Positions 1 to 64,000 of a DNA stretch of 64,000 nucleotides are shown piece by piece. The stretch covers positions 3,503-67,502 of the forward strand of contig CAZMTL010000001.1 in assembly GCA_964569575.1 (NCBI GenBank), written 5' to 3'. Below the pieces are notes generated by a model that saw only the letters and a list, made by a program, of their open reading frames with translations, searched no databases and was not told the DNA's origin. The position numbers were made by a program, and so were the translations under genes. The DNA is from an uncultured Gammaproteobacteria bacterium (GTDB lineage: Bacteria; Patescibacteriota; Patescibacteriia; UBA9934). Positions within the stretch are counted from its first letter, which is position 1, and every line of letters begins with the position of its first letter.

Positions 1-92
1 CAAGTTCGCTTTCCAGAGTCTCCTTCCGCTCTCTCCAGTCCCTTCCTGCCTCATTCACTCTACCCATCATCTGTTCACGTCGTAGTTCTTTC
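1..92 (-). CDS. Partial CDS, N-terminal fragment only; the gene runs off the left edge. Hypothetical protein
   Basis: Reverse complement of 1..92 starts with ATG at 92..90 and reads MKELRREQMMGRVNEAGRDWRERKETLESEL with no stop before the window edge. Confidence 0.25.
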
Positions 93-251
93 ATATCGGC
101 TATTATAACAATTGTTGGGGAAATGCTGTTTTTTTATCCACATTGTTCTGTGATTTTTTAAGCGTGTTCAGAATTTAAGCGATCATGAATCGTGGCCATA
201 GTATTGATTCATCTGTGTTACACTATCTGTATTATTCTCCAACTTCATTTT

Positions 252-1286
252 ATGCGATTATTACCAGTTCTTGTGGCTACTTCCCTTCTTGTTCCCGCCC
301 AGCTTTTTGCGGCACCGCCTACGACTGTTGGACGGATTTTGCTCGATGTTGAGCAGAGTGGTGAAGCTTGGTATGTGGACCCGGTTGCGGAAGAGCGTTT
401 TTATTTGCGGAATGGGAATGCAGCGTACCAAGCGCTCCGTAATTTTGGGCTTGGGATTACGAATACAGATTTAGCGAAGATTCCGGTTGGGTTCGAGGAT
501 CGGTTTGATGAAGTTGATTCTGACAATGATGGGATTGCGGATAAGTTGGAAGAAGGATTGGGTACAAATCCAAATAACCGAGACTCGGACGGTGACGGAT
601 TTTCGGATCGCGAAGAAGTTGCTGCTGGGTATAATCCGAACGGACCTGGGGCGTTGAGCGTTGATTCTACTTTGGTTAATAAACTGCGAGGGCGCATTTT
701 GTTGCAAGTTGAAGAGCGCGGACAGGCTTGGTATGTGCACCCTGTTGATGGAAGACGTTATTATATGAGCGATGGCGAAGCGGCGTACCAAATTATGCGC
801 TACTTGAGTCTTGGGATTACTTCACAAAACCTAGCAACAATTCCATTGCGATCTCGACAAGTTGATTGCGCCGATAGTCGAGATTGTTTTATCGGAATGG
901 TGCAAACGGGAGTTTCTGCAAAAGTGCGCATGTTTGACGAGTTTACGTTTATTGTAAACCAGAAGGTTCGTTCTACGGCTGAATACATTCCGGGTGAAGA
1001 TGGAGAATTTACTATTGTTACAAACATTTCAGAGCGAACTATTACGTATACCGATTCGCAACGACAGAAATTGAAAGACGAGGAAGGCTTGAATGACGTT
1101 CAGATCGCAGAGCGAGAACGCAAAAATTCACTTGCGCCAAACATGTTTGAAGTTTCTACGTGTGTCTACCAGTCGGATGAGCTCGAGCACGTCTTAGACA
1201 ACATCAAATTCTTCAACGATGAAGAAGAGATACTTCGTATCGACACCAGAGTTGGGCAGTGTGACTTTGAACTGCTTAATAAATAG
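252..1286 (+). CDS. Secreted repeat protein: two copies of a ~50-aa domain (GRILLxVExxGEAWYV..P....RYYL....AY..MR..GLGIT) separated by thrombospondin-type-3-like calcium-binding repeats (DSDNDGIAD, DSDGDGFSD), plus a Cys-containing C-terminal domain
   Basis: ORF 192..1286; probable start is ATG 252, which gives a signal-peptide-like MRLLPVLVATSLLVPAQLFAAP. Internal duplication and DxDxDG motifs read from the translation. It is a paralog of the 58299..59273(-) protein. Confidence 0.65.
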   Translation: MRLLPVLVATSLLVPAQLFAAPPTTVGRILLDVEQSGEAWYVDPVAEERFYLRNGNAAYQALRNFGLGITNTDLAKIPVGFEDRFDEVDSDNDGIADKLEEGLGTNPNNRDSDGDGFSDREEVAAGYNPNGPGALSVDSTLVNKLRGRILLQVEERGQAWYVHPVDGRRYYMSDGEAAYQIMRYLSLGITSQNLATIPLRSRQVDCADSRDCFIGMVQTGVSAKVRMFDEFTFIVNQKVRSTAEYIPGEDGEFTIVTNISERTITYTDSQRQKLKDEEGLNDVQIAERERKNSLAPNMFEVSTCVYQSDELEHVLDNIKFFNDEEEILRIDTRVGQCDFELLNK

Positions 1287-1314
1287 GATTTGATTGTTCA
1301 TTACCTGACCTAAT

Positions 1315-1650
1315 TTGGATATGAAAAAATTACTGACTGCGTTTGTTGTTTGTTTTGTACTCATCGTGCTTGTTGCCTTACTTGCTCCTCATTCTGATCC
1401 TTCGTTTACGGAAGCTACGGGTATTTCTTTCGAAACCCATGAGTCCGGAGCGAATGTGCTTTTGATCGCTTCTGAAAGCTATGCGGAACGTGAAGGCTTG
1501 TTAGATGGGGATGTCGTTGCCGATACAAAAAGTGATGTGACGTTACCGTTATGTAACGGTGTTGGCGATGATGTTGCGCTCACGGTTTTACGAAATGGTG
1601 AAGAGATCGAGGTTGTATTGCGTGATGTTCCTAAAATGGATTGTGCCTAG
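1315..1650 (+). CDS. Small membrane-anchored protein with a PDZ-like C-terminal segment
   Basis: N-terminal TM helix LLTAFVVCFVLIVLVALLA. The C-terminal part (GANVLLIAS..GLLDGDVV...TVLRNGEEIEVVL) resembles a PDZ fold. Confidence 0.45.
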   Translation: MDMKKLLTAFVVCFVLIVLVALLAPHSDPSFTEATGISFETHESGANVLLIASESYAEREGLLDGDVVADTKSDVTLPLCNGVGDDVALTVLRNGEEIEVVLRDVPKMDCA

Positions 1651-1729
1651 ACCTAATAGCCCGTAGGCGTTGGTTGATTTGCTCATTTCTCCTTCTCGTG
1701 TTCTACTAGATAAAACTTCGGGGGTTGAG

Positions 1730-2104
1730 ATGAACGATGAACTACGGAGTTTGACTGCTTCGAGTGCTTCGAAGCGCCCGCGTCGTGTTCGGCCGCGGTG
1801 GTATCGGGTCGATCACGAAGGGTTTTTGGCCATTCGTAAGCCGACCATCCTGTGCTATTCCCCTCCTGTCAACTTGGACGAGACTGATGAGTTCGATCGG
1901 TGGCTTGCAGAACAAATCGCTCGCGACGCGTACGATTTGGAGATGGAGATTCGTTCGGAAGAATCGGCTTGGTCGAAATACCTGCTTGAAGCGGGATCGC
2001 TCGAACCGGCAGTCGAACGAGAACTCGGTCCCGAGCCACAGCCCGCGCACGAGGACACCATCCTCTCGCGATTTTGGCAGTGGGTCCTTCGTCTCATTCC
2101 CTAG
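1730..2104 (+). CDS. Hypothetical protein encoded in a GC-rich cassette
   Basis: ORF 1670..2104. Likely start ATG 1730 preceded by GGGGGTTGAG. High GC and high GC3 codon use contrast with the flanking genes. A hairpin plus T-run follows at about 2131..2158. Confidence 0.4.
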   Translation: MNDELRSLTASSASKRPRRVRPRWYRVDHEGFLAIRKPTILCYSPPVNLDETDEFDRWLAEQIARDAYDLEMEIRSEESAWSKYLLEAGSLEPAVERELGPEPQPAHEDTILSRFWQWVLRLIP

Positions 2105-2130
2105 CGCACTCCAACGATCGTGCTCGGGAC

Positions 2131-2158
2131 GTCACGGTGATCCGTGGCGTTTTTTTCT
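2131..2158 (+). terminator. Rho-independent terminator-like hairpin (cacgg-tgat-ccgtg) followed by a T-run
   Basis: Sequence gtcacggtgatccgtggcgttttttt lies directly after the 1730..2104 ORF. Confidence 0.45.
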
Positions 2159-2238
2159 TTTTGCACACTCTTTAGGTCATTATTGGAATATCGTCGCTGG
2201 TTCGTTATACTGATTCTATTATTCAATCAATCCATTTT

Positions 2239-2652
2239 ATGAAAAGCATTCTAAATCCTTATGTCAGCTTTAAAGACAATGCAAAGGAAGCGATGGAGTT
2301 TTATCATGGGATTTTTGGAGGTGAATTGACCATGAGTACGTTTAAAGAAGGTGGCATGTCGAACGATCCGGCGATCGACAACAATATTATGCATGCCATG
2401 TTGGTGACCGAGAGTGATTTTAAGTTGATGGCTTCGGACACGCCTCCGGGAATGGAATACACGCCTGGTGCAAATATTTCGATTTCGCTCAGCGGTGACG
2501 ACGACGCAGAGCTGCGTGGGTATTGGGAAGCGCTCGTTGAAGGTGGTACCGTTATCCTTCCATTCGAAATGGCTCCTTGGGGTGACTTCTTCGGAATGCT
2601 GACGGATAAGTTTGGCATTTCGTGGATGGTGAATATTTCGCCGAAGAAGTAA
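2239..2652 (+). CDS. VOC/glyoxalase-fold protein, PhnB/YjdN-like (3-demethylubiquinone-9 3-methyltransferase-like domain)
   Basis: 137 aa. Translation (FKDNAKEAMEFY..IFGG...HAMLV...SD.....PW) is typical of the PhnB-like VOC family. Confidence 0.55.
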   Translation: MKSILNPYVSFKDNAKEAMEFYHGIFGGELTMSTFKEGGMSNDPAIDNNIMHAMLVTESDFKLMASDTPPGMEYTPGANISISLSGDDDAELRGYWEALVEGGTVILPFEMAPWGDFFGMLTDKFGISWMVNISPKK

Positions 2653-2673
2653 CTTTGTAAATTCGTTTAATCT

Positions 2674-3084
2674 ATGTCAAAAATCACTCTACAAACTACC
2701 ATCAACTCACCTATCGAAACCGTCTGGCGAACGTGGACGTTGCCGGAACATATTACGAAATGGGCTTTTGCTTCGGATGAATGGGAATCACCTTGGGCAG
2801 AGAATGACGTGCGCGAAGGTGGAAAATTTGTCACACGCATGCAAGCGAAGGACGGAAGTGCTGGATTTAATTTTGGTGGAACTTATACGGCTGTAAAAAA
2901 TCACGAATTAATCGAGTACACGATGGACGATGGACGTACGGTTTCGATTCGCTTTGCGCCGACCGATAGCGGAACCGAACTTGTGCAAACATTTGATGCA
3001 GAAAAAGAAAATCCCGAAGAGATGCAACGACAAGGATGGCAGGCTATTTTGGACAATTATAAAAAGTATGTCGAAGCTCTTTAA
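2674..3084 (+). CDS. SRPBCC-superfamily protein (AHSA1/START/polyketide-cyclase-like)
   Basis: 136 aa. Motifs TINSPIETVWRTWT..P..ITKW are typical of the Aha1/YndB-like SRPBCC fold. Confidence 0.55.
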   Translation: MSKITLQTTINSPIETVWRTWTLPEHITKWAFASDEWESPWAENDVREGGKFVTRMQAKDGSAGFNFGGTYTAVKNHELIEYTMDDGRTVSIRFAPTDSGTELVQTFDAEKENPEEMQRQGWQAILDNYKKYVEAL

Positions 3085-3169
3085 TTCTGCTAGGTTAGTA
3101 ATTTTAAAGAGTTCCGTCGCAGAACTGTATGAGGCACGTTCGTCAGAACGCTCTCCGTGGGCAGACTGG

Positions 3170-3673
3170 ATGTATCAGCACCATATTTTTCTTGTTGCAG
3201 ACGAGGCGGCCAGGTTAGCTGAACGCTTCTCTGCTGATTCCGAGATTGTTCAGGCAGCTGCTTTATTACACGACATCGCAGACGCAGTGATGAGTAGGTT
3301 TGATTCTGATCATGCATCGGTTACTGATAAAATCGCGAATGATCTTTTGACTAAAGCGGGTTTTAGCATTGATGAAATCTCAACTATTGTTGGCGATGCG
3401 ATTCGATTTCATAGTTGTCGAGACGGTCTGGTTCCTCGGAGCTTGGAAGGTCGAGTAATGGCTACCGCTGATGCGGTCATCCATATTACTTCTGATTTTT
3501 ATCCGCACGGACTTCAATCCATGCGAGAAGACGGCGCTTCGAATGAAGAACTTCTGACATGGGCTTTACCGAAGCTTGAACGCGATTTTCGCGATAAGAT
3601 ACTTTTTCCTGCGGTCCGAAACGAAGTTGAAGTAGATTATCGACGTGCAAAACAATTCATTACTACGTTTTAG
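3170..3673 (+). CDS. HD-domain phosphohydrolase-like protein
   Basis: ORF 2930..3673 overlaps the previous gene, so the start was moved to the in-frame ATG 3170 (MYQHHIF). H..HD motif in AALLHDIADAV, further His/Asp downstream. The start is uncertain; TTG or GTG alternatives exist. Confidence 0.5.
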   Translation: MYQHHIFLVADEAARLAERFSADSEIVQAAALLHDIADAVMSRFDSDHASVTDKIANDLLTKAGFSIDEISTIVGDAIRFHSCRDGLVPRSLEGRVMATADAVIHITSDFYPHGLQSMREDGASNEELLTWALPKLERDFRDKILFPAVRNEVEVDYRRAKQFITTF

Positions 3674-3674
3674 T

Positions 3675-3959
3675 ATGAAGAAAACCTGCTCTCGCGGACA
3701 CGAGTATGTTAAGACCAGCGATTGTCCGGTTTGTCCGAAGTGTTGGTCGGGTTACTACAAGAAGAAGGCTGAGGAGCGTTTTCCGGTAAAGCTCAGCGCG
3801 CCGGCGCTCCGCGCGTTGTTGCACGAAGGGATTGATTCGGTGAAGAAGTTGTCGAAGTATTCTGAGAAGGAAATTCTCGCATTACATGGAATGGGCCCAG
3901 GATCGTTGCCGGCTTTGCGGAAGGCGCTGAAGGAGGTTGGGATGAGTTTCAAAAAGTAG
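3675..3959 (+). CDS. Small protein with an N-terminal zinc ribbon (C..H...CPVCPKC) and a C-terminal helix-hairpin-helix resembling the RNA polymerase alpha-subunit CTD
   Basis: ATG 3675 (MKKTCSRGHEY). C-terminal LSAPALRALLHEGIDSVKKLSKYSEKEILALHGMGPGSLPALRKAL matches the alpha-CTD/HhH pattern. Confidence 0.5.
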   Translation: MKKTCSRGHEYVKTSDCPVCPKCWSGYYKKKAEERFPVKLSAPALRALLHEGIDSVKKLSKYSEKEILALHGMGPGSLPALRKALKEVGMSFKK

Positions 3960-3973
3960 TCTCTAAACAGAGA

Positions 3974-4228
3974 CTACTTTTTCTTTCGATCGATTAAATG
4001 TTGCTTTTCATTCTTGGGCAGTTTCTTGATGCGACTTTCTTCTTTACTCGCCTCACTCCTCCCTTTCACTTCCTGGTTCCATACTATTTTCACCGGCAAC
4101 CGAGCACGAGTGTACTTGGATGCCTTGCCCGAATTATGCAAGGCTAGTCGCTTTGCTAAATCGTTCGTAATGCCCGTGTACAGTGTACCGTCGGCGCATT
4201 TTAGGATGTAGACGTGCCAGGGATTCAT
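3974..4228 (-). CDS. GIY-YIG nuclease-domain protein (small stand-alone UPF0213/YhbQ-like)
   Basis: 84 aa. The N-terminal segment [31 protein letters not shown] matches the GIY-YIG motif. Confidence 0.6.
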
Positions 4229-4258
4229 GAAAGTAGTTTATCATGATAGTCTATTGCC

Positions 4259-6052
4259 ATGTCTAAACCTCTTCTTTCGGTAAAAAATGTCAGTAAATCG
4301 TTTGATCGGCAGGTGGTGCTGGATCGGGTTTCTTTTCAGGTTTCGGAAGGTCAGAAGATTGCGTTGATTGGGCGGAATGGGGCTGGGAAATCGACATTGT
4401 TGAAGATTTTGATGGATCAATTGGCGGCCGATGAAGGCGAGGTTCAGTTTTATGATTGGACGCATGTTGGGATGATTGCGCAGAATGAAGTGTTGCCGGG
4501 CGATGTTTCGACGCAGGCTTTTTTGGAACAGCGAAGTGGAAAGCCGGAATGGACGGTGAAGAAGATGGCGTCGAAGTTTGGGTTGCGGGATGAGTATTTG
4601 GAGAAAGCTCCGGATCAACTTTCGGGTGGGTATCAGATGCGCGTGAAGTTAGTGGCGATGTTTTTGCTCGAACCGAACTTGTTGTTTTTGGACGAACCGG
4701 TGAACTATCTGGATTTGCAAACGTTGCTATTACTCGAATCTGTACTGCATGATTACCGTGGCAGTTTCGTACTGGTGGCGCACGACAGAACATTCTTGCA
4801 GAACACATGTGATATTACGTACGAAATTGAGCGAGGAAAATTGACGACGTTTCCGCAGAAGGTTGAAGAATTTCTTGCGTGGAAAGCGGAACAGATTCAG
4901 TTTGCGCAGCGCACGAATAAACGGTTGGCGAAAGAGATTAAGCATACGCAAAAATTCGTGGATCGGTTTCGGTTTAAAGCGAGCTTGGCTTCTCGCGCGC
5001 AAAATAAGATTAAACATATTGGTCGTTTGCGGGGTCAGATTATGGACGTGCAGGCGGATTTGGCAAAAACACGCATCACTATTCCCTGCCCTGTTTCGCA
5101 TGCGGGTATTGCGATTCGTGTTGAAGGACTCGCGATTGGGTACGCAACGCCGATTGCGAAGAACATTTCACTTACACTTAATCGGGGTGAAAAAGTGGTG
5201 ATCGCTGGCGAGAACGGGCGTGGGAAATCGACGTTTTTAAAAACGCTTGTCGAGAAAATTCCTGCGCTCGACGGCACGGTAAAGTGGTGGAAGCATGCGA
5301 AGATTGGGTATTATGACCAGTTAACGAGTAAGGCATTGAAGGATTCGGACACCGTCCTTAGTCACCTGACTCAATCTGCTCCGCACGAAACTTCTGCTCA
5401 ACAGATTTTGATGATGGCGGGAAATTTTCTGTTTCGTGGAGATGATTTAGATAAGAAGGTTGTTGTGCTGTCTGGTGGTGAGCGCGCGCGGTTGGCGTTG
5501 GCGGGCATTCTTCTTCAAAACGCAAACGTGTTGATTTTGGACGAACCAACAAACCACTTGGATGTTGAAACTGCCGATGCGCTCGCACTTGCGTTGAAGG
5601 AATATGCGGGAACGATCTTGTTTGTTTCGCATGCTCGTACATTCGTTTCTGCTATTGCGGATCGCGTGTTTGAAGTGAAGGAAGGTGGCGTGAAAGAGTA
5701 TTTGGGTGACTATGGCGCGTATGTTGAATACTTGGCGGATTTGGCCGAAGTCGAGGCGCGTGAAGAGGTAAGCGGAGAGCCGAGCGCCGCGACAACAAAT
5801 GAAGCAAGACGCGAAACGCACGCGTTGATTCGTGAATGTCAGCGAAATGTGACACGAGTTGAAAAACGGATGGCGGAGCTGGAAAAAGAAAAGAGCTCCA
5901 TCTTGCAATACTTTTTTGACAATCCAACCGATTACGCACCCGCAAAAGCTCAACGAATGGAAGAAGTGAAGGACGAATTAGCGGAAGTGGAAAATGAATG
6001 GATGAAATTGCAGGAGAAGATTTTGGAATATCGAAAAGAATTAGAAACCTAG
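4259..6052 (+). CDS. ABC-F family ATPase (two ABC domains, no TMD; EttA/Uup-like translation-associated type)
   Basis: 597 aa. Two Walker A motifs (GRNGAGKST, GENGRGKST), two signature motifs (LSGGYQMR, LSGGERARL) and a C-terminal coiled coil. Confidence 0.85.
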   Translation: MSKPLLSVKNVSKSFDRQVVLDRVSFQVSEGQKIALIGRNGAGKSTLLKILMDQLAADEGEVQFYDWTHVGMIAQNEVLPGDVSTQAFLEQRSGKPEWTVKKMASKFGLRDEYLEKAPDQLSGGYQMRVKLVAMFLLEPNLLFLDEPVNYLDLQTLLLLESVLHDYRGSFVLVAHDRTFLQNTCDITYEIERGKLTTFPQKVEEFLAWKAEQIQFAQRTNKRLAKEIKHTQKFVDRFRFKASLASRAQNKIKHIGRLRGQIMDVQADLAKTRITIPCPVSHAGIAIRVEGLAIGYATPIAKNISLTLNRGEKVVIAGENGRGKSTFLKTLVEKIPALDGTVKWWKHAKIGYYDQLTSKALKDSDTVLSHLTQSAPHETSAQQILMMAGNFLFRGDDLDKKVVVLSGGERARLALAGILLQNANVLILDEPTNHLDVETADALALALKEYAGTILFVSHARTFVSAIADRVFEVKEGGVKEYLGDYGAYVEYLADLAEVEAREEVSGEPSAATTNEARRETHALIRECQRNVTRVEKRMAELEKEKSSILQYFFDNPTDYAPAKAQRMEEVKDELAEVENEWMKLQEKILEYRKELET

Positions 6053-6128
6053 CCCCGCTAGGTCTCTTTTTTGCTCTACTGATTACATTGACAAATCAGC
6101 TTAAATTAGCTATATTTGTAACTTGCTT

Positions 6129-7343
6129 ATGAATGCTTCTGACATCATCTTTTATTTCTTCCTGTTTTTCCAAATCTTCGTTCAGATGACGTTTTTACTG
6201 TACCTTCTCGAAAGTATTGAACAGGATTCTTCAACTGTAAATCCAATTTGGTTGCCAACTGTTTCGATTATTGTTCCTGGGTTTAATGAACAGAACACCA
6301 TCCGCAAAACGATTCTTTCGTTGCTTGCGCTCGAATATCCAAAAAATCTTCTTCAAATTATCGCTGTTGATGACGGAAGCACCGATGCGACTTGGCAGGT
6401 TTTGCAAGAATTCAGTCAGAATCCACGAGTCCTTTTGTTGCAGAAACCAAACGAAGGAAGTAAGTATCGCGCGCTTAATTTTGGACTTCAACATGTGACT
6501 GGCGAAATTGTAGGATGCTTGGATGCGGATTCTCGAGTCGACAGCCACGCGCTTACACATTCGGTTGCGCAATTTTCGGACAAATCCGTTGGTGCGGTTG
6601 TTCCCACAATTATTATTGATCACCCAAAAGGCTTTTATCAACGCATGCAGAAAGTTGAGTACGAAATCGGTGCCGCGTTGCGACGTGCGTTTGCTCAGAT
6701 GAATGCACTTTATATTACACCTGGTCCTTTTTCGCTTTTTCGATCTTCTATTTTGAAAGAACTGAATGGCTACGCATTTGCGCATCATACCGAAGATCTC
6801 GACATCGCCTTACGATTACACCAGCACGGTTGGCGCATTGTTCATTCGAGAAATTCGTTTGTGTATACCGTTGCTCCAAACACATTCAACACGTTGTTAA
6901 AACAACGTGTTCGATGGCTTACTGGTTTTTTGCGTAACATGATGGATTACAAACAGATGTTGTTTGCGAAAAAGCATGGATCACTTGGTTTTTTTGTTCT
7001 GCCTTACGCCCTTTTTAGCATTGTGTCGTTTTTGTATCTCGCTCCAACTTCCGTGTACCAGCTTCTTCAAATCAGTATTTGGGAACGGCAGATTCAAAAT
7101 TTTCTGAACTTTATTAACGGCGCAGCGCCGGCGCTCTATTTTAGTCCTTCGATGTTGACTGTGTTGTTTTCTGGTCCATTCGTTTTCCTTCTTCTCTTTT
7201 TGTCGATCGGTAGAACGATGACAGGCAAACGACTGCTTAGCTTAGATATTGTTACAATTGTCGTTTACCCTGTGTTTGCTGCAATTTGGTCGATTAAATC
7301 GATTGCAGACGTTGTTTTTTCTCGTAAAACACCATGGAGATAA
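6129..7343 (+). CDS. Family 2 glycosyltransferase, membrane-embedded processive type (PNAG/cellulose-synthase-like)
   Basis: ATG 6129. Motifs IAVDDGSTD, DADS and Q(R)VRW are present, with multiple C-terminal TM helices. Confidence 0.8.
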   Translation: MNASDIIFYFFLFFQIFVQMTFLLYLLESIEQDSSTVNPIWLPTVSIIVPGFNEQNTIRKTILSLLALEYPKNLLQIIAVDDGSTDATWQVLQEFSQNPRVLLLQKPNEGSKYRALNFGLQHVTGEIVGCLDADSRVDSHALTHSVAQFSDKSVGAVVPTIIIDHPKGFYQRMQKVEYEIGAALRRAFAQMNALYITPGPFSLFRSSILKELNGYAFAHHTEDLDIALRLHQHGWRIVHSRNSFVYTVAPNTFNTLLKQRVRWLTGFLRNMMDYKQMLFAKKHGSLGFFVLPYALFSIVSFLYLAPTSVYQLLQISIWERQIQNFLNFINGAAPALYFSPSMLTVLFSGPFVFLLLFLSIGRTMTGKRLLSLDIVTIVVYPVFAAIWSIKSIADVVFSRKTPWR

Positions 7344-7344
7344 T

Positions 7345-8010
7345 ATGAAAATTCAAAATTACATTTTTGCGGGCGTGATCACTTCGCTGATGTTTTTAGC
7401 GGCTTTTGTTCTTACTGACGAATTGCATGAACAACAAGTCATTGATATTTCGGGTATTCGAACCGATTTATCACTCTCGCTTGTGGATCAAGAAATGCAG
7501 GCGGATTTACTTAGCGCTGCTTCTTGCGACAACCATGCGTTGTTCGACGAACAGTTGAACGAACTTGGTTCGCGTATTTCGGTTTTGGAATCGCAGCGCG
7601 GGTGGAGTGACGAAGGTGTCCAACAATTAAAGAAAGATTACACCCTGCTCCAGATGCGCGACTACCTTGCATTGCTTGAACGCAATGAACGGTGTTCAGT
7701 TACAGATCCGGTTGAGTATTTTGTTGCCTTTGTTCGACATGACGAATGCGAAGATTGTTCAGACACTTGGCAGATGCTTTGGACTTACAAACAACTCAAG
7801 CCGACGACCAAGGTGTATATTTTTGATGTGGACGTGTCGCTTGCCTCTATGCAAACGTTGATGAATTCATTTGCCGTTACAAAAGATCAAACCCCCGTTA
7901 TTTTGCAAAATGGAGAAATCATTTCTAACGACGAGCTACTTGCACTGATACGCACTGCCGAAAATCCACCAACAGAAGCGCCGATTGAATCAGACGATTC
8001 AACGCGTTAG
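7345..8010 (+). CDS. Hypothetical membrane-anchored protein, probably co-transcribed with the GT2 gene
   Basis: ATG 7345, two nucleotides after the GT2 stop. N-terminal TM helix. No recognised domain. Confidence 0.45.
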   Translation: MKIQNYIFAGVITSLMFLAAFVLTDELHEQQVIDISGIRTDLSLSLVDQEMQADLLSAASCDNHALFDEQLNELGSRISVLESQRGWSDEGVQQLKKDYTLLQMRDYLALLERNERCSVTDPVEYFVAFVRHDECEDCSDTWQMLWTYKQLKPTTKVYIFDVDVSLASMQTLMNSFAVTKDQTPVILQNGEIISNDELLALIRTAENPPTEAPIESDDSTR

Positions 8011-8115
8011 TTATCCACTTTACACGTACCGGAAACGACCGTACAATTCATCTACACACATTCAATAAAATGCACGTATTCATTGTTTGAATTCGTGTAT
8101 TTTTTTCTCTTTATT

Positions 8116-9900
8116 ATGAAAGATTTGCTCAAAACATACTTTGGCTACGACGAATTTCGTCCGTTGCAAGAAAAGATTATTCGCCGCGTTGTGGGCGGTG
8201 AAGATGCTTTGGTTTTGATGCCGACCGGTGGCGGAAAATCACTCTGCTATCAATTGCCTGCGCTTCAGCTGCCAGGCATGACTATTGTGGTGTCGCCGCT
8301 TATTTCTTTAATGAAAGATCAGGTGGACGCTCTTCGACAGAATGGAATTGATGCGGCGTATTTGAATAGCACACTCGACGAGCAGGAGGCGTGGGATATT
8401 CGACGTCACTGTAAGGAGGGTCATATTAAGTTGCTGTATGTTTCTCCAGAACGTTTAGCGAATGAAGGGTTTCGACAATTTTTGCTTCAACTAGACATTA
8501 GCCTGATCGCGATCGACGAAGCGCATTGTATTTCGGAATGGGGTCACGATTTTCGGCCAGATTATCGAAATTTGAAGCAAGTTCGCGCACTATTCCCCGG
8601 CGTTCCGCTAGTGGCATTGACCGCAACGGCTACACCGCGCGTTCAACGCGACATCCAGGCACAACTTCGTTTGGATGATGCAAGTGTTTTTCTTTCTAGT
8701 TTTAACCGGCCAAATTTGAAATACAGCGTTATCCCACGCGAGTCCGGAATTAAGCAGGTGGTTCGTCTTCTTGATAGCTACAAAGATCAACCTGTGATCA
8801 TTTACGCATTTTCACGAAAACAAACCGAGAAGTTAACCGAAGATCTGCGCGCGAATGGATTTGATGCACTTTCGTATCATGCAGGGCTTTCAGCAAAGGC
8901 GCGACAGGACGCTCAGGAAAAGTTTTTGCGTGACAAGGTAGACATTATTGTGGCAACCATTGCGTTCGGCATGGGAATCGATAAGCCCGATGTACGCTTG
9001 GTCATTCATTATAATTTACCGAAATCGGTTGAGTCGTACTACCAGGAAACTGGGCGTGCAGGTCGCGACGGATTGGCGAGCGAATGCGTTTTACTTTACT
9101 CATACGGCGACAAAAGTAAGCAGGATTATTTTATTGGTTTGATGAATTCGGAAGAAGAACAGCAGCATGCGAAGCAGAAGCTTGGTCAGATTGTTGAGTT
9201 TGCCGAACATTCACGTTGTCGACGACGGTACTTGTTAGAATATTTTAACGAGAAGTGGACTGAAGAAAATTGTAAGAATTGCGACGTGTGTTTAACCGGG
9301 AAGGAATCGCACGATGCAACTGCGGAAGCACGCGAAATTGTGAATGCGGTTTTGCAAACGGGTGAACGATTTGGTGCAACGCATATTGTTCATGTGTTAC
9401 GTGGCTCGCAGGCAAAGAAAATTGTCGAATGGAAACACAATACACTTCCCTTCCATGGCGCGCTGAAGAAGCATTCTGATAAAGCTATTCAGCATATTAT
9501 TCGACAACTATTGTTCAAGAATATTTTACAAAAATCACCAGGTGATTACCCGGTACTTGGCGTTACTTACGAAGGAAAACGGTTGATCGATTCAGGTCTG
9601 CAGATTTTGATTTCGGAACCACCTCGCGTTTCCGAACATCGTTCAGCCAAGCAGTACAGCAGTGTTTCGTATAATGAAGTGTTGTTTAACGTTCTTCGAG
9701 ATTTGCGAAAAGAGTTAGCGGATGAACGGCGAGTGCCTCCGTTTATGATTTTTGGAAATAAAGCATTGCAAGAAATGGCGGCGCAGTTACCTACTACCGA
9801 ACAGGAGTTTTTGGATATTTCTGGGGTTGGGAAGAAAAAGTTGGAAGAATTTGGAGACGTGTTCCTCTCTACCATTTCACGACATGTGCAGAGTGGGTAA
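8116..9900 (+). CDS. recQ: ATP-dependent DNA helicase RecQ
   Basis: ATG 8116 (MKDLLKTYFGYDEFRPLQ). Carries DEAH box (IDEAHCISEWGHDFRPDY), zinc-binding Cys cluster, RQC region and C-terminal HRDC. Confidence 0.9.
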   Translation: MKDLLKTYFGYDEFRPLQEKIIRRVVGGEDALVLMPTGGGKSLCYQLPALQLPGMTIVVSPLISLMKDQVDALRQNGIDAAYLNSTLDEQEAWDIRRHCKEGHIKLLYVSPERLANEGFRQFLLQLDISLIAIDEAHCISEWGHDFRPDYRNLKQVRALFPGVPLVALTATATPRVQRDIQAQLRLDDASVFLSSFNRPNLKYSVIPRESGIKQVVRLLDSYKDQPVIIYAFSRKQTEKLTEDLRANGFDALSYHAGLSAKARQDAQEKFLRDKVDIIVATIAFGMGIDKPDVRLVIHYNLPKSVESYYQETGRAGRDGLASECVLLYSYGDKSKQDYFIGLMNSEEEQQHAKQKLGQIVEFAEHSRCRRRYLLEYFNEKWTEENCKNCDVCLTGKESHDATAEAREIVNAVLQTGERFGATHIVHVLRGSQAKKIVEWKHNTLPFHGALKKHSDKAIQHIIRQLLFKNILQKSPGDYPVLGVTYEGKRLIDSGLQILISEPPRVSEHRSAKQYSSVSYNEVLFNVLRDLRKELADERRVPPFMIFGNKALQEMAAQLPTTEQEFLDISGVGKKKLEEFGDVFLSTISRHVQSG

Positions 9901-9923
9901 TTTGAATATACGACCTCTCACCC

Positions 9924-9983
9924 TCGTCATCCCGAACTTGATCCCCGGCGCTGAAGGCCGGACAGGCTGGGATCCATCGATTT
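9924..9983. repeat. Copy of palindromic intergenic repeat family B (cgtcatcccg...ggatccatcg core)
   Basis: The sequence cgtcatcccgaacttgatccccggcgctgaaggccggacaggctgggatccatcg is related to elements at 22168..22194, 51729..51760 and 57166..57192. Confidence 0.55.
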
Positions 9984-10009
9984 TCGAATACTCTTTCCCA
10001 TTCTTCAAA

Positions 10010-10036
10010 CAAAAAATCGCCCGAAGGCGATGTTTT
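10010..10036. terminator. Bidirectional terminator hairpin (atcgcc-cgaa-ggcgat) flanked by an A-run and a T-run
   Basis: Lies between the convergent recQ (+) and the 10039..10416 (-) gene. Confidence 0.5.
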
Positions 10037-10038
10037 TG

Positions 10039-10416
10039 TTACTTGGCTGCCATCATTGCGTCGATAGCGTCCAGTAGTTCGTCCATTTTTTCATTTAGCA
10101 TTCGAAGTTGCTTTACAACATCTTCGTTACCACCACCGTGACTTGGTCGTGATGATCGTTCGAAACGATCGTCTCCACCGAACGAACGAGCTGAATCGTT
10201 TCCTTCTCGTCGGAAGCAGTCGCTGCAGTGAACTGGCTTTCGACCATTTGGCTTGAATGGTACTCGGCAATCTGCTCCACATGCTGCACAAACAGCTTCG
10301 AACATTTCCGAACGTCGGTCGTCTCGCTTGTCTTGACCGTATCCACCTTCAAAACGCTTATTAAATCCGCCTTTCTTCTTTCCAAACCCACCCTTCTTCT
10401 TAAAATCGAACGCCAT
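10039..10416 (-). CDS. Small basic RGG/G-rich protein with a CxxC...HCxxC zinc ribbon and a C-terminal helix
   Basis: ORF 10039..10428; likely start MAFDFKKKGGFGKKKGGF at 10416. Motif VCAACGADCRVPFKPNGRKPVHCSDCF. Confidence 0.45.
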   Translation of the reverse strand: MAFDFKKKGGFGKKKGGFNKRFEGGYGQDKRDDRRSEMFEAVCAACGADCRVPFKPNGRKPVHCSDCFRREGNDSARSFGGDDRFERSSRPSHGGGNEDVVKQLRMLNEKMDELLDAIDAMMAAK

Positions 10417-10586
10417 ATAAATAAACACTCGTTAATCGCGCGACAACGCCACGCACCTCCTTAATTCGTTGCCTGTCATCAGGCGCGAGAGGAAGCAGAA
10501 TGTATACCATGCTTTTCAAAAAATAGCTAGTGCTAGACATTATTGCCATTCGCTTACGCCGTCATTTCTGATACACTGTTTCTATT

Positions 10587-10994
10587 ATGAAATATCTTCC
10601 CGTTCGATTGCTCTTGATTGTTGGCGCAGGCTTCTTTCTTTTTGAGGCAGCACTGCACCTGCTTGGTCTGCCTATTTTGCAGCACGACAAAATCTTTCTC
10701 TTCACCCACGATCGATATATCGGTATCTACGCATTAACCATGTGCGCCATAATGTCACTGACTGCTTTCGATATTGAACGTTATCGTGTATTTTTTTGGG
10801 TAATCATGACCAGCGTCTTGCTCGGCATCGGTAATGCTATGTTTATCGCGCGCGCCGGTGGTTATAGAGTTCTTTTTCCTCCAGCACAAACTGTTGACGG
10901 ACAACTTTCTCTTCTCGGCGTTGGAGCCATTGTATGGTACCTGCTTCTGCTTATCAGCTACTTTGTACTTCGTCCAACATCCAAAACAGACTAG
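10587..10994 (+). CDS. Hypothetical integral membrane protein (4 predicted TM helices)
   Basis: 135 aa with hydrophobic segments throughout. No known motif. Confidence 0.4.
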   Translation: MKYLPVRLLLIVGAGFFLFEAALHLLGLPILQHDKIFLFTHDRYIGIYALTMCAIMSLTAFDIERYRVFFWVIMTSVLLGIGNAMFIARAGGYRVLFPPAQTVDGQLSLLGVGAIVWYLLLLISYFVLRPTSKTD

Positions 10995-11009
10995 CGCATT
11001 TTGACCAAA

Positions 11010-11207
11010 TTACTTTAGCCGCCCTGTTTTTTTATCGACATTTTTATTAATGAATTTTTGCAAATCCTTGTCATCTTCTTTTAACGGCACCAACATCACC
11101 CACGGTTTTCCGTGCCGTGATAGGATGACATTTTCCTGGCGATAGTGGATTTGGTCGATTACATCACTTACTACTTTTCTAAACTCGGACACGCTGAATA
11201 CTTTCAT
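11010..11207 (-). CDS. Phd/YefM-family antitoxin-like protein; appears orphan, with no adjacent toxin ORF
   Basis: 65 aa. Segment VILSRHGKPWVMLVP is typical of the Phd/YefM fold. No toxin ORF downstream on the minus strand. Confidence 0.45.
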   Translation of the reverse strand: MKVFSVSEFRKVVSDVIDQIHYRQENVILSRHGKPWVMLVPLKEDDKDLQKFINKNVDKKTGRLK

Positions 11208-11315
11208 ATTTTTGTTTTATATTAGCAGTATATTAAAGTTATACACTTTGTCAAATTTGTACAAATTGTAAATTTAGTATATAATTTATTTGTAACTTAC
11301 ATAACCATACTATTT

Positions 11316-11522
11316 ATGAATAACCAATCAGGGACATCTCAAAAATGGGAAGGGCGATGGGATCAGCTTACCGGTAAAGTGAAGCAGGTTTGGTCGGATA
11401 TTACTGACGACGATCTCAAAAAAGCCGAGGGTAAGTACGAAGAAACAATCGGGATGATTAAAGAGAAGACTGGCAAAACCCGAGAAGAGATCGAACAAAA
11501 ACTAAACGAAATGGAGAGTTAG
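11316..11522 (+). CDS. CsbD-family general stress protein
   Basis: 68 aa. Segment GKVKQVWSDITDDDLKKAEGKYEETIGMIKEKTGKTREEIEQKL is the CsbD pattern. A strong terminator follows. Confidence 0.6.
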   Translation: MNNQSGTSQKWEGRWDQLTGKVKQVWSDITDDDLKKAEGKYEETIGMIKEKTGKTREEIEQKLNEMES

Positions 11523-11537
11523 TCACTCCCTATTTAA

Positions 11538-11577
11538 AACAGAAGCTGTCTTTTTCAAGACGGCTTCTGTTTTTTTG
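11538..11577 (+). terminator. Rho-independent terminator (11-bp stem cagaagctgtc / gacggcttctg plus T7)
   Basis: Read directly downstream of the CsbD-like gene. Confidence 0.7.
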
Positions 11578-11605
11578 TAGATTATTACTGCAAACGAATC
11601 AATCA

Positions 11606-11965
11606 CTACTTGTCTGTAAATAGTTCTTTGATAAAGATAGCTACACTTTGCTTGTATTCGGCTTGCTTTGCTCGCACAGCAGCATTGTAGTCTTCTTCAC
11701 TTTCTCCTTCTTCTCTTTCGACGCGAATGTTCTGGTCAATCCAAGTACTTGCCCTTTCCATCAATTCATCGGGAGAATAATTTCGTTCTCCGCTATTTGG
11801 GAACACTTCTTTGTACATTTCCGTAGCGTCGTTGGTGGGATGGTCGACAATGCTCGATACCACCAAAGTCCCGCGCTCTGCAACTTTTCCAGGCAGTTTC
11901 TTGATTCGATCAAAAAAGTCAGCTTCCGGTCTAATGATCCTTGGAGATTCGTGGCTTTTTACCAT
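11606..11965 (-). CDS. Hypothetical protein
   Basis: 119 aa, acidic, no recognised motif. Confidence 0.4.
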   Translation of the reverse strand: MVKSHESPRIIRPEADFFDRIKKLPGKVAERGTLVVSSIVDHPTNDATEMYKEVFPNSGERNYSPDELMERASTWIDQNIRVEREEGESEEDYNAAVRAKQAEYKQSVAIFIKELFTDK

Positions 11966-12013
11966 AGAGTTTGATTATACTATTGTTCTTTCTTTGATAT
12001 ACTAACATAGAGT

Positions 12014-12685
12014 ATGAAATCTTCCGATTCCTCGAGCATTAACCGTGTTAGAAGACTGGTTGCAGTGCTGTTTCCACTTGGAATGGCGCTCGTCTTTTTA
12101 CAAGCATTAATATTTCCGACCCAGCGTGCTGAATGGATTTATTCTGGAGCATTTTTGATTTTTCTTTTTGAGTTTCTTGCCGTGTTTGCTGCCGTTGTGC
12201 CATATCGCCTGCGTGCTCGACTTCAGCATTCACGCGCATCACTCTTTTCTCGACTGTACGTTTCTCAGTCAGAACTTATCATGCTTTTTATCGTTTGTGC
12301 TTTGGCGATTCTTGTTGCCGTTGCTCTTGATGGACCAATTATTCTTCTCTTTTTCTTTCTTTCGCTGTTTCAAAAATTGTTTTCTTCGAAACGCACCGAA
12401 TCGGCTGAAGTTGATTGGATTGTTCCAGCGCTTCTCTACATCCTCACCATCTTCGTCGTCTCCTCAATTTCGAGTGAGTTCATCGCTTCGCTATTTCCTT
12501 TGCCCGATTCGGTTATCGCTCAGCGACCAGTGAATCAGGGCGGGACTTTCACCGATACGCCTCAATTAATTTTGACTTGGGGAATTCTGTATTTTTCACT
12601 CATGACTCTGTACCAATGTTTTAAAGTTTCCGTAGATGCATTTTTGATGCGTGAAAAGCGGACAACTTTAACATCCGGCGTATAA
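12014..12685 (+). CDS. Hypothetical integral membrane protein
   Basis: 223 aa with about 6 hydrophobic helices. Confidence 0.4.
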   Translation: MKSSDSSSINRVRRLVAVLFPLGMALVFLQALIFPTQRAEWIYSGAFLIFLFEFLAVFAAVVPYRLRARLQHSRASLFSRLYVSQSELIMLFIVCALAILVAVALDGPIILLFFFLSLFQKLFSSKRTESAEVDWIVPALLYILTIFVVSSISSEFIASLFPLPDSVIAQRPVNQGGTFTDTPQLILTWGILYFSLMTLYQCFKVSVDAFLMREKRTTLTSGV

Positions 12686-12700
12686 GTATTTACCAATTAT

Positions 12701-13504
12701 ATGAAGAAGAAACTGAAATTGATCTCTTGGAACGTAAATGGTTTGCGGGCTGTGATGCGGAAGAATGCATTTGTACCGTTTGTAACGGAGCACGATCCGG
12801 ATATTTTGTGCCTGCAAGAAACGAAAGCGATGCAAGGTCAGGCCGAGATTGATTTACCGCAATACGAAGAGATTTGGAATTCGGCGGAGAAGAAGGGATA
12901 TTCAGGGACAGCTATTTTTACAAAGATCAAGCCGTTGTCGATTATTTATGGCATTCCGGATGCGGATGAAACTTTTCTGGATTCGTTTGGTGATTCGCGA
13001 ACCGAAGGCCGTGTTATTTCTGCCGAGTTTGAGGATTTTTATTTAGTAAACGTGTACACGCCTAATTCGAAACGAGCGCTCGAGCGTTTGGATTATCGTC
13101 ACAGCGTTTGGGATGCTGCATTTTTGCAGCATATTAAAAATCTGGAGAAAAAGAAACCGGTGATTTTTTGTGGAGACTTGAATGTGGCGCACAAGGAAAT
13201 TGATCTTGCGCGGCCGGATGATAATCATCGTAACGCAGGATTCACTGACGAAGAACGTGAAGGAGCGGATAATATTGTTGCTGCTGGTTATATTGATTCG
13301 TTTAGACATTTTTATCCGGACAAAACAGATGAATACACGTGGTGGAGCAACTTCAATAAAGCACGTGAACGGAATGTTGGATGGAGAATTGATTACTTTT
13401 TTGTTAGTCCCAAATTGAAGAAACGGTTGAAATCGGCGGCAATTCATCAATCCGTGATGGGTTCGGATCACTGCCCTGTCGAAATTCAATTGAATCTTTC
13501 TTAA
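12701..13504 (+). CDS. xth: Exodeoxyribonuclease III (AP endonuclease, EEP family)
   Basis: 267 aa. Motifs LCLQETK, GDLNVAH and SDHCPV are present. Confidence 0.9.
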   Translation: MKKKLKLISWNVNGLRAVMRKNAFVPFVTEHDPDILCLQETKAMQGQAEIDLPQYEEIWNSAEKKGYSGTAIFTKIKPLSIIYGIPDADETFLDSFGDSRTEGRVISAEFEDFYLVNVYTPNSKRALERLDYRHSVWDAAFLQHIKNLEKKKPVIFCGDLNVAHKEIDLARPDDNHRNAGFTDEEREGADNIVAAGYIDSFRHFYPDKTDEYTWWSNFNKARERNVGWRIDYFFVSPKLKKRLKSAAIHQSVMGSDHCPVEIQLNLS

Positions 13505-13621
13505 TCTATTCTTGCCTTATGCCGCAACAGAAGAGGACTTCACTCGTTCCTGAATTCACCATCAAGTACCGTGCGAACGGCAAAGACAGAAAGAGGTATA
13601 AAAAAACGATTAACAATTAGT

Positions 13622-14347
13622 ATGCGGTATATTCTGCTTTTTGCTTGCCTTGTGTTAGTCGTCTACGTTGCTTCGCAATATGTTCGAACGCAGCAGTTTA
13701 TTTCTAAAGGAAGACAGATGTCTTTAGGAGCAGTTCGGTTTGAACGCGCACTCGAAAACGCACCGCTCCGAATTTTGATTATCGGCGACAGTACCGGTGT
13801 AGGAACAGGTGCAAGCGCCCCCGAATACTCGCTTGCGGGATTAGTTGGTGCTCGCTATCCAGCCGCTTCTATTCAGAATATCTCTGTAAACGGTGCACGA
13901 ATCGCAGGTACGATCGAACAGCTCGAGACCGCAGACGAACGATATGATCTTATCCTGATTCACACCGGCGGAAATGATGTGGTCAGATTTACGCCCTACA
14001 AAAAAATTCAAACCGATTTTGATGACTTGCTCGCACTCGCCGTTCAGAAATCTGATCGTGTCTTGATTACTTCGACGGGAAATATTGGAACCGTTCGACT
14101 CTTCCCTGCCCCTCTACGACCTGTGTTCGAGCGTCGATTTTTACACGTGCGCGACATGATGATTGCCAGTATCGAGACCGCTGGTGGTTCTGTTCGGTAT
14201 ACGGATTTGTACCGCACAAAGGAGAATGATCCATTTTATTTACAACCCGATCTCTATTTTGCCGAAGATCAATTTCATCCGAGTGATACGGGGTACGCTG
14301 ACTGGTTTCAGTTTATGAAAAAGGAATTGGAAGCGTTTGGGGTTTAA
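13622..14347 (+). CDS. SGNH/GDSL-family hydrolase, membrane-anchored
   Basis: ORF 13571..14347; ATG 13622 gives a signal-anchor MRYILLFACLVLVVYV. Block I ILIIGDSTGVG and block III GGNDV are present. Confidence 0.65.
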   Translation: MRYILLFACLVLVVYVASQYVRTQQFISKGRQMSLGAVRFERALENAPLRILIIGDSTGVGTGASAPEYSLAGLVGARYPAASIQNISVNGARIAGTIEQLETADERYDLILIHTGGNDVVRFTPYKKIQTDFDDLLALAVQKSDRVLITSTGNIGTVRLFPAPLRPVFERRFLHVRDMMIASIETAGGSVRYTDLYRTKENDPFYLQPDLYFAEDQFHPSDTGYADWFQFMKKELEAFGV

Positions 14348-14399
14348 ACAGCCTTACAATTATATTGACTTTTTTTGCTAACATGACTAGTATGCGGGG

Positions 14400-15842
14400 T
14401 TGCTTGGCAACAGCGCGTCATTCCGATGCGCTTACGAGAGGTGTCCATTGATTCGTATTAGCGAAGAAGTTCGTTCTGCCTGGACGGGCAACCACGATTG
14501 CCGGTATTCGTACGGCAATCTTCCTCCGGACTTTCTGGAGATTCTTGCCATGATGCGGGAAGCGTACATGGAGCGCATCACCTTCCCGAGCAAGGGTGAG
14601 ATGATGTCGTTCCTGCGTACCCGCGCGTACAACGACATTCGAGGTTCCCTCGATGAGCTCTTCCGGTTCCTCGAGAATCTTCGCTGCATCTACCGAGTCC
14701 GTGGCAAGTTCGCGTTCGACGGATCGCGTGCTACGACGGTTTCGATGTGTATTCGAGGCGATATCGAGCTGCCCGCGGTGAGCGCTGAACAGCTCTTGAA
14801 CCTGGAACGAAGCCTGGCCGTTCATTACGGCCTCGTACCTTCCTCGCGCAATCGCGTCGAGGACGCGAAGTTCGACCCGTTCAGCGAGATGGTTCAGCCG
14901 GATGGCGAAGGACTTGAGCTGGTTGCAGCGCTTTCGTTGCTGCCGGACGAGCTGCGTCAGTTCAACGTGATTCTGTCGCGTCTTTCGATCGACGGAGACG
15001 GTGTGCACGTATGGACGAAATCCGGCGAGCGCAGTCCGATCCTCGGTCAGCTCTGCGAGATGGGAATCGCTGTGGATTCTGGCGAGACGCGTGGCGACTG
15101 GTGTCGTTTCGATTTCGCTCAACGTCCTGATGCCCTTCATATCGTCGCGATTGATCAGCGCCTGCTCTTCGGGGTTTCGCAGCGATTGCACGACATGCTG
15201 AGCCGCTTCGTTGCGAGTTCTGACCCATTCGAATTGGAGCTCGCGCTTCTCGACGCGTTCGTGTACGACGAAGCAGTCGAGTGCGGACTGCTCGCCGCCC
15301 ATCCGTCGAACTCGAGCTGCCTGCCGGTGCTCGCGCCATTTCAGCCCTACGACTACTATGCGATCGAGCCGGTTTCGCTCGAAGTGCCTGTGATCGAGGA
15401 TGTTGCACCAATCGAGGTCGCTGCGCCGCCAACCATCACGAGCAATCGTCCAGCAGACGTAGATCGTGAGCGCCTGGCCCTTCGAGCACAGCTGCAGACC
15501 GAAGTAGCTGCAACTATCGCAGACATGAAGGAGACGACCTCCCGGATCACCGACTTCAAGGCCGAGCACGAGCGTGTGCGCCAGAAGTTCACCGAACAAT
15601 GCATTCTTCTTGCCGCACTGATTCGTGCAAACACCGAGTACACCGAGTACATCTGTTCAGATTTCGGCATCATCGTGCCCGAAGTGCGATTCGACTCTCA
15701 AGCCCGTAGTGCGCTCGAGGAACGCGAAATCCTACTAGAGCAGCTGCACGCCATTCCGCTCGTTCTCAAGTCCCTTGAAACGGATTTGGCGGCACTGAAG
15801 CTGCACCGAGCTGATCTGAAGGCGAAGCTCCGCAGGCTGTAG
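14400..15842 (+). CDS. Hypothetical 430-480 aa protein encoded by a GC-rich cassette, with a C-terminal coiled coil
   Basis: Strong GC3 codon bias on the + strand. The overlapping - strand ORF reads as antisense. A TTGACT-17-TAGTAT promoter lies at about 14366..14394. The real start may be ATG 14550, preceded by GGAG. No known domain. Confidence 0.45.
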   Translation: MLGNSASFRCAYERCPLIRISEEVRSAWTGNHDCRYSYGNLPPDFLEILAMMREAYMERITFPSKGEMMSFLRTRAYNDIRGSLDELFRFLENLRCIYRVRGKFAFDGSRATTVSMCIRGDIELPAVSAEQLLNLERSLAVHYGLVPSSRNRVEDAKFDPFSEMVQPDGEGLELVAALSLLPDELRQFNVILSRLSIDGDGVHVWTKSGERSPILGQLCEMGIAVDSGETRGDWCRFDFAQRPDALHIVAIDQRLLFGVSQRLHDMLSRFVASSDPFELELALLDAFVYDEAVECGLLAAHPSNSSCLPVLAPFQPYDYYAIEPVSLEVPVIEDVAPIEVAAPPTITSNRPADVDRERLALRAQLQTEVAATIADMKETTSRITDFKAEHERVRQKFTEQCILLAALIRANTEYTEYICSDFGIIVPEVRFDSQARSALEEREILLEQLHAIPLVLKSLETDLAALKLHRADLKAKLRRL

Positions 15843-15920
15843 CCCTGCAAACACACGAGCGCCCGCAACCACTTTCACGGTGGTCGCGGGCGCTGTTACT
15901 TTTATGGTGAATTTTTCTAT

Positions 15921-17081
15921 TTATTGTGCTCTTTTTGCTTTCCATTCCTTTGCAGCAAGCGTGTATCCGCCACCAGCGCCGTCGAGGAAGTGATGATGGC
16001 CGCGGTGTAGTCTTTCAACGTAGCACGTCATGATTGACGCCGGGCATTCAGCGAGGCCGTATAAAATCTTTCCTTTTGATTCGTATTCGTCTAGCACCTC
16101 GCGCATCTTCTTTCGTTGCTCTTTTGTGCCTGATACGATGGTGTACATCGTTCCTCCGCTCACGTGCAGAGTGTCGGTTGCTTCAACTACTTCTTGCAGG
16201 TATTCGTTTGGAGAAAATCCGACTTTTAACTTGAGTCGGAAAATAAGTGCGTGCATGACGGCCCCGTAGGCCTCGCGAAGGATTGGTTTAAAACCGGCGC
16301 TTCCCTGTTCTAATTTTTCTCTTCGCGAGAAGTTTTTTGAATTGATACTCGGTACCATTGCATCTTTTTCTACCGGGTGTCGCATGGTGTATTCGCCATA
16401 GACCTGTTCGATGTCGTCCAAAATGTCGGCGTATAGATTGGCTTCGTTTTTATGATCTTTTGCTTCAATAATCATGCAGACGATTTCTTCCTTTGGTTTC
16501 TTTGGAGGAATTTGATTCCATCGGCACATCATTCCGTTCAAGCTGACCATTTCTGGCATGGCTGATTGTGGAATGTCACCTGTCGACGGATCGGCTTTTA
16601 CTACGCGGTCTGCTTCAAGTAGCCCTTCACCGAGGAAAAGTGCTTGGTCGTATCCTTCCGAAACACGCCATTTACAGATTCGAAGAGAATCGCGCGTCTT
16701 CAACTTGTTCACTTCTACCGAGCCGACGCGCAGACGTAGCCCGTACGCTTGATGTGCGTTTGAACGAAGGGATTTTAGCGATTTCACCATTGCGTCAGCT
16801 AACTGGTTTGGAGCTAGAATTGTTGCGCCGTCCCCGCCGTAGAGAAATGGAATCTCTATCTTTGCGTTCTTTGCAATGTTGATACAGGCGATTACGCATG
16901 CTGCTGCAAGAATGTTGATGTCTTTCCCTCTTCCTTCCATCGTTGCTTTTGTTGATCCTTGGATGTCTGCCACAATCACTGACCAATCGGCTGGAATACT
17001 CACAAACGCACTTTTGTTTCGAAGTACTTCCTGCAATGTCCCTGTTGTCGCAGCTACGTTTGCGTAGAATTGTTGATTCAT
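15921..17081 (-). CDS. Class-III nucleotidyl-cyclase-like protein (possibly DUF3095-type)
   Basis: 386 aa. VIVADIQGST resembles the F-x-DI-x-G-F/S-T metal-binding motif of adenylyl/guanylyl cyclases, and YGGDGATIL resembles the second Asp motif. Assignment is by motif only. Confidence 0.4.
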   Translation of the reverse strand: MNQQFYANVAATTGTLQEVLRNKSAFVSIPADWSVIVADIQGSTKATMEGRGKDINILAAACVIACINIAKNAKIEIPFLYGGDGATILAPNQLADAMVKSLKSLRSNAHQAYGLRLRVGSVEVNKLKTRDSLRICKWRVSEGYDQALFLGEGLLEADRVVKADPSTGDIPQSAMPEMVSLNGMMCRWNQIPPKKPKEEIVCMIIEAKDHKNEANLYADILDDIEQVYGEYTMRHPVEKDAMVPSINSKNFSRREKLEQGSAGFKPILREAYGAVMHALIFRLKLKVGFSPNEYLQEVVEATDTLHVSGGTMYTIVSGTKEQRKKMREVLDEYESKGKILYGLAECPASIMTCYVERLHRGHHHFLDGAGGGYTLAAKEWKAKRAQ

Positions 17082-17093
17082 ATTGCACGCATT

Positions 17094-17918
17094 CTACTCC
17101 CGGCGGCCGGTTCTCGCAATTGCTTTTTGCTCTTTCCTTCTCTCTTTCAGCTCTTTTAAATCTGCTACTAAAATAAAACTAATAATGACAAGCAATGCCC
17201 ACGAACTGATCTTGCTTAAATGGACCAATTGCCATCCGTCAGCTTGGTTTGGATACTCCCAGGCGTTGAAGAGGGTTGAAATGTTTTCAGCAATCCAGAT
17301 AAAAAATCCAATAAGAAGGAATGTGAGGACGAGACTTATTTTTCTTGGCTTGGTTGTTACTGTGAAGATTACTTTTGATTTCCAGAAAAGAATGATCACT
17401 GCCGCAGCTAGGTACCATCGAAAATCTGGAATATAGTGATGCGTGAAGAAGTTGAGATAGATTAAAAATGCGAGCGGAAGACTGAGCCAGTAGGAAGGGT
17501 AATTCTCTAGTTTAAGATCTAGTTCACGCCATGCTTGCATCATAAAGCTAGCGATGGCTGAATACATAAATCCGCTATAAAGCGGGACGCCGCCTATTTT
17601 GAAGAATGCTGGCTCTGGATACGACCACGAGCCGATTTCGGGTAAGGTCTTGAAATACTCGAGCGCGAATCCGATCAGATGGAAGACCATGATTGTCTTC
17701 AACTCATCTTTTGTTTCTAGCTTTGTAGCAACCAGAATGATCTGCAGCAATATGGTTGAGATAAAGAGGAAATCATATCGAGCTAGTCCTCCAAGAGGAA
17801 TGTAGTTCGAAAGAAACAAAAGCACGAAAAACGTTCCTGCAAAGATGCAGGCTTTTGCGTGCTTCCAAATCCAGGTCGCCGCTTCTTTTGTCCAGTAGCG
17901 CAGAACCGCTTTATTCAT
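17094..17918 (-). CDS. Integral membrane protein, possibly DUF817-like
   Basis: 274 aa with about 7 TM helices and a basic C-terminus. The family guess is weak. Confidence 0.4.
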   Translation of the reverse strand: MNKAVLRYWTKEAATWIWKHAKACIFAGTFFVLLFLSNYIPLGGLARYDFLFISTILLQIILVATKLETKDELKTIMVFHLIGFALEYFKTLPEIGSWSYPEPAFFKIGGVPLYSGFMYSAIASFMMQAWRELDLKLENYPSYWLSLPLAFLIYLNFFTHHYIPDFRWYLAAAVIILFWKSKVIFTVTTKPRKISLVLTFLLIGFFIWIAENISTLFNAWEYPNQADGWQLVHLSKISSWALLVIISFILVADLKELKERRKEQKAIARTGRRE

Positions 17919-18017
17919 TCATTAGTTATAGCCTGTTTTATTACTTTTCACAATTGACCCTCCCTTCTCTTGACAATAGTTAAGTTTCTAATATACTTAG
18001 CCACTTAACTACTCTCT

Positions 18018-18458
18018 ATGTCCCGCGAACAACTTATTTCACAGGCGTTTTTGCACAGCACTACCATGCATCGCCTTATTTCTAAACGACATTTGGAAGA
18101 CGCAAAAAGCCATCACGTCCCTTCCAAGGCGCAGATGGGCATTCTTCTTATGCTCGCAGATAATTCGAGAAATGTGGCAGAACTCGCTCATTGCTTTGGC
18201 ATTACACCAAGCGCCGTTACACAGCTGATCAACGGTTTACACGATGATGGTTTACTTTCCCGGACAGTTGACACCGAAGATCGTAGAAAAGTTTCGCTTC
18301 GTCTCACTAAGAAAGGAGTAACTGCCGTAAAGAAAATCCAGCAGCAGCGCGAAGCGTTTTTTGGCGAGATTCTTGCTCCGTTAACAGACAAAGAGCTTGC
18401 ACAGCTGAATGCGATTCAACAAAAAATCTTGTCTCATTTTGAACCCTATGAAAAATAA
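18018..18458 (+). CDS. MarR-family transcriptional regulator
   Basis: 146 aa. Winged-helix pattern (VPSKAQMGILLMLAD..RNVAELAHCFGITPSAVTQLINGLHDDGLLSR..DTEDRRKV.L.LTKKG). It precedes the ABC exporter pair. Confidence 0.75.
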   Translation: MSREQLISQAFLHSTTMHRLISKRHLEDAKSHHVPSKAQMGILLMLADNSRNVAELAHCFGITPSAVTQLINGLHDDGLLSRTVDTEDRRKVSLRLTKKGVTAVKKIQQQREAFFGEILAPLTDKELAQLNAIQQKILSHFEPYEK

Positions 18459-20196
18459 TACAACTCCATCAGTCGCACCAAAAACGGCTACTCCAAGCAT
18501 CTTTGGATTACTCAAGCCGTATTCCGGTTTAGTTATTTCGCTTGTCGCGCTTGCTATCTCGACAAACCTTCTTACATTGGTAGTCCCGAAATTGATTTCG
18601 CGCTCAATTGATACGTATATTCTTGGCACGTTTTCGCTTCAATCGACTATTGTTGTCTTTTCTGTCGTTGCGCTTGCGATCTTTTTTCTTACTTACGCTC
18701 AAAACGTTTTACAAACCTATGCTTCCGAAAAAGTTGCACGTGATTTGCGGAATACGCTTTCGGCGAAGATTTCGAATCAATCTTACGCGTCGATTCAACA
18801 AATAACTCCTTCTGCGTTGTTAACGAACCTTACTTCGGACATCGACGGGATTAAGCTGTTTGTTTCGCAGGCGATTGTGTCGCTTATTTCGTCTGCGTTA
18901 CTTGTACTCGGGTCTGGAATCATTCTCCTTTCAATTAACTGGAAACTCGCACTACCGGTTTTGGCGATTTTTCCGATCATTATGATTACGTTCTTTACCG
19001 TGCTTGCAAAGGTGCGCGTTCAATTTACGCGTGCGCAGGCGGTGATTGATCGTCTTAATAGCGTGATTAGCGAAAGTATTCTTGGGTCTGCGCTTATTCG
19101 TGTGCTTAATTCTCAGCATCCGGAATACGCTAAATTCCTTTCTGCTAATGGCGAAGCGCGCGACATCGGACTGACTATTTTACGATTCTTTGCCCTGTTG
19201 ATTCCAATTATTTCTTTTGTCGCAAACCTCGGCATGCTGATCATTCTAACGCTTGGAGGAAAGTTTGTGATCGACGGGAATATGACGCTAGGAGATTTTG
19301 CTGCGTTTTCTAGTTACGTTACATTAATGATTTTCCCTATCTTTGTTCTTGGATTTATGAGTAACGTTATCGCGCGTGCGACGGCTTCGTATGCCAGAAT
19401 TAACGAAGTATTATTGAAAAAAGATGAAGACGAATTTGGGAAAGACACGTCTCCGCTTCAGGGTTCGGTGAAAATTGATGCTGTTCAGCTTTCCTTTGAA
19501 GAGAGGCCTGCGCTTCGCAATATTTCTCTCGAATTGAAGCCTGGAACGAAAACGGCGATTATCGGTCCAACAGCTGCTGGAAAAACTCAGCTACTCCATC
19601 TACTTACTGGTTTGGTTCGTCCGGATTCTGGAGTGATTTTATACGATCATAAACCCTTGGCAGACTTCGAATTAACCTCACTGCACGAACAAATTGGGTT
19701 TGTGTTTCAGGATAGCGTTCTTTTCAACCTAACTATTCGTGAAAATATTGCGTTCAACACTTCTGTAACTGAAGAGAATCTACAAAAGGCCATAGATGCG
19801 GCTGAGCTGCGAGAATTTGTAAATGCATTGCCGGATGGACTAGAGACGATTGTTTCTGAACGCGGACTGAGCCTTTCAGGCGGACAGAAGCAGCGTATTA
19901 TGCTTGCCCGTGCCCTGTCGCTTAATCCAAAAATTCTTCTACTCGACGATTTTACAGCTCGAGTTGATGCGCAGACTGAAGCGGCTATCTTGAGTAATGT
20001 CGAGCGTCTTTACCCTGGCATCACTCTTCTTTCTGTGACGCAAAAGATTTCTTCCGTACTCCTTTACGATCAAATCATTTTGTTGATGGAAGGCGAAGTG
20101 GTTGCGCGCGGAACGCACGAAGACCTGTTGAAGACATCGCCAGAATACAACCAAATTTATCAAACGCAACGAAGTACCAATACGTATGAACTATAA
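18448..20196 (+). CDS. ABC exporter, fused permease-ATPase (MsbA/multidrug type), subunit 1
   Basis: Six N-terminal TM helices. Walker A GPTAAGKT, signature LSGGQKQR, Walker B LLLDD. Start taken at ATG 18448, overlapping the MarR stop. Confidence 0.85.
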   Translation: MKNNTTPSVAPKTATPSIFGLLKPYSGLVISLVALAISTNLLTLVVPKLISRSIDTYILGTFSLQSTIVVFSVVALAIFFLTYAQNVLQTYASEKVARDLRNTLSAKISNQSYASIQQITPSALLTNLTSDIDGIKLFVSQAIVSLISSALLVLGSGIILLSINWKLALPVLAIFPIIMITFFTVLAKVRVQFTRAQAVIDRLNSVISESILGSALIRVLNSQHPEYAKFLSANGEARDIGLTILRFFALLIPIISFVANLGMLIILTLGGKFVIDGNMTLGDFAAFSSYVTLMIFPIFVLGFMSNVIARATASYARINEVLLKKDEDEFGKDTSPLQGSVKIDAVQLSFEERPALRNISLELKPGTKTAIIGPTAAGKTQLLHLLTGLVRPDSGVILYDHKPLADFELTSLHEQIGFVFQDSVLFNLTIRENIAFNTSVTEENLQKAIDAAELREFVNALPDGLETIVSERGLSLSGGQKQRIMLARALSLNPKILLLDDFTARVDAQTEAAILSNVERLYPGITLLSVTQKISSVLLYDQIILLMEGEVVARGTHEDLLKTSPEYNQIYQTQRSTNTYEL

Positions 20197-21946
20197 TCTA
20201 CAAAAATCAGATACCGACCTTTCTTCCATTCCGGTTTGGCGTGGACTAAAGAACTTTGTTCCGTTGCTTGCTGGTGAAAAGTGGAAATTGGTTGTTTCGC
20301 TGTTCGCCATCTTCGTGAACTCTGGTTTGAATTTGGTCGCTCCTATTCTTATTGGGTACACCATCGACACGTACATTGTTTCGCTCGATTTTAACGGCGT
20401 CCTTCTGTTTTCGGGAATCCTGCTCGCGATCTATGCCGTTGCTTCGCTTGCAAGCTATGTCCAGACAATTGTGATGGGTGCGGTTAGTCAGCGTTTGTTG
20501 TTCAGTTTGCGAAATGTGATCTTTTCGAAGCTGCAAGAACTTCCAGTGGCATTTTTTAACGAGAACAAGGCTGGTGATTTGATTTCGCGTATTAATAACG
20601 ATACGGAAAAGTTGAATCAATTCTTTTCGCAGGCATTGATGCAATTTGTTGGAAATTTGTTCATGATTATTGGAACGGGCATTGCTGTCATCATCATTAA
20701 TCCACGACTTGGACTTGCGGCGCTTGCGCCAGCAGTGTTCCTTCTCGTTCTGACGCGAATTGTGTCTTCTTGGATTCAACGAAAGAATAAGAAAAGCTTG
20801 CAGTCGCTTGGAAGTTTGAGCGCGAACATTCAGGAAAGTTTGAATAACTTCAAAGTCATTATTGCATTTCATCGACAAGATTATTTCCGCACACGTTTCC
20901 AAGAAGTGAACGAGAAGAACTATAAGGCATCGTTAACAGCTGGGATAGCAAATACGATTTTTACGCCAATCTATGGTCTTTGTTCAAATATCGCGCTTCT
21001 GATCGTGATCGCCTACGGAACGCACTTGATTAGTCGTGATCTTTTAACGATTGGTTTGCTGATCAGTTTTATTACGTATGTAAATCGTTTTTATGACCCC
21101 CTTCGCCACCTAGCGTCGCTGTGGGCGTCTTTTCAAGGCGCTCTTGCCGGATGGGATCGTATTACCGAAATTCTTTCACTACACACAACTCTTAAAACGG
21201 TCGATGCGGATGGATCAGCGAAATCTACCGCACTTCTCGAATTCCGAAATGTGGATTTTGGTTACCAGAACGGCAAGTCTGTTTTGAGCAACATTAATCT
21301 TTCTCTCGAGGCCGGAAAAACCTACGCACTTGTTGGCCCAACGGGAGGAGGGAAAACAACTACTGCTTCACTTATGGCGCGCTTGTACGATCCGACAGAA
21401 GGGACTGTGTTCTTTCAAGGAAAAGATTTGCGTTCGTACTCTGCCGAAGAACGTTCACAGAAAATTGGATTTATTCTTCAGGAACCATTTCTGTTTTCGG
21501 GAACAGTGCACGAAAATCTTCTCTACGGAAATGAGGAGTTGAAAGACTACAGCGAATCGGAGTTGAAAACATTGCTCGACGAGAAGCAACTCACTTCCCT
21601 GCTTTCGCGATTCGATCAAGGCTTGAGTACTACCATCTCTTCCAACGGAGAAGCAATCAGCCTTGGCCAACGACAATTACTCGCCTTTATCCGCGCCGTA
21701 TTGCGCAAGCCGGATCTTCTTATTCTCGACGAAGCGACAGCGAACATCGACACCGTCACAGAACAGCTACTCGAACTCGCCCTGCGCGCCCTTCCGAAGA
21801 CGACTACACGTGTGATTATCGCCCACAGATTAAATACGATCGAAAACGCGGATCAGATTTTCTTTGTGAATAGCGGGTCAATCACCCTCGCCGGATCAAT
21901 GGAGCATGCGGTTGATCTATTACTACACCAGTCAAAGAATAGCTAG
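20186..21946 (+). CDS. ABC exporter, fused permease-ATPase, subunit 2 (heterodimer partner)
   Basis: 586 aa. Walker A GPTGGGKTT, signature-like LSLGQRQL, Walker B LILDEAT. Overlaps the upstream gene by 11 nt. Confidence 0.85.
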   Translation: MNYNLQKSDTDLSSIPVWRGLKNFVPLLAGEKWKLVVSLFAIFVNSGLNLVAPILIGYTIDTYIVSLDFNGVLLFSGILLAIYAVASLASYVQTIVMGAVSQRLLFSLRNVIFSKLQELPVAFFNENKAGDLISRINNDTEKLNQFFSQALMQFVGNLFMIIGTGIAVIIINPRLGLAALAPAVFLLVLTRIVSSWIQRKNKKSLQSLGSLSANIQESLNNFKVIIAFHRQDYFRTRFQEVNEKNYKASLTAGIANTIFTPIYGLCSNIALLIVIAYGTHLISRDLLTIGLLISFITYVNRFYDPLRHLASLWASFQGALAGWDRITEILSLHTTLKTVDADGSAKSTALLEFRNVDFGYQNGKSVLSNINLSLEAGKTYALVGPTGGGKTTTASLMARLYDPTEGTVFFQGKDLRSYSAEERSQKIGFILQEPFLFSGTVHENLLYGNEELKDYSESELKTLLDEKQLTSLLSRFDQGLSTTISSNGEAISLGQRQLLAFIRAVLRKPDLLILDEATANIDTVTEQLLELALRALPKTTTRVIIAHRLNTIENADQIFFVNSGSITLAGSMEHAVDLLLHQSKNS

Positions 21947-21984
21947 TTAAAACACTCCGCCTTTATGGTGGAGTGTTTTTTTGG

Positions 21985-22215
21985 AACCGAGGTTCGTTAT
22001 CGATTGACGCTCGACTTTCGCCGAGAGATCTCTCGAGAATGCTCAAGACGAAATATTGCCGCGCTTCGCTCGCAATGACAAGGTCGAAGTGCGCAACATG
22101 TCTCTCGCCGCTAACCACCCCTAGCCCCTCCTTGAAAAGGAGGGGGAAGCGCGTACGAAAAGCGATAGATCCCGGGTCGGAGCCCGGGATGACGAGGATT
22201 TGGCAATGCGCTATA
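21985..22215. repeat. Composite intergenic block of palindromic repeats (families D cgccgagagatctctc, A-variant cccctccttgaaaaggaggggg, and B gatcccgggtcggagcccgggatgacg)
   Basis: Shares about 40-bp blocks with 56920..57195. The ORF-track hit 21973..22233 is a translation of these repeats. Confidence 0.6.
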
Positions 22216-22243
22216 CTGAATTATATTCACTAACTTTCATTTT

Positions 22244-22702
22244 ATGAAACCACATGACGTGATCATTGCCCTGCTTGTGCTTCTTTTGATTATTTCGGGC
22301 GCTCAACTTGCTCTTTCGCTTTCTGATCGGCCTGATCTTTTGAATAACGTGAATTCGAACCAAGATTCTGAAGATGTTTCAGCGCAAATCGATGGACAAA
22401 GTTACACGCTTGTTGCGCACAATGATACTGAAATTCCACGATCGGGTAACCATCAGCTTTTGTTCGAAGATGGACGTGTTTCACTTCGACTTTGCAACAC
22501 GCCTTCGGGAGAATATACGGTGACCGGCGACCGCGTTCAAGGCATGTTGATTTCTACGTTAATGTACTGCGAAGATCCGGCTTATTTGATGTCGGCAGAG
22601 ATTGCTTTTGGCGAGATGCTGGATGCAGGCGCGACGGTTTCTTGGGAAGGTGAAACGTTGGTGCTCAAACAAGGTGAGCATACGATGAAATTCGAGAAAT
22701 AA
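22244..22702 (+). CDS. META/HslJ-like domain secreted protein
   Basis: Signal anchor, then LRLCNTPSGEYTVTGDRV....LMYC...AFGEML......WEGETLVLK, which matches the META domain pattern. A terminator follows. Confidence 0.5.
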   Translation: MKPHDVIIALLVLLLIISGAQLALSLSDRPDLLNNVNSNQDSEDVSAQIDGQSYTLVAHNDTEIPRSGNHQLLFEDGRVSLRLCNTPSGEYTVTGDRVQGMLISTLMYCEDPAYLMSAEIAFGEMLDAGATVSWEGETLVLKQGEHTMKFEK

Positions 22703-22706
22703 CGAA

Positions 22707-22737
22707 AAGGTCCCGCAAATGCGGGATTTTTTCTTTG
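22707..22737 (+). terminator. Rho-independent terminator (tcccgcaaatgcggga plus T-run)
   Basis: Directly after the META-like gene. Confidence 0.65.
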
Positions 22738-22783
22738 AATATTAAAATTTTGTTTACAATTAGCCAAAATTCTGCTAGATTGG

Positions 22784-23698
22784 ATGGCTATGAAGATACT
22801 TACCATCGGCTTCAGTAAAGCTGTCTATATTTACGAAAACGTACGCGATGAAGCGGTGCGCAGAGGTCATACATTCGAATCACGCTCGGTGCGTTCAGTT
22901 AACTCTTCGATGGGTTCGGAAAACGTGCAATTTCGTGCAGCTGAATTGGATATGTCGGAGTTTGATCTTATTCATGTCGGATCACTCGAGCGCAACCGGT
23001 GGTCTACCATGACGGCGCTTGGATACCTACGCAAAAATCACAATTGCACCATTGTTGATGGTCGACTTGTAAACACGTACCAGGATGAGCTTTCGGCGCT
23101 TAATCGGTACCTCCTTCAACACGAGAACGGTATTCGATTTCCATTCTCGGTTTCATTTAAAGACACTGGTTCGATCGCAGATTTGCTTCCCTCGCTACAA
23201 TTCCCCGTTGTTGTAAAAACGAGCGACAGCAAAAAAGGACGCGGCGTTTATTTGGCGAAAGACTTTGATGCTGTGTGTGATTTTGTAAAAGAACAGAACC
23301 TTCGTGATCCAAATATTGGCTTTATTCTTCGTGAATTTATTCCAAATGATGGAGACTTCCGAGTGAATGTGATTGACGGACGCGCGATTGGCACATTGAA
23401 ACGCACGCCTCAAAAGGGCGAGTTTCGCGCGAACGCTTCACTTGGCGGCACGATGACCAATGCTTCGGATGCGGAACGAGCGATTGTCGACGATGTCGCT
23501 GTAAAGATTGCAGGGCTTGGAAAGTATGACATTGCTGGCGTGGATGTGATGATTCACAAACATACGTGTCAACCGTACATTCTGGAAGTTAATCGTGCGC
23601 CCGGTGCACTGGAAGAAGATGCGGAAATTACGGGAGTTGATTTTGCAAAGTTGATTGTCGATTTGTACGAAAAACGATTTGAAGCAAATCAGAAATAA
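22784..23698 (+). CDS. RimK-family ATP-grasp ligase (alpha-L-glutamate ligase-like)
   Basis: 304 aa. Segment FPVVVKTSDSKKGRGVYLAKD.....EFIPNDG.DFRVNVIDGRAIG..KR....EFRAN.SLGG matches the ATP-grasp RimK pattern. Confidence 0.7.
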   Translation: MAMKILTIGFSKAVYIYENVRDEAVRRGHTFESRSVRSVNSSMGSENVQFRAAELDMSEFDLIHVGSLERNRWSTMTALGYLRKNHNCTIVDGRLVNTYQDELSALNRYLLQHENGIRFPFSVSFKDTGSIADLLPSLQFPVVVKTSDSKKGRGVYLAKDFDAVCDFVKEQNLRDPNIGFILREFIPNDGDFRVNVIDGRAIGTLKRTPQKGEFRANASLGGTMTNASDAERAIVDDVAVKIAGLGKYDIAGVDVMIHKHTCQPYILEVNRAPGALEEDAEITGVDFAKLIVDLYEKRFEANQK

Positions 23699-23700
23699 AA

Positions 23701-23731
23701 AAAGAGACCTCGATGAGGTCTCTTTTTTTTC
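23701..23731. terminator. Terminator hairpin (agagacctcgatgaggtctct) flanked by an A-run and a T8 run
   Basis: Downstream of the RimK-like gene. Confidence 0.65.
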
Positions 23732-23964
23732 TATTTCAGGATATCTCCCCGAATCACTCGGATCAACAGTACAATGATCGCAATGACGAGCAAGATGTGA
23801 ATGAAATTTCCTAACACATCGAAGGCGATAAAGCCTAGTAGCCAAAGAATAAATAACACGGCCGCGATAATGTAAAGCATAAATTGATCTTTATGAATTA
23901 TCTTCTAATGGTAGCGGATTTTTGCGAATGTAACAATAGAGTTCGGATAATTTCTCTTCTAAGA

Positions 23965-24255
23965 TCAAACCTCCTCGCCCTCTGCCCACGCCTTTAATGT
24001 TTTGTAGTCGGTTGCTCCGCAGATGAATTGATTTGATTCTGTGTTGATGAAAAATGGGACGCCGCCGCACATGCCTTTGTCGAGCTCTTTCATCGCTTCT
24101 GCGTTTGATGGATCATTCCAGACTTCGCGTTTTTCTATTTCGATTCCTAATTCTTTTTCTAACCGTTCCACCTTTGGCTTCATCGCGATGCAATGCGGGC
24201 AAGTTTCGCCGTAGAATTCCATGAGTGCCATATTGAGCAATTTAATCTTTAACAA
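23965..24255 (-). CDS. Thioredoxin-fold protein (glutaredoxin-like, CPHC active site)
   Basis: 96 aa. EFYGETCPHCIAMKP followed by a GGVPFF-type cis-Pro region. Confidence 0.55.
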   Translation of the reverse strand: MLKIKLLNMALMEFYGETCPHCIAMKPKVERLEKELGIEIEKREVWNDPSNAEAMKELDKGMCGGVPFFINTESNQFICGATDYKTLKAWAEGEEV

Positions 24256-24260
24256 ACATC

Positions 24261-24875
24261 GTGTACTATAGACACATGTACAGACATTATAACATATTTT
24301 TAGCCGTTTTTATTGGGATGTTGGGTGTATTACTTCTTGTTGCTCATCATTTCTCTGCCCCATGGGCGGGAGGTGATGGATTTTCGGAGCCTGTGGAAGT
24401 TGTTGTAGAACACCCGACTGGAAATGAGCTCTTTAGACGTGGCGACGTTATCAGCACGCTTCCACAATCACCTCTGCTCGAACGTCATTCCACTCCCCTG
24501 CCCGTTCGTTTCGATGAAACGATTATTTGGATGGATTCTGGAACAGAACTTCGGATTATTGAATCGAGTACAAAGCGTATTGAAGTCCAAGTCATTCAAG
24601 GACGTGTGGTTGTTGATGGTACTGCTCAAATTTCGACCCGCGATGTAAAAACCGACATTAATGGCGTCGCTAGTTTTGTTCATTATTCGTGGTTGAACGA
24701 AATTGATGTTGCCGGAATCGAAGGATCAACGATCGTACGTTTTGAAGAAACGAGCTTGGATCTTTCAGATCATGCCACGAAGATTTCGACACTTCCACCG
24801 TACACGCAGACCGAACTTGAGTTTGATCCAGCAAGCTCTTCTGCGAGCGAGTTTTATTTGGAAGTGTTGAGATAA
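24261..24875 (+). CDS. Hypothetical membrane-anchored protein
   Basis: 204 aa with an N-terminal TM helix and beta-rich remainder. No known motif. Confidence 0.35.
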   Translation: MYYRHMYRHYNIFLAVFIGMLGVLLLVAHHFSAPWAGGDGFSEPVEVVVEHPTGNELFRRGDVISTLPQSPLLERHSTPLPVRFDETIIWMDSGTELRIIESSTKRIEVQVIQGRVVVDGTAQISTRDVKTDINGVASFVHYSWLNEIDVAGIEGSTIVRFEETSLDLSDHATKISTLPPYTQTELEFDPASSSASEFYLEVLR

Positions 24876-24928
24876 TAAACACTTTTACTGTTATAAAAAT
24901 CACCCAAATTGCTTGAGTGATTTTTATT

Positions 24929-26305
24929 TTATACCTCAAACTCCTGCTGCACTTCTGGGATAATAATCGTACTTCCCTTGATTCGTTCTTCTAAGAATAT
25001 TTTGAAGTTTTTCTTCGTTTCGGTATCGCCGTGGACGAGGAAGATTTGTTTGGCTGGGGCTTTTTCCGGTTGGAGCCATTTTGCTAGCTTGTTGCGGTCG
25101 GCATGGGCGGAGAAGGCGCTGATTTTTTTAATTTCTGCTTTTACTTCCACTGTTTGATCGTAAATTTTCACCTGCTTTGCGCCGTCTTCGATTTGTCGTC
25201 CTAGCGTTTCTTCTGCTTGGTAGCCGATGATGAGAACGCCGTTCTTTTCGTCGCTCAGGTACCTCAACAAATGATGCATGACGCGCCCACCGGTCATCAT
25301 GCCGCTGCCGGCGATGATGATTTTTGGACTGTGGTCGTCGTTGATTCTTTTCGATTCGTCGCGTGAAAGGGTTTCACGAAGGCCGCGGAACGAAAAGAAA
25401 TCCATGTCTTTGCTGGCGTGGATTTTGCGGTCGAAGCGTAGATAGTGCTTGAAATCTCGATAGATTCCTGTGGCACGAATCGCGAGCGGGCTGTCGAGGT
25501 AAATTGATACAAGAGGGATTTCGCCTTGGTCAATCAGCTGGTCGATTTCGTAAAGTAGTTCTTGCGTTCGCTCGATCGAAAAGGCTGGAATAATCAGCGT
25601 ACCCCTTCGATTAATCACTTTGTTTACCATTTCTTTCAACCCTGCTTGTCGTGCTTCGACGGGTTCGTGATCGCGATCGCCGTAGGTTGATTCTGTCACA
25701 ATAACGTCAGCATGACTGATTTCTTCTGTCTTTGGAAGAATCGGCACATCTTCGTTTCCGACATCACCTGTAAAAACAATACGCTTCGCCGTTCCGTCTT
25801 TTGTCAGTTCGGCATCTACATCAACTGTAATGAACGCTGATCCTAGAATGTGACCAGCGTCGTGGAAAAGTATTCTTACTCCTTTGATCGGCTCGATTTG
25901 CGTGTGATAACCGATGCCTTCGGTGTTCGCGAACATCTTTGTCAGATCAGCTTCTTGATAAAGCACCGGGTCGCCGCATTTTTTCGCGTTTTCGCCCATC
26001 ACGTGCAGCGCGTCTTCGAGCACGATACGCGAAAGCGCTTTCGCTGGCGCTGTCATGAAGACTTTTCCGGTAAATCCTCGTTTGAAGAGCAGTGGGATTC
26101 GACCCGTGTGGTCGAAGTGCGCATGTGTTACGCAGACGGCGGTAATTTCTTTGGCATCAAATCCAAAGTCTTCAAAGTTGGTTGTACTGCACATGCGCTC
26201 ACCTTGATACATTCCGCAGTCGATCAATATTTTTCCCTGTTCGGTTTCTAATAAAAAACAAGAGCCTGTCACGCCCTTGATTCCTCCATGAAATGACAAT
26301 TTCAT
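24929..26305 (-). CDS. Metallo-beta-lactamase-fold beta-CASP ribonuclease (RNase J/CPSF-like)
   Basis: 458 aa. HxHxDH motif (VTHAHFDHTGRIP), a downstream HDAGHILG, and the beta-CASP region. Confidence 0.75.
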   Translation of the reverse strand: MKLSFHGGIKGVTGSCFLLETEQGKILIDCGMYQGERMCSTTNFEDFGFDAKEITAVCVTHAHFDHTGRIPLLFKRGFTGKVFMTAPAKALSRIVLEDALHVMGENAKKCGDPVLYQEADLTKMFANTEGIGYHTQIEPIKGVRILFHDAGHILGSAFITVDVDAELTKDGTAKRIVFTGDVGNEDVPILPKTEEISHADVIVTESTYGDRDHEPVEARQAGLKEMVNKVINRRGTLIIPAFSIERTQELLYEIDQLIDQGEIPLVSIYLDSPLAIRATGIYRDFKHYLRFDRKIHASKDMDFFSFRGLRETLSRDESKRINDDHSPKIIIAGSGMMTGGRVMHHLLRYLSDEKNGVLIIGYQAEETLGRQIEDGAKQVKIYDQTVEVKAEIKKISAFSAHADRNKLAKWLQPEKAPAKQIFLVHGDTETKKNFKIFLEERIKGSTIIIPEVQQEFEV

Positions 26306-26306
26306 A

Positions 26307-26540
26307 CTAAACAGCCTTTTCGTTCAAAGCCACTTCGTAGTCTGGCCATCTGTTTTGTAAAGCCGAGATAAGATTCTCTAGATTCTGGTCGTCGTCCAGT
26401 TCCGCCACGCGACGGTGATCTTCTACGACCTGTTCTACCATTTCGTTATATGCCTCTTGATTGTTCACGCCTTCCGCCAGAGAAACTTCAACGACTTCTT
26501 CGTAGAGTTCTTGTGCTGAAATGTTCATTCCTTCCTCCAT
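26307..26540 (-). CDS. Small acidic hypothetical protein
   Basis: 77 aa. The stop is adjacent to the start of the MBL gene. Confidence 0.3.
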   Translation of the reverse strand: MEEGMNISAQELYEEVVEVSLAEGVNNQEAYNEMVEQVVEDHRRVAELDDDQNLENLISALQNRWPDYEVALNEKAV

Positions 26541-26546
26541 ATTCGT

Positions 26547-27008
26547 TTAGCTTTTGTTTTTTAAGTAGTTCAATCCAAATACAGCAATATTCACCAGTAC
26601 AGTTGCAAGCAACGAAGCAAGACAGATCATGCACCAGGTGAAAAGTACGAATGCTTCGATATAGGTAAGATACAAGCTGAAGAGCATTGAAAACACTGCA
26701 CCAAAGATCATGACTTGCATCAATAGTTCACTTGGTCGTTTTGCGTAGACTAGAGCCGACAAGAAGAAGAATACGTACGCGAAGATTCCGAGAAGCGCTA
26801 CAGGAATTCCTAGAATTTTTGAGTATTTACTTTTATTTACTAGATCGCAGTCGAATGTGTCGCTTACGCTACAAAACTCTGTAGACGTCACGTCGTAGTG
26901 AGCTAGCAACGCATACACAGAAGCAACGACTCCTAGAATCGCTGCTCCTGCTAATAACGAAATAAATCCGGTTCGCCATTTATTCATACTTATTGTGGTA
27001 ATTCGCAT
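26547..27008 (-). CDS. Vitamin K epoxide reductase (VKOR) family membrane protein
   Basis: 153 aa. CSVSDTFDCDLV, then YSKILGIPVALLG and CMIC (CxxC) in the last TM, which is the VKOR pattern. Confidence 0.65.
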   Translation of the reverse strand: MRITTISMNKWRTGFISLLAGAAILGVVASVYALLAHYDVTSTEFCSVSDTFDCDLVNKSKYSKILGIPVALLGIFAYVFFFLSALVYAKRPSELLMQVMIFGAVFSMLFSLYLTYIEAFVLFTWCMICLASLLATVLVNIAVFGLNYLKNKS

Positions 27009-27367
27009 CCGTACCGTTCAGAAAGCTGTGCGAGTGTTTGTGTTCCTGTTGTTCGTGTTCCATCCGCATCTTCCCACGTTGGAGTGCTTTGAATGTCTGG
27101 GCAGAGATCGAATGTGCGTGATCCTTGTGAAGAACATTCTACATAATCAATATGTCTAAATGCGCTACCAAACATCTCTTCCTGATCTTGGCAGTGAGGG
27201 CACCAATATGCACCGTACATCTTTCCACCTGCGTCATCGATACATTGAGCAAATTCGTCGTACTTAGAAGGGGCGTTATTTTTGATCACCGCAACGGCGA
27301 TTAGCGCGATAAATACACCTAGCGCAAGAAGTAGCATCAGAAGCGTAGAATTCTTTCTCATAATCAA
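26990..27367 (-). CDS. Periplasmic/extracytoplasmic thioredoxin-like protein (WCPHC); likely redox partner of VKOR
   Basis: 125 aa. Signal anchor, then GAYWCPHCQDQ. Overlaps the VKOR start. Confidence 0.55.
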   Translation of the reverse strand: MIMRKNSTLLMLLLALGVFIALIAVAVIKNNAPSKYDEFAQCIDDAGGKMYGAYWCPHCQDQEEMFGSAFRHIDYVECSSQGSRTFDLCPDIQSTPTWEDADGTRTTGTQTLAQLSERYGCELPQ

Positions 27368-27446
27368 TATAGGTAAATAGTAGGTCTATTATACGCATCT
27401 AAGATCAAATTGACAACCGCTGTTTTTTCTGCGATACTTGGCGCTT

Positions 27447-28397
27447 ATGTTACTTGATTGGAAACAAGAAAAACGACCTATTATTGCTCTCTCACCCATG
27501 GCAGACATGACCGATTCTTCGTTTTGCCAAATTGTGAAATCGGTGGCGTCACCAATCGTTTTCCGCGAAATGGTTTCGGCGGAAGCGGTTGTGCGCGGAA
27601 ACGAAAAAACTATCGAGATGACCGATATTCACGAAGCGGAACGGCCACTAGTACAGCAGATTTTTGGTGCGCGTCCGAGCACGATGGCAGAAGCTGCGCG
27701 AATTATTGAAGAACAGCATCACCCGGAAGGCATCGATATCAACATGGGTTGTCCGGTGTATAAAATCACTTCAAACTTTAACGGCTCGGCATTGATGAAA
27801 GATCCTGTTACTGCCACAAAAATCGTGCGCGAGATGAAAGCCGCGATCACTGTTCCACTTTCAGTGAAAATTCGTGCTGGATGGTCGCAGTACGATGAAT
27901 GTGTTGAATTTTCCAAACGACTGGAAGATGCCGGAGCGGACTTGATTACCGTTCATGGACGAACAAAAGAACAGGGTTATGCCGGACTTTCGAATAAAGC
28001 GGCTGTCGCCGAAGTGAAGAAAGCCGTTTCTATTCCTGTTTTGTACAACGGTGATGTGTTTACTTGGCAAGATTTTTTTAGCTCACTCGACGTTACCGGG
28101 TGCGATGGAGTTTTGATTGCACGTGGAGCACTTGGGAATCCATGGATTTTCGAACAGATCGAATCGAAGCTTGCAGGCAAGGAACCGCGAGAAATTACAC
28201 TTGCAGAGCGAGTCGATGTCGCGCTGAAGCATTTTGATCTTCATTTACAGCAATACGGACAGGACAAGGTTGCTACGTTCCGCAAGCATCTTTCTTGGTA
28301 CTTTAAAGGACAGCCACATTTTAAACAGTATCGCGAAAAGTTGATGACAGCTCCCGACCGCGCAACTGTGGAGGCGATTTTACGAAGCGTCGTGTAA
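27447..28397 (+). CDS. dus: tRNA-dihydrouridine synthase
   Basis: SPMADMTD, NMGCPV and KIRAGW motifs. Start set at ATG 27447 (ORF track starts at TTG 27438). Confidence 0.8.
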   Translation: MLLDWKQEKRPIIALSPMADMTDSSFCQIVKSVASPIVFREMVSAEAVVRGNEKTIEMTDIHEAERPLVQQIFGARPSTMAEAARIIEEQHHPEGIDINMGCPVYKITSNFNGSALMKDPVTATKIVREMKAAITVPLSVKIRAGWSQYDECVEFSKRLEDAGADLITVHGRTKEQGYAGLSNKAAVAEVKKAVSIPVLYNGDVFTWQDFFSSLDVTGCDGVLIARGALGNPWIFEQIESKLAGKEPREITLAERVDVALKHFDLHLQQYGQDKVATFRKHLSWYFKGQPHFKQYREKLMTAPDRATVEAILRSVV

Positions 28398-30575
28398 GTC
28401 GCTTCGTTTTTTCATAATAGAAGCGTCGAATTGGTAATTTGGCGCGATCTCTGCCCCGTTCACAAATCTTGCATAGAGCGTTGGCTCAACATCTATTACG
28501 TAATCCCCCCAGTCTGATCCATATACCGCCGTTGCGACAGCTTCGTTCGGTATTTTTCGTTTTACTACTTCACCGTTCATTTCTTCGATCGCATACACAC
28601 TTGGGTCGCTTTGAATTTTCATCAATACAACTCCCGCCTTTGGAAGCACCGGCGCGCCTAACGGCAATACCGCAAGCGTCGCGTCCGTAACTGTCTTCAC
28701 CTGTGAAAAATCACTGTAATGCGTGAAGAACGTCTGTTCACTAAAGAACGGGCGACGACCACCTTCTTTTGTAACAAGATAAATTGTGTCGTACGAGTAT
28801 CCACGGATCAAATCACCTGGTTCGACGATCGAGATCGACTCTAGCTCACCCGTTGCGGGACTGATTCCGGTAGACGGCAGGTCGATTTCTGGTGACTCCT
28901 CTTCACTCTCTTCCTCTTCGGGCTGACCAAAGCAGCTTGCTTCGAACGTTGAAAACGAATAGTGCATGACTGACGACTGTACTCCATCTACACTTATAAA
29001 TATTGCGTACAGATCGCTACTTTCTGCGAAAGACCAGGTCGTTTCTGTTTGATCATTAAAGTAAACAACTTGAGCATCTACAAACTCGGGGTTACTACTT
29101 AAAACGACTCGGTTGGCGTTTTCTGCCTGAATCGTAAGCCCAACTTGCATTACGCACTCAGGATTTGATTCAATCACAATAGACATGTTGGACGGCACTT
29201 GCACCGAGCCTCCTCCTTCACTGGAAATATACAACTCTTGTAGGAAAAGAACGTATACGGCGCCACTGTTGAGCGCCCCTCCTCCGTCATCTTCGTAGGC
29301 TCCTGAAATAAGATCAACAACACCATCACCATTAATGTCGCCTCCGGATGCAATTGCATAAGCAAAAAAATCGTCGTTGTCTAACACGGCTTCAAATCCG
29401 CCTTGCGTATCACTAATTTTTGTTTGCGACTTTACGGTTCCATCTGCATTTAAAAATAAGACATAGATCGCTCCACGGTTCGGTCCTCCGTCATCGTCCG
29501 CAAACGTTCCCACGGCAATGTCCATGACTCCATCCTCGTTTGCGTCACCTATTGCTGTTACCGCTGAAAATAAATCGACGTCTTCTAATCCCTCTACCCG
29601 TCCAACAGTGGAGCTGATTTTTTTATGCTCCTTCACCGTTCCGTCAGGATTTAAAAAAAGTAAGAATACCGCTCCTCGCGCATATCCTCCGTCATTATCA
29701 CGACCTGCTCCAACAGCAATGTCTGGTGTACCGTCATTATCGAAATCTCCAATAGATGTGATCGAGGCTCCAAAAATATGCAGATCATGAAGTTGACCCG
29801 CAAAATTTCCGTCAGAATTTCCTATCTTCTGTTCATCCTTTACCGTTCCATCTGTGTTTAGAAATAAGATATAGATTGCACCCATTCTGTCACTTGCAAC
29901 ATCGTCATCTCCCGTTGCGCTTACAGCAATATCTTGTACACCATCACCGTCAACGTCTCCGATTAATGCCGCTGCGATTCCGAAATTATCTTGCGCGCGT
30001 AAAACTGACTGCAATCCCCCTTCGAGCATACTGATTTTTTGCTCGGCCTTTACCGTTCCGTTTGTGTTCATAAACAAAACGTAAACAGCTCCCGTATTCG
30101 AAGCTACGTCATCGTCGCCAATAGCACCAGTCACAATGTCTTCGACGCCATCACCGTCCAAATCTCCGATTCCGGCAATTGAAGACCCAAGTGAATCGTT
30201 GTTTGTTAATTCAGTTTGAAACCCTCCGTTTAATTCGTTGATTTCTTGCTCGGCCTTGACTGTACCGTCAGCATTTAGAAATAGAATATAAACGGCACCT
30301 TTGTGATTCCCTCCGTCATCGTTACTCACAGCTCCAACCGCAATGTCATTTATGCCGTCATCATCTAGATCGCCGATATTAGCAACGGCTCCACCAAATC
30401 CGTAATCCCCTCCAATTCTTTCTATCTTTCCTCCTTCGTCGTTATTGATTAACTGAAAATCGCTCACTCTTCCCGTTGTTTTTGCCGCAAATACCGGAGA
30501 CGTTATTGAGAACAAAATTCCCAATGTTAAAAACGTCAACATCAGATTTTTTTTCTTTGCAATATATTGAATCAT
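28380..30575 (-). CDS. Large secreted protein with about 7 tandem FG-GAP/integrin-alpha-type beta-propeller repeats and a C-terminal domain
   Basis: 731 aa with a signal peptide. The repeat GDLDGDGVEDIV.GA..DD.....GAVYVLF.N.DGTVK recurs about every 58 aa. Confidence 0.7.
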   Translation of the reverse strand: MIQYIAKKKNLMLTFLTLGILFSITSPVFAAKTTGRVSDFQLINNDEGGKIERIGGDYGFGGAVANIGDLDDDGINDIAVGAVSNDDGGNHKGAVYILFLNADGTVKAEQEINELNGGFQTELTNNDSLGSSIAGIGDLDGDGVEDIVTGAIGDDDVASNTGAVYVLFMNTNGTVKAEQKISMLEGGLQSVLRAQDNFGIAAALIGDVDGDGVQDIAVSATGDDDVASDRMGAIYILFLNTDGTVKDEQKIGNSDGNFAGQLHDLHIFGASITSIGDFDNDGTPDIAVGAGRDNDGGYARGAVFLLFLNPDGTVKEHKKISSTVGRVEGLEDVDLFSAVTAIGDANEDGVMDIAVGTFADDDGGPNRGAIYVLFLNADGTVKSQTKISDTQGGFEAVLDNDDFFAYAIASGGDINGDGVVDLISGAYEDDGGGALNSGAVYVLFLQELYISSEGGGSVQVPSNMSIVIESNPECVMQVGLTIQAENANRVVLSSNPEFVDAQVVYFNDQTETTWSFAESSDLYAIFISVDGVQSSVMHYSFSTFEASCFGQPEEEESEEESPEIDLPSTGISPATGELESISIVEPGDLIRGYSYDTIYLVTKEGGRRPFFSEQTFFTHYSDFSQVKTVTDATLAVLPLGAPVLPKAGVVLMKIQSDPSVYAIEEMNGEVVKRKIPNEAVATAVYGSDWGDYVIDVEPTLYARFVNGAEIAPNYQFDASIMKKRSDLHDAS

Positions 30576-30614
30576 ACTCGTGTTTCCTTTATTATAACAT
30601 GCGTTATAGCAATT

Positions 30615-30645
30615 AAAAAAACTACCTCTTGGGTAGTTTTTTTTC
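30615..30645. terminator. Hairpin (ctacc-tcttg-ggtag) flanked by an A-run and a T-run; terminator for the minus-strand RimK-like gene
   Basis: Read between the 30645 stop and the 30575 start. Confidence 0.5.
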
Positions 30646-31589
30646 TATTCGATCATTTTTCGCTTTGGGAGCGGTCGTTTTCGTTTCTTTCCAAACTTCT
30701 TTACACGGAATTCGATAAAGTCGACGATCTTTCCTGCCACGTACACGCCAGAGGCAAGACTGATTCCTTCTAGACCCGGGTTTGAATTGACTTCAATAAT
30801 CTTTGGACCTGTTTTTGTTCGCAAGATATCTACTCCCGAAACATCCAATCCCATTACCTGCGATGCCCGGATGGCAATCTTCTTTTCTTCAGGCGATAGA
30901 TCCGCAACGTTTACCGAACCTCCTTTATGGAAGTTCGCTCGGAATTCACCGCTCTTTGCTACGCGCGACATTGCTGCCACGACCTTGTTTCCAAGAACGA
31001 ATACACGCAAATCCTGACCTTTTGCTTCTTTAATATATTCTTGCAACGAAATCGGACCCTTTTCTCGCGAAATAAGATATTCCACAATCGGCGCAAGTGA
31101 ACGCATTGATTCAGCAAGGAAGACTCCTCGGCCGTGTGTTCCGTAGATTGTTTTAATAATCACCGGGAATCGGAATTCGGTCGCGGCCTGTTCTAGGATC
31201 TTGAGGTCTTCTACTACCAATGTTTTTGGTACCGGGATCTTGAAGTGATTCAGCATCTGCAACGTTCGAATCTTGTTCTTTGCTCGAAACACACCAATGT
31301 ATCCGTTTATCACGTAAAATCCTGCGAGCTGGAATTGCTTGATGATCGATGCGTTAATGCTTGGATCGGCGTTAAATCCTGGGCGAACAAAAAGAACATC
31401 GTAGTCATCAGGGTTAATTTCGACCCCTTTGTACGTTAATGTTTTTCCATTTCCGAATACTAAGCCAACGTTTGGCGCGAAGAATACCTTTACCTTGTGA
31501 CCGCGCTCTCGTGCTTCAGCGATGATTTGTTTCGTTCCTTTTGCAACCGTTTTAATATTTGCACTGAACGTAAGAATGGCAATATTCAT
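30645..31589 (-). CDS. RimK-family ATP-grasp ligase, second paralog
   Basis: 314 aa. Segment FPVIIKTIYGTHGRGVFLAES....QEYI.EAKGQDLRVFVLGNKVVAAMSRVAKSGEFRANFHKGG. Confidence 0.7.
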   Translation of the reverse strand: MNIAILTFSANIKTVAKGTKQIIAEARERGHKVKVFFAPNVGLVFGNGKTLTYKGVEINPDDYDVLFVRPGFNADPSINASIIKQFQLAGFYVINGYIGVFRAKNKIRTLQMLNHFKIPVPKTLVVEDLKILEQAATEFRFPVIIKTIYGTHGRGVFLAESMRSLAPIVEYLISREKGPISLQEYIKEAKGQDLRVFVLGNKVVAAMSRVAKSGEFRANFHKGGSVNVADLSPEEKKIAIRASQVMGLDVSGVDILRTKTGPKIIEVNSNPGLEGISLASGVYVAGKIVDFIEFRVKKFGKKRKRPLPKRKMIE

Positions 31590-31664
31590 AGCCTCGATTT
31601 ATGAGGTTGTTTACGTCGGTATTCTACGACCGCAATTAAAGCGAGTCAAGTAAAATCTGCCCGT

Positions 31665-32036
31665 TTATTTTTTTCCTTTTTCCAACTGAATAAATCGTTC
31701 CTGGGCCTGCATGTGATCGTGCAGAATCTTTTGACGCATTCTTTCGACAGATTCCCACGGGACAAGATCGCTTATTTTTTCGAGAATGTTCACATCCAGC
31801 TCTTTTCCCAGCAAATCACCATCAAAATGGAAGAGGTGAACTTCAAATTTGTTTGAAGCACTCGCTCCGTAACACACAAGTGAACGATACTTTTTTCCTT
31901 CAAAAAACGTGTACGCAATGTACACGGCTGGCTCCAAATCGATTTCCGTCAAATCCAAATTTGCCGTCGGCATGTTCAAATCACGCCCTGCGACACCATC
32001 TCCTTTTACCACCAGTCCTTTGTACTCGTGTTTCAT
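31665..32036 (-). CDS. Stand-alone riboflavin kinase-domain protein (RibF C-terminal-like)
   Basis: 123 aa. GLVVKGDGVAGRDLNMPTANLDL matches the riboflavin-kinase flavin-binding motif. Confidence 0.55.
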   Translation of the reverse strand: MKHEYKGLVVKGDGVAGRDLNMPTANLDLTEIDLEPAVYIAYTFFEGKKYRSLVCYGASASNKFEVHLFHFDGDLLGKELDVNILEKISDLVPWESVERMRQKILHDHMQAQERFIQLEKGKK

Positions 32037-32139
32037 GTCTTTTTATTAGTCGCCGGGATTATATCACACTCTTAAATCCTTGACTTTTTCGCTAATTATA
32101 GATATATATTCGTTGCACACAAACAACCCTGGAGGGGTT

Positions 32140-33081
32140 ATGAGCCGTCTTTCTTACGATGACTTGTCCTTCCGGGGACGATCGACGATCATCTTTGATC
32201 TGATGTTCTCGGTACTTACTCCGACGGTCGGGACTCGCCGAGCCCTAATCGCGGAGGCCTACCGGCGGTACGGAAACTTCGACGTCAACCCGAGCGATGA
32301 GCTTCTTGAGCAACTGATCCTGAAGCACCGTGGTGACATCGAGCCGATCAAGGACGACGAAGAGTACTGGAAGGTCGTCAACCTACTTGTGCTCTTCGAA
32401 CTCCGTGGATTCAGTACTCAGATCAAGTTCGGTCACCGCGCTCTAACGACTGCGCGTAAACGACTGAACGATCGCTTCGATGCGATTCGGGATCACGAGC
32501 AGATTTCGAATGTCAGCTTCCTTCTTGCTCTCGACTCACTGTTGAAGGGCGGAATCGACTACCTGGCTGCCGCGAAGAACATCCACGAGGAAATCGTGGC
32601 GACTCCTGCGAAGTACCAGCTGTCCGACGACATGCGTCAGCTGCTCGAGGACTTGCGCAGCTCGGGTCACCGACTGATCATTCTCTCGAACCAACGAGAC
32701 GATGCGGCGAATGAGCTCCTTCGTGCAACCGATGCACGCCAATACTTTGACGCGATCTACACGTCCGAAGCCCTTGGTGACCGCAAGCCTCATCGCAGCA
32801 TGTGGGACAAGCTTCTCGCGCTCGAAGACTGCACGTCCCAGGACTGTGTTCATATCGGGAACTCGCTCAACAGCGACAGCGGTGCGGCTGCGCTCGGCAT
32901 ACCTGTCCTGCTTCTCGACTTCGAGAACCGGTTCAAGCACGTATTCGGGTCCACTCGCGCTCGCGTACCACAATCCATCATCCCGGACCACAAGCCGCGC
33001 GTCATCAACGCGCGCATCCGTTCCGGACTCATCCGCCCAGCGTACAACGTTCCTCAGGTTCGTTCGCTCCTGCTCGGCTGA
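32140..33081 (+). CDS. HAD-superfamily hydrolase-like protein with an N-terminal extension, encoded by a GC-rich cassette
   Basis: ATG 32140 after GGAGGGG, with a TTGACT-17-TATATA promoter at about 32083..32111. Motif I is IIFDLMFSV (second Asp absent, dehalogenase-like). Also ILSNQ, GDRKP and GNSLNSD. Confidence 0.5.
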   Translation: MSRLSYDDLSFRGRSTIIFDLMFSVLTPTVGTRRALIAEAYRRYGNFDVNPSDELLEQLILKHRGDIEPIKDDEEYWKVVNLLVLFELRGFSTQIKFGHRALTTARKRLNDRFDAIRDHEQISNVSFLLALDSLLKGGIDYLAAAKNIHEEIVATPAKYQLSDDMRQLLEDLRSSGHRLIILSNQRDDAANELLRATDARQYFDAIYTSEALGDRKPHRSMWDKLLALEDCTSQDCVHIGNSLNSDSGAAALGIPVLLLDFENRFKHVFGSTRARVPQSIIPDHKPRVINARIRSGLIRPAYNVPQVRSLLLG

Positions 33082-33149
33082 TGCACCCACAGGGGACCTT
33101 GCAAGGGGTCCTCTTTCCTTTTAAGCTAAAAGTACTTAACCAAACGTGT

Positions 33150-34973
33150 ATGTGTGGAATTGTTGGATTTATTGGGAAAGAACCGGCGGTGCCGTTTTTG
33201 CTTGAAGGGTTAACCATTTTGGAGAATCGAGGATACGACTCGGCCGGGATCAGCACCGTGCATCAGAATGCGCTCGAAACGACTAAGTTTGCGAGTACTT
33301 CTAGCGAAGATGCTATTTCGCGTCTTAAACACAGCACCAGTCATCATGCTGCGGATTTTGTTGGTATCGCGCACACGCGTTGGGCCACGCATGGCGGAAA
33401 AACAGACGCGAATGCTCACCCGCATCATGATGCGAAAGATCGAATTGCACTCGTTCATAACGGTGTTATCGAAAATGCGCACGTTTTGCGAGAGGAATTA
33501 AAAACGTACGGTATTTCGTTTTTGTCTGAAACCGATACCGAGGTGATTGCGCAACTTGTTGGCTACTATCTTGATCAAAACCTCGAACTTACTGACGCGA
33601 TTAAAAAAGCGGTTCAGCGACTGGAAGGAACTTGGGGATTAGCAATCTTGTCCGTTGCGCATCCAGATCAGATTATTGCGGTACGAAACGGAAGTCCGAT
33701 CGTGATTGGCCTTGGAAAGAACCAACTATTCATCGCGTCGGAACCTGCAGCGTTTTCGCGACATACCAAGGATTTTATTTCGCTTGAAAATAACGAGGTA
33801 GCGGTCGTGAAGCTGAATAATCATACGCTTGATCTTTCGCGCGTCGAGAAAGCTCCAGATCAGGAAATTGCGCTTTCACCAGAACCATTTCCACATTGGA
33901 CAATTAAGGAAATCAGCGAACAGCCCGAAGCGATTTCGCGTGCGCTCAATTACGGAGGTCGTATTTTGAATCAAACGGATGTAAAGCTTGGCGGATTGGA
34001 TAGCGCAGAGGCGGATTTGCTTGGTATTAAACATCTTTTAATCGCGGCCTGCGGAACGAGTTACCACGCAGCACTTTACGCTGCACACTTGATGCGCGAA
34101 TTACGAGCCTTTGAAACGATTCAAGTGATCGACGCAGCAGAATTTTTCCCTGAGAATATTCCATCAAAAGACGGAGGCCTGCTTGTTATTTCGCAATCTG
34201 GTGAAACCAAAGACGTGCACCGGGCGGTTCAGCATGCACAAAATGCTGGCATTCCTGTTTTTTCGGTTATCAACGCCGTTGGCTCGTTGATTGCACGCTC
34301 AACCAAGTGTGGCGTGTATATTAACGCTGGGCGCGAACATGCGGTTGCCTCTACAAAAGCGTTTACGACGCAAATCACTGTTCTTGCTCTGATCGCAACG
34401 TGGTTTGCGCAACATCGATCAACTGGCTCATCGCAAAATCGAGCTTCGCTCATTGAATCGCTCCATCGATTTGCAACTAATTGTGGCATGACGCTTCGAA
34501 CGCAGGAACAGTGTGCTCGCATCGCCGAGAAGCTGGTTGGAAAAGATCATTGCTTCTTATTAGGAAAAGGTGTTTCGGAATCGATCGCACGTGAAGGAGC
34601 GCTCAAGATCAAAGAAATCACCTATTTACACGCCGAAGGTTACCCGGGTGGAGCATTGAAACACGGGCCATTTGCGTTGATCGAAAAAGGCACACCAATC
34701 TTTCTGCTGATCCTCGACGACAAGCACGCGCCGTTCATGCGCACGGCTGCCGAAGAAGTACGCGCACGCGGAGCCTATACCGTTGTCATTACAGACAAGC
34801 CGGAATTGGCTGAGGGAGTTGCGGACGACATCGTTATTGTTCCATCAAACGGCCACCTTACCGCCGCGCTTGCGAATATCCCGCTTCAAATTATTGCGTA
34901 TGAATTGGCGGTAAAGAAAGGAATCAATCCTGACAAGCCACGCAATCTAGCGAAGGCCGTGACGGTGGATTGA
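33150..34973 (+). CDS. glmS: Glutamine--fructose-6-phosphate aminotransferase (isomerising)
   Basis: Starts MCGIVGFIG (N-terminal nucleophile Cys). Two SIS domains and a C-terminal ...KAVTVD-type end. The upstream part of ORF 32802..34973 is a spurious extension. Confidence 0.9.
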   Translation: MCGIVGFIGKEPAVPFLLEGLTILENRGYDSAGISTVHQNALETTKFASTSSEDAISRLKHSTSHHAADFVGIAHTRWATHGGKTDANAHPHHDAKDRIALVHNGVIENAHVLREELKTYGISFLSETDTEVIAQLVGYYLDQNLELTDAIKKAVQRLEGTWGLAILSVAHPDQIIAVRNGSPIVIGLGKNQLFIASEPAAFSRHTKDFISLENNEVAVVKLNNHTLDLSRVEKAPDQEIALSPEPFPHWTIKEISEQPEAISRALNYGGRILNQTDVKLGGLDSAEADLLGIKHLLIAACGTSYHAALYAAHLMRELRAFETIQVIDAAEFFPENIPSKDGGLLVISQSGETKDVHRAVQHAQNAGIPVFSVINAVGSLIARSTKCGVYINAGREHAVASTKAFTTQITVLALIATWFAQHRSTGSSQNRASLIESLHRFATNCGMTLRTQEQCARIAEKLVGKDHCFLLGKGVSESIAREGALKIKEITYLHAEGYPGGALKHGPFALIEKGTPIFLLILDDKHAPFMRTAAEEVRARGAYTVVITDKPELAEGVADDIVIVPSNGHLTAALANIPLQIIAYELAVKKGINPDKPRNLAKAVTVD

Positions 34974-35040
34974 ACTAGTGTTTTGACCAATACCTGAATT
35001 ATTGATTAATCGAAGCTTTTACAATATTCACATCAAAAAA

Positions 35041-35078
35041 CCACCAAAGTAATCAGTATTACTTTGGTGGTTTTAAAT
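35041..35078. terminator. Hairpin (ccaccaaagtaat..attactttggtgg) plus T-run, between convergent glmS and murF
   Basis: Read directly in the sequence. Confidence 0.6.
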
Positions 35079-35106
35079 TACTAACGACTGCATCTACCTC
35101 TTGTCT

Positions 35107-36390
35107 TTACTCCTCCAGCCACGCGTCTTCCTGCCGAACGAGCAGTTGTTTTGCTCGAAGGGGTTCCGCCATGACGTCTTTTACAACACGCTCCATTCTG
35201 GTTGATTGTGATCCTTTTACGTACACGATGTCGCCTTTTTGCAAGCCTTGATCGAGGTGTCGTCCGGCTTCACGCGAAGTCGCAAACCAATGGATGTTGG
35301 TTTTTGGCATTCCGGCTTCGATTGCTGCGTTTACGGCTACTTGCATTGCTTCGCCGACGGCGATGAATACATCTGCTACTTCTGCTACTTTCAATCCAAC
35401 TAGACGGTGTTCGTCTTCGGAATATCTTCCTAGTTCCGCCATCGCACCTAGTACAGCAATTCGGCGATCGGTTTCGTCGCCTGGCGTGAAGATTTTGAGG
35501 ACATCAAGTCCGTTTCGCATCGCGGCTGGAGCGGCATTGTAAGTGTCGTCAATGATGAGTGTGCCTTTGATGCCCGGAATCGGTCGCAGGCGCCCTGGGG
35601 TTGGAATGAGGTGCTTCTGAAGACGGTCGATGGCAGTAGACGGGTCAACTCCCAACAACTTTCCTACCGAAATCGCTGCGGCAGCGGACATCGCTGGCGC
35701 ATAACCGATCACGTCGCGTAGTCGCAGTTCGTATTTTGCACGGTCGATTTTTAATTCTGTTAGCGTTTCTGCTAGCTGTTCGCCTGGTTCGAAGCTTTCT
35801 TCTAGTCGTCCGGCGATGGAAATGTTTTTAATTGCTACATCCATTGACCGCATTCCGTAGGTAGAGACCGTTGCCCTTGTCCGCGACCGCATTTCCATTA
35901 CGTGATCATCGTCAGCATTTAAAATGGCATGTCCATCCTCTGGCAGTGCTTCGATTAATTTTGCTTTTTCACTCACGAGCGCGGTGATGTCGGTGAAATA
36001 TTCTACGTGCACACTCGAAATGCCGGTAACAATTCCAATCGTTGGTGGCGCGATTTTGCAAAGTGCCTCGATGTCGCCTGGGTGATCTGCTCCAAATTCG
36101 AGCAGAATCACTTCTGGCATTTTCTTTATTGGCGAAAGTAAAAGATGGATCCACTTCAGCGGTGAACGTCCCGGGCTTTTCTTTCCGAGGATTGTAAGAG
36201 GAACGCCTATTTCGTTGTTGAAGTTTTTTTCCGATGTTCGAAAATTTACCGATCCATCGAGTACGGTTGCGATGGCGTTTTTGGTGGATGTTTTACCGAT
36301 CGATCCAGTTACTGCAATCACCTTTGGCTTATGTTTCCGGATGGCTTTTTGCGCTTTCTTCTGAAGAGCGTTGATGAGGAATTTTTTCAT
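35107..36390 (-). CDS. murF: UDP-N-acetylmuramoyl-tripeptide--D-alanyl-D-alanine ligase (Mur ligase family)
   Basis: 427 aa. Mur-ligase P-loop GSIGKTSTK. Position immediately downstream of the PBP gene fits murF, though murE cannot be excluded. Confidence 0.7.
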   Translation of the reverse strand: MKKFLINALQKKAQKAIRKHKPKVIAVTGSIGKTSTKNAIATVLDGSVNFRTSEKNFNNEIGVPLTILGKKSPGRSPLKWIHLLLSPIKKMPEVILLEFGADHPGDIEALCKIAPPTIGIVTGISSVHVEYFTDITALVSEKAKLIEALPEDGHAILNADDDHVMEMRSRTRATVSTYGMRSMDVAIKNISIAGRLEESFEPGEQLAETLTELKIDRAKYELRLRDVIGYAPAMSAAAAISVGKLLGVDPSTAIDRLQKHLIPTPGRLRPIPGIKGTLIIDDTYNAAPAAMRNGLDVLKIFTPGDETDRRIAVLGAMAELGRYSEDEHRLVGLKVAEVADVFIAVGEAMQVAVNAAIEAGMPKTNIHWFATSREAGRHLDQGLQKGDIVYVKGSQSTRMERVVKDVMAEPLRAKQLLVRQEDAWLEE

Positions 36391-36391
36391 A

Positions 36392-38359
36392 TTATTCGAT
36401 TGAACGTCGTGGAGCTATTTCTAAATAGTGAAGGATGAAGTCGGCCACTTCGCCGAATACGTACGCAGATGTTTCGGCTGCCCATTGCGAAGTCGTTGGG
36501 TGATCGAGCCAGACCACCATGACGAATGCAGGGTCTTCGATTGGTCCGTATCCGACAAATGTCGCGTTCGTGACTCCCACCTGGTAACCAGCGCCGTCGG
36601 TTCGTGCTACCTGCGCTGTCCCTGTCTTTCCTGCCATGTAGTATCCCGGAACGGCGGCGCCACCGGCATGACCTTCTTCTACCACCGATACAAGCATCGC
36701 TCCTGTCGTCGTTGCTGCTTTACTCGAAATCACTCGGCGCAACAGGTGTGGTTTTGATTTTTCGATACTGCCGTCTTGGTGTCTTATTTCGTCAACAATA
36801 TATGGCTGCATCAATTCCCCGCCGTTTGCGATTGCCCCGTATGCCATAGCGAGCTGAAGCACGGTTGTGGTAATTCCCTGCCCATAACTAGCTGTCGCGT
36901 AGTAGAGTTCGTGATTGTTTTCGAGCGATGCAATCGTTCCAGGTGATTCTGTTTTCAGTTCGATGCCAGCCACTTGTCCAAAGCCGAAGTTTTGCAAATA
37001 TTTTTTCATGTCTGGCATGCCTAGTTGCCGCATGGTGAAGATCATTCCGGTGTTGAGCGAGTTTTGAAGCACGTACGTCATGTCTACCAATCCGTGCGCT
37101 TTCAAATCTGAGTTTCGAATGGTGTACTGGTCGATTTTTTCTTCCCCATAATCAGTGAACAACGTGTTTGGCGTTACTTTTCCTTTGTCGATCGCTGCTG
37201 CCATGACGATTGGTTTGAATACTGATCCTGGTTCGTATGCCTCGAAAATCGCTCGATTATTGTACGCAGAAATGTCTTCTACCTCACTGTACGTGTTTGG
37301 ATCGAAGTCTGGCGCATTGCACATCGCCATGATTCGCCCCGTTTTTGGCTCTACGATTAGGATCGACCCGCCATCTGCTTTGTAACGCTCAACCGCTCGA
37401 TAAAGAGCGTCGCAAGCGGTGTATTGAATGGTGCGGTCGATGGTGAGCACGATGTCACTGCCGTTTTCTGCGGCTTTGAATGTACGCGAACCAACACCTA
37501 TCCACGTTCCTGATTGGTCTGTTTTTGTATCTAAAAATCCGGCCTGTCCTGTAAGCATTTCGTTGAAGTATCCTTCAATTCCGTAACTTCCTACTTTTGC
37601 ACCGTCGCCATTAGAACCCAAAAATCCGAAGACATGTCCGCCAAGGCTTTTCTCGGGGTAGGCGCGGCCGTCTTCTAGAATATATCGAATGCCCGTAATA
37701 TCGAGATCGAGGATTTTTTCGAGTGTTTCTTCCGGAATATTTCTTGCGATTGGTTCGTACGGGTCATCTACTTTCGAAAATCGTTCAATTAAATCGCGCA
37801 TGTCGTCTTGTCGACGTTTTATTTCTGCTTCTTCTTCCGAAAGTGGCGTTTCGGCTAGTTCTTGGATCACTTCTTCGACTACCGGCTCTTCCACCACTTC
37901 AACAACCTCTTCTGTCACAACTTCCGGCGGTATAGGTTCAAGGATTCCTTCCAAGATAGTCTCTGCAGGTTCTTCAGCGACAATTTCTTCTGCAGCGATT
38001 TCTGCCTCGGTTTCCGGCGGAAGTAAATAACCAAGGATTTCGCCAACTGCAATCGCTGCTTCGCGCGGATTTTCGATTCTACGTGGTTCAGCATACAAAA
38101 AAGCACGCGGCTCGTTGGTCGCAGCAAAAAATTCTTGGCCGGTTTTCCAGTCACGCACCAAAATAGAACCTCTCTCCGGAAATAATTCTCGATAAAGCGA
38201 GTGCTGTTTTGTCGCAACAGTATTGTAGTGCGCAGCCTTTACAACTTGCAGGTGGAACAAACGAACAGCGATCGCGGCTATAAACACCGCAAAAATAACC
38301 TTCAACCAAAAAAGCCGTTTTTCGCCTTGGCTGGTCATTTTTGATCGCGCACGTTGCAT
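36392..38359 (-). CDS. Penicillin-binding protein 2 / peptidoglycan D,D-transpeptidase (FtsI-like) with an acidic E/V-rich insertion
   Basis: N-terminal TM. Motifs SVFKP, SLN and KTGTAQ. Insert EVVTEEVVEVVEEPVVEEVIQE. Confidence 0.85.
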   Translation of the reverse strand: MQRARSKMTSQGEKRLFWLKVIFAVFIAAIAVRLFHLQVVKAAHYNTVATKQHSLYRELFPERGSILVRDWKTGQEFFAATNEPRAFLYAEPRRIENPREAAIAVGEILGYLLPPETEAEIAAEEIVAEEPAETILEGILEPIPPEVVTEEVVEVVEEPVVEEVIQELAETPLSEEEAEIKRRQDDMRDLIERFSKVDDPYEPIARNIPEETLEKILDLDITGIRYILEDGRAYPEKSLGGHVFGFLGSNGDGAKVGSYGIEGYFNEMLTGQAGFLDTKTDQSGTWIGVGSRTFKAAENGSDIVLTIDRTIQYTACDALYRAVERYKADGGSILIVEPKTGRIMAMCNAPDFDPNTYSEVEDISAYNNRAIFEAYEPGSVFKPIVMAAAIDKGKVTPNTLFTDYGEEKIDQYTIRNSDLKAHGLVDMTYVLQNSLNTGMIFTMRQLGMPDMKKYLQNFGFGQVAGIELKTESPGTIASLENNHELYYATASYGQGITTTVLQLAMAYGAIANGGELMQPYIVDEIRHQDGSIEKSKPHLLRRVISSKAATTTGAMLVSVVEEGHAGGAAVPGYYMAGKTGTAQVARTDGAGYQVGVTNATFVGYGPIEDPAFVMVVWLDHPTTSQWAAETSAYVFGEVADFILHYLEIAPRRSIE

Positions 38360-38431
38360 ACTGCTTCTATTTTACCTTATTGCCGGTAAGATGACTACCG
38401 GTAAAAAATCAAAAAAGAGCACATGGCTCTT

Positions 38432-38866
38432 TTATGAATTTCGAATTTCTTCTTCCGACACGGTCCACCCAAGCAGTGTGATAATTTCGCTGTTTACCTC
38501 GTATTCCAGCGCGCGCAATACTTGTCCGTCGCCTCGGGCGTAATCCTTGAATGTGACCGTATCTTCTTCTACACCGTCTTCGTCGATCACTTTTGCCACG
38601 GCTTCGAATGTCAATTCGTAATCGTCGCCGGCATGAAACACCGATTCTTGCATCAAATCGATTTCCGCTTCTACTTCATTAAACAGCATCACCTCCTCCG
38701 ACTCCTCATCGATACTTAACCACGCATGCGTTTCGTCGCGCATTAAGTACATCTTTTCTCCTGTTTCGAGTTGAAGTACATCGAATGTGCGTGGTGTAAA
38801 TGTCTTGTCTCGCACTACAACTCCCTCACCGTCTTTCATTTTTTGTAGTAAATCTTCAATTGTCAT
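38432..38866 (-). CDS. Hypothetical acidic protein
   Basis: 144 aa, no recognised motif. A terminator hairpin follows at 38405..38431 on the minus strand. Confidence 0.4.
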   Translation of the reverse strand: MTIEDLLQKMKDGEGVVVRDKTFTPRTFDVLQLETGEKMYLMRDETHAWLSIDEESEEVMLFNEVEAEIDLMQESVFHAGDDYELTFEAVAKVIDEDGVEEDTVTFKDYARGDGQVLRALEYEVNSEIITLLGWTVSEEEIRNS

Positions 38867-38968
38867 AAGGTCATTTTTGTTTTCTCGATAATAACGTATA
38901 TTGAGAAAAATGGAAGGGTTTTGGGGATAGAATTTTTCTCACGACATCATAGGCTGTAAATAGAGTCG

Positions 38969-39967
38969 TTAATAATCCAATCCTTCTCGTGCTGGAACTC
39001 CTGAATAAAAGTAATGACGTTCCAATTTCATTTCGGTAATGATGTGAGCGGCTTCTAGGAAGGCCGGGTGAGGGTTGCGGCCGGTGAGTATAAGTTCGGT
39101 TTCGGGGTGTTTGTTTTTGATAAGATCGAGGATGTCGTCTGCGTTCATCATTCCAAGGGCGCAGGTGGAGTTTACTTCGTCTAGAATGACTAAATTATGT
39201 TCACCGCTCGCGAGCGCTTCTTTTGCGATTTGAAGTCCTCGTGCCGCTTCGGTTTTGTCGGTTTCGTTTATGGAGAAATCAAATCTGCCGGTTACTGGGT
39301 CAATACGGTCGCGCCCGGTTGGTTCGTAGTCGATCAATTCGATTTGGTCGAGCAAGTTACGTTCGTTGTAGTGGGTGTTCCCGCCTTTGTCGAAGTAAAT
39401 AATCTTCACGCGCTTCCCTGCCCCAGCGGCGCGGATTGCTTGGCCTAGAGCTGCGGTCGTTTTTCCTTTTCCGTTTCCGTAAATAAGCTGGACAAGCCCG
39501 TAGCCTTTTTTCCCAAGAATCCGATCGTCGCGACCAGAGATGCGTTCGAATTTTATGTAGGCTTCAACCACGCTGCGGACATATCCTTGCAGGTCTTCGG
39601 GAAGCGGCTGACGTGGATCGAGCCAAATGGATTCACTGTGTTCCCACGAAAGCACGATGTCGCCCGCTGGCATTGGAGCGATGTAGAAATTTTTAATTAC
39701 ACGTTCGTGCGCCATTTCACCAAATCCACTCGCAGCCATTGTGTGAAATAGTTGAGCACGCGATACGTCGATGGCAAGGCCGATTTCTTCCTTCACCTCA
39801 CGCGCAAGAGCTTCGAGAGGTTCTTCACCCAATTCCATCTGCCCACCCGGCAAATCCCAAGCACTTCCGTATTTGTCAGGAGTGGAGCTTTTAAGAAGGA
39901 GAATTTTTCCTTGTTCATTTACAAGAACGGCTTTGTGGGCGATGTAGTGTTTTCGAGAGGGGTTCAT
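38969..39967 (-). CDS. Fusion protein: N-terminal NUDIX hydrolase plus C-terminal ATP:cob(I)alamin adenosyltransferase (CobO/CobA/BtuR family)
   Basis: Nudix box GGQMELGEEPLEALAREVKEEIGL. The C-terminal half has P-loop GNGKGKTTAALG and the CobA-like motifs NLVILDEV, GRNPHPAFLEAAHIITEM. Confidence 0.65.
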   Translation of the reverse strand: MNPSRKHYIAHKAVLVNEQGKILLLKSSTPDKYGSAWDLPGGQMELGEEPLEALAREVKEEIGLAIDVSRAQLFHTMAASGFGEMAHERVIKNFYIAPMPAGDIVLSWEHSESIWLDPRQPLPEDLQGYVRSVVEAYIKFERISGRDDRILGKKGYGLVQLIYGNGKGKTTAALGQAIRAAGAGKRVKIIYFDKGGNTHYNERNLLDQIELIDYEPTGRDRIDPVTGRFDFSINETDKTEAARGLQIAKEALASGEHNLVILDEVNSTCALGMMNADDILDLIKNKHPETELILTGRNPHPAFLEAAHIITEMKLERHYFYSGVPAREGLDY

Positions 39968-39983
39968 ATCGATGATTATTTCT

Positions 39984-40076
39984 GGTCATTGCGAGGAACA
40001 GGGTGACGAAGCAATCTTTCGTCGTGCAATTGAATCGCGAGATTGCTTCGTCGGCTGCGCCTCCTCGCAAGGACGA
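39984..40076. repeat. Palindromic repeat family C (gtcattgcgagga...gacgaagcaatc / gattgcttcgtc...cctcgcaa)
   Basis: Long inverted repeat. A second copy in the same orientation lies at 50226..50287. Confidence 0.65.
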
Positions 40077-40174
40077 TAACAAGTTGACTTTTGGTTGATT
40101 TTAGTATAGAGTAATCGGTCGTTTTGGCAATGTGTTGAACACGAAACTGTGCCCTGCGGGGCGAAGGAGATCAC

Positions 40175-40543
40175 GTGACAAAGACTGCTGCTCCGGAGAT
40201 CAATGCTACTCAAGAGGCAATCAAGCACACGATGACGCATGCGCTGACCAATGGAGGGATCGACGAGTGGAACGAGCTCAGGTACGAGTACTCTCACATC
40301 AAGCTCGAGTTCTGCAACCACGATTTCTCAGGCCTGGACCTCCCCTTCCGGAACCTTTCGGGGTTGAATTTCTTCGGATCCAAGTTCTCAGGAACTGATC
40401 TCGACGGCGCTGATCTCACCGGCTGTACCGGCCTCACTGCTCACCAGCTCGCGCAGGCTCGCAATCTCGAGCATGCGTTGCTCGACCCCAATCGCTACGC
40501 GGATGCGGTGGCGGCGGGGTACAAGCGCGCTAACGAGAAGTGA
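40175..40543 (+). CDS. Pentapeptide-repeat protein (short), encoded by a GC-rich cassette
   Basis: GTG 40175 after GAAGGAG. A(D/N)LxG pentapeptide units. C-terminal tail RYADAVAAGYKRANEK is shared with the next gene. Confidence 0.65.
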   Translation: MTKTAAPEINATQEAIKHTMTHALTNGGIDEWNELRYEYSHIKLEFCNHDFSGLDLPFRNLSGLNFFGSKFSGTDLDGADLTGCTGLTAHQLAQARNLEHALLDPNRYADAVAAGYKRANEK

Positions 40544-40625
40544 ACTCTCTCGAGCGAGCGCGTCAAGGCGCGCTCGCTCGCTGACCCAGGTTTTCGGACC
40601 TGGGTCTTGCTTTTCCAAACCCAGC
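40544..40625 (+). terminator. Twin-hairpin 3' module (gagcgagcgcg..cgcgctcgctc and gacccaggttttcggacctgggtc), directly repeated after each pentapeptide gene
   Basis: Nearly identical copy at 41548..41630. Confidence 0.5.
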
Positions 40626-40725
40626 GAAACCTTGACTTTGTATTAATTTTCGTGCAGAATAATCAGTCGTTTTGGCAATGTGCTGAACGCGTTCACGGCC
40701 TTTCGGGGCAAAGGGGTCAGATACT

Positions 40726-41547
40726 ATGATGAAGGTTCAGATGGTCGCAATGCTGCGCAAGGGACGAATCGAGGAATGGGACGCATGGCGGACGGTGAAT
40801 CCGGGAGTGCGTATCGACCTTTCGATGACTGATCTCTCAGAGGCAAATCTCGAAGGGGTGAATCTGGCATCCGCAAACCTTAAAGGGGTGAATCTTAAAG
40901 GGGCAAACCTGAAGCGAGCGAACTTCTGGAAGGCGGATCTCGCAAGGGCGGATCTTCAGAACGCAAAGCTCTCAGATGCGTATCTCGGATCTGCAAACTT
41001 GTCGGGAGCCGATCTGCGAGAGGCAGATCTGACAGAAGCATATCTCTCACGAGCGAACTGCTGGAAGACGGATCTGCGGGGTGCAAATCTCTCGGACGCA
41101 TATCTCGAACGCACAAACCTCTCAGAAGCAGACCTACGTGGCGCACACCTTCACGCAGCAGTTATCGATGACGCGGATCTGTCGGGAGCGAATCTCGAAA
41201 AGGCCAACTGCGCGGATGCTGATTTCGAGGGCACGCATCTTTCGGGAGCAAACCTTCGTTCAGCGAACCTGTCGCATACAAATCTGTCGGCGACGGATCT
41301 CTCAGGAACGTGTCTCGCGGATGCGAACCTTCAAGATGCTGATCTTGCGGGAGCAGATCTTCGAGGGGCGATTCTGTCGGGAGCAGATCTTCGAGGGGCG
41401 ATTCTCTTGGCAGCCGACCTTTCAGCAGCAGTCCAACTGATCGCTGCCCAGCTTGCGCAAGCTGGAAACCTCGAGGACACCAACCTAGATCCTGACCTCT
41501 ACGCGGATGCGGTGGCGGCAGGGTACAAGCGCGCTGACGAGAAGTGA
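40726..41547 (+). CDS. Pentapeptide-repeat protein (273 aa, about 40 consecutive pentapeptide units), paralog of the upstream gene
   Basis: ANLxxADL repeats throughout. Same C-terminal tail and a conserved about-60-bp 5' leader (aatcagtcgttttggcaatgtg..gaac). Confidence 0.75.
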   Translation: MMKVQMVAMLRKGRIEEWDAWRTVNPGVRIDLSMTDLSEANLEGVNLASANLKGVNLKGANLKRANFWKADLARADLQNAKLSDAYLGSANLSGADLREADLTEAYLSRANCWKTDLRGANLSDAYLERTNLSEADLRGAHLHAAVIDDADLSGANLEKANCADADFEGTHLSGANLRSANLSHTNLSATDLSGTCLADANLQDADLAGADLRGAILSGADLRGAILLAADLSAAVQLIAAQLAQAGNLEDTNLDPDLYADAVAAGYKRADEK

Positions 41548-41655
41548 ACTCTCTCGAGCAAGCGCGTTAAGGCGCGTTTGCTCGCTGACCCAGGTTTTCG
41601 GACCTGGGTCTTGCTTTTGGAGTGGAGTGATTGGTTTTGTGCGTGATGTTATGCA

Positions 41656-41690
41656 AAAGAACGGCGTTGTGCCGTTCTTTTGTTTGCGCG
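41656..41690. terminator. Bidirectional terminator hairpin (agaacggc-gttgt-gccgttct) between the pentapeptide cassette and the nrdJ 3' end
   Basis: Read directly in the sequence. Confidence 0.5.
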
Positions 41691-41739
41691 AGACCCTTCC
41701 TCTCTTCCACTTACCAAGGGGTCGTGCTTTATCGATCTC

Positions 41740-44700
41740 TTAGCTGCACCCTGATGTTGAACCGCAGTTCAAGCATTTGTAGCAGGCGGCGTTGCGGACC
41801 ATGATGGAACCGCAGGTGTCGCAGGCTGGGGCGTCAGCAGAGTTGTCAAAAGTGTTTGTAAGAGCCGCTTTTGCCTCTACTTGTTCAGCTACTTCTGGCT
41901 TTGCCTCGATTTTCTTCACAGGTTCGCTTTGGCTTGCTTGCGCAGACTGAGAAGGCTGAGGAACGATAGCTTCTTCCACCTCAATTCGATCGTCCAAGTC
42001 TTCTGTGTTCGCAGGTGCTGTGCCGTGGGTCATTTTGTTTTCACCTGTCACTTCCAAGTTGTTCAATCCTACTTTTGATTGATCTTCTGGTGAAAGGAAT
42101 TTGAGCGCCATCCATCGGAAGATGTAGTCGACGATTGATTTTGCCATTCGAATGTTTGGATTATTTGTAAATCCAGATGGTTCGAATCGCTTGTGAACGT
42201 ACTTGTTTACCAAGACTGGCAATGGAACTCCGTACTGCAATCCGATCGATACGGCTGTTGCAAAACTGTCCATCAAACCACTAATCACCGAACCTTCTTT
42301 TGCCATGGTGATAAAGATTTCTCCCGGCTTTCCGTCGTCGTACAATCCAACCGTTAGGTACCCTTTGTGACTCGCGATACTGAATCGGTGCGTAATCGAA
42401 CGTCGTTCGTCGGGCAAGCGTCGTCGTTGTGGAGCGCCAGCGTACGAAATTGTTTTTGTTGGAATCGACATTTGCACCTGTGTCTGTTCCGATAGACCCC
42501 TCCTAGCCTCCCCTTGTGAAGGGGAGGAAGCGCTCGCGAGTGGAGTTGCTTCTTTCTTCACTTCATCTTTCTTCGATGCGTCTTTTTCTTTTGATGTTGT
42601 AAGAGCTTGTTGTCGCTTTGAACCGTCGCGGTAGATCGCGATCGCTTTCAATCCCATCTTCCATCCTTCCATGTATACATGTTCTACGTCTTCTACCGTT
42701 GCTTCTTTTGGCATGTTTACCGTTTTACTAATTGCTCCCGAAATAAACGGTTGCACAGCGGCCATCATACGAACGTGTCCCATGTAGTGGATTGTTCGTG
42801 TTCCATTCTTTGCTTTGAACGCACAGTCGAATACCGACAAGTGTTCTTCGGAAATGTGTGGCGCACCTTCGATGGTGTCGTTTGCGTCGATGAATGCAAT
42901 GATCGCATCAACCTGTTCTTTCGTGTAGCCCAATCGTGCAAGTGCTTCTGGAACGGTTCCGTTGACGATCTTGAGCATACCACCGCCAACGAGCCATTTG
43001 TATTTTACGAGCGCGATGTCTGGTTCCACTCCTGTTGTGTCGCAGTCCATCAAGAATCCAATCGTTCCTGTTGGAGCAAGTACCGAAATTTGCGCGTTGC
43101 GAATTCCGTGCTTCACTCCCCCATCGATCACGTTGTCCCAAGATTTTCGGGCTTCGAACAACAGTTCCGCTGGAACACCGTTTGGATCGATTTCGTAGGC
43201 GGCCTTTCGGTGCATTTGCATTACTTCCATCATTGGTTCGGCGTTCTTTTTGAATCCAGCGAATGGACCAATTTTTTCTGCCGCTTTTGTTGATTGGAAG
43301 TAGCTTTGACCAGATAGCAATGCCATGATCGCTCCTGCCATGTTTCGACCTTCGTCTGAATCGTAGGCAACTCCTCGGCTCATCAAAAGTGCTCCTAGGT
43401 TTGCGAATCCGATTCCAAGCGGTCGGTAATCGTGGCTGTTCTTTTCGATTGCTGGTGTTGGGTAACTAGAATTTCCAACAAGGATTTCCATCGCTGTAAT
43501 CACGACTTCAGCAGCCTTTTTGAATGCTTCAACGTCAAATTCCATCACGCCGTTTACTTCCTTTCGGTACTTCATCAAGTTGAGTGAAGCCAAGTTACAT
43601 GCCGAGTCGTCTAGGAACATGTATTCCGAACACGGGTTCGATCCGTTGATGCGATCGGTGTTTTTACTTGTGTGCCAATTATTGATGGTTGTGTCGTACT
43701 GAATTCCAGGATCTCCACATTCCCATGCCGATTGCGCCATTTCGCGGAACAATTCTTTTGCATCGTATTCAACCGACGGGTTTCCTGTTGTTACTTCCTT
43801 TGTTGTCCATCGCGCGCCGTTTTCCACCGCCTTCATAAATTCGTCGCTTACGCGTACCGAATTGTTTGCGTTTTGGAAGAAGATTGAGCTGTATGCTTCT
43901 CCGTCCATCGAAGAATCGTATCCAGCGTCAACAAGTGCCCATGCCTTCTTTTCTTCTCTTACTTTACAGTGAATGAATTCCAAAATATCTGGGTGATCGA
44001 TATTTAGCATCACCATCTTTGCCGCACGTCGTGTTTTTCCGCCTGACTTTACCGTTCCAGCGAATGCGTCAAATCCTTTCATGAACGAAACTGGTCCGGA
44101 TGATTTGTTGTTCGATCCACCGATAAATTCTTTACTTGAACGGAGTTTTGAGAGGTTTGACCCTGTACCTGATCCGCCCTTGAAAAGCATGCTTTCTGTT
44201 GTGGCAAGTTGCATGATTGAACGCATGTCGTCTTCCACGGCGTTGATGAAGCAGGCTGAACACTGTGGATGTGGTTCTGTTCCTAGGTTGAACCAAACTG
44301 GACTGTTGAATGCTGCGTATTGGTTGATCAAAATGAAAGTCAATTCTTCTTCGAACGTTGTTGCGCTGCGAGCGTCTTGGAAGTATCCATCTTTTCGTCC
44401 CCATTGCGCGATTGTTTGCGCCACGCGGTCGATCAATTGCTTCATCGATGTTTCGCGATCTGCATCGCCTACTTTTCCTCGGAAGTATTTTTGAGCCACG
44501 ATGTTTGTGGCAGTTTGCGACCACGTTTTTGGTGTTTCGATGTTGTTTTGTTCAAAAATGACCGCGTTCTTTTCGTTGGTAATTTTTGCTGTACGCATTT
44601 CCCATTCAATCTTCTTGTACGGGTGAATCCCTTCTTCGGTAAAATATCGGTCGAATACCAATCCCTTTCCGTACTTTGGTTCGGCTGTTGTAGAAGGTGC

Positions 44701-45048
44701 CAACTGCTGACGGAATGAAGAATACTTTTTCGCCACGTGCGTTAAGTTGTTGTCGATCAATGTCATCGAAACAACTTCTCGCACATCGGCACTGCTTGGT
44801 TCGGTGTGACCGTTGTAAATACGGTGCAAGCGATCGCCGACCTGTTCGGTAATTTTGCGGGCGCGGTCTTGCTCTCGCATGCCGGCAATTTCCATCGCCT
44901 TCACGACCGAAGCGTGCAGTTTGTCGTACTGAAATGATTGCGATTCACCATTTCGTTTTTTGATGCTTTTTACAGCAGTCATGTAATCCCACACAATGTC
45001 ACCGACGTTGCCGGTTTTTTGTTGTGTGTTTGTTGCGGACTGGTTCAT
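41740..45048 (-). CDS. nrdJ: Ribonucleotide reductase, monomeric class II (adenosylcobalamin-dependent, NrdJ-like) with N-terminal ATP-cone and C-terminal zinc ribbon
   Basis: 1102 aa. ATP-cone VKSIKKRNGESQSFQYDKL, active-site NPCSEYMFLDDSACNLASLNL, C-terminal CDTCGS...CYKCLNCGS. An in-frame repeat-derived segment SPSQGEARRGL sits in a linker. Confidence 0.8.
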   Translation of the reverse strand: MNQSATNTQQKTGNVGDIVWDYMTAVKSIKKRNGESQSFQYDKLHASVVKAMEIAGMREQDRARKITEQVGDRLHRIYNGHTEPSSADVREVVSMTLIDNNLTHVAKKYSSFRQQLAPSTTAEPKYGKGLVFDRYFTEEGIHPYKKIEWEMRTAKITNEKNAVIFEQNNIETPKTWSQTATNIVAQKYFRGKVGDADRETSMKQLIDRVAQTIAQWGRKDGYFQDARSATTFEEELTFILINQYAAFNSPVWFNLGTEPHPQCSACFINAVEDDMRSIMQLATTESMLFKGGSGTGSNLSKLRSSKEFIGGSNNKSSGPVSFMKGFDAFAGTVKSGGKTRRAAKMVMLNIDHPDILEFIHCKVREEKKAWALVDAGYDSSMDGEAYSSIFFQNANNSVRVSDEFMKAVENGARWTTKEVTTGNPSVEYDAKELFREMAQSAWECGDPGIQYDTTINNWHTSKNTDRINGSNPCSEYMFLDDSACNLASLNLMKYRKEVNGVMEFDVEAFKKAAEVVITAMEILVGNSSYPTPAIEKNSHDYRPLGIGFANLGALLMSRGVAYDSDEGRNMAGAIMALLSGQSYFQSTKAAEKIGPFAGFKKNAEPMMEVMQMHRKAAYEIDPNGVPAELLFEARKSWDNVIDGGVKHGIRNAQISVLAPTGTIGFLMDCDTTGVEPDIALVKYKWLVGGGMLKIVNGTVPEALARLGYTKEQVDAIIAFIDANDTIEGAPHISEEHLSVFDCAFKAKNGTRTIHYMGHVRMMAAVQPFISGAISKTVNMPKEATVEDVEHVYMEGWKMGLKAIAIYRDGSKRQQALTTSKEKDASKKDEVKKEATPLASASSPSQGEARRGLSEQTQVQMSIPTKTISYAGAPQRRRLPDERRSITHRFSIASHKGYLTVGLYDDGKPGEIFITMAKEGSVISGLMDSFATAVSIGLQYGVPLPVLVNKYVHKRFEPSGFTNNPNIRMAKSIVDYIFRWMALKFLSPEDQSKVGLNNLEVTGENKMTHGTAPANTEDLDDRIEVEEAIVPQPSQSAQASQSEPVKKIEAKPEVAEQVEAKAALTNTFDNSADAPACDTCGSIMVRNAACYKCLNCGSTSGCS

Positions 45049-45209
45049 AGCCTAGAAGAATTTTATTAATAAAAGGTCTGGTGAAGAATGCTCTCCAAAA
45101 AGGTGCTATCGCTTTTTTTGCGATTAAAAAGATCCCTTCCTTTGGGATCCCACTGATCGAACCTGGTCTAACATGTACGTTAGGGCGAGTTCTCACTCTT
45201 TCGAGCGCA

Positions 45210-45257
45210 ACACAAGATGTTGTGTTGATGACTACATTGTAGCACAAGATGTTGTGT
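45210..45257 (-). promoter_or_regulatory. Two NrdR-box-like 16-bp palindromes (acacaacatcttgtgY on the minus strand), 32 bp centre-to-centre, about 160-210 bp upstream of nrdJ
   Basis: ACACAAGATGTTGTGT at 45210..45225 and GCACAAGATGTTGTGT at 45242..45257. ACAC-N8-GTGT geometry and tandem spacing match NrdR operators. Confidence 0.5.
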
Positions 45258-45299
45258 TTGGTTTTGGGTTTTGTGGATAAAATTTCTGTAACTTTTTTT

Positions 45300-45840
45300 G
45301 GCGAGAGTTGGCGCTGAAACAAAAGAGCCCCCTCGGAACACATCGGCAGGCGAACCTGCAAATGTGCCCGAGAGGGCGAGAGACCAGTGTATCTGTGCCG
45401 CCCCGTTGTTCTTCGCCTGGTCGGTATCGTGCGAAGAGGGCTCTGGTTGGCGGTGTCATGCGGAGGAAAACCAGAAAATCTTTTCCGCATGGTGACGCTG
45501 TTTACGGGTCACTCCGTTTGCCACCTGGTTCTCCCAGGGCTGGTTGGCTGTATTCGTGGTCTTCGTACTTGTGAACTACCAGCATTCACAAGCATATAGC
45601 GTCCTATTTCCCGGTCCGCGCAGGTCTGGTTGTTTTTTTACTTTTCCGCCTACTGGAGTACCAGCACTTCCTAGGCGCACCGACCAACAATTCACGGTGT
45701 CGGGACGTGGTCTCTCGATCTCGAGCTCGAGTCTGGGTGACTCTTTTCGTGCGGGCTTTACCAGTTTCATCCCCGCATATATCGACCAAACTCCTGGGTC
45801 GAACAGGTGTCCACCGCATCAACTATAGCGGCATGGACCG
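45300..45840 (-). ncRNA. Candidate structured non-coding RNA of about 540 nt (GC-rich, no ORF, own promoter); identity unknown
   Basis: Minus-strand promoter TTGACG-17-TACATT at + coordinates 45873..45845. No ORF over 95 aa with coding character. Many GNRA-type GAAA loops and a UUCG loop (GGCAGGUUCGCCUGCC), with stem-forming complementarity. Confidence 0.25.
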
Positions 45841-45965
45841 AAAGAATGTACTACATTTTTAACCGGTCGTCAAGTGCGAAGCCTACTTTCGCCTTGAATT
45901 ACTTGGCTTTTCTTGCGTAAATCAAATAGGCCCTATAGGTCGAATATGACCTATGGGACCTATTT

Positions 45966-47021
45966 TTACTCTTCTCGTAAATCCAGTTCTTCTAATAACT
46001 TTTTCTGCGCTTTCGATAGCTTCTTTGGGGTTTGTACTTTTAACACAACGTATTGATCGCCGCGCCAGCTGCCTTCTGGGACTCCTTTGCCTTTCATGCG
46101 TAGGCGGTCGCCGGATTGCGACCCTGCGGGGATTTTTAGTTTTACTAGGCCGTCGACGGTATCTACCTGTACTTCGTCACCAAGTGCCGCTTGTGTGAAG
46201 CCGATGGTTTTCTTTACGTAAATGTCTTTTCCGTCGCGCTGGAATCGTGGGTCGCTCTTTACATGCAGCTGCAAGAACAAATCCCCCGACTCGCCGCCGC
46301 GTCCAATCGATTCCCCTTCACCGCGCACACGGATGCGCATGCCGTCTTCTACTCCTGCCGGGATGTCGATGCGTAACGTCTTTTTTCCGTATGTAAATCC
46401 GTCGCCGTCACAATCTTTACATTTCGTTTCCGGAATTTCGCCTGCGCCGTTGCAGTCTTCACAATTCACGCGCGTCTGCATGTTTCCTAACATGGTGCGT
46501 GCAATTTTCACCTGGTAACCCTGTCCTTTACACGTGTCACACGTCTTCATGCTCGACCCAGGTTCTGCACCGATTCCTGCACATCGTTCGCAAGCGTTGT
46601 TTTTGCTAAGTGACACTTCTTTTTCCACGCCGAAGATGGATTCGTTGAACGTAAGTTGAACATCGATCAACGCATCGCCTCCACGCGGAGCTCGCGCACC
46701 GCCTCCGCCACCGAAACCACTTCCAAACATGCTGCCAAAAATATCACCCAAATCCTCGAAGTGCATTCCCTGCCCTCCAAATCCACCAAATCCACCCGCT
46801 CCCGGACCAGCGCCGTCGAATGTTTGCCCGTACTGGTCGTACTGCTTCCGTTTCGTTTCATCACCAAGCACCTGGTAGGCTTCATTCACCTCCTTAAACT
46901 TCGCTTCGTCTCCACCCTTGTCCGGATGAAACTGATGCGCTTTCGCTCGAAACGCTTTTTTGATTTCGTCCTTCGACGCAGATTTGTCGACGCCTAGTGT
47001 GTTGTAATAGTCTTTGGGCAT
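45966..47021 (-). CDS. dnaJ: Chaperone DnaJ (J domain, G/F region, four CxxCxGxG zinc-finger repeats)
   Basis: 351 aa. DYYNTLGV...HPDK, then [32 protein letters not shown]. Confidence 0.9.
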
Positions 47022-47022
47022 A

Positions 47023-47469
47023 TTAAATAAAATTTTTGAGCAGTATAATAAAACTACCTAACAATACAAAGATTCCTGATATTCCTGAAATAGATATGGC
47101 AATTATCTTGTTACGTCCCTCCTCTACCAAACTAACTGCGATAATGATTGAAATTATTAATAACGTGCATCCGAACAAAAACATACACATAGTAAATCCG
47201 ACTAATGCGCCTATCCCTGAGTCGATAGAAGCTAGCGCACCTATTCCTATACCTAACAAGGATATTATTAAAGCAGTTCGTATTTCGACCGCACTCACCA
47301 TTGTAACTATTTCTTTTTTATAATCTTTAAAGTCATTTTTAGATTCTTCCCGCTCTTTTTTTATCTCTTCTCTTAACTCTTTATACCTATCCATCACCGT
47401 ATTAGTAATTACGCTTCCAGTCGTTCCTGTTTCTTCCTTCACACCACTTGAAAAGATAGGAGTACTCAT
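47023..47469 (-). CDS. Hypothetical membrane protein, AT-rich
   Basis: 148 aa with 3 TM helices. GC is lower than the neighbours. Confidence 0.4.
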
Positions 47470-47471
47470 AA

Positions 47472-47852
47472 CTAAGCTTGTCCGACATCTAGAATCGCTA
47501 TATTATCAATCTTCTCTTGACCAAATTGAATGTTGAACCTATATCTTCCTACTTGATCAAAATTAAACTCAAATCCAAAGTAAAAATTCGCATCGCCCTT
47601 CCCATTAGTCATTTCAGGAATACTTCCATCCAATTCTCCCAACCGCCTCTCCTCTCCGGCGGGATTCTGAACAAAAAAAATCGCTCTGTTCTTTCCAGAT
47701 GGCAAGTTATTTAATTTACATACCAAGAATAGCTTCATCGTTGAGACACCGGTTAATGCCCCAATTACATCAACAAAAGACTGCTGTGGTGTGCCAAGGC
47801 CTCCTATCCATTGGCAAAGTAATCCGTATTGTTTCTCGATATTATTTTTCAT
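47472..47852 (-). CDS. Hypothetical protein, AT-rich
   Basis: 126 aa. Adjacent to the previous gene and likely co-transcribed with it. No known motif. Confidence 0.4.
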   Translation of the reverse strand: MKNNIEKQYGLLCQWIGGLGTPQQSFVDVIGALTGVSTMKLFLVCKLNNLPSGKNRAIFFVQNPAGEERRLGELDGSIPEMTNGKGDANFYFGFEFNFDQVGRYRFNIQFGQEKIDNIAILDVGQA

Positions 47853-48187
47853 ATTTTTGCCCTTCCCCCTTCACCACCTTCGCGCGGGCGTCGATTACTT
47901 TTTTCTTGGATTTGCCTACGATCTTTCCCCAGATCCAGTCGCGTACTCGTGGAATCGAAAGGATCCAGAGGAGTCCGGAGAGGAGTGCGAGGAAGCCGCG
48001 GACGAAGAGGGCGAAGAGTTTTTTCATAGAGGAATGGTTGGTGATTTTCTTTCATTATCGCACAGAATCACATTCTGCACATGTCACCGTAGGCGAAGCG
48101 AATAGATCCCCGGCACTAAAGGCCGGGCAGGCTTTCACTTTGTTCAGGATGACAAGGTGAGGCGTGTTGAGTTGAATCGCGATGCCG

Positions 48188-48270
48188 CGACCCCCTGTCG
48201 TCCCCCTTGGTAAGGGGGACACAGGCTTGCGGCGTTTCCTCCCCTTACCAAGGGGAGGCTAGGAGGGGTC
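48188..48270. repeat. Palindromic repeat family A (twin hairpins cccccttggtaaggggg and cctccccttaccaaggggagg)
   Basis: A near-identical inverted copy lies at 56809..56893. A half-copy sits inside nrdJ at 42495..42543. ORF 48207..48473 is a translation artefact (SPYQGEARRGL). Confidence 0.7.
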
Positions 48271-48312
48271 TTCTTGGAGAAAATGTTCGCAAGAGTCTGC
48301 ATTGCGCAAACC

Positions 48313-50205
48313 TTATTTCTCGTCGTCCTTCTTTACTTCTTCGAATTCTGCATCTTTTGTTCCTTCGTCTTTCTTTTCTTCACCACCGGCTGCTGCGGCT
48401 TGTTGTTCTTGTTGGTAGATTTTTGCGCCTACAGCTTGAGCGGCTTGCGAGAGTTCTTCTGACGCTTTTTTGATGGCTTCGATGTCGTCGCCGTCTTTTA
48501 GCTTTTTAAGAGCTTCTACTTTTTCCTCGATTGGTTTCTTTTCTTCGTCGGTGATTTTGTCCTTATGTTCTGTGAACATTTTTTCTACGGTGTACACCAT
48601 GGTGTCGGCCGTGTTTCGGACTTCGATCATTTCGCGCTTCTTCTTATCTTCTTCTGCGTGTGTTTCGGCGTCCTGTTTCATCTTTTCGATTTCATCTTTT
48701 GAAAGTCCAGATGACGCGGTGATCGTAATCTTTTGTTCCTTGTTCGTTCCCTTGTCCTTTGCTTTTACGTTTAGGATTCCGTTTGCGTCGATGTCGAAAC
48801 TTACTTCGATTTGCGGAACTCCGCGTGGAGCTGGTGGGATTCCAGTTAGGCTGAATTGTCCGAGTAGTTTGTTGTCGGCCGCCATTTCGCGTTCACCTTG
48901 GAAGACTTTGATGTCTACCGAAGGCTGGTTGTCGGCTGCAGTTGAGAAGACTTGAGATTTCGACGCTGGGATTGTTGTGTTCTTTTCGATCAACTTGGTC
49001 ATAATTCCTCCCATCGTTTCGATTCCGAACGAAAGCGGAGTTACGTCCAAAAGAAGAACGTCCTTTACGTCACCTTGAAGTACTCCGGCCTGAACAGCGG
49101 CACCAAGCGCCACTACTTCGTCTGGGTTTACCGTTACGTTTGGCTTTTTGCCGAAAAATTCTTCTACTTTCTTCTGGATCAATGGCATTCGGGTCATTCC
49201 TCCTACCATCACGATTTCTTCGATCGCTTTCGATTCTAGCTTCGCATCTTTCAATGCCTGTCGTACTGGGCCAAATGTTTTTTCTACCAACGGCATCACC
49301 AATTCTTCCAACTTCGCTCGTGTCAATTTCATCACCAAGTGCTTTGGACCTTCTGCGCCCGAAGTGATGAACGGTTGGTTGATTTCTGTTTCTTGAGCCG
49401 TTGAAAGTTCGATTTTTGCGCGTTCTGCTGCGTCCTTAATTCGTTGAAGCGCAAGAGAATCTTTGCTCAAATCCACGCCTTCGAGGTTTTTGAATTCGGT
49501 AATAATCCAGTCGATCACCACTTTGTCGAAGTCGTCTCCTCCAAGGTGCGTGTCACCGTGCGTTGAAATTACTTCTACCGTGTTATCTGAAACGTCGAGC
49601 ACAGACACGTCGAATGTTCCTCCTCCTAGATCGTACACAAGAATTTGCTGACCGGCTTTCTTTTCGAATCCGTACGCAAGTGCTGCCGCCGTAGGTTCGT
49701 TAATAATTCGAAGAACCTTTAGTCCTGCGATTTCACCTGCGTCTTTTGTTGCTTGGCGTTGTGCGTCGTCGAAGTAAGCTGGAACGGTAATGACCGCTTC
49801 GGTAATTGTTTCACCTAGCTTTTCTTCGGCGTCTGCTTTCATCTTTTGCAACACCATCGCGCCGATCTGCTGTGGAGTGAATTCTTCACCACCCATTTTT
49901 ACCGCTACACCTTCACCGCGTTTGATGATTTCGTACGGCATCAATTTTACGTCTTCGGTAACTTCGTCATCTTCAAAACGTCGGCCGATAAGTCGTTTTA
50001 CTGAATAAAGAGTGTCTTTTGGATTCGTAACCGCCTGTCGCTTTGCTGGAAGTCCAACAAGGCGTTCACCTGTTTTTGAAGTCGAAATCATCGAAGGAGT
50101 TGTTCGGTTTCCTTCCTTGTTTTCGATAATCTTCGGCGATCCACCCTCCATAATCGCCATCGCACTGTTTGTTGTTCCTAAATCGATTCCTAGAATTTTT
50201 GCCAT
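48313..50205 (-). CDS. dnaK: Chaperone DnaK (Hsp70)
   Basis: 630 aa. Motifs [27 protein letters not shown], plus the C-terminal acidic EEVD-like tail. Confidence 0.95.
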
Positions 50206-50225
50206 ATGATTAGTTTAAGTTTATT

Positions 50226-50287
50226 TGGTCATTGCGAGGAGTGCTGCGACGAAGCAATCTTTTACTTCGCTGCGCTCGCAATGACGG
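50226..50287. repeat. Palindromic repeat family C copy (ggtcattgcgaggagtgctgcgacgaagcaatc ... ctcgcaatgac)
   Basis: Same orientation as 39984..40076. Lies between dnaK and grpE. Confidence 0.65.
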
Positions 50288-50300
50288 ATTGAAATGAAGT

Positions 50301-50843
50301 CTAAGCTTTACTCACCACCACCTTCGCTGGACGGATAACTAGGTCGCCCATTTTCCAGCCGGATTGCATTACTTTTATGATGGAACCTGGTTCTTTTGAT
50401 TCGTCTTGTTCTTCGCTGACCGCTTCGTGTTGAAGTGGGTCGAGCTTGCCAGCTGTTTCGATTGGTTCGATGCCTAGCGAGGCAAAAACTTCTTCAAATT
50501 GTTTTTTGATGAATGTAACGCCCATCATCCAGTTGTCGAACTTTTTCTGATCTTCTTCTGCAAGCGTCACTGCTGGTGTGTGGTGAACGGCTTGTTCGAA
50601 GTTGTCGGCGACTGGGAGAAGCTGGTGCGCGAGCCCGATTTTGATTCGGTTGCGATCTTGTTCTTTTTCGTTCGCCAAGTTTTTCTTCAAGTTTTCGTAG
50701 TCCGCAAGCGCGCGCTTCCATCCGCCTAGGTATTCATCACATTTCTCTTCCAGCGTTGGTTCTTTTGCCACTTCTTCTCGAGCGTCTTCGGGCGGTTGCG
50801 TGATTGATTCTTTTTCTTCGTTGTTTACATCGTCTTTTTTCAT
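50301..50843 (-). CDS. grpE: Nucleotide exchange factor GrpE
   Basis: 180 aa. Coiled-coil N-terminus. C-terminal ..[10 protein letters not shown]..., ..[24 protein letters not shown] pattern. Confidence 0.85.
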
Positions 50844-51550
50844 ATCATTCTTGATTCAAGCATTTCCCTTGCATCGGAAAGCAGTTTTATATTTTTTGCG
50901 TAGTTCATGCGCTGTGGGCCCAGGAAGCCGATCACTCCCGGAACGTTTTTTGGACTTGTGTAGCGCATCATCACCGTTGCCATTGCGTCGCCGAATGGGT
51001 TTTCGCTTCCGATCCAGACGTGGATTTGGTTGTCCATGCGACTGCGGAAGGTTTTGATCGCTTCGTCGAATTGATCGATCGTGGCCGACAGCGCGCGCAT
51101 CGATTCGACGTCGCCGAATTCCGGCTTGGAGAACAGTGTGGAAACGCCAGTGTAGTAATGCCAGCCGTCTTCTTGTGTTACGAACGCCGCATCGCCGGAC
51201 AGCTTCACCATGCTTTTCGTCATGGCTCGCAGGAAATCTTTGAACTGATCTGTTTGTGGTGCAATTTGCTTAATGGTGAGCCGGACTCGAACGCGTGGAG
51301 CTTCTTTTTTTCGGACAAAGCGATCGAGATAATACCTGTACCCTTCTTCGGTTGGAATGCGTCCAGCGGATGTATGTGGCTGACGAAGCAATCCCGTTTC
51401 TTCTAATACGGCCATGTCGTTTCGCACCGTTGCGGGTGAAACATCGATGCCGTATTTTTCGACCAATATTTTGGACGAAACCGGTTGAGCTGTTTCGACA
51501 TATTCTTGCACAATGGCTGCCAGAATACGTTCTTGCCTTGGGTTTAACAT
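50840..51550 (-). CDS. hrcA: Heat-inducible transcription repressor HrcA (short form)
   Basis: 236 aa. N-terminal w[67 protein letters not shown]. Overlaps the grpE start by 4 nt. A CIRCE element lies upstream. Confidence 0.75.
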
Positions 51551-51584
51551 AACTTTTGACCTTTAGAGAAAGACATAACGTCTT

Positions 51585-51611
51585 TTAGCACTCAGTATTG
51601 TAGAGTGCTAA
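51585..51611. promoter_or_regulatory. CIRCE operator (TTAGCACTC-N9-GAGTGCTAA), perfect consensus, 35 bp upstream of hrcA
   Basis: ttagcactcagtattgtagagtgctaa read directly in the sequence. Confidence 0.9.
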
Positions 51612-51928
51612 TTTTGATTCGTCAAGAGTCTAAAAAGGGTTGTGAGTGGATGGTTTTTGAAGAGCTGGAATTTTGAGGGGTTGAGGCCTGTGTTACGCAG
51701 AATAGTGCTTACGCTTGAGTTACTTATTCCGTCATCCCGGACTCGATCCTGGATCCATCGGTCTTCACTTTCGCTTCCCCCTCCTTTTCAAGGAGGGGTT
51801 AGGGGTGGTTACGCGCTGTTTGAGCGCAATCTTGAGCGCATATTGTGGTTGACTTTTTATCTAAAATCTGTTACTCTTTTCTGTTTCCGGACGGCCTTGA
51901 AATGGTGATTTCCCGGAAAGGAGGAGAT

Positions 51929-52399
51929 ATGGTTCAGACCACTGTTCGTAACCCGCTTGTGACTGCCGTCACGAACAAGCTGCTTCGAATCGTCGAGATT
52001 CGTGAAGACAATCGAGGACACGAAAAGATCGAGGTCCTATGGCGATATCTCGGCACAAGTCGTCACGATCGAGAGCAGCTCGCCGGGCTCGGCCTGATCA
52101 TCGAGGGATCGTGCCTGATGGTGCGGCTTCCGCCAAGGCCGGGTGCCTACGAGGGGTGGAACGGTGACGAATTCATCTTGACTCGTCTTTCGCTCCCGCT
52201 CGAGCGCGCCGTGACTTCGAGTGGCGGAGCAACCTTCCTCCACACCTACTGCCCGCAGAACGATTCCCGTGCCATCAATGCTCGGCTTCCGCGGGGAGTG
52301 GCCCGATTGGTTCAGCCGGATCGTCAGGAATTCGAGATCCGCAACATCGAGTGGCAAGGGCTTCCGCGAAGCGCCGCTGACCTGGGGTTGCGGCGCTAG
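51929..52399 (+). CDS. Hypothetical protein encoded by a GC-rich cassette
   Basis: ATG 51929 after AAAGGAGGAG, with TTGACT-17-TACTCT upstream. ORF track 51845..52399. High GC3. No known domain. Confidence 0.45.
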   Translation: MVQTTVRNPLVTAVTNKLLRIVEIREDNRGHEKIEVLWRYLGTSRHDREQLAGLGLIIEGSCLMVRLPPRPGAYEGWNGDEFILTRLSLPLERAVTSSGGATFLHTYCPQNDSRAINARLPRGVARLVQPDRQEFEIRNIEWQGLPRSAADLGLRR

Positions 52400-52492
52400 A
52401 TGACTGGATATTTCAGAACAGGGCACGCGCGAGGGGCTTGGAAACAAGCCCCTCTTTTTGTATCGAAAAAAGAGCCCGCAGGCTCTTTTTTG

Positions 52493-54640
52493 CTACGTCA
52501 CTCCTTTGATCACTCTTCCCGGTCCAGAGTTTCGCTTCGCTCTCGAAAGGCCTTTTGGCGCTTCGTCGGCTGCTTTTTCGCGTTTACTGTCTTCTTTTGT
52601 GCGCCATCCCTTCGCACCTTGCGCTTCCATGTAGCCATGAATGTACCCAAGTACCCTTTCGCTCTTCGCTAAATCGGACTCTAGCTTGAGCAACTTCTTG
52701 CTTGCCTCTTTGTATCCCGGCGTTTTCATGACTCGGTTCCAGTAACCCTGTAAACCGCCACCACCCTTCAGTGAAGGATACTGTTTATAGAGAGCTTCCA
52801 AATCTTCTTCCAACATTTCCAGCTGAATTTTCTCGGCCTGATATTCTTCGTAGCTATATCCTGTTACCTTTTCGGCACCCAGCTTGTCGTAAAATTCAGG
52901 ACCTTCGATTTCTAAATTCTGCATCGCTTGTTCCGACAATTTTGCTTCTCCAAACCATTCGTCGGTTAAATCATCCGTTTCATCAAGTACATCTGCACTA
53001 GAACCATCTCCATCGCCAGAGTCGCGGTTACTTGCTTCGTTTTTTGATGGCTTGATTGCATTTGTCTCACTCAACTTTTGAAGCACCTCTTCGTTCGAAC
53101 GATTGTCGCTCGGCATGTTTGCCTCTGGAGTTTTTACGGAGGCGAATTCTTGCTTTAGAACTGAGTCGGGATCCGTGATCGGCATCGGATCAGAACCAGT
53201 GGCATATGAAGCGCTCAAATCTTCAAAATCCGCTTTAACTTCTTTTAATAACCTACTTCGCAGCTCTGGTGTTAGTTTCATTGCATAACGCTTGTCCGGA
53301 TCCAGAAGCTTTGGCTCCCCACTTTCGAAAACTAATTCGCCCTTACCATCACGTTCGTAATAATTTATATACTCGCTACCCTCACTCAATGCCTGAAGTT
53401 TTTTATTGTATCCGCTTATTTCACTCATCATCAACGACTCCATCTGGCCAGGAGTTTTCTTTTCTTGAGACTTCTTTCTGTCTTTAATATTCTTATAATT
53501 CTCTGCCGTGAAAGTCTTCGTATATACTTCATCTTTTCTAAACGGATCGTTTTTCGCCTTATATTCTTGTTCGCTAAAACTTGACGAAACAATACCTGTT
53601 TCTGTCTTTAAATGATCTACAAACTCTCGTCGCTTCGCTTCAATCTTCTGCGCCGAATCATCGTCGCCGCGCTGCTTAAAGTTGTCGCGCGCGCGTCCCA
53701 AGTCCATTATGACTGCCTGATATTTTGGCAACTTATAACTTTCTTTAATCGATTTGATTTCGTTGTTAAAATTTCTGTGTGCCGTTTTTAAATTTTCGTC
53801 ATCGATCCCTTGCTCTAATTTCTTATTATACTGAACTCGAACGCCTTCACGTTTTTCTTCAAGCATCTCTAGCTGGTCTTCGATGCGATCAATCTCTTCT
53901 TTGGAATCCAATTTGTAATCCTCAGGCTTAAGTTTTTCTAAATCTTCCAATAACTGCCTATCTCCTTCCAGAGCTAGATCACCTTCAGTAATCTCTGCAG
54001 ACCTGTTCACCTGATTATTTGAGACTAATTCCAAATCACTTTTTGGCAGAAGTGTCGTGTCTGCCTCTTCTTCTCGATTTGACGCTGTATTCATCGGTTC
54101 GGTGACATCTGTTTCGGCTAATCTATTTTCTAGGTTCATCGGCTCAGTCTGCTCGTCAGCAATCTTGTTCGCAGCATTTTCATCTGCAATTGATAATCCA
54201 GAAGACTCTAAATCATCAAAAATACCTTCCTCTTTTTGAAAGGCGTCCAGCTTATTCAACCCATCCACATCTACATCCGGTTCAATTATTTCCGAAATGT
54301 GCCCAACGTCATCCATTGCAAGAACATCTTTTTCGATAATTTTCTCTGACTGGATGTCCAACGCTTTTAGTTCTGCTCGTATCTTGTCTAGCGCCTCGGC
54401 ATCGGTACCGGATTCGAAGGTGCGCTGAAGGAGATCGGCGAATTGGTTTAGGATTTCGTTTTTGCCTTCGTACTTTCGGGAAATATCAACGATGTTGGTC
54501 GCCAAAATACTCTCCGCTTCTGTCATTTCGTCTGCCGGTCGCTTTTCTCCAACACCTACATCCGGCGTAAGTGGCTTTCTTGGAGCTCGGTCTTGTTTCG
54601 AGATTTGGGTTGGTTCTTGATTTGGGCTGTCCATGTTCAT
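52493..54640 (-). CDS. Large (715 aa) highly acidic coiled-coil protein, hypothetical
   Basis: Long open frame rich in E/D/K with heptad-like segments. No enzymatic motif found. Confidence 0.5.
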   Translation of the reverse strand: MNMDSPNQEPTQISKQDRAPRKPLTPDVGVGEKRPADEMTEAESILATNIVDISRKYEGKNEILNQFADLLQRTFESGTDAEALDKIRAELKALDIQSEKIIEKDVLAMDDVGHISEIIEPDVDVDGLNKLDAFQKEEGIFDDLESSGLSIADENAANKIADEQTEPMNLENRLAETDVTEPMNTASNREEEADTTLLPKSDLELVSNNQVNRSAEITEGDLALEGDRQLLEDLEKLKPEDYKLDSKEEIDRIEDQLEMLEEKREGVRVQYNKKLEQGIDDENLKTAHRNFNNEIKSIKESYKLPKYQAVIMDLGRARDNFKQRGDDDSAQKIEAKRREFVDHLKTETGIVSSSFSEQEYKAKNDPFRKDEVYTKTFTAENYKNIKDRKKSQEKKTPGQMESLMMSEISGYNKKLQALSEGSEYINYYERDGKGELVFESGEPKLLDPDKRYAMKLTPELRSRLLKEVKADFEDLSASYATGSDPMPITDPDSVLKQEFASVKTPEANMPSDNRSNEEVLQKLSETNAIKPSKNEASNRDSGDGDGSSADVLDETDDLTDEWFGEAKLSEQAMQNLEIEGPEFYDKLGAEKVTGYSYEEYQAEKIQLEMLEEDLEALYKQYPSLKGGGGLQGYWNRVMKTPGYKEASKKLLKLESDLAKSERVLGYIHGYMEAQGAKGWRTKEDSKREKAADEAPKGLSRAKRNSGPGRVIKGVT

Positions 54641-54678
54641 ACGCGAAGGTTAGTTGAGGTCATTATATCGCACCGGTG

Positions 54679-56352
54679 CTAGAAACCGAAGGATTTCTTT
54701 TGGGATTTGGCGGCGGATGTCCACACCATCTTTTTGTCTTTGCGGCGTTTGAGGAGTTCTGCGAAATGCTCTCCGCCTAAAATGGTTGGAACGATGACGA
54801 AATGAGCTCCAAGTTCGTACATCTCTTTTGCGCGATCGGCGGATTTTACCGTTACGATGATGGTGGCTTTTGTGCGCTTTACTCCCTTGAGGAATTCGAT
54901 GATGTCGGCGCTGACTGCGTCGTCGGGGATGGTGGAGATGATGATTTTTGCTTTGTGCGCTTGGACGGCTTGGAGTAGATCTTGGTTCCCCGCGTCTCCG
55001 TACATGTGCGGAATGCGTTTTTGTTTGAGTTGTTCAATGGCTTTCGGATCGATGTCGACGACTAGATAGTCTTTTTTGAGGGATTTTACGGCCGGCAAAA
55101 TGCGCTCGCCTAGGCGGTGGTAGCCAAACATAATTACTTCTGGTGCATGCTCCACTTTTGTGCGTTTCTCCTTCCCTGCTAGTTCTAGTGGATAGAACAA
55201 AAATTCCATCTTGTCGTAAATGGCTTCGTTGTAGTTGATCATGTACGTCGAAATTGCGATCGTAATGAGGGCGACGATGGTGGTGAGTGGAAGAATGGAC
55301 GAGTCGACAAATCCTGCGGTGACACCGGCGGCGAGGAAGATGAATGAGAATTCCGAAATTTGCGCCATGGTGACGCCGACCAAAAATCCGGTTCGGGGGT
55401 GATAGCCGAATGCGCGTAGGATGATGAGGAGGATGATTGGGTTCCCGATTAGAATGAATGCGCTAAAGGCGATTCCCATTGGGAGAGATGCGGCAACGGA
55501 AGAAAGACTAAGGGTTGTACCGAGGTAGATGAAGAAGAGAATCAGGAAGAAGTCCCGCAGAGGGCGGACTTTGGCTTCGACTTCGCGGTGGAAGGCTAGG
55601 CCGGCGAGTGAAATTCCGGCTAGAAGCGCCCCGATTTCTATTCCGAATCCTAGGAAATGCAATCCGCTTGCAACCGCAAAACACCACGACAGCGATGTCA
55701 TGAACAGGAGTTCGTGCGAAGACGCCACAAACGCAAACAATTTTGGCAGAACATATTTCGCTAGCAGCCAAAGGATGAATACCACGGCGATTAATTTTGC
55801 GGCAGACATTAGCAGTACTACTTCGAGAGCTCCTTCTTGTGCGCGCAAAGAACCCACGACTAGTAGCAACATCATTGCGACTAGGTCTTGCACGATCAAC
55901 ACACCAATACTTACTCGCCCGTAAAAACGCTCGATGTCTTCTTTGTCACTCAACAGCTTTACAATAATGATCGTGCTCGAAAACGCGAATGCGGTGGCGA
56001 TGAATAAGCTAGTCATCAGATCGAAACCGAACGCTTGGCCGACAAAAATTCCGATTCCTGTTGTAAATATAATTTGGCCGAGCCCTGCGAAGAACGCGAT
56101 CATTCCAACATCCTTAACGCTGCGCCAGTTTAGATTTAATCCCACTAAAAATAATAAGAACGCAATACCGATTTCGGCAAGCGCCTTGAAGACTTCGGCT
56201 GATTCGGTAAGTCCAAGCACGCCCGGACCAACAATCAAGCCAGTAATAATGTAGGCAATGATGAGCGGTTGACGGAACAAGCGCGCCACAAGGGAAAGAA
56301 CTCCTGCCGTCAAAATAACGGCCCCGATTTCGATAAAGAGCGTGTCGATCAT
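54679..56352 (-). CDS. Monovalent cation:proton antiporter (CPA2/Kef-type) with C-terminal RCK/TrkA-N domain
   Basis: 557 aa. About 12 TM helices, then a Rossmann GxGxxG-like segment (IMFGYHRLGERI) and RCK features. Confidence 0.8.
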   Translation of the reverse strand: MIDTLFIEIGAVILTAGVLSLVARLFRQPLIIAYIITGLIVGPGVLGLTESAEVFKALAEIGIAFLLFLVGLNLNWRSVKDVGMIAFFAGLGQIIFTTGIGIFVGQAFGFDLMTSLFIATAFAFSSTIIIVKLLSDKEDIERFYGRVSIGVLIVQDLVAMMLLLVVGSLRAQEGALEVVLLMSAAKLIAVVFILWLLAKYVLPKLFAFVASSHELLFMTSLSWCFAVASGLHFLGFGIEIGALLAGISLAGLAFHREVEAKVRPLRDFFLILFFIYLGTTLSLSSVAASLPMGIAFSAFILIGNPIILLIILRAFGYHPRTGFLVGVTMAQISEFSFIFLAAGVTAGFVDSSILPLTTIVALITIAISTYMINYNEAIYDKMEFLFYPLELAGKEKRTKVEHAPEVIMFGYHRLGERILPAVKSLKKDYLVVDIDPKAIEQLKQKRIPHMYGDAGNQDLLQAVQAHKAKIIISTIPDDAVSADIIEFLKGVKRTKATIIVTVKSADRAKEMYELGAHFVIVPTILGGEHFAELLKRRKDKKMVWTSAAKSQKKSFGF

Positions 56353-56353
56353 A

Positions 56354-56680
56354 CTATTTCGCTAGTACGCGCTTTTTGATGCGCTTGATTGGATGCGGTT
56401 TTCGTTCTTGGCGAATCACATCAGTCACCATTCCGATGGTAATCAAAATCAACGGGATAGTGAGCAACATGAAAAGTGACGCGGCGATTTTTGAGACGTC
56501 GTTTGATGGCGTAAGGTGTTGACCGGTACCGGTGGTCATCATGGTCGCGACTGTGAAATAAAACGAGTCAATCAACGTCCAGCCTTCTAGGTACGAAAAA
56601 AGAAGCGTACCGCCGAATAAAAATGTAACCACAAACAGCAGAACCGAACGCAAACGTGGGTGAAGTAAAAAATCGATCAT
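56354..56680 (-). CDS. Small 2-TM potassium-channel-like pore protein with a divergent selectivity filter (TTGTGQ)
   Basis: 108 aa in a TM1, pore helix, filter, TM2 arrangement. DSFYFTVATMMTTGTGQ compares with the K-channel SFYFxxVTxTTVGYGD. Translationally coupled to the CPA2 gene, 1-nt gap. Confidence 0.5.
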   Translation of the reverse strand: MIDFLLHPRLRSVLLFVVTFLFGGTLLFSYLEGWTLIDSFYFTVATMMTTGTGQHLTPSNDVSKIAASLFMLLTIPLILITIGMVTDVIRQERKPHPIKRIKKRVLAK

Positions 56681-56689
56681 ATCCTCCTA

Positions 56690-57240
56690 TTAATTGTTGT
56701 AAGTATAACACAATTGATTTTTGTAATGCGATGCTCGCCGTCGCGTGTTGTACTTGGATGGTCGTTGGTTGTATTGATGAAGAAAAGTGGATCGCTGTTT
56801 TTCGAGAAGACCCCTCCTAGCCTCCCATTGGTAAGGGGAGGAAGCGCTGCAGGCTCGTGTCCCCCTTACCAAGGGGGACGACAGGGGGTCGCGTGACGCA
56901 TTCGCGTTCGATTATCGCGGAACCTCCCCTCCGTCCTTCGCTAAAGCTTCGGAGGACCCACCCGTAGCCTTGGCGAAGGAGGGGAAGCGCGTTTTGATCT
57001 TCGCCGAGAGATCTCTCCACTTCGCTCGGCTTCGCCTCACTTCGGTCGAGATGGTGATGTTTTAATTATGTTCCTACTACTTAGAGCATCTTTTTTTCTT
57101 ACCATCTCGACCGAACGAAGTGAGCGGAGAGATCTCTCGTGTGCGCTCGAAGCGAAATAAGCGATGGATCCCGGGTCGGGGCCCGGGATGACGGAGATGA
57201 TAGAGGCGCGTCGTGAGTAGGGATTGTTAGATCATTCGAG
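56690..57240. repeat. 550-bp cluster of nested palindromic repeats (families A, D and B plus a large inverted repeat 57030..57135)
   Basis: The family A copy at 56809..56893 is inverted relative to 48188..48270. Family D cgccgagagatctctc occurs twice, 56995-57025 and 57116-57140. Family B is at 57166..57192. Confidence 0.7.
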
Positions 57241-57293
57241 TCACTATATATCAAAACAAAAGACCCGCTCCTGAGAGCGGGTCGTGGGTTGCG

Positions 57294-57902
57294 TTACAGG
57301 GGTACGCATGGGTGCCTCGGTGAGAAGAAGATCATGCCCGTTCGGCGTGTAATCTTCCCTTCTGGTGGGCCGAAGGACTGACCTGGGTACAGGTAGGCTA
57401 CCTGTACAAGCCAACCTTCGTTCGAAAAACTGACGCGATAACCGATCGTGACCGTGCTGGTCGGATTGACCGGCTCCTTCACTTCGTCCGTTCGAAACAT
57501 GAGTGCTTGCGCGCTCCAGAACGGATTCGATTCCATCAACTCCCGATTCTTGAAGACGCCTTCCCGCAGGTACGTCGCGAGATCGAACGGCACCGTTCCG
57601 TGTCGAGGTACCGCCATCGGCCACCCCACCGGATGATCAAATGCCATCTCGATCTCTGCCCTTGCCGCGTGACGCTTCGCGTTGTCAGCGAGCGTTGCGT
57701 CGATCACCTTCTGCACGTGTCGCAGCAACTTGCCGAGCACGGCTTCGGACTCGAGCATTCCCATTACCGAACGCCACTTGGTGATTCGTCCCGGTCCCGG
57801 CCCTTCCATGCTGAACACGGCATTGGCCAGCCATCGACGAAGTTCTTCGCCGACAGCGATTACCACCGGAGCACCGTCCGGCAAACGCGTGATGACGGGC
57901 AT
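57294..57902 (-). CDS. Hypothetical 202-aa protein, second gene of a GC-rich two-gene operon
   Basis: ATG preceded by GGAGG 5 nt upstream, 19 nt after the stop of 57922..58215. A terminator hairpin gacccgctcctgagagcgggtc lies at about 57250..57275. High GC3. Confidence 0.45.
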   Translation of the reverse strand: MPVITRLPDGAPVVIAVGEELRRWLANAVFSMEGPGPGRITKWRSVMGMLESEAVLGKLLRHVQKVIDATLADNAKRHAARAEIEMAFDHPVGWPMAVPRHGTVPFDLATYLREGVFKNRELMESNPFWSAQALMFRTDEVKEPVNPTSTVTIGYRVSFSNEGWLVQVAYLYPGQSFGPPEGKITRRTGMIFFSPRHPCVPL

Positions 57903-57921
57903 GCCGCCTCCATTGCACTTG

Positions 57922-58215
57922 CTAGTGCTCGGTGTAGAGTTCTACTTCCCTACGGTCACTTGGAAAATCCCAGGCGCCGGTGTCGCAGAAGATGTGTACG
58001 CTGTAGCTCTGTGCTTCGGTGAAGACCTTCACCATCTCGAAGAGCACGCTGTACACCTCCAGAACTCGCAACAAGTCAGCCTTCGAGACCTGCACCTCGA
58101 GCACAAATATTCCTACCTTCACCGCCCACTTCACACTCAGACTCTCCGGCTCGTTGATCAGACAGCTGAGCATCTCATGAACCGATGCGATTTGTTCTGG
58201 CCGTGGTGCATTCAT
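57922..58215 (-). CDS. Hypothetical 97-aa protein, first gene of a GC-rich two-gene operon
   Basis: ATG preceded by AAAGGAGAAGCA and a TTGACA-17-TAGAAA promoter (minus strand, about 58230..58260). Confidence 0.4.
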   Translation of the reverse strand: MNAPRPEQIASVHEMLSCLINEPESLSVKWAVKVGIFVLEVQVSKADLLRVLEVYSVLFEMVKVFTEAQSYSVHIFCDTGAWDFPSDRREVELYTEH

Positions 58216-58298
58216 TGCTTCTCCTTTGACGACCGCTATTTCTACCAGTTCACACGGTTTTTGTCAATCAAAAATCCACCGGTAAGGGTGGATTTTTG

Positions 58299-59273
58299 CT
58301 ACTTATCAATACACGTACCTAGTAGCTCCGCAGATGGATATTGCTTTATGTGCCATTCACTTTCCGAAATTCGATCGCCCATGAATAGCAACTGATAGAT
58401 GTTTCCTGCCCGCAGTTCTTCAATCGTCGTCTGAACCTTGTCTTTATTTTCAAAACGGCATGTTCCTTCGTCTTTTTCGTAACTTCTATCATTTACGAAA
58501 TAATGCAGAAGGTACGCATCACCGTCTTTCTCGGTCGAGATATCTATGACTTGCTGGTAGCCGCTAGTTACTGAATTATCTATCTTTCCAGAAATCATTT
58601 GATCAACTTCTACAGCGCTATAAAAGCACTCCGTGTCCTGTTCGCAGTTCATCAACGTTTCGCTTACAGGTATTGATCCCAAATTCGTATTTGTGATCCC
58701 TAATCCCTTTGCACGCATTAGTTCGTACGCGTCCTGAGCGCGACCCAAGTAATAGCGACGATTGTCTTCGGGATTTACCCACCAAGCTTCTCCGCGGCTT
58801 TCGACTTGAAGGAAAATTTTTCCAGATTGCTGACGAGCGAATGAATGGTCGAATTTTGATCGCTGTGCTTGAACGAGTGGATTGTAGTCGTTTTGAACTT
58901 CGACGCCGTCGTTGTAACCATCGTTATCGCTATCTGAATCATTTGGATTTGTTCCGATCGCCTGTTCCATCGCGTCAGTTAAGCCATCATTGTCCGCATC
59001 CCAGTTACTTAATTTATAGTAGCCGATTGGGATCCGTTCTAAATTTGCATTTGTGATTCCGACTCCTTGTCCGCGCATAATTTGATACGCGCTGTCTGCT
59101 CGGTAAAGAAAGTGACGTTCTTTTGTTTCGGGATTTACGTACCAAGCTTCACCGTTCTGCTCGACCTGAAGCAAGATCTTTCCCGCAACGTTGTCGCGCA
59201 CCGAAGCGGCTTGCGCATTAGCAAACGGCACGAGTGCGGAGGCAATTAATAAAACGGCGGCTACTTTTTTCAT
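58299..59273 (-). CDS. Secreted repeat protein, paralog of 252..1286 (two GKILLQVE..GEAW(Y/W)VNP...YYL domains separated by TSP3-like DxDxDG repeats, plus a Cys-containing C-terminal domain)
   Basis: Signal peptide MKKVAAVLLIASALVPFANAQA. The same domain order as the left-edge gene. Confidence 0.65.
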   Translation of the reverse strand: MKKVAAVLLIASALVPFANAQAASVRDNVAGKILLQVEQNGEAWYVNPETKERHFLYRADSAYQIMRGQGVGITNANLERIPIGYYKLSNWDADNDGLTDAMEQAIGTNPNDSDSDNDGYNDGVEVQNDYNPLVQAQRSKFDHSFARQQSGKIFLQVESRGEAWWVNPEDNRRYYLGRAQDAYELMRAKGLGITNTNLGSIPVSETLMNCEQDTECFYSAVEVDQMISGKIDNSVTSGYQQVIDISTEKDGDAYLLHYFVNDRSYEKDEGTCRFENKDKVQTTIEELRAGNIYQLLFMGDRISESEWHIKQYPSAELLGTCIDK

Positions 59274-59401
59274 AGAAAACTATTTTTTATATTCTATCAC
59301 GATCACCTCAATCGATCATACGCTCGACTTCGAGTATCTGGATAACTTTTTAAACAAAGAACGCCCCGAGCCGAGAGCAGGACGCTCTTCGGCTGTGGGC
59401 G

Positions 59402-59966
59402 CTAGGGTTCGGACGCTTCGTTCAGCTTCAGCCCGAACTGGTGCAGGAAGTAGAAGACTTCGTCACACTCTGCCTTCGGCATGTTGCGGGAGGTGAGGTC
59501 CCACTCGCGCGCGTTGAGCAGATCGGCCATCGTGCTGATGCCGAACTCGATCAGTCGTGCGTGCGCGGATGTGCTCAACGTGCAGCGCGGGCGCAGGCTG
59601 GAGTCCCGCAGAACTTCCAGGATGGTCTTGGTTCGCAGGTCGGCGATGCGCGAGGCGCTTGGCACTCCGCTCTTCCATCCCATGATCTGCATCACTGGGC
59701 ACAGCTCGGTGACCGCCTTCAGCACTTCGGGCGTGTTCGGCAGGTAGAAGATGTGCTCGACGCGCTGCGTTCGTCCTTGTGGCGTGTGGACCATGATCAC
59801 GTCCGCGAACCGTGACGGATCGTCGTCGCGAATGCGTCCCTCGATGATGGCATGCCGCTCCTGTCGGTAGGCCAGGTCGGCAACAAGACGGTACGCAGCA
59901 GACTGTTCATCCACTTGATCGGTGTGGCAACCGTGGTATCCATCGACGTAAAACGTCCACTTGATC
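59402..59966 (-). CDS. Hypothetical protein encoded by a GC-rich cassette, with a C-terminal RNA-polymerase-alpha-CTD-like HhH domain
   Basis: ORF 59402..60127 trimmed to ATG 59966 (MIKWTFYVDGY), which has AGGAGG upstream and a TTGACC-17-TAGAGT promoter. C-terminal LSTSAHARLIEFGISTMADLLNAREWDLTSRNMPKAECDEVFYFLHQFGLKL. Confidence 0.45.
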
Positions 59967-60129
59967 ATGTCGTCCTCCTGTCGCAAGCGACAATTGACTC
60001 TAGCGAATTTACTCAAGCCGGTCAAACGAAAGAGCATTCTAATTGTAATCGCATTCAGCTTTTTCGCCTGTATTTTCCCGTTGACACTCCCCTCTTTTTC
60101 CCCTATTCTATCGACACAATTCGCCACAC

Positions 60130-60204
60130 GGTCCCATCGTCTAACGGTTAGGACGCCAGGTTCTCATCCTGGTAATCGGGGTTCGATTCCCCGTGGGATC
60201 ACCA
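60130..60204 (+). tRNA. tRNA-Glu (anticodon CUC)
   Basis: Cloverleaf read by hand. Acceptor GGTCCCA/TGGGATC, D-arm GTC..GAC, anticodon stem CCAGG/CCTGG with loop TTCTCAT, T-arm CGGGG-TTCGATT-CCCCG, discriminator A, encoded CCA. A terminator-like hairpin lies at 60209..60234. Confidence 0.85.
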
Positions 60205-60341
60205 GAAAAAGTCCGAGCTTACCTCGGGTTTTTTCATTGCATAAAACGCTACGAATAAGGATATGACCTCTTTACAAAATCTTGTACACACCTTTAATTT
60301 ATCACTAAAGGTAGGTCATCGATTAAATCAATAAAATATAA

Positions 60342-60926
60342 CTAAATAACATGAAGAGTTCCGATAACACCGTTCCGTATTCTGGACTGTAGTAACTTCT
60401 TCACAAGCAGACTCCAATCATCCCCATGATCAGGAAATTTAACAGTAACACATCCCTGGCTTATTGTTCCGAAATGTATATATCTCTGCGTACGAGCACC
60501 GTTCTCTTTTAATAACGGGAACCACACATTAGCCGCCTTGCTACCACCAGCCTTTTCATCTAAGTAGTTTTCTTTTATTAAGTCATTAACAGGATGTTCC
60601 GGCAAAAGCACATAATACGTCCCTGATTTAATACGTCGTGACGAACATACGACATTAATTGCCCCAAAACCATCGATAAGTAATTGATTATTATTTTGCA
60701 TGTATTTGATATCCACTCCGTCAGAATAATCAAATAAACCAAACTCTAATGATTCTGTAATATTTAATCTTTGTCCACTATAGCGACCCTCACTAATTAT
60801 ATATTCATTGTTTCGGTGAATTATTTTTGTATAATTCGGAATATAAAAATTGGTACCATCCGACAATTTTAATCTGCACCAATTAGAATCATTTACCCGT
60901 CTGAATACTCCTTCCTGAAGGCTCAT
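60342..60926 (-). CDS. Hypothetical protein with an L,D-transpeptidase/Tlde1-like His...Ser-x-Gly-Cys motif (YIHFGTISQGCVTV), encoded in an AT-rich islet
   Basis: 194 aa. About 33 % GC, against 42-47 % in neighbours. Motif resemblance only. Confidence 0.35.
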   Translation of the reverse strand: MSLQEGVFRRVNDSNWCRLKLSDGTNFYIPNYTKIIHRNNEYIISEGRYSGQRLNITESLEFGLFDYSDGVDIKYMQNNNQLLIDGFGAINVVCSSRRIKSGTYYVLLPEHPVNDLIKENYLDEKAGGSKAANVWFPLLKENGARTQRYIHFGTISQGCVTVKFPDHGDDWSLLVKKLLQSRIRNGVIGTLHVI

Positions 60927-61918
60927 ACCGAATCTTCAATGTAAGAATATGCTGATTGAACCAGTTGAATGAAATTTTCGTCAGAATTATATCGCTGAAT
61001 TAGCTCCATTCTCTCTGGCCAAGTCAAGAGCATAGAATCCATAAAATATTCTTCAACTGCCATGCGAATCGACTCTTTATCACTAATATATTTGGGAGAA
61101 TTGACCTGCATAACGCCATACGTACCCTGTTTGACGATAAACGATTTTAACCACTCTACCTTACGAAGCCAAGCTGGTCGCTGTAATGACTCAACTAAAC
61201 AGACTGCAAGTACGAGTTTTTTGTCAGCCCGATTAGCAATCGAAAATTCGTCAATATATTGTTTTATCCGGATACTTATTTTGTTTGACAATTTTTCGAA
61301 AATGTCTGATTCATCAACGTGATTCGCACGATACTGCCTGTATCCATAAACAGCTATTAGCGCAGCTAATGCTGCTGACCAGGTATTGTCAACTACATTG
61401 CTAAAGTCAGGCGCGATTGCTTGTCCGAAAGATGAAACTCCTAGAATCGCAGCCATTAAACCACCAAGAAGACAAATTAGGATTATGAAAAAATGGTAAA
61501 TGATTTGATTTGGCTTATTAAAATACGTCTTTACCCCGTCTTCTCCGAAAAATAATTTTTTTAAGGAAAGACCGTTTGTAGATATTGCGTGTACAAGCGC
61601 TGTCAATAATCCCAAATAAATAACGTCCCGTTGTGGTTTATCCTCTGCCACAACAGCCAAAATTGGCGTTAATATGATCATTATTGGGAGTAAACGAAAA
61701 CTAATAAATCGAAAAGGCGAGACCGATACATAGATACTAGTTTGATCCGATAGTGAAAAATAAAATGTAGGCCATTTTATTTTAACTAGTTCATACACAA
61801 GTCTGAGCAAGTAGCATGCCAGAGCACCAGCAAAGATATAATGCGCATAGTGATTAGCGGTCAGTCGATCAAGAAGTGAAAGCATGAATTGATAAGCTTG
61901 TAATACGAAATCTGGCAT
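60923..61918 (-). CDS. Membrane-anchored protein with a C-terminal lytic-transglycosylase-like (SLT family 1) motif
   Basis: 331 aa. About 5 TM helices, then LVESLQRP....GTYGVMQVNSPKY (E-S...G-hydrophobic-MQ-V pattern). Overlaps the downstream gene by 4 nt. Confidence 0.45.
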   Translation of the reverse strand: MPDFVLQAYQFMLSLLDRLTANHYAHYIFAGALACYLLRLVYELVKIKWPTFYFSLSDQTSIYVSVSPFRFISFRLLPIMIILTPILAVVAEDKPQRDVIYLGLLTALVHAISTNGLSLKKLFFGEDGVKTYFNKPNQIIYHFFIILICLLGGLMAAILGVSSFGQAIAPDFSNVVDNTWSAALAALIAVYGYRQYRANHVDESDIFEKLSNKISIRIKQYIDEFSIANRADKKLVLAVCLVESLQRPAWLRKVEWLKSFIVKQGTYGVMQVNSPKYISDKESIRMAVEEYFMDSMLLTWPERMELIQRYNSDENFIQLVQSAYSYIEDSV

Positions 61919-62101
61919 ACATATCTAGTCTATCATCTCTTTGCCCGAGTCTCTATATCTCTGCATTGGCATCGCGTCAGTGCTGTGCAAGAGCCAGCCC
62001 TGTTTGTTTACTTCAGTCATAAATCCCTTCCAACCAAATTCCAAACAAAGAACCGCCCCACAAGAGGCGCCGAGGGGCGGTTCGTGGTGGCGGTTGAGTT
62101 G

Positions 62102-62434
62102 TTACGTTTGGCCGTGCGTCTGTGTGGCCTTCAGGAAGAGTTCGCGGGTCTTTCCCACGAACGGCGCGTCTTGGAACGAGGCGTGCTTTGGCCACGGGAT
62201 TGCGATCAGGCCAATCAGCCAGCTGCGCTCGCTTTCGCTCGAGGTCGCGTAGCGCTCTTCGAGCTCGTGCGCGTACTGGCTTCGGAATTCAGGCCGCATG
62301 CGCGAATCCACAACGATCCAGAGCAGCACATGCATGTAGAATTGATAGTCTGAGTCGACCATCTCTTCGACCAACTCGGTGTAGTTGGGATGTTCGCCAA
62401 CAAATCGCTCATCAACGGAATAATCCAGCATCAC
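62102..62434 (-). CDS. Hypothetical 110-aa protein, GC-rich cassette
   Basis: ATG after AGGATAGGTG. Divergent from the 62615 gene, with a shared TTGACA-containing intergenic region. Terminator hairpin gaaccgcccc...ggggcggttc at 62049..62085. Confidence 0.4.
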   Translation of the reverse strand: MMLDYSVDERFVGEHPNYTELVEEMVDSDYQFYMHVLLWIVVDSRMRPEFRSQYAHELEERYATSSESERSWLIGLIAIPWPKHASFQDAPFVGKTRELFLKATQTHGQT

Positions 62435-62614
62435 CTATCCTTGCATGTTAGTCATTCAGCACGACGACTCACAATATCACGATTTAAGTATTTGTCAATT
62501 TAGCTCAGCTTAACTCCGCCCCCCCCCTGCGACATTGACAAAGCGCTCAAAAATGGCTATTATTCGCGCCGAATGGTGACGATTTTGTTGCCTTCTGAAC
62601 GCCCGAGGTTCTTC

Positions 62615-63079
62615 ATGATCGCTTCTCTTCTGCTGATGTTCGGCGCCAACGCCAACCCTGTGACGGACGCGCCCGTGAAGTGGGATCCAATCGTGGAGCC
62701 GGCCCCGACCGTCAAGCCGAACCCGCACGTCTCCCCTGCCACCAGTCGGCTGGAAGCGCCGCAGATCGAGCTGATGGCGGCGGCTGAGATGCGTTACGGT
62801 CGGAAGTACGACCTGGTGCTGGTGAACGTCGACGCGACCAATCCCGGGAAGGACGGCTGGCGGACCTGTGGTCGTATGACCATCGAGCAGTTCGGCATCC
62901 TGCCCGAGGTTCCGGCCGTCTTACTCAACAAGCAGAACGAGCCGTGCGGCGATCACCCCAATGATCCCCTCGCGCTCGTGATGGTGGTGGGACCGACCGG
63001 TTTCCACGAAGCCATCATGCTCCCGAGCAAAGGATCGGAATACACCAAAGTCGAGCTGGCGATCATTCAGCTCGACTAG
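62615..63079 (+). CDS. Hypothetical secreted 154-aa protein, GC-rich cassette
   Basis: ORF 62573..63079. Preferred start ATG 62615 (GAGG 8 nt upstream) gives signal-peptide MIASLLLMFGANANP. Promoter TTGACA-17-TATTAT at about 62537..62565. Confidence 0.45.
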   Translation: MIASLLLMFGANANPVTDAPVKWDPIVEPAPTVKPNPHVSPATSRLEAPQIELMAAAEMRYGRKYDLVLVNVDATNPGKDGWRTCGRMTIEQFGILPEVPAVLLNKQNEPCGDHPNDPLALVMVVGPTGFHEAIMLPSKGSEYTKVELAIIQLD

Positions 63080-63273
63080 CTCACACACCCACGACACAAG
63101 AGCCACTCAGCTTTTGCCTCGCCGGGTGTGTTCTTGTTTTTATTAAATAAGCTTGTTTTAAGGCTTTTGGCTTGATTTTTCTTTCAAACTGTGTTAGTCT
63201 GTGATGTTGGCTTTTTTGGTGGTTCGCTTGGTTTATTGATGGTAAATCGCGCGAAACACCGTAGGAGTCACTC

Positions 63274-63804
63274 ATGTTCTTCTTCATTTCTACCTTCGCC
63301 TTGGCCACCGAACCCGACCTCATCGAGGTCGAGAAGCACGATCCCGAACCGAACACCGCATATTTCTTGCGGGTGCTCGGGGGCGGGCACATGCAGCCCG
63401 ACTACGGACCGATCCGCAAGGGCGTCAGCCCTTCGATCAGCCTCGGAGCAGGAGTCGAGTTCCGCGAGCCTGGACTCGCCATGGTGCAGGTCGCTCTCGA
63501 CCTCACCTACTTCCCCATCACGAAGGGTTACGGAGGACGGCACACGGCCGTTCTCGGGTACCCCTGGCAGCACTTCTCCATTTACGGAGGGGTTGGCCAC
63601 CAGCTCGAGACGCATCTTGGGCCTCTGTGGCTCGATGCGTACTCGGCGCTCGCCGTCGTGGGCGCCGACGCGCGCGCGGGTGATCGACTGGCCGTCTCCA
63701 TCGAAGGATGGTGTTCGGCTGGTAGCGCCTCCAAGCGCGAAGAAGGGTCGTTCGTCGCGTCTTGCGGCGGGAATGTGGGACTGAAGGTCCTGCTTCCGAA
63801 GTAA
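63274..63804 (+). CDS. Hypothetical 176-aa protein, beta-rich and possibly outer-membrane-barrel-like, GC-rich cassette
   Basis: ATG after GTAGGAG. Promoter TTGATT-17-TAGTCT. Alternating hydrophobic beta-strand patterns. A GC-rich hairpin plus T-run lies at about 63806..63860. Confidence 0.4.
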   Translation: MFFFISTFALATEPDLIEVEKHDPEPNTAYFLRVLGGGHMQPDYGPIRKGVSPSISLGAGVEFREPGLAMVQVALDLTYFPITKGYGGRHTAVLGYPWQHFSIYGGVGHQLETHLGPLWLDAYSALAVVGADARAGDRLAVSIEGWCSAGSASKREEGSFVASCGGNVGLKVLLPK

Positions 63805-63899
63805 CGCGCACTCGCGCGGCAAAGAGCACTCGCTCTCGCCGCTCGGGTGCTTCTTTGTTTTTACTCTACATTCTTCGCAACATTTGCTACACTTTTTGC

Positions 63900-64000
63900 A
63901 TGACACAGGTGATCGCGACTATTTGGAAGAAACCGTACAATGCCGAAAAGAACCAAGCGATGATCGATGCTGGGGTGAATGTTTTTCGTATTAAGTGTTC
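63900..64000 (+). CDS. pyk: Pyruvate kinase, N-terminal fragment; the gene runs off the right edge
   Basis: ATG 63900. MTQVIATIWKKPYNAEKNQAMIDAGVNVFRIK resembles the PK N-terminus (KIVATIGP...L..AGMNVARLNFSHG). Confidence 0.4.
   Translation, partial: MTQVIATIWKKPYNAEKNQAMIDAGVNVFRIKC

Follow-up and report, generated by a model that had tools for sequence, protein, structure and literature searches.

CsrB/RsmZ-type decoy RNAs are stand-alone transcripts of a few hundred nucleotides that have their own promoter and terminator and consist of repeated hairpins with variable stems. One short conserved motif (i.e., A(N)GGA) is displayed in their loops and linkers, and their partner is CsrA/RsmA. 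We describe here an element at positions 45316 to 45838 of a 64-kb window (i.e., the whole stretch of DNA analyzed) of an uncultivated, Uhrbacteria-like Patescibacteria genome. It sits between two housekeeping genes, with dnaJ on one side and the control region of nrdJ on the other. The element resembles the CsrB/RsmZ-type RNAs in its own predicted promoter and terminator and in variable-stem hairpins showing a short motif. However, this motif is CUGGU instead of A(N)GGA, and the element gave no Rfam Csr/Rsm match. Moreover, the linker motif of the element is the complement, and not a copy, of its loop motif, which points to RNA-RNA pairing rather than to a site for a single protein.

Two homologous structured units within one transcript are characteristic of tandem riboswitch aptamers (e.g., the glycine riboswitch). 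The element also contains two such units followed by a terminator, but no ORF lies downstream in the unit, a 160-nt gap separates the second unit from the terminator, and nrdJ is served by a separate promoter. Repeats of the ToxI type are nearly identical to one another, measure ~36 nt, and are positioned directly upstream of a toxin gene. Like the ToxI RNAs of type III toxin-antitoxin systems, the element is a candidate noncoding tandem-repeat transcript with its own predicted promoter and terminator, whereas its units (~80 to 95 nt) are strongly diverged and no toxin gene follows. To our knowledge, apart from the universal ones, descriptions of noncoding RNAs from Patescibacteria are few, and we found no survey of the noncoding RNAs of this group in the literature.

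ROOL, GOLLD, and OLE RNAs are reported to form homo-oligomeric complexes. They are among a small number of large, structured RNAs of bacteria that have no assigned function, several of which proved to have unexpected architectures (PMC12286853). The element is similar to ROOL, GOLLD, and OLE in that it is several hundred nucleotides long, multibranched in its predicted fold, more G+C rich than its surroundings, and of unknown function. Those RNAs are widespread and defined by covariation, while the element is a singleton with no Rfam match and lies outside any phage or mobile element context. That it might oligomerize through its exposed complementary motifs, by analogy, is pure conjecture. 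TIGR arrays are present in CPR genomes, end with a rho-independent terminator, and carry short UG/CCA box motifs; the unit (~36 nt) comprises two 8- to 12-nt spacers flanked by box C (CCA type) and box D (UG type) or consists of one hairpin with both, and one variant forms tandem hairpins with variable palindromic stems (PMC12045711). The element shares with the stem-loop variant a Patescibacteria host, tandem variable-stem hairpins, UG/CCA-type motifs, and an end terminator, but it differs from TIGR arrays in motif spacing (15 to 74 nt), loop size (6 to 16 nt), and period (82 to 108 nt) and has no adjacent Tas gene. IS110 bridge RNA, omega-RNA, type III antitoxins, replication origins, and integron attC sites were also considered and rejected, as their spacing, context, or partner gene did not fit.

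At the gathering score, the only Rfam 15 match in the whole 64 kb was a tRNA-Glu at 60130. The tested families, including RNase P, tmRNA, SRP RNA, 6S, the cobalamin riboswitches, raiA, CsrB/Rsm, ROOL, GOLLD, OLE, and the group I and II introns, did not reach their thresholds; the lack of a match to RNase P, tmRNA, SRP RNA, or a cobalamin riboswitch, noted by eye in an initial annotation of this DNA, was borne out by cmscan. With permissive filters (E ≤ 10), positions 44900 to 46100 gave five chance-level snoRNA/sRNA matches (best, 20.3 bits versus a threshold of 63), four of which fall at the edges of the element or outside it; the remaining match (sR35; 12.6 bits; E = 3.7) is on the opposite strand. 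ARAGORN detected no tRNA or tmRNA in the element and only the tRNA-Glu (60130 to 60204) in the window. The marks of a mobile element or MITE are missing: the borders lack inverted repeats, the window contains just one copy, no transposase or recombinase is adjacent, and there is no phage or plasmid match.

Genomic context, transcription signals, and coding potential

The nrdJ-dnaJ gap is 917 nt long, and the minus strand carries every gene between 41740 and 51550, with no switch of orientation at the element (Table 1). The initial description of the region as GC rich (55 to 58%) agrees with our measurements (core, 55%; maximum for a 200-nt window, 58.5% at 45300 to 45499; whole window, 47%). 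Several further G+C-rich islands occur in the 64-kb window, all of which have coding periodicity, unlike the element. The element is bounded by the hairpin that ends the dnaK-dnaJ operon, in which the minus-strand U tract is interrupted, and by the nrdJ control region, whose DnaA box and NrdR boxes we take to match the published consensus sequences. This control region is kept in five relatives (nhmmer E values, 8.5e-11 to 2e-4), and the exact DnaA box is present in 5/5. An identical sequence was found in a separate assembly of run SRR15237806 (Logan contig; possibly the same sample), which argues against a one-off assembly error. There is no second copy of the element within the 64-kb window.

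Table 1. Features of the element and its surroundings (window positions)
Feature	Positions	Strand	Remarks
nrdJ	41740-45048	minus	Pfam Ribonuc_red_lgC, B12-type N domain, ATP-cone
nrdJ control region (context, outside element)	45210-45280	minus	Sets the downstream limit of the element
NrdR-type boxes (two)	45257-45243 and 45225-45210	minus	In nrdJ control region
-10 TACAAT	45241-45236	minus	In nrdJ control region
DnaA box TTATCCACA	45280-45272	minus	In nrdJ control region
Predicted transcript, ~520 nt	45316-45838	minus	55% G+C; no credible ORF or codon periodicity
Intrinsic terminator (predicted)	45316-45377	minus	~21-bp hairpin (45377-45325), UUCG loop cap, then CUCUUUUGUUUC
Long-range helix, 3' arm CACUGGUCUCUCGCC	45372-45386	minus	Contains fifth CUGGU; pairs with 45708-45722
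H4	45458-45490	minus	AUGCGGA/UCCGCAU outer stem, GGAAAA/UUUUCC inner stem; CUGGU 45474-45470 at loop
U2, 86 nt	45540-45625	minus	Paralog of U1; carries H3
H3	45566-45594	minus	11-bp stem (8 consecutive Watson-Crick pairs); 7-nt loop GCUGGUA, unpaired probability 0.99
H2	45649-45675	minus	CCUAGGAAGU/ACUCCAGUAGG stem with bulge; CUGGU 45664-45660 in apical loop, alternative fold
Long-range helix, 5' arm GAGAUCGAGAGACCA	45708-45722	minus	
U1, 76 nt	45733-45808	minus	ACCUG, small hairpin, UAUAUGC, H1 with CUGGUA loop, then CACGAAAAGAGUCACCCAG
H1	45750-45777	minus	UGCGGG/CCCGCA stem; 16-nt loop with CUGGU 45764-45760, unpaired probability 0.93
ACC(C)AG sites (n = 7, RNA strand)	45799-45794, 45738-45733, 45630-45626, 45544-45540, 45529-45525, 45447-45443, 45421-45417	minus	
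Sigma-70-type promoter TTGACG-17-TACATT (predicted)	45845-45873	minus	-35 TTGACG 45873-45868; -10 TACATT 45850-45845
Bidirectional terminator hairpin ending dnaK-dnaJ operon (context)	45924-45965		18-nt arms, 89% complementary; upstream limit of the element
dnaJ	45966-47021	minus	

A promoter and a strong terminator, both on one strand, exactly flank the G+C-rich block. The minus-strand promoter, proposed initially and recovered here at the same hexamers, agrees with the consensus at 9/12 positions, lies ~50 nt past the dnaJ terminator, and predicts a transcription start near 45838. Its layout equals that of the promoter of a G+C-rich gene in an equivalent place in a relative (L114; TTGACA-17-TACATT), with an identical -10 hexamer. 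The full stem of the terminator has a pairing probability near 1. Neither type of site is enriched over shuffled sequences (promoter-like sites, 2 versus 1.1; terminator-like sites, 4 versus 1.7), and the value of these sites lies in their position, not in their frequency. Transcription of the element is predicted from these signals.

The core (45316 to 45838) does not code for a protein. The ORFs wholly inside the region, spread over the six frames with mutual overlaps, do not exceed 94 aa, in line with the initial statement that no credible ORF is present and that all are under 95 aa; that statement overlooked a 163-aa ORF (44999 to 45490; minus strand) that extends into the region. This ORF takes in the terminator as well as the DnaA box, the two NrdR boxes, and the start codon of nrdJ and thus is not credible itself. 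It is a called protein in a public record (a singleton cluster) and was also called in the Logan assembly. The lack of codon bias noted in the initial annotation is now quantified: the whole unit has a period-3 power of 0.47, and of the 635 windows across the 64 kb, the lowest value (0.28) belongs to the 522-nt one that begins at 45401. In 180-nt subwindows, the median period-3 value is 1.00 for the element, compared with 2.05 to 4.8 for the genes of the window and 4.8 to 7.1 for G+C-rich genes at the same place in relatives.

Searches of all open frames of the element against Pfam, PHROGs, and NCBIfam gave zero matches, and an 80-aa minus-strand frame had no match among 1.84 billion protein representatives. 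The six joined frames likewise retrieved nothing from 5.8 billion proteins, a weak result since this search also missed the publicly annotated 163-aa ORF. By tblastn, the products of the genes that occupy this slot in relatives did not resemble the element, and a conserved 163- to 167-aa membrane protein that follows dnaJ in relatives gave a negative result as the query. One weak plus-strand tblastn match (E = 0.005; 1-kb database) was taken as chance because it is short, lies on the strand opposite to dnaJ (i.e., is nonsyntenic), and has no support in the whole window. The suggestion of a degraded pseudogene is not upheld: there is no period-3 signal, no family match in any frame, and no likeness to the genes of relatives, and the two checks proposed at the outset as able to overturn an RNA reading (i.e., a match to a known RNA family and an alignment with a decayed protein gene) were both negative.

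Predicted folding, internal duplication, and complementary pentamers

The minimum free energy (MFE) of the minus strand is -199 kcal/mol, with a z-score of -4.14 on the basis of 40 shuffles and -3.25 on the basis of 100 shuffles (tool's estimate). In the folding check proposed in the initial annotation, both strands (minus, -4.14; plus, -3.35) fold better than shuffled sequences, and the minus-strand value is the most negative of 40 strand-segments (background, -0.09 ± 1.30; minimum, -3.6). A background segment (17500 to 18022) reaches a z-score of -3.6, so the z-score by itself is not decisive. The terminator hairpin supplies part of the folding energy. The MFEs of the two strands are nearly equal, and G-U pairs and mirrored structures reveal no strand preference. 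With respect to the loop types emphasized in the initial annotation, the region does have a UUCG loop, at the tip of the terminator hairpin, and a GAGAA loop, but loop types are not its distinguishing mark.

A long-range helix (15 nt; 87% complementary) closes a domain of ~320 nt and is present in both the MFE and centroid structures. Four hairpins with unrelated stems (H1 to H4) present CUGGU in their loops. The CUGGU of H2 is partly paired in the MFE structure (unpaired probability, 0.43), and the alternative hairpin was read directly from the sequence. The loop side of H4 can alternatively form 10 to 11 bp with GGAGAACCAGG (45534 to 45524; -15.7 kcal/mol). H2 and H4 join the pattern through the loop motif alone, and, when the criteria are lenient, chance alone often yields hairpins with CUGGU in the loop.

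The only statistically supported pair of repeats in the element is U1/U2, whose local alignment score is 42 (20.3 ± 3.1 for dinucleotide shuffles, 0/1,000 of which reach 42). H1 and H3 are homologous: the stem base UGC/GYA is kept, two G-C pairs are replaced by U-A on both sides, and the stem is lengthened. The CUGGUA loop and the flanking blocks UAUAUGC and CACGAA are retained between the two units. The comparison indicates that an ~80-nt duplication preserved the hairpin through compensatory changes, which is paralogous evidence from one pair. These changes were read off the local alignment and the sequence, because MAFFT/RNAalifold misaligned the hairpin.

The pentamers CTGGT and ACCAG occur 10 times in the element (five copies per orientation inside ~400 bp), compared with an expectation of 1.23 ± 1.08; none of 3,000 shuffles reached 10, and the frequency corrected for all 5-mer pairs was 1/3,000. 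A similar enrichment was absent from seven control regions, and the 113 occurrences in the entire 64 kb amount to an ordinary frequency elsewhere in the window. Along the RNA, ACC(C)AG (n = 7; within CAACCAG at three sites) alternates with CUGGU (n = 5). Distances between motifs range from 15 to 74 nt, the hairpin loops from 6 to 16 nt, and the module period from 82 to 108 nt (~95 nt). A search within the window for sites complementary to the loops gave nothing informative.

Search for homologs and the variable slot beside nrdJ

DnaJ-anchored loci (44 from a one-genome-per-species set and 60 from JGI metagenomes) were searched with the element using blastn and nhmmer, and the sole match was the identical Logan contig. 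Closer relatives (DnaJ, 70 to 72% identity; NrdJ, 74 to 75% identity) were then sought through a search of 5.8 billion proteins, from which ten contigs were taken; none of them has the element. It is thus missing from the six genomes nearest in NrdJ or DnaJ sequence (70 to 75% identity), and no ortholog was detected among 118 loci of relatives, so that it is seen in one genome only. Because the closest relatives lack the element and have protein genes at the same spot, we conclude that there are no orthologs among them. A motif cluster in locus L063 consisted of coding sequence and a tRNA and was rejected as chance. Sensitive blastn searches of phage and plasmid collections returned nothing beyond a 31-nt chance match, and a 28-base pattern of the conserved U1/U2 blocks had no match in viral contigs.

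In relatives, the same slot holds a gene for a 58-aa membrane peptide (L112, L113, and L115), a lipoprotein gene of 60 to 66% G+C (L113), and a secreted-protein gene of 65 to 72% G+C (L114), each with a TTGACA-17-TAxAxT promoter and a hairpin terminator. The initial idea of another inserted GC-rich cassette is therefore supported with respect to position, since the slot of relatives is variable and partly G+C rich, but not with respect to kind, since coding periodicity is lacking here.

A candidate structured RNA and its alternatives

We consider it about an even chance that the element is a lineage-specific, independently transcribed structured RNA (~520 nt; no protein product) that represents a new family. 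RNA polymerase would start at TTGACG-17-TACATT, immediately past the dnaJ terminator, and transcription would end at the ~21-bp hairpin and U tract (~45318), shortly before the nrdJ promoter with its DnaA and NrdR boxes. The RNA would fold into a multibranched body closed by the long-range helix (GAGAGACCA / UGGUCUCUC) and made up of approximately five modules of ~95 nt, each with CUGGU (four in the loops of variable-stem hairpins) and an ACC(C)AG in a nearby linker or loop. The complementary pentamers may pair in cis, making the RNA more compact through kissing loops or through pseudoknots between loop and linker, or in trans, linking copies of the RNA, and the folded RNA may serve a partner molecule as its scaffold or decoy. 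The initial proposal of a large structured noncoding RNA gains from the promoter and terminator, the best z-score of 40, the pentamer enrichment, and the duplication that keeps the hairpin. We accept it only in part, because the element has been seen in one genome only and a transcribed but functionless remnant could still account for it.

Such a remnant is the main rival. A G+C-rich accessory gene cassette would have lost its coding capacity while its promoter and terminator survived, and the transcript would be noise. The different small genes in the slot of relatives (L112 to L115), each with a promoter and hairpin terminator, favor this explanation, as do the orphan status of the element and the other G+C-rich islands in the window. 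We nevertheless judge it unlikely, if worth serious attention: no residual periodicity remains in 180-nt windows (versus 4.8 to 7.1 for the slot genes of relatives), the element resembles neither those genes nor any protein family, and decay would not yield a tenfold excess of the pentamer pair, a duplication that preserves a hairpin, or extreme folding stability. Decay deep enough to remove every trace of coding should not have spared the promoter or the 21-bp stem of the terminator. The element might instead act as DNA, either as an array of protein sites in two orientations (CTGGT/ACCAG) or as the relic of a mobile G+C-rich insert, beside the DnaA and NrdR boxes of nrdJ. Five pentamers per orientation in ~400 bp, similar folding of both strands, adjacency to the DnaA/NrdR-box region, and synteny with relatives that is broken at the element are compatible with this idea, which is improbable given that site distances of 15 to 74 bp show neither helical phasing nor iteron-like regularity. 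The contexts of the sites are orientation specific (GCUGGUA versus CAACCAG) and fit pairing better than a single protein site; border inverted repeats, a second copy in the window, a phage or plasmid match, and an adjacent recombinase or transposase are all missing, and gene orientation is constant from 41740 to 51550.

A long cis-regulatory RNA, i.e., an nrdJ leader with a regulated attenuator (for example, with U1 and U2 as tandem ligand units) or a 3' extension of dnaK-dnaJ, is slightly more improbable. It would explain the orientation shared with both neighbors and the two homologous ~80-nt units with two hairpins each, as in tandem riboswitches; the competing H4 helix (-15.7 kcal/mol) hints at alternative conformations, and the interrupted U tract of the dnaJ terminator is in keeping with an extension. 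However, past the terminator a conserved promoter with its NrdR and DnaA boxes serves nrdJ itself, such a leader is lacking from nrdJ in five relatives, there is no Rfam riboswitch match (cobalamin classes included), and the repeat units end ~160 nt before the terminator, leaving no obvious expression platform. We regard as very unlikely the production of one or more small proteins from the 64- or 72-aa minus-strand ORF, the 94-aa plus-strand ORF, or the annotated 163-aa ORF. All six phases are unusually open, and gene callers picked the 163-aa ORF, but open frames are expected at 55% G+C, period-3 signal is absent, neither minus-strand ORF has a ribosome-binding site at a working distance, the products would be rich in Arg, Lys, Pro, and Thr with no family match, and the 163-aa ORF spans the terminator together with both the promoter and the start codon of nrdJ. 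Least probable of all is a guide-RNA array of the TIGR stem-loop type, or an RNA partner of another nuclease or recombinase. The occurrence of terminator-ended arrays with UG/CCA boxes and a tandem-hairpin variant in CPR genomes (PMC12045711) recommends it, together with the UG within CUGGU and the CCA within ACCAG; yet motif distances of 15 to 74 nt do not correspond to 8- to 12-nt spacers, loops of 6 to 16 nt cannot hold two spacers, and the period is ~95 nt and not 36 nt. Furthermore, the flanking genes are dnaJ and nrdJ, no Nop-domain (Tas) gene is adjacent or among the 20 ORFs of the window that were scanned, and no IS110, IscB, or TnpB gene is nearby.

A decayed cassette would be of local interest only, as a record of a variable insertion slot beside a conserved, DnaA/NrdR-controlled nrdJ promoter. 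If it is a structured RNA, a 520-nt RNA-only gene kept in a small Patescibacteria genome would imply a function worth its cost. There is an outside chance that it is the first representative of a new class of large RNAs in Patescibacteria, in which five alternating pentamer pairs would give rise to a chain of pseudoknots or a homo-oligomer; if this is true, the element would be the first ornate self-associating RNA in an ultrasmall symbiotic bacterium. The alternating complementary pentamers provide a concrete hypothesis on tertiary or quaternary pairing.

Genomic setting of the element

The source genome belongs to the Patescibacteria (CPR) and lies near Uhrbacteria: the relatives whose DnaJ and NrdJ match best carry these names, with an identity of only 70 to 75% for the nearest. 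The 917-nt gap between nrdJ and dnaJ contains the element (i.e., a candidate noncoding RNA on the minus strand, 45316 to 45838). Its core has a G+C content of 55% (up to 58.5% in 200-nt windows), against 47% for the entire window, so that the GC-rich segment of the initial annotation is confirmed, as is the promoter described there. A terminator-like hairpin lies ~520 nt downstream of this promoter. We assign the element to the minus strand because both signals are found there, the predicted folding leaving the strand undecided.

Positions of the features discussed (window coordinates unless preceded by the number of a locus fetched from a relative)
Feature	Position	Strand	Sequence or remark
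nrdJ	41740-45048	minus	class II ribonucleotide reductase domains
dnaJ	45966-47021	minus	last gene of the hrcA-grpE-dnaK-...-dnaJ cluster
Bidirectional terminator of dnaJ	45924-45965	both	upstream border of element
Promoter of element	45873-45845	minus	TTGACG-17-TACATT
Repeat unit U1	45808-45733	minus	paralogue of U2
Repeat unit U2	45625-45540	minus	paralogue of U1
Four CUGGU hairpin stems		minus	GCGGG/CCCGC; GGAAGU/ACUCC; CUUGUGAA/UUCACAAG; AUGCGGA/UCCGCAU
Terminator-like hairpin	45377-45316	minus	~21 bp, UUCG cap, then CUCUUUUGUUUC
nrdJ control region	45210-45280	minus	downstream border of element
Presumed DnaA box	45272-45280		perfect, TTATCCACA
Two presumed NrdR-type boxes	45210-45257		flanking -10 element TACAAT
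Presumed DnaA/NrdR-type boxes, relatives	L112 3805; L113 3802; L114 3715; L115 343; L116 1990
163- to 167-aa membrane protein gene	L106 1579-2070; L107 6085-6579; L109 6164-6667; L117 1750-2253
55- to 58-aa membrane peptide gene	L112 3575-3751; L113 2751-2918; L115 114-290		just upstream of nrdJ control region
G+C-rich islands	1670-2213; 14400-15842; 51845-52447; 57294-58395; 59402-60127; 61985-63906

The nrdJ control region is kept in all five relatives examined, with one motif followed by two others that, from published consensus sequences, we take to be a DnaA box and NrdR-type boxes. This arrangement suggests that the B12-dependent ribonucleotide reductase may be under combined DnaA and NrdR control in this lineage.

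In the relatives, dnaJ is followed by a conserved multi-pass membrane protein gene (163 to 167 aa; no Pfam family) across genomes of 39 to 55% G+C. No homologue of this protein was found in the window, where synteny breaks after dnaJ and nrdJ comes next. Upstream of the nrdJ control region, other small units are found in the relatives, each equipped with its own promoter and terminator (i.e., a 58-aa membrane peptide in L112, L113, and L115; a G+C-rich lipoprotein gene in L113; and a G+C-rich secreted-protein gene in L114). Since these units differ among relatives, the position is a variable slot and the element lineage specific. The peptide gene (55 to 58 aa, single pass) is conserved in three relatives, with a strong promoter and a terminator of its own, and is absent from the window. 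Apart from an identical Logan contig (a separate assembly of run SRR15237806), none of the 118 fetched loci contains a homologue of the element; none was found in phages or plasmids or, searched as a pattern, in viral contigs. By "orphan" we therefore mean that the element is missing at the loci syntenic with it in the nearest relatives sampled, and not that it is missing from all public data.

Two small ORFs of low G+C content (34 to 39%) lie between dnaK and dnaJ (47023 to 47852), a gap occupied in relatives by quite different small genes (DUF3467, DUF559, GIY-YIG, and unnamed), which makes it another variable slot. Two G+C-rich pentapeptide-repeat genes (40175 to 41547, plus strand) separate nrdJ from a NUDIX-CobA fusion gene; this pair looks inserted, since in relatives nrdJ and NUDIX-CobA are adjacent or parted by other small genes.

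Coding potential and known RNA families

No ORF lying within the region exceeds 94 aa; these ORFs overlap one another and are spread over all six frames, which agrees with the initial annotation's finding of none that is credible. The initial annotation overlooked a 163-aa ORF (44999 to 45490, minus strand) that extends into the element. This ORF runs through the terminator of the element and then through both the promoter and the start codon of nrdJ. Its sole public record is an automatically called protein in a singleton cluster, and the same ORF was called in the Logan assembly. The call is almost certainly an error.

The asserted lack of codon bias also held. Three-base periodicity is 0.47 for the element, and the 522-nt window at 45401 has the lowest value in the 64 kb (0.28; median of windows, 4.2). 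The other G+C-rich islands of the window score 2.1 to 15 and therefore look coding. The suggestion of yet another inserted GC-rich cassette is supported, as far as position goes, by the variable slot in relatives, but the element is not one more cassette of the same kind as these periodic islands. The islands themselves (53 to 61% G+C; no Pfam match), several of which have long ORFs in both orientations, may represent accessory genes that were acquired.

A decayed protein gene was sought in 180-nt sub-windows, in which periodicity between frameshifts would still show. The median was 1.00 for the element, compared to 2.05 to 4.8 for genes of the window and 4.8 to 7.1 for G+C-rich genes at the same position in relatives. 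No open frame matched Pfam, PHROGs, or NCBIfam, the 80-aa minus-strand frame matched none of 1.84 billion representative proteins, and tblastn with the relatives' local proteins gave nothing credible. A word-indexed protein search with the six joined frames (936 aa) was empty even though the collection contains a 163-aa protein identical to part of the query, which makes this a weak negative. The candidate list of such searches seems to become saturated when the query is long and composite, and negatives obtained in this way are not to be trusted.

The initial annotation's failure to recognize a known RNA was borne out by Rfam 15, for which tRNA-Glu at 60130 was the sole match in the whole window at gathering thresholds. 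Permissive filters (E ≤ 10; 44900 to 46100) yielded chance-level matches only, four at or beyond the borders of the element and one inside (sR35; 12.6 bits; E = 3.7; opposite strand). ARAGORN detected no tRNA-like or tmRNA gene in the element.

Motif alternation, repeat units, and folding

The complementary pentamers CTGGT and ACCAG each occur five times within 45387 to 45764. Their expected joint count is 1.23 ± 1.08, and a count of 10 was attained in none of 3,000 dinucleotide-preserving shuffles; if the highest count among all pentamer pairs is taken instead, it was attained in 1 of 3,000. Their frequency is ordinary elsewhere in the window, and seven control regions showed no comparable excess. 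On the minus strand, ACC(C)AG and CUGGU alternate through five cycles, with CUGGU spaced at 82 to 108 nt. Four of the five CUGGU sites top predicted hairpins with stems of unrelated sequence, and the fifth is part of one arm of a long-range helix. The ACC(C)AG sites, three of which read CAACCAG, lie in linkers or in the loops of other hairpins.

Two paralogous repeat units, U1 and U2, were recognized (local alignment score, 42; 20.3 ± 3.1 in 1,000 shuffles), with no further copy detectable above noise within the element. The blocks kept between them are ACCUG, UAUAUGC, CUGGUA, CACGAA, and CA-CCAG. In their shared hairpin, the base UGC/GYA is kept, two G-C pairs are changed to U-A on both sides, and five pairs are gained. 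This one paralogous pair is suggestive, in that the pattern is that expected if hairpin and loop were under selection.

In a shuffling test, the folding z score was −3.25 on the minus strand and −2.55 on the plus strand (the folding tool's own estimate). With the ends set to those of the predicted transcript and 19 other 523-nt segments, both strands, as background (−0.09 ± 1.30; minimum, −3.6), the values were −4.14 (the extreme of the set) and −3.35, respectively. The predicted fold has a multibranched domain of ~320 nt closed by a long-range helix (45708 to 45722 with 45372 to 45386), several clean hairpins, and the terminator.

Two other segments fold well against shuffles. The segment at 17500 to 18022, markedly more stable than its shuffles on both strands (z = −3.2 and −3.6), extends from the end of one gene through 100 nt of divergent intergenic DNA into the beginning of the following gene. 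An ORF-free stretch of ~560 nt (56690 to 57260, minus strand; ~55% G+C; no codon periodicity, 0.57 to 0.64) has a z score of −6.12, stronger than that of the element. It is flanked on one side by the terminator belonging to a 202-aa ORF (57283 to 57262) and on the other by the promoter that precedes a gene for a 108-aa membrane protein. The stretch is dense in long imperfect hairpins (e.g., at 57005 to 57139, nested arms of 17 and 15 nt that are perfect or nearly so); it matches nothing in Rfam and does not resemble the element.

Nature of the element

We give a probability of about one-half to the reading that the element is an independently transcribed, structured, modular noncoding RNA of a new family, represented by a single sequence. 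An accessory cassette reduced to a functionless remnant, one of the two main rivals of this reading, draws its strongest argument from the variable slot and the lineage specificity of the element but is the less probable explanation, given the complete lack of a coding signal, the motif statistics, a duplication that preserves structure, and an intact promoter and terminator. The other main rival, an element acting at the DNA level, appears improbable. A tandem riboswitch, a type III antitoxin, a mobile element, and a replication origin were set aside on grounds of context or geometry. TIGR arrays have been found in Patescibacteria and carry box motifs of the UG/CCA type, which in some cases lie in hairpins arranged in tandem (PMC12045711). 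Such an array was seriously considered for the element, but the motif spacing, the size of the loops, and the length of the units do not fit, and no neighboring gene encodes Tas.

As a structured RNA, the element may be closest in function to CsrB/RsmZ, the multihairpin decoy or scaffold RNAs. However, its linker motif is the complement of the loop motif rather than a copy of it, which points to RNA-RNA pairing. ROOL, GOLLD, and OLE, which are described as forming homo-oligomers (PMC12286853), resemble the element in size and ornateness, although none of their Rfam models matches it; self-association of the element would be conjecture. Though known from a single sequence, the element has an unusual anatomy that offers a testable pairing hypothesis.

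Follow-up and report, generated by a model that had tools for sequence, protein, structure and literature searches.

A mobile two-gene cassette pairing a membrane SLT-like protein with a YkuD/Tlde1-superfamily protein recurs beside restriction-modification genes and is a candidate defence module

A short AT-rich islet beside a tRNA gene raises the question of how its two genes came to be there and what they do for the cell that carries them. The islet lies within the window, the whole stretch of 64,000 nucleotides of DNA that we analysed. Its left border is a tRNA-Glu gene (anticodon CTC; 60130-60204, plus strand) recognised by ARAGORN and by Rfam (RF00005, 61.7 bits), followed by a bidirectional hairpin terminator (60207-60236) with T-runs on both strands, whose stem (60213-60227) is, by terminator scan, able to end both the tRNA transcript and the two-gene operon of the islet. 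Its right border is the minus-strand hairpin terminator (62045-62088; hairpin at 62054-62069) that the same scan assigns to the GC-rich gene upstream (62102-62434). The 1.8-kb islet bounded by these two hairpins (60237-62044) has a GC content of 0.372, against a window mean of 0.470, and no other stretch of equal length in the window falls as low (sd of same-size windows, 0.034; next-lowest elsewhere, 0.400); the DNA directly on either side is GC-rich (0.574 and 0.575). An earlier note on this DNA had described an AT-rich islet adjoining tRNA-Glu with a GC content of about 33%. The islet is as described, and the figure matches local 300-bp minima (0.32-0.33 at 60600-61050) but not the islet as a whole. 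The note had also described two overlapping minus-strand genes, and these are present: A (60923-61918; GC 0.377) and B (60342-60926; GC 0.364) lie in the islet, and the stop codon of A overlaps the start codon of B by 4 nt (ATGA).

The islet is thus compositionally foreign and tRNA-adjacent. No integrase gene was found among the islet ORFs, and no meaningful repeats flanking the islet were found in the window. A search of the window that allowed up to 3 mismatches did not find the tRNA 3' end a second time, in line with the earlier report that no att duplicate is present. We therefore rejected a tRNA-integrated genomic island with integrase and att site; of the features of such an island, compositional anomaly and tRNA adjacency alone were found.

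The product of gene A, 331 aa long, is a polytopic membrane protein that ends in an SLT/lysozyme-like domain. The AF2 model of A predicts five transmembrane (TM) helices within residues 24-196 (61331-61849, minus strand) and a separate domain in residues 205-331 (60926-61306, minus strand; pLDDT 80-95); the models of both A and B were built on alignments of just 5-6 sequences. Searches of Pfam, NCBIfam, PHROGs and PADLOC gave A no family assignment, and an NCBIfam match to SLATT_1 (E = 6.7e-4, 19.6 bits) falls below the cutoff of 41. A SLATT pore domain (NF033634) was rejected as a chance match; none of the 37 other homologues matches it. Alignment of the C-terminal domain to five E. coli SLT domains with hhalign gave a probability of 83.7% (P = 8e-6), while the controls (a reversed template and 40 shuffled templates) reached a maximum score of 16.3 and probabilities below 1%. 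The alignment spans 51 columns and covers motifs I-II only. Within it, E243-S244 of A (61187-61192, minus strand) has an invariant Glu that lines up with the catalytic Glu of the 'ES' motif of Slt70 and MltC, and Y267-G-V-M-Q-V272 (61103-61120, minus strand) falls on the 'GLMQ' motif of SLT domains, with the Y, G and Q invariant in the family alignment. Across 38 A homologues, the E, G and Q of the two motifs do not vary. Between the motifs lies an insertion of ~10 residues with an invariant R-P...R...E, and a conserved Y310-N311, outside the part aligned by hhalign, resembles the AYNxG of SLT domains.

Other searches returned weaker matches of the same kind. Five of the 38 A homologues weakly match Pfam SLT (best E = 0.011, below the gathering score); A of the window does not match it. 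Foldseek with the A model recovered g-type lysozyme, MltF and Auto, and in a viral fold library peptidoglycan hydrolase, SLT and GEWL-like proteins came up as weak matches. In the PDB, the A family profile marginally matched the T3SS lytic transglycosylase EtgA (E = 0.49), and neither phmmer nor the profile found anything beyond it. Together, these data support a divergent SLT/lysozyme-type domain in A that probably keeps its catalytic Glu. They agree with the earlier note, which had recognised an ES...GVMQV motif in a polytopic membrane protein and read it as SLT-like: both halves of the motif and five predicted TM helices are present, the hhalign controls are clean, and the weak Pfam, EtgA and Foldseek matches point the same way. 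The closest known relatives would be the family-1 lytic transglycosylases (PF01464; Slt70, MltC, EmtA and EtgA) and the goose-type lysozymes. E243 and YG(V/I)MQ of A fall on the catalytic Glu and GLMQ of the SLT domain, and lysozyme-type folds recur in the fold searches. Known lytic transglycosylases are periplasmic, whereas the domain of A is fused to a five-TM part and has a predicted cytoplasmic location. This topology was predicted from the positive-inside rule (K+R 9.6 vs 1.7) and the five-TM model, with an N-out/C-in orientation in 38 of 38 homologues. TM5 is weakly hydrophobic; should it fail to cross the bilayer, the SLT-like domain would lie in the periplasm and the sequestration model set out below would fail.

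Gene B encodes a 194-aa protein without a signal peptide. Its AF2 model (pLDDT 82, pTM 0.82) predicts an all-beta N-terminal domain (residues 1-95; 60642-60926, minus strand), which Foldseek aligns to the Ig-like domain of LdtMt2, and a catalytic-type domain (residues 96-194; 60345-60641, minus strand) with conserved G128-S129, W135 and W171. The latter carries the motif H151-F-G-T-I-S156-Q-G-C159 (60450-60476, minus strand), preceded by Y-I and followed by V-T-V. Across 55-69 members of the family, the His, Gly and Cys of this motif do not vary. The best 50 PDB matches of the B model in Foldseek are all L,D-transpeptidases (Ldt/YkuD), with E-values down to 1e-4 and probabilities up to 1.0, at global TM values of only 0.35-0.41. 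The His/Ser-x-Gly-Cys arrangement and L,D-transpeptidase-like fold that the note had proposed for B are therefore both recovered.

Sequence searches with B were largely silent. B of the window matched nothing in Pfam at E<=1 and had no match in NCBIfam, PHROGs or PADLOC; phmmer and the B family profile found no significant Ldt match in the PDB; and hhalign against the E. coli YkuD domains of LdtB, LdtD, LdtE and DpaA gave a probability of 1.6%. Among 69 B relatives, nine of the more distant members matched Pfam Tlde1_dom (best 5e-6) and one matched Pfam YkuD (0.0077). Because the Tlde1_dom matches are confined to distant relatives, the link between B and Tlde1 is transitive. The structural and transitive tie to the Ldt enzymes supports placing B, as predicted, in the YkuD/Tlde1 fold superfamily, with an invariant His...Ser-x-Gly-Cys motif. 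The B family has 441 representatives and thus no fewer than 441 clusters at the 50% identity level. A hydrophobic N-terminus was found in 2 of 93 short family members and is lacking in B. In some relatives, the B-type domain lies at the C-terminus of fusions with eCIS_core/DUF4157, HepT (two relatives) or Peptidase_C70. This reuse as a C-terminal toxin module suggests that the B domain is plausibly harmful to cells.

Two groups of known enzymes resemble B. The first is Tlde1 (PF10908 Tlde1_dom / DUF2778), a family of T6SS effectors of the L,D-carboxypeptidase/transpeptidase kind found in Salmonella and elsewhere, whose members share with B the fold superfamily, a His...Ser-x-Gly-Cys-hydrophobic motif, the lack of a signal peptide and use of the domain as a toxin module in fusions. 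The catalytic motif of Tlde1a is H121-x6-S128-H129-G-C131 (PMC9638812). Of the Tlde1-type motif residues, B has H151, S156, G158, C159 and V160, but its spacing is shorter (H-x4-S-Q-G-C) and the second His is absent (PMC9638812), its place being taken by Q157 at a position that varies among S, K, Q and A across the family. B also differs from Tlde1 in its extra N-terminal Ig-like domain. The second group is the YkuD-type Ldts (LdtMt2, B. subtilis YkuD, E. faecium Ldt-fm and DpaA/YafK). The two-domain layout of B (i.e., Ig-like plus catalytic) resembles the BC module of LdtMt2, and its His-to-Cys spacing (H+8) is that of E. coli DpaA/YafK (IHGDCVSIGC). These enzymes are periplasmic or extracytoplasmic, whereas B has neither signal peptide nor lipobox and would not be exported by Sec; the low global TM values and the lack of a significant sequence or profile match also set B apart from them. 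The A-B operon spans 1.6 kb, and its putative key residues are E243 of A and H151 and C159 of B.

The A-B pair recurs at 16 separate loci outside the window, with B directly downstream of A and either overlapping it or at most 18 nt away. Even for two distant B members (P0057 and P0099), the upstream genes match the A profile (7e-85 and 2e-63). All-vs-all BLAST of the neighbours across loci revealed no conserved third gene; a GIY-YIG gene (L001) and a 234-aa gene (L007) are locus-specific neighbours. The GC content of the cassette is 0.21-0.36 and is lower than that of its flanks in 12 of 14 loci (e.g., 0.334 vs 0.558 in L001). One cassette (L072) lies beside tRNA-Gln on an element that also encodes a serine recombinase and a Rep protein, another (L004) adjoins a transposase, and tRNAs are close by at two further loci (L001 and L023). 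As in the window, no tRNA 3'-end repeat or flanking direct repeat marks an att site at L001, L023 or L072. In a scan of species-representative genomes, the cassette was found only in a Bdellovibrionales MAG, at a place other than the tRNA-Glu locus, and look-ups for proteins identical to A or B gave no match. Neither the A nor the B family has relatives in the 2.9 M viral contigs of IMG/VR. Many distant A homologues lack B, including some on high-GC, Actinobacteria-like contigs, so A need not occur as part of the pair. The islet is best explained as a self-contained, horizontally transferred two-gene operon in which B is translationally coupled to A. This agrees with the earlier suggestion of horizontal acquisition: the islet is compositionally foreign and tRNA-adjacent, and in other genomes the conserved pair forms a mobile cassette.

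The neighbours of the cassette point to the setting in which it is kept. At one locus (L007-L010), the pair sits inside a type I restriction-modification (R-M) operon in the order hsdM-hsdS-234aa-A-B-hsdR, and DUF5655, GmrSD and PD-(D/E)xK genes come after hsdR. At four others, R-M genes directly abut the cassette: a GmrSD-HNH gene and an EcoRI methylase (L011), an N6_N4 MTase (L014), a type IIG-like gene (L018) and an Eco57I/TaqI_C gene (L021). The cassette thus lies inside a type I R-M operon or abuts R-M genes at five loci overall. SLFN_AlbA_2 lies next to it in L004, as does DUF2726 in L007 and in L071-73. The commonest Pfam families among the 69 pooled neighbours are N6_Mtase, HSDR_N, GmrSD_N, Eco57I, SNase, DUF5655 and HNH, and PADLOC matches among them are to mad2, MTase_I/II and PDC-S18. 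An A homologue that lacks B (L048) likewise follows hsdM and hsdR genes. Defence genes neighbour the cassette in 7 of ~12 informative loci, a small sample and a raw count not set against background; 5 of the 12 A-B loci with usable flanks, the window included, have no recognisable defence neighbour. A and B themselves have no match in PADLOC-DB v2.0.0 at E<=1, and no sensor or NTPase domain is evident in either. In the literature, we found no relevant link of LD-transpeptidase, YkuD or DUF2778 to phage defence, nor of lytic transglycosylases to defence islands.

The cassette is recurrently sited beside known defence genes in unrelated genomes, the pattern expected of a defence-island gene under guilt by association, the reasoning that Doron et al. 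2018 reportedly applied to such genes. This siting and the predicted cytoplasmic location of both wall-directed domains argue for an intracellular role in conflict or defence rather than for secretion or housekeeping remodelling. We thus tentatively read A-B as a conflict or defence module, assigned to defence through its gene neighbourhood, with abortive infection by self-inflicted wall damage as the working model; we give this reading slightly less than an even chance. The cassette moves among unrelated genomes and settles in R-M and defence islands, which is how a conflict or defence module behaves. On the working model, A is an inner-membrane protein with five predicted TM helices, and B lacks a signal peptide and joins an Ig-like domain to a Cys-His domain of YkuD/Tlde1 type. 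Both wall-directed domains would be kept cytoplasmic, off the peptidoglycan or limited to its precursors, until the membrane part of A is triggered. A would then attack glycan strands and B peptide stems, and the infected cell would die or lyse from within ahead of phage release, by the logic of holin and endolysin but encoded by the host. A more specific version is possible, though doubtful: A-B may be an undescribed two-gene abortive-infection system, a host-encoded analogue of holin and endolysin for altruistic lysis, in which the SLT-type and Ldt-fold enzymes would be freed onto the wall or onto lipid II/UDP-MurNAc-peptide precursors only when phage infects.

Known systems offer partial precedents for such a module. 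Phages carry holin-endolysin lysis cassettes, and RexAB is a membrane-effector abortive-infection system. A-B likewise combines a membrane protein with signal-less, wall-directed domains, which makes killing by envelope damage plausible. In contrast to holin-endolysin cassettes, A-B is encoded by hosts or islands and is absent from viral contigs, and a single polypeptide carries both its membrane part and its muralytic-type domain. The anticodon nuclease PrrC reportedly lies between hsdS and hsdR of EcoprrI, and the cassette of L007-L010 occupies the same slot, hsdM-hsdS-(234 aa)-A-B-hsdR. This likeness is one of position only; the proteins are wholly different, and the cassette of the window stands alone beside a tRNA.

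The alternative that survives best, which we nevertheless consider unlikely, is an interbacterial toxin-immunity pair in which B is a Tlde1-like peptidoglycan-editing effector delivered by T6SS, eCIS or another route and A is a membrane immunity or accessory protein. B does fall within the Tlde1/YkuD superfamily, and its missing signal peptide is a trait shared by T6SS effectors. Effectors and their immunity proteins are typically encoded by two tightly linked genes, and B-type domains occur C-terminal to eCIS_core/DUF4157 and other toxin-type N-termini. However, no T6SS or eCIS gene was found among the 21 large named ORFs of the window, among the listed families of the 69 neighbours or among the annotated neighbours at the 16 other loci, and no Tldi-like immunity gene was found. 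Where a Tldi-type periplasmic immunity protein would be expected, the partner of B is an upstream five-TM SLT-like protein, and an immunity gene that precedes its toxin and encodes an SLT-like domain with an invariant catalytic-type Glu would be unusual. The A homologues without B, the Actinobacteria-like contigs included, and the embedding of the cassette in an hsd operon also speak against such a pair, as do the lack of a Tlde1_dom match in B of the window and the missing second His of the SHGC motif (PMC9638812). On this evidence, the note's suggestion of an antibacterial Tlde1-like effector finds no support in the gene context, and an anti-phage or conflict module is more likely than a secreted antibacterial toxin.

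We regard as improbable a toxin-antitoxin or addiction module that stabilises mobile islands and R-M loci, with B as an intracellular toxin (e.g., one that cleaves peptidoglycan precursors) restrained by A. The translationally coupled operon with its putative antidote gene first, its siting on integrative elements and in R-M islands, and the reuse of the B domain as a toxin module, with two relatives joining it to the HepT toxin, are all consistent with addiction. A is large, polytopic and enzyme-like, though, unlike a small labile antitoxin; it has no DNA-binding autoregulatory domain and stands alone in many genomes. This alternative also overlaps with the defence reading, because many toxin-antitoxin systems are themselves abortive-infection systems.

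Decidedly improbable, in our view, is a peptidoglycan-remodelling module of a mobile element, with A as a membrane-anchored lytic transglycosylase (cf. VirB1, P19 and EtgA) and B as an L,D-transpeptidase that together would breach and mend the wall at one spot for a transfer or secretion apparatus, or would take part in housekeeping remodelling of the wall. Known enzymes of both types work on peptidoglycan, the SLT-like domain of A weakly touches EtgA, and the cassette does occur on small integrative elements, but no conjugation or secretion genes accompany it among the neighbours examined. B has no export signal and the enzyme domain of A is predicted to be cytoplasmic, and a housekeeping role fits poorly with patchy distribution, foreign composition and embedding in R-M loci. 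Most improbable of all is a lysis cassette left by a decayed prophage at the tRNA, since the AT-rich, tRNA-adjacent location, the holin-endolysin logic of pairing signal-less muralytic-type enzymes with a membrane protein and the weak viral-fold-library matches are outweighed by the lack of IMG/VR relatives and PHROG matches, the lack of phage genes beside the cassette in the window or at the 16 other loci, and the persistence of the intact pair across very different genomes, which points to selection in cells.

A and B belong to families outside the curated libraries (Pfam, NCBIfam, PHROGs and PADLOC), yet the cassette they form recurs in unrelated genomes. If A-B is a defence system, it would represent a new effector logic in which wall-directed enzymes work from inside the cell, and the L,D-transpeptidase fold would gain a cytoplasmic role in conflict beyond wall cross-linking and T6SS toxins. 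If A-B is instead a toxin-immunity pair, it would define a new clade of Tlde1-related toxins with an unusual, enzyme-like membrane partner.

The islet beside the tRNA-Glu gene (anticodon CTC; 60130-60204, plus strand; called by ARAGORN and Rfam) contains two minus-strand ORFs, A (331 aa, 60923-61918) and B (194 aa, 60342-60926). The A stop codon overlaps the B start codon (ATGA), and the genes form a translationally coupled operon of foreign composition. The tRNA is directly followed by a hairpin (stem 60213-60227; T-runs on both strands) that can terminate transcription from both directions, while the gene upstream of A (62102-62434) has its own terminator hairpin (62054-62069). Because these two hairpins bound the islet, we place the foreign segment at ~60237-62044. 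Its GC content of 0.372 (window mean 0.470; sd 0.034 among same-size windows) is the minimum of the whole window (next-lowest same-size value elsewhere, 0.400), and the immediate flanks are at 0.574 and 0.575. These results confirm the AT-rich two-gene islet described in the earlier note, whose GC estimate of ~33% holds for local 300-bp minima but not for the islet as a whole. As also reported there, the tRNA 3' end is not duplicated in the window. No meaningful flanking repeat was found either, and Rfam matched nothing besides the tRNA in the 56-64 kb region.

The region around the tRNA (56700-64000) is a compositional mosaic in which GC-rich ORFs alternate with AT-rich stretches, an arrangement suggestive of hypervariability, with several independent acquisitions rather than the 1.8-kb islet alone. 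The GC-rich orphan ORFs (0.57-0.66; 57294-57902, 59402-60127, 62102-62434, 62573-63079 and 63274-63804) have no match in Pfam, NCBIfam or PADLOC. One of them, a 241-aa minus-strand ORF (59402-60127), has its listed GTG start at 60127, 2 nt from the tRNA; translation probably begins at an internal Met (MIKWTF...). The C-terminal end of this ORF faintly matches the RpoA C-terminal (HhH) region (E 0.072). A 324-aa secreted protein with bacterial TSP3 (thrombospondin type 3) repeats (58299-59273, minus strand) carries an internally duplicated ~70-aa module, GKI[LF]LQVE..GEAW[YW]VNPE..R.YL.RA.DAY..MR..G.GITN.NL, that matched no family. Farther away, a 715-aa minus-strand ORF lacking Pfam or PADLOC matches (52493-54640) has the hrcA-grpE-dnaK region on one side and a Na+/H+ exchanger-TrkA_N gene (54679-56352) on the other.

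Neither A nor B matched Pfam, PHROGs or PADLOC, PDB sequence searches with each were empty, and the sole NCBIfam match was a sub-threshold one of A to SLATT_1. A SLATT domain was discarded because just 1 of 38 A family members matched it. A word-indexed search of 5.8 billion proteins returned only B itself for B, and five relatives at 28-40% identity for A. On one metagenomic contig (L001/L002; L-numbers denote other loci with A or B relatives), the A relative is followed by an overlapping gene whose 210-aa product is 28% identical to B (E 7e-21), and this protein, used as a second seed, recovered three more B relatives. An exhaustive profile search with the resulting five-sequence alignment yielded 441 cluster representatives at E<=1e-3, 236 of them at <=1e-10. 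A and B are unannotated but real families.

Scanning metagenomes with the A alignment gave 50 loci, and profile searches of all their ORFs revealed B directly downstream of A (overlapping or within 18 nt) in L001, L004, L007, L011, L014-L016, L018-L023 and L045. The genes upstream of two distant B-family proteins (P0057 and P0099; L071-L074) likewise match the A profile (7e-85 and 2e-63), giving 16 distinct A-B loci besides the window; no third gene conserved among them was found. Distant A homologues without B, many on high-GC contigs and one in a Micromonospora genome, are solitary or carry a ~100-aa C-terminal extension (on high-GC contigs, L037, L047, L048 and L055), which may represent a substitute partner, or a sensor module, fused in cis. 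This extension possibly accounts for the match of one protein in the A alignment to a Gmad2 Ig-like domain (1.7e-8).

The cassette has a GC content of 0.21-0.36 across loci and is lower than its flanks in 12 of 14 (for example, 0.334 vs 0.558 in L001 and 0.353 vs 0.472 in L016). It adjoins a transposase in a Bdellovibrionales MAG, and in L072 (1646-6609; L071 likewise) it is carried by a small integrative element beside tRNA-Gln that encodes a large serine recombinase and a Rep protein of REP_ORF2-G2P/RepSA type. Other cassettes lie ~200 bp from tRNA-Leu (L001) and ~630 bp from tRNA-Trp (L023), and att repeats were not found in L001, L023 or L072. Horizontal acquisition of the islet, as the earlier note proposed, is thus supported by its foreign composition and by the recurrence of the pair in unrelated genomes and on mobile elements. 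Between tRNA-Leu and the L001 cassette is a gene for a small GIY-YIG protein (84-91 aa; L001 1373-1950), a homologue of which adjoins tRNA-Asn ~4.5 kb from the L020 cassette (L020 14063-14385); this protein could be a homing-type nuclease with a part in the movement of such islets.

The predicted structure of A (overall pLDDT 74.6) has an N-terminal helical membrane region and a C-terminal helical domain (residues ~205-331, pLDDT 80-95). Nine residues are invariant among 38 homologues (P170, E243, R247, P248, R252, E255, Y267, G268 and Q271) and five nearly so (M270, V272, D280, S283 and N311), giving the pattern E-[SN]-x-x-R-P...R..E...G-T-Y-G-[VI]-M-Q-V...D..S...Y-N. Pfam, PDB profile and fold searches agree weakly on a lysozyme/SLT-type domain. 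SLT was the Pfam family touched most often (5/38, best E 0.011; one further match to Lysozyme_like), the family profile brushed the T3SS lytic transglycosylase EtgA (E 0.49), and the Foldseek ranking was headed by Atlantic cod g-type lysozyme (probability 0.97, although at E 0.19), with Auto, MltF and salmon g-lysozyme next amid otherwise random membrane proteins. A viral fold library yielded matches, all at E>0.2, to peptidoglycan hydrolase, SLT and GEWL-like proteins. In an hhalign comparison of the C-terminal alignment of A with an alignment of five E. coli SLT domains (Slt70, EmtA, MltC, MltD and MltF; annotated K-12 genome), the probability was 83.7% (P 8e-6, score 38.0, 51 columns), and E243 fell on the ES-motif catalytic Glu and YGVMQV on GLMQ, whereas controls (the reversed template, 40 column-shuffled templates and the unrelated B family) scored <=17.8 with probabilities <=1.6%. 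Because this match stands out against clean controls, we conclude that A carries a divergent SLT-type domain that retains the catalytic Glu, which bears out the lytic-transglycosylase-like membrane protein of the earlier note. A differs from the reference domains by a ~10-residue insertion between motifs I and II that contains an invariant R-P...R...E.

This domain is borne by a protein with five predicted TM segments (24-44, 73-92, 99-117, 139-162 and 178-196). K+R residues average 9.6 in loops 1 and 3 plus the stretch beyond TM5, compared with 1.7 in loops 2 and 4 plus the N-terminus, and the first set is the higher in all 38 homologues. This distribution predicts an N-out/C-in topology, which would make the SLT-like domain cytoplasmic, although the placement remains an inference given the weak hydrophobicity of TM5.

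The AlphaFold model of B (five-sequence alignment; pLDDT 82, pTM 0.82) predicts that the N-terminal domain is all-beta and the C-terminal one beta-rich, the latter with a single long helix. Its best 50 Foldseek matches in the PDB were all L,D-transpeptidases (E down to 1e-4, probability ~1.0), including LdtMt2, LdtMt1, LdtMt3, M. abscessus Ldt2, B. subtilis YkuD and E. faecium Ldt. Global TM-scores were just 0.35-0.41. Such values would be compatible with both domains being matched (an Ig-like and a catalytic one, the arrangement of the LdtMt2 BC module) but set at another angle to each other. Pfam Tlde1_dom was matched by 9 of 69 family members (best 5e-6) and YkuD by one, with neither matched by the window B itself; the B profile gave nothing significant against PDB sequences or E. 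coli LdtB, LdtD, LdtE and DpaA. Residues W135, H151, G153, G158, C159 and W171 are invariant in 55 members; across 69, W135, G153, G158 and C159 remain so and H151 is present in at least 90%. The motif H151-F-G-T-I-S156-Q-G-C159-V is the counterpart of the Ldt/Tlde1 motif H...(S/T)-H-G-C-h. Compared with the Tlde1a catalytic set (H121, S128, H129 and C131; PMC9638812), B keeps the His, Ser, Gly and Cys, whereas the second His is Q, at a position variable across the family; an identical His-to-Cys spacing (H+8) is present in E. coli DpaA/YafK (IHGDCVSIGC).

Elsewhere, the B domain is a C-terminal module behind eCIS_core/DUF4157 (P0112, P0123), HepT with a middle domain (P0111, P0149) or Peptidase_C70 (P0101), and it also occurs in tandem (P0055) or behind three repeats of the N-terminal beta domain (P0066). 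A ~130-aa unannotated N-domain is common to 23 of 150 listed relatives, a subclass of ~320 aa (e.g., P0068, P0074, P0075 and P0083). Based on its fold matches, motif and family Pfam matches, we assign B to the YkuD/Tlde1 fold superfamily as a divergent member, in line with the fold first read from the sequence; the fusion architectures show that its domain also serves as a toxin-type module. B lacks a signal peptide, and the N-terminus is hydrophobic in just 2 of 93 short family members.

The window context of the cassette is uninformative because its neighbours are orphans without PADLOC matches; the named ORFs are housekeeping genes (hrcA-grpE-dnaK, dnaJ, class II RNR, PBP2, Mur ligase, ABC-F, RecQ and GlmS). 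In L007-L010, the cassette lies inside a type I R-M operon (hsdM, 91 aa, hsdS, 234 aa, A, B, hsdR). DUF2726 and Bro-N genes lie before this operon, and genes for DUF5655, GmrSD and PD-(D/E)xK proteins come after it. The unannotated 234-aa gene between hsdS and the cassette (L007 7279-7980; also L008-L010) has faint PADLOC matches to PD-Lambda-1 (5.7e-4) and PDC-M09A (2.8e-3) and may be another embedded defence gene. R-M genes abut the cassette in four further loci: L011 (GmrSD-HNH, EcoRI methylase and DUF5655), L014 (N6_N4 methylase fused to LexA/S24), L018 (type IIG-like N6_Mtase/Eco57I/HSDR_N protein) and L021 (Eco57I/TaqI_C type IIG enzyme). The gene after B encodes SLFN_AlbA_2 in L004 and DUF2726 in L071-L073, the latter convergent in L071/L072; DUF2726 flanks the L007 R-M island as well. 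An A-only homologue (L048) is located after hsdM and hsdR genes. Among 69 pooled neighbouring ORFs, the commonest Pfam families were N6_Mtase, HSDR_N, GmrSD_N, Eco57I, SNase, DUF5655 and HNH, and PADLOC matched mad2, type I/II methyltransferases, PDC-S18 and REase_MTase_IIG. Thus, the pair is conserved across unrelated genomes in recurrent association with R-M genes, defence genes and mobile elements, a context that points to defence.

We therefore tentatively favor a conflict or defence cassette, most likely acting by abortive infection, at slightly under even odds. An interbacterial toxin-immunity pair would suit the toxin-type architectures of B but is unlikely: the Tlde1-style secreted effector suggested in the earlier note is not supported by context, as T6SS or eCIS genes were seen neither among the named ORFs of the window nor among the annotated neighbours in the 16 other loci. 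A TA/addiction module, to which a coupled gene pair on mobile elements would conform, is less probable still, and A also occurs without B. Slightly behind comes a module by which a mobile element remodels the wall, which the two fold superfamilies would suit, although the domains of both proteins are predicted to be cytoplasmic. A decayed phage lysis cassette is very improbable, with no relative of either family in 2.9 million viral contigs.

Both fold superfamilies are already known, and we found no literature in which phage defence is tied to DUF2778 or to proteins of the L,D-transpeptidase fold. What is new is the A and B sequence families, which four curated libraries lack, together with their fixed and hitherto undescribed pairing and architecture, and their presence in defence islands. 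If the pair acts in abortive infection, the wall-directed enzyme domains of A and B, both predicted to be cytoplasmic, would be held from their substrate until a trigger of the membrane component ended that separation, a scheme that would amount to a host-encoded form of holin-endolysin logic.
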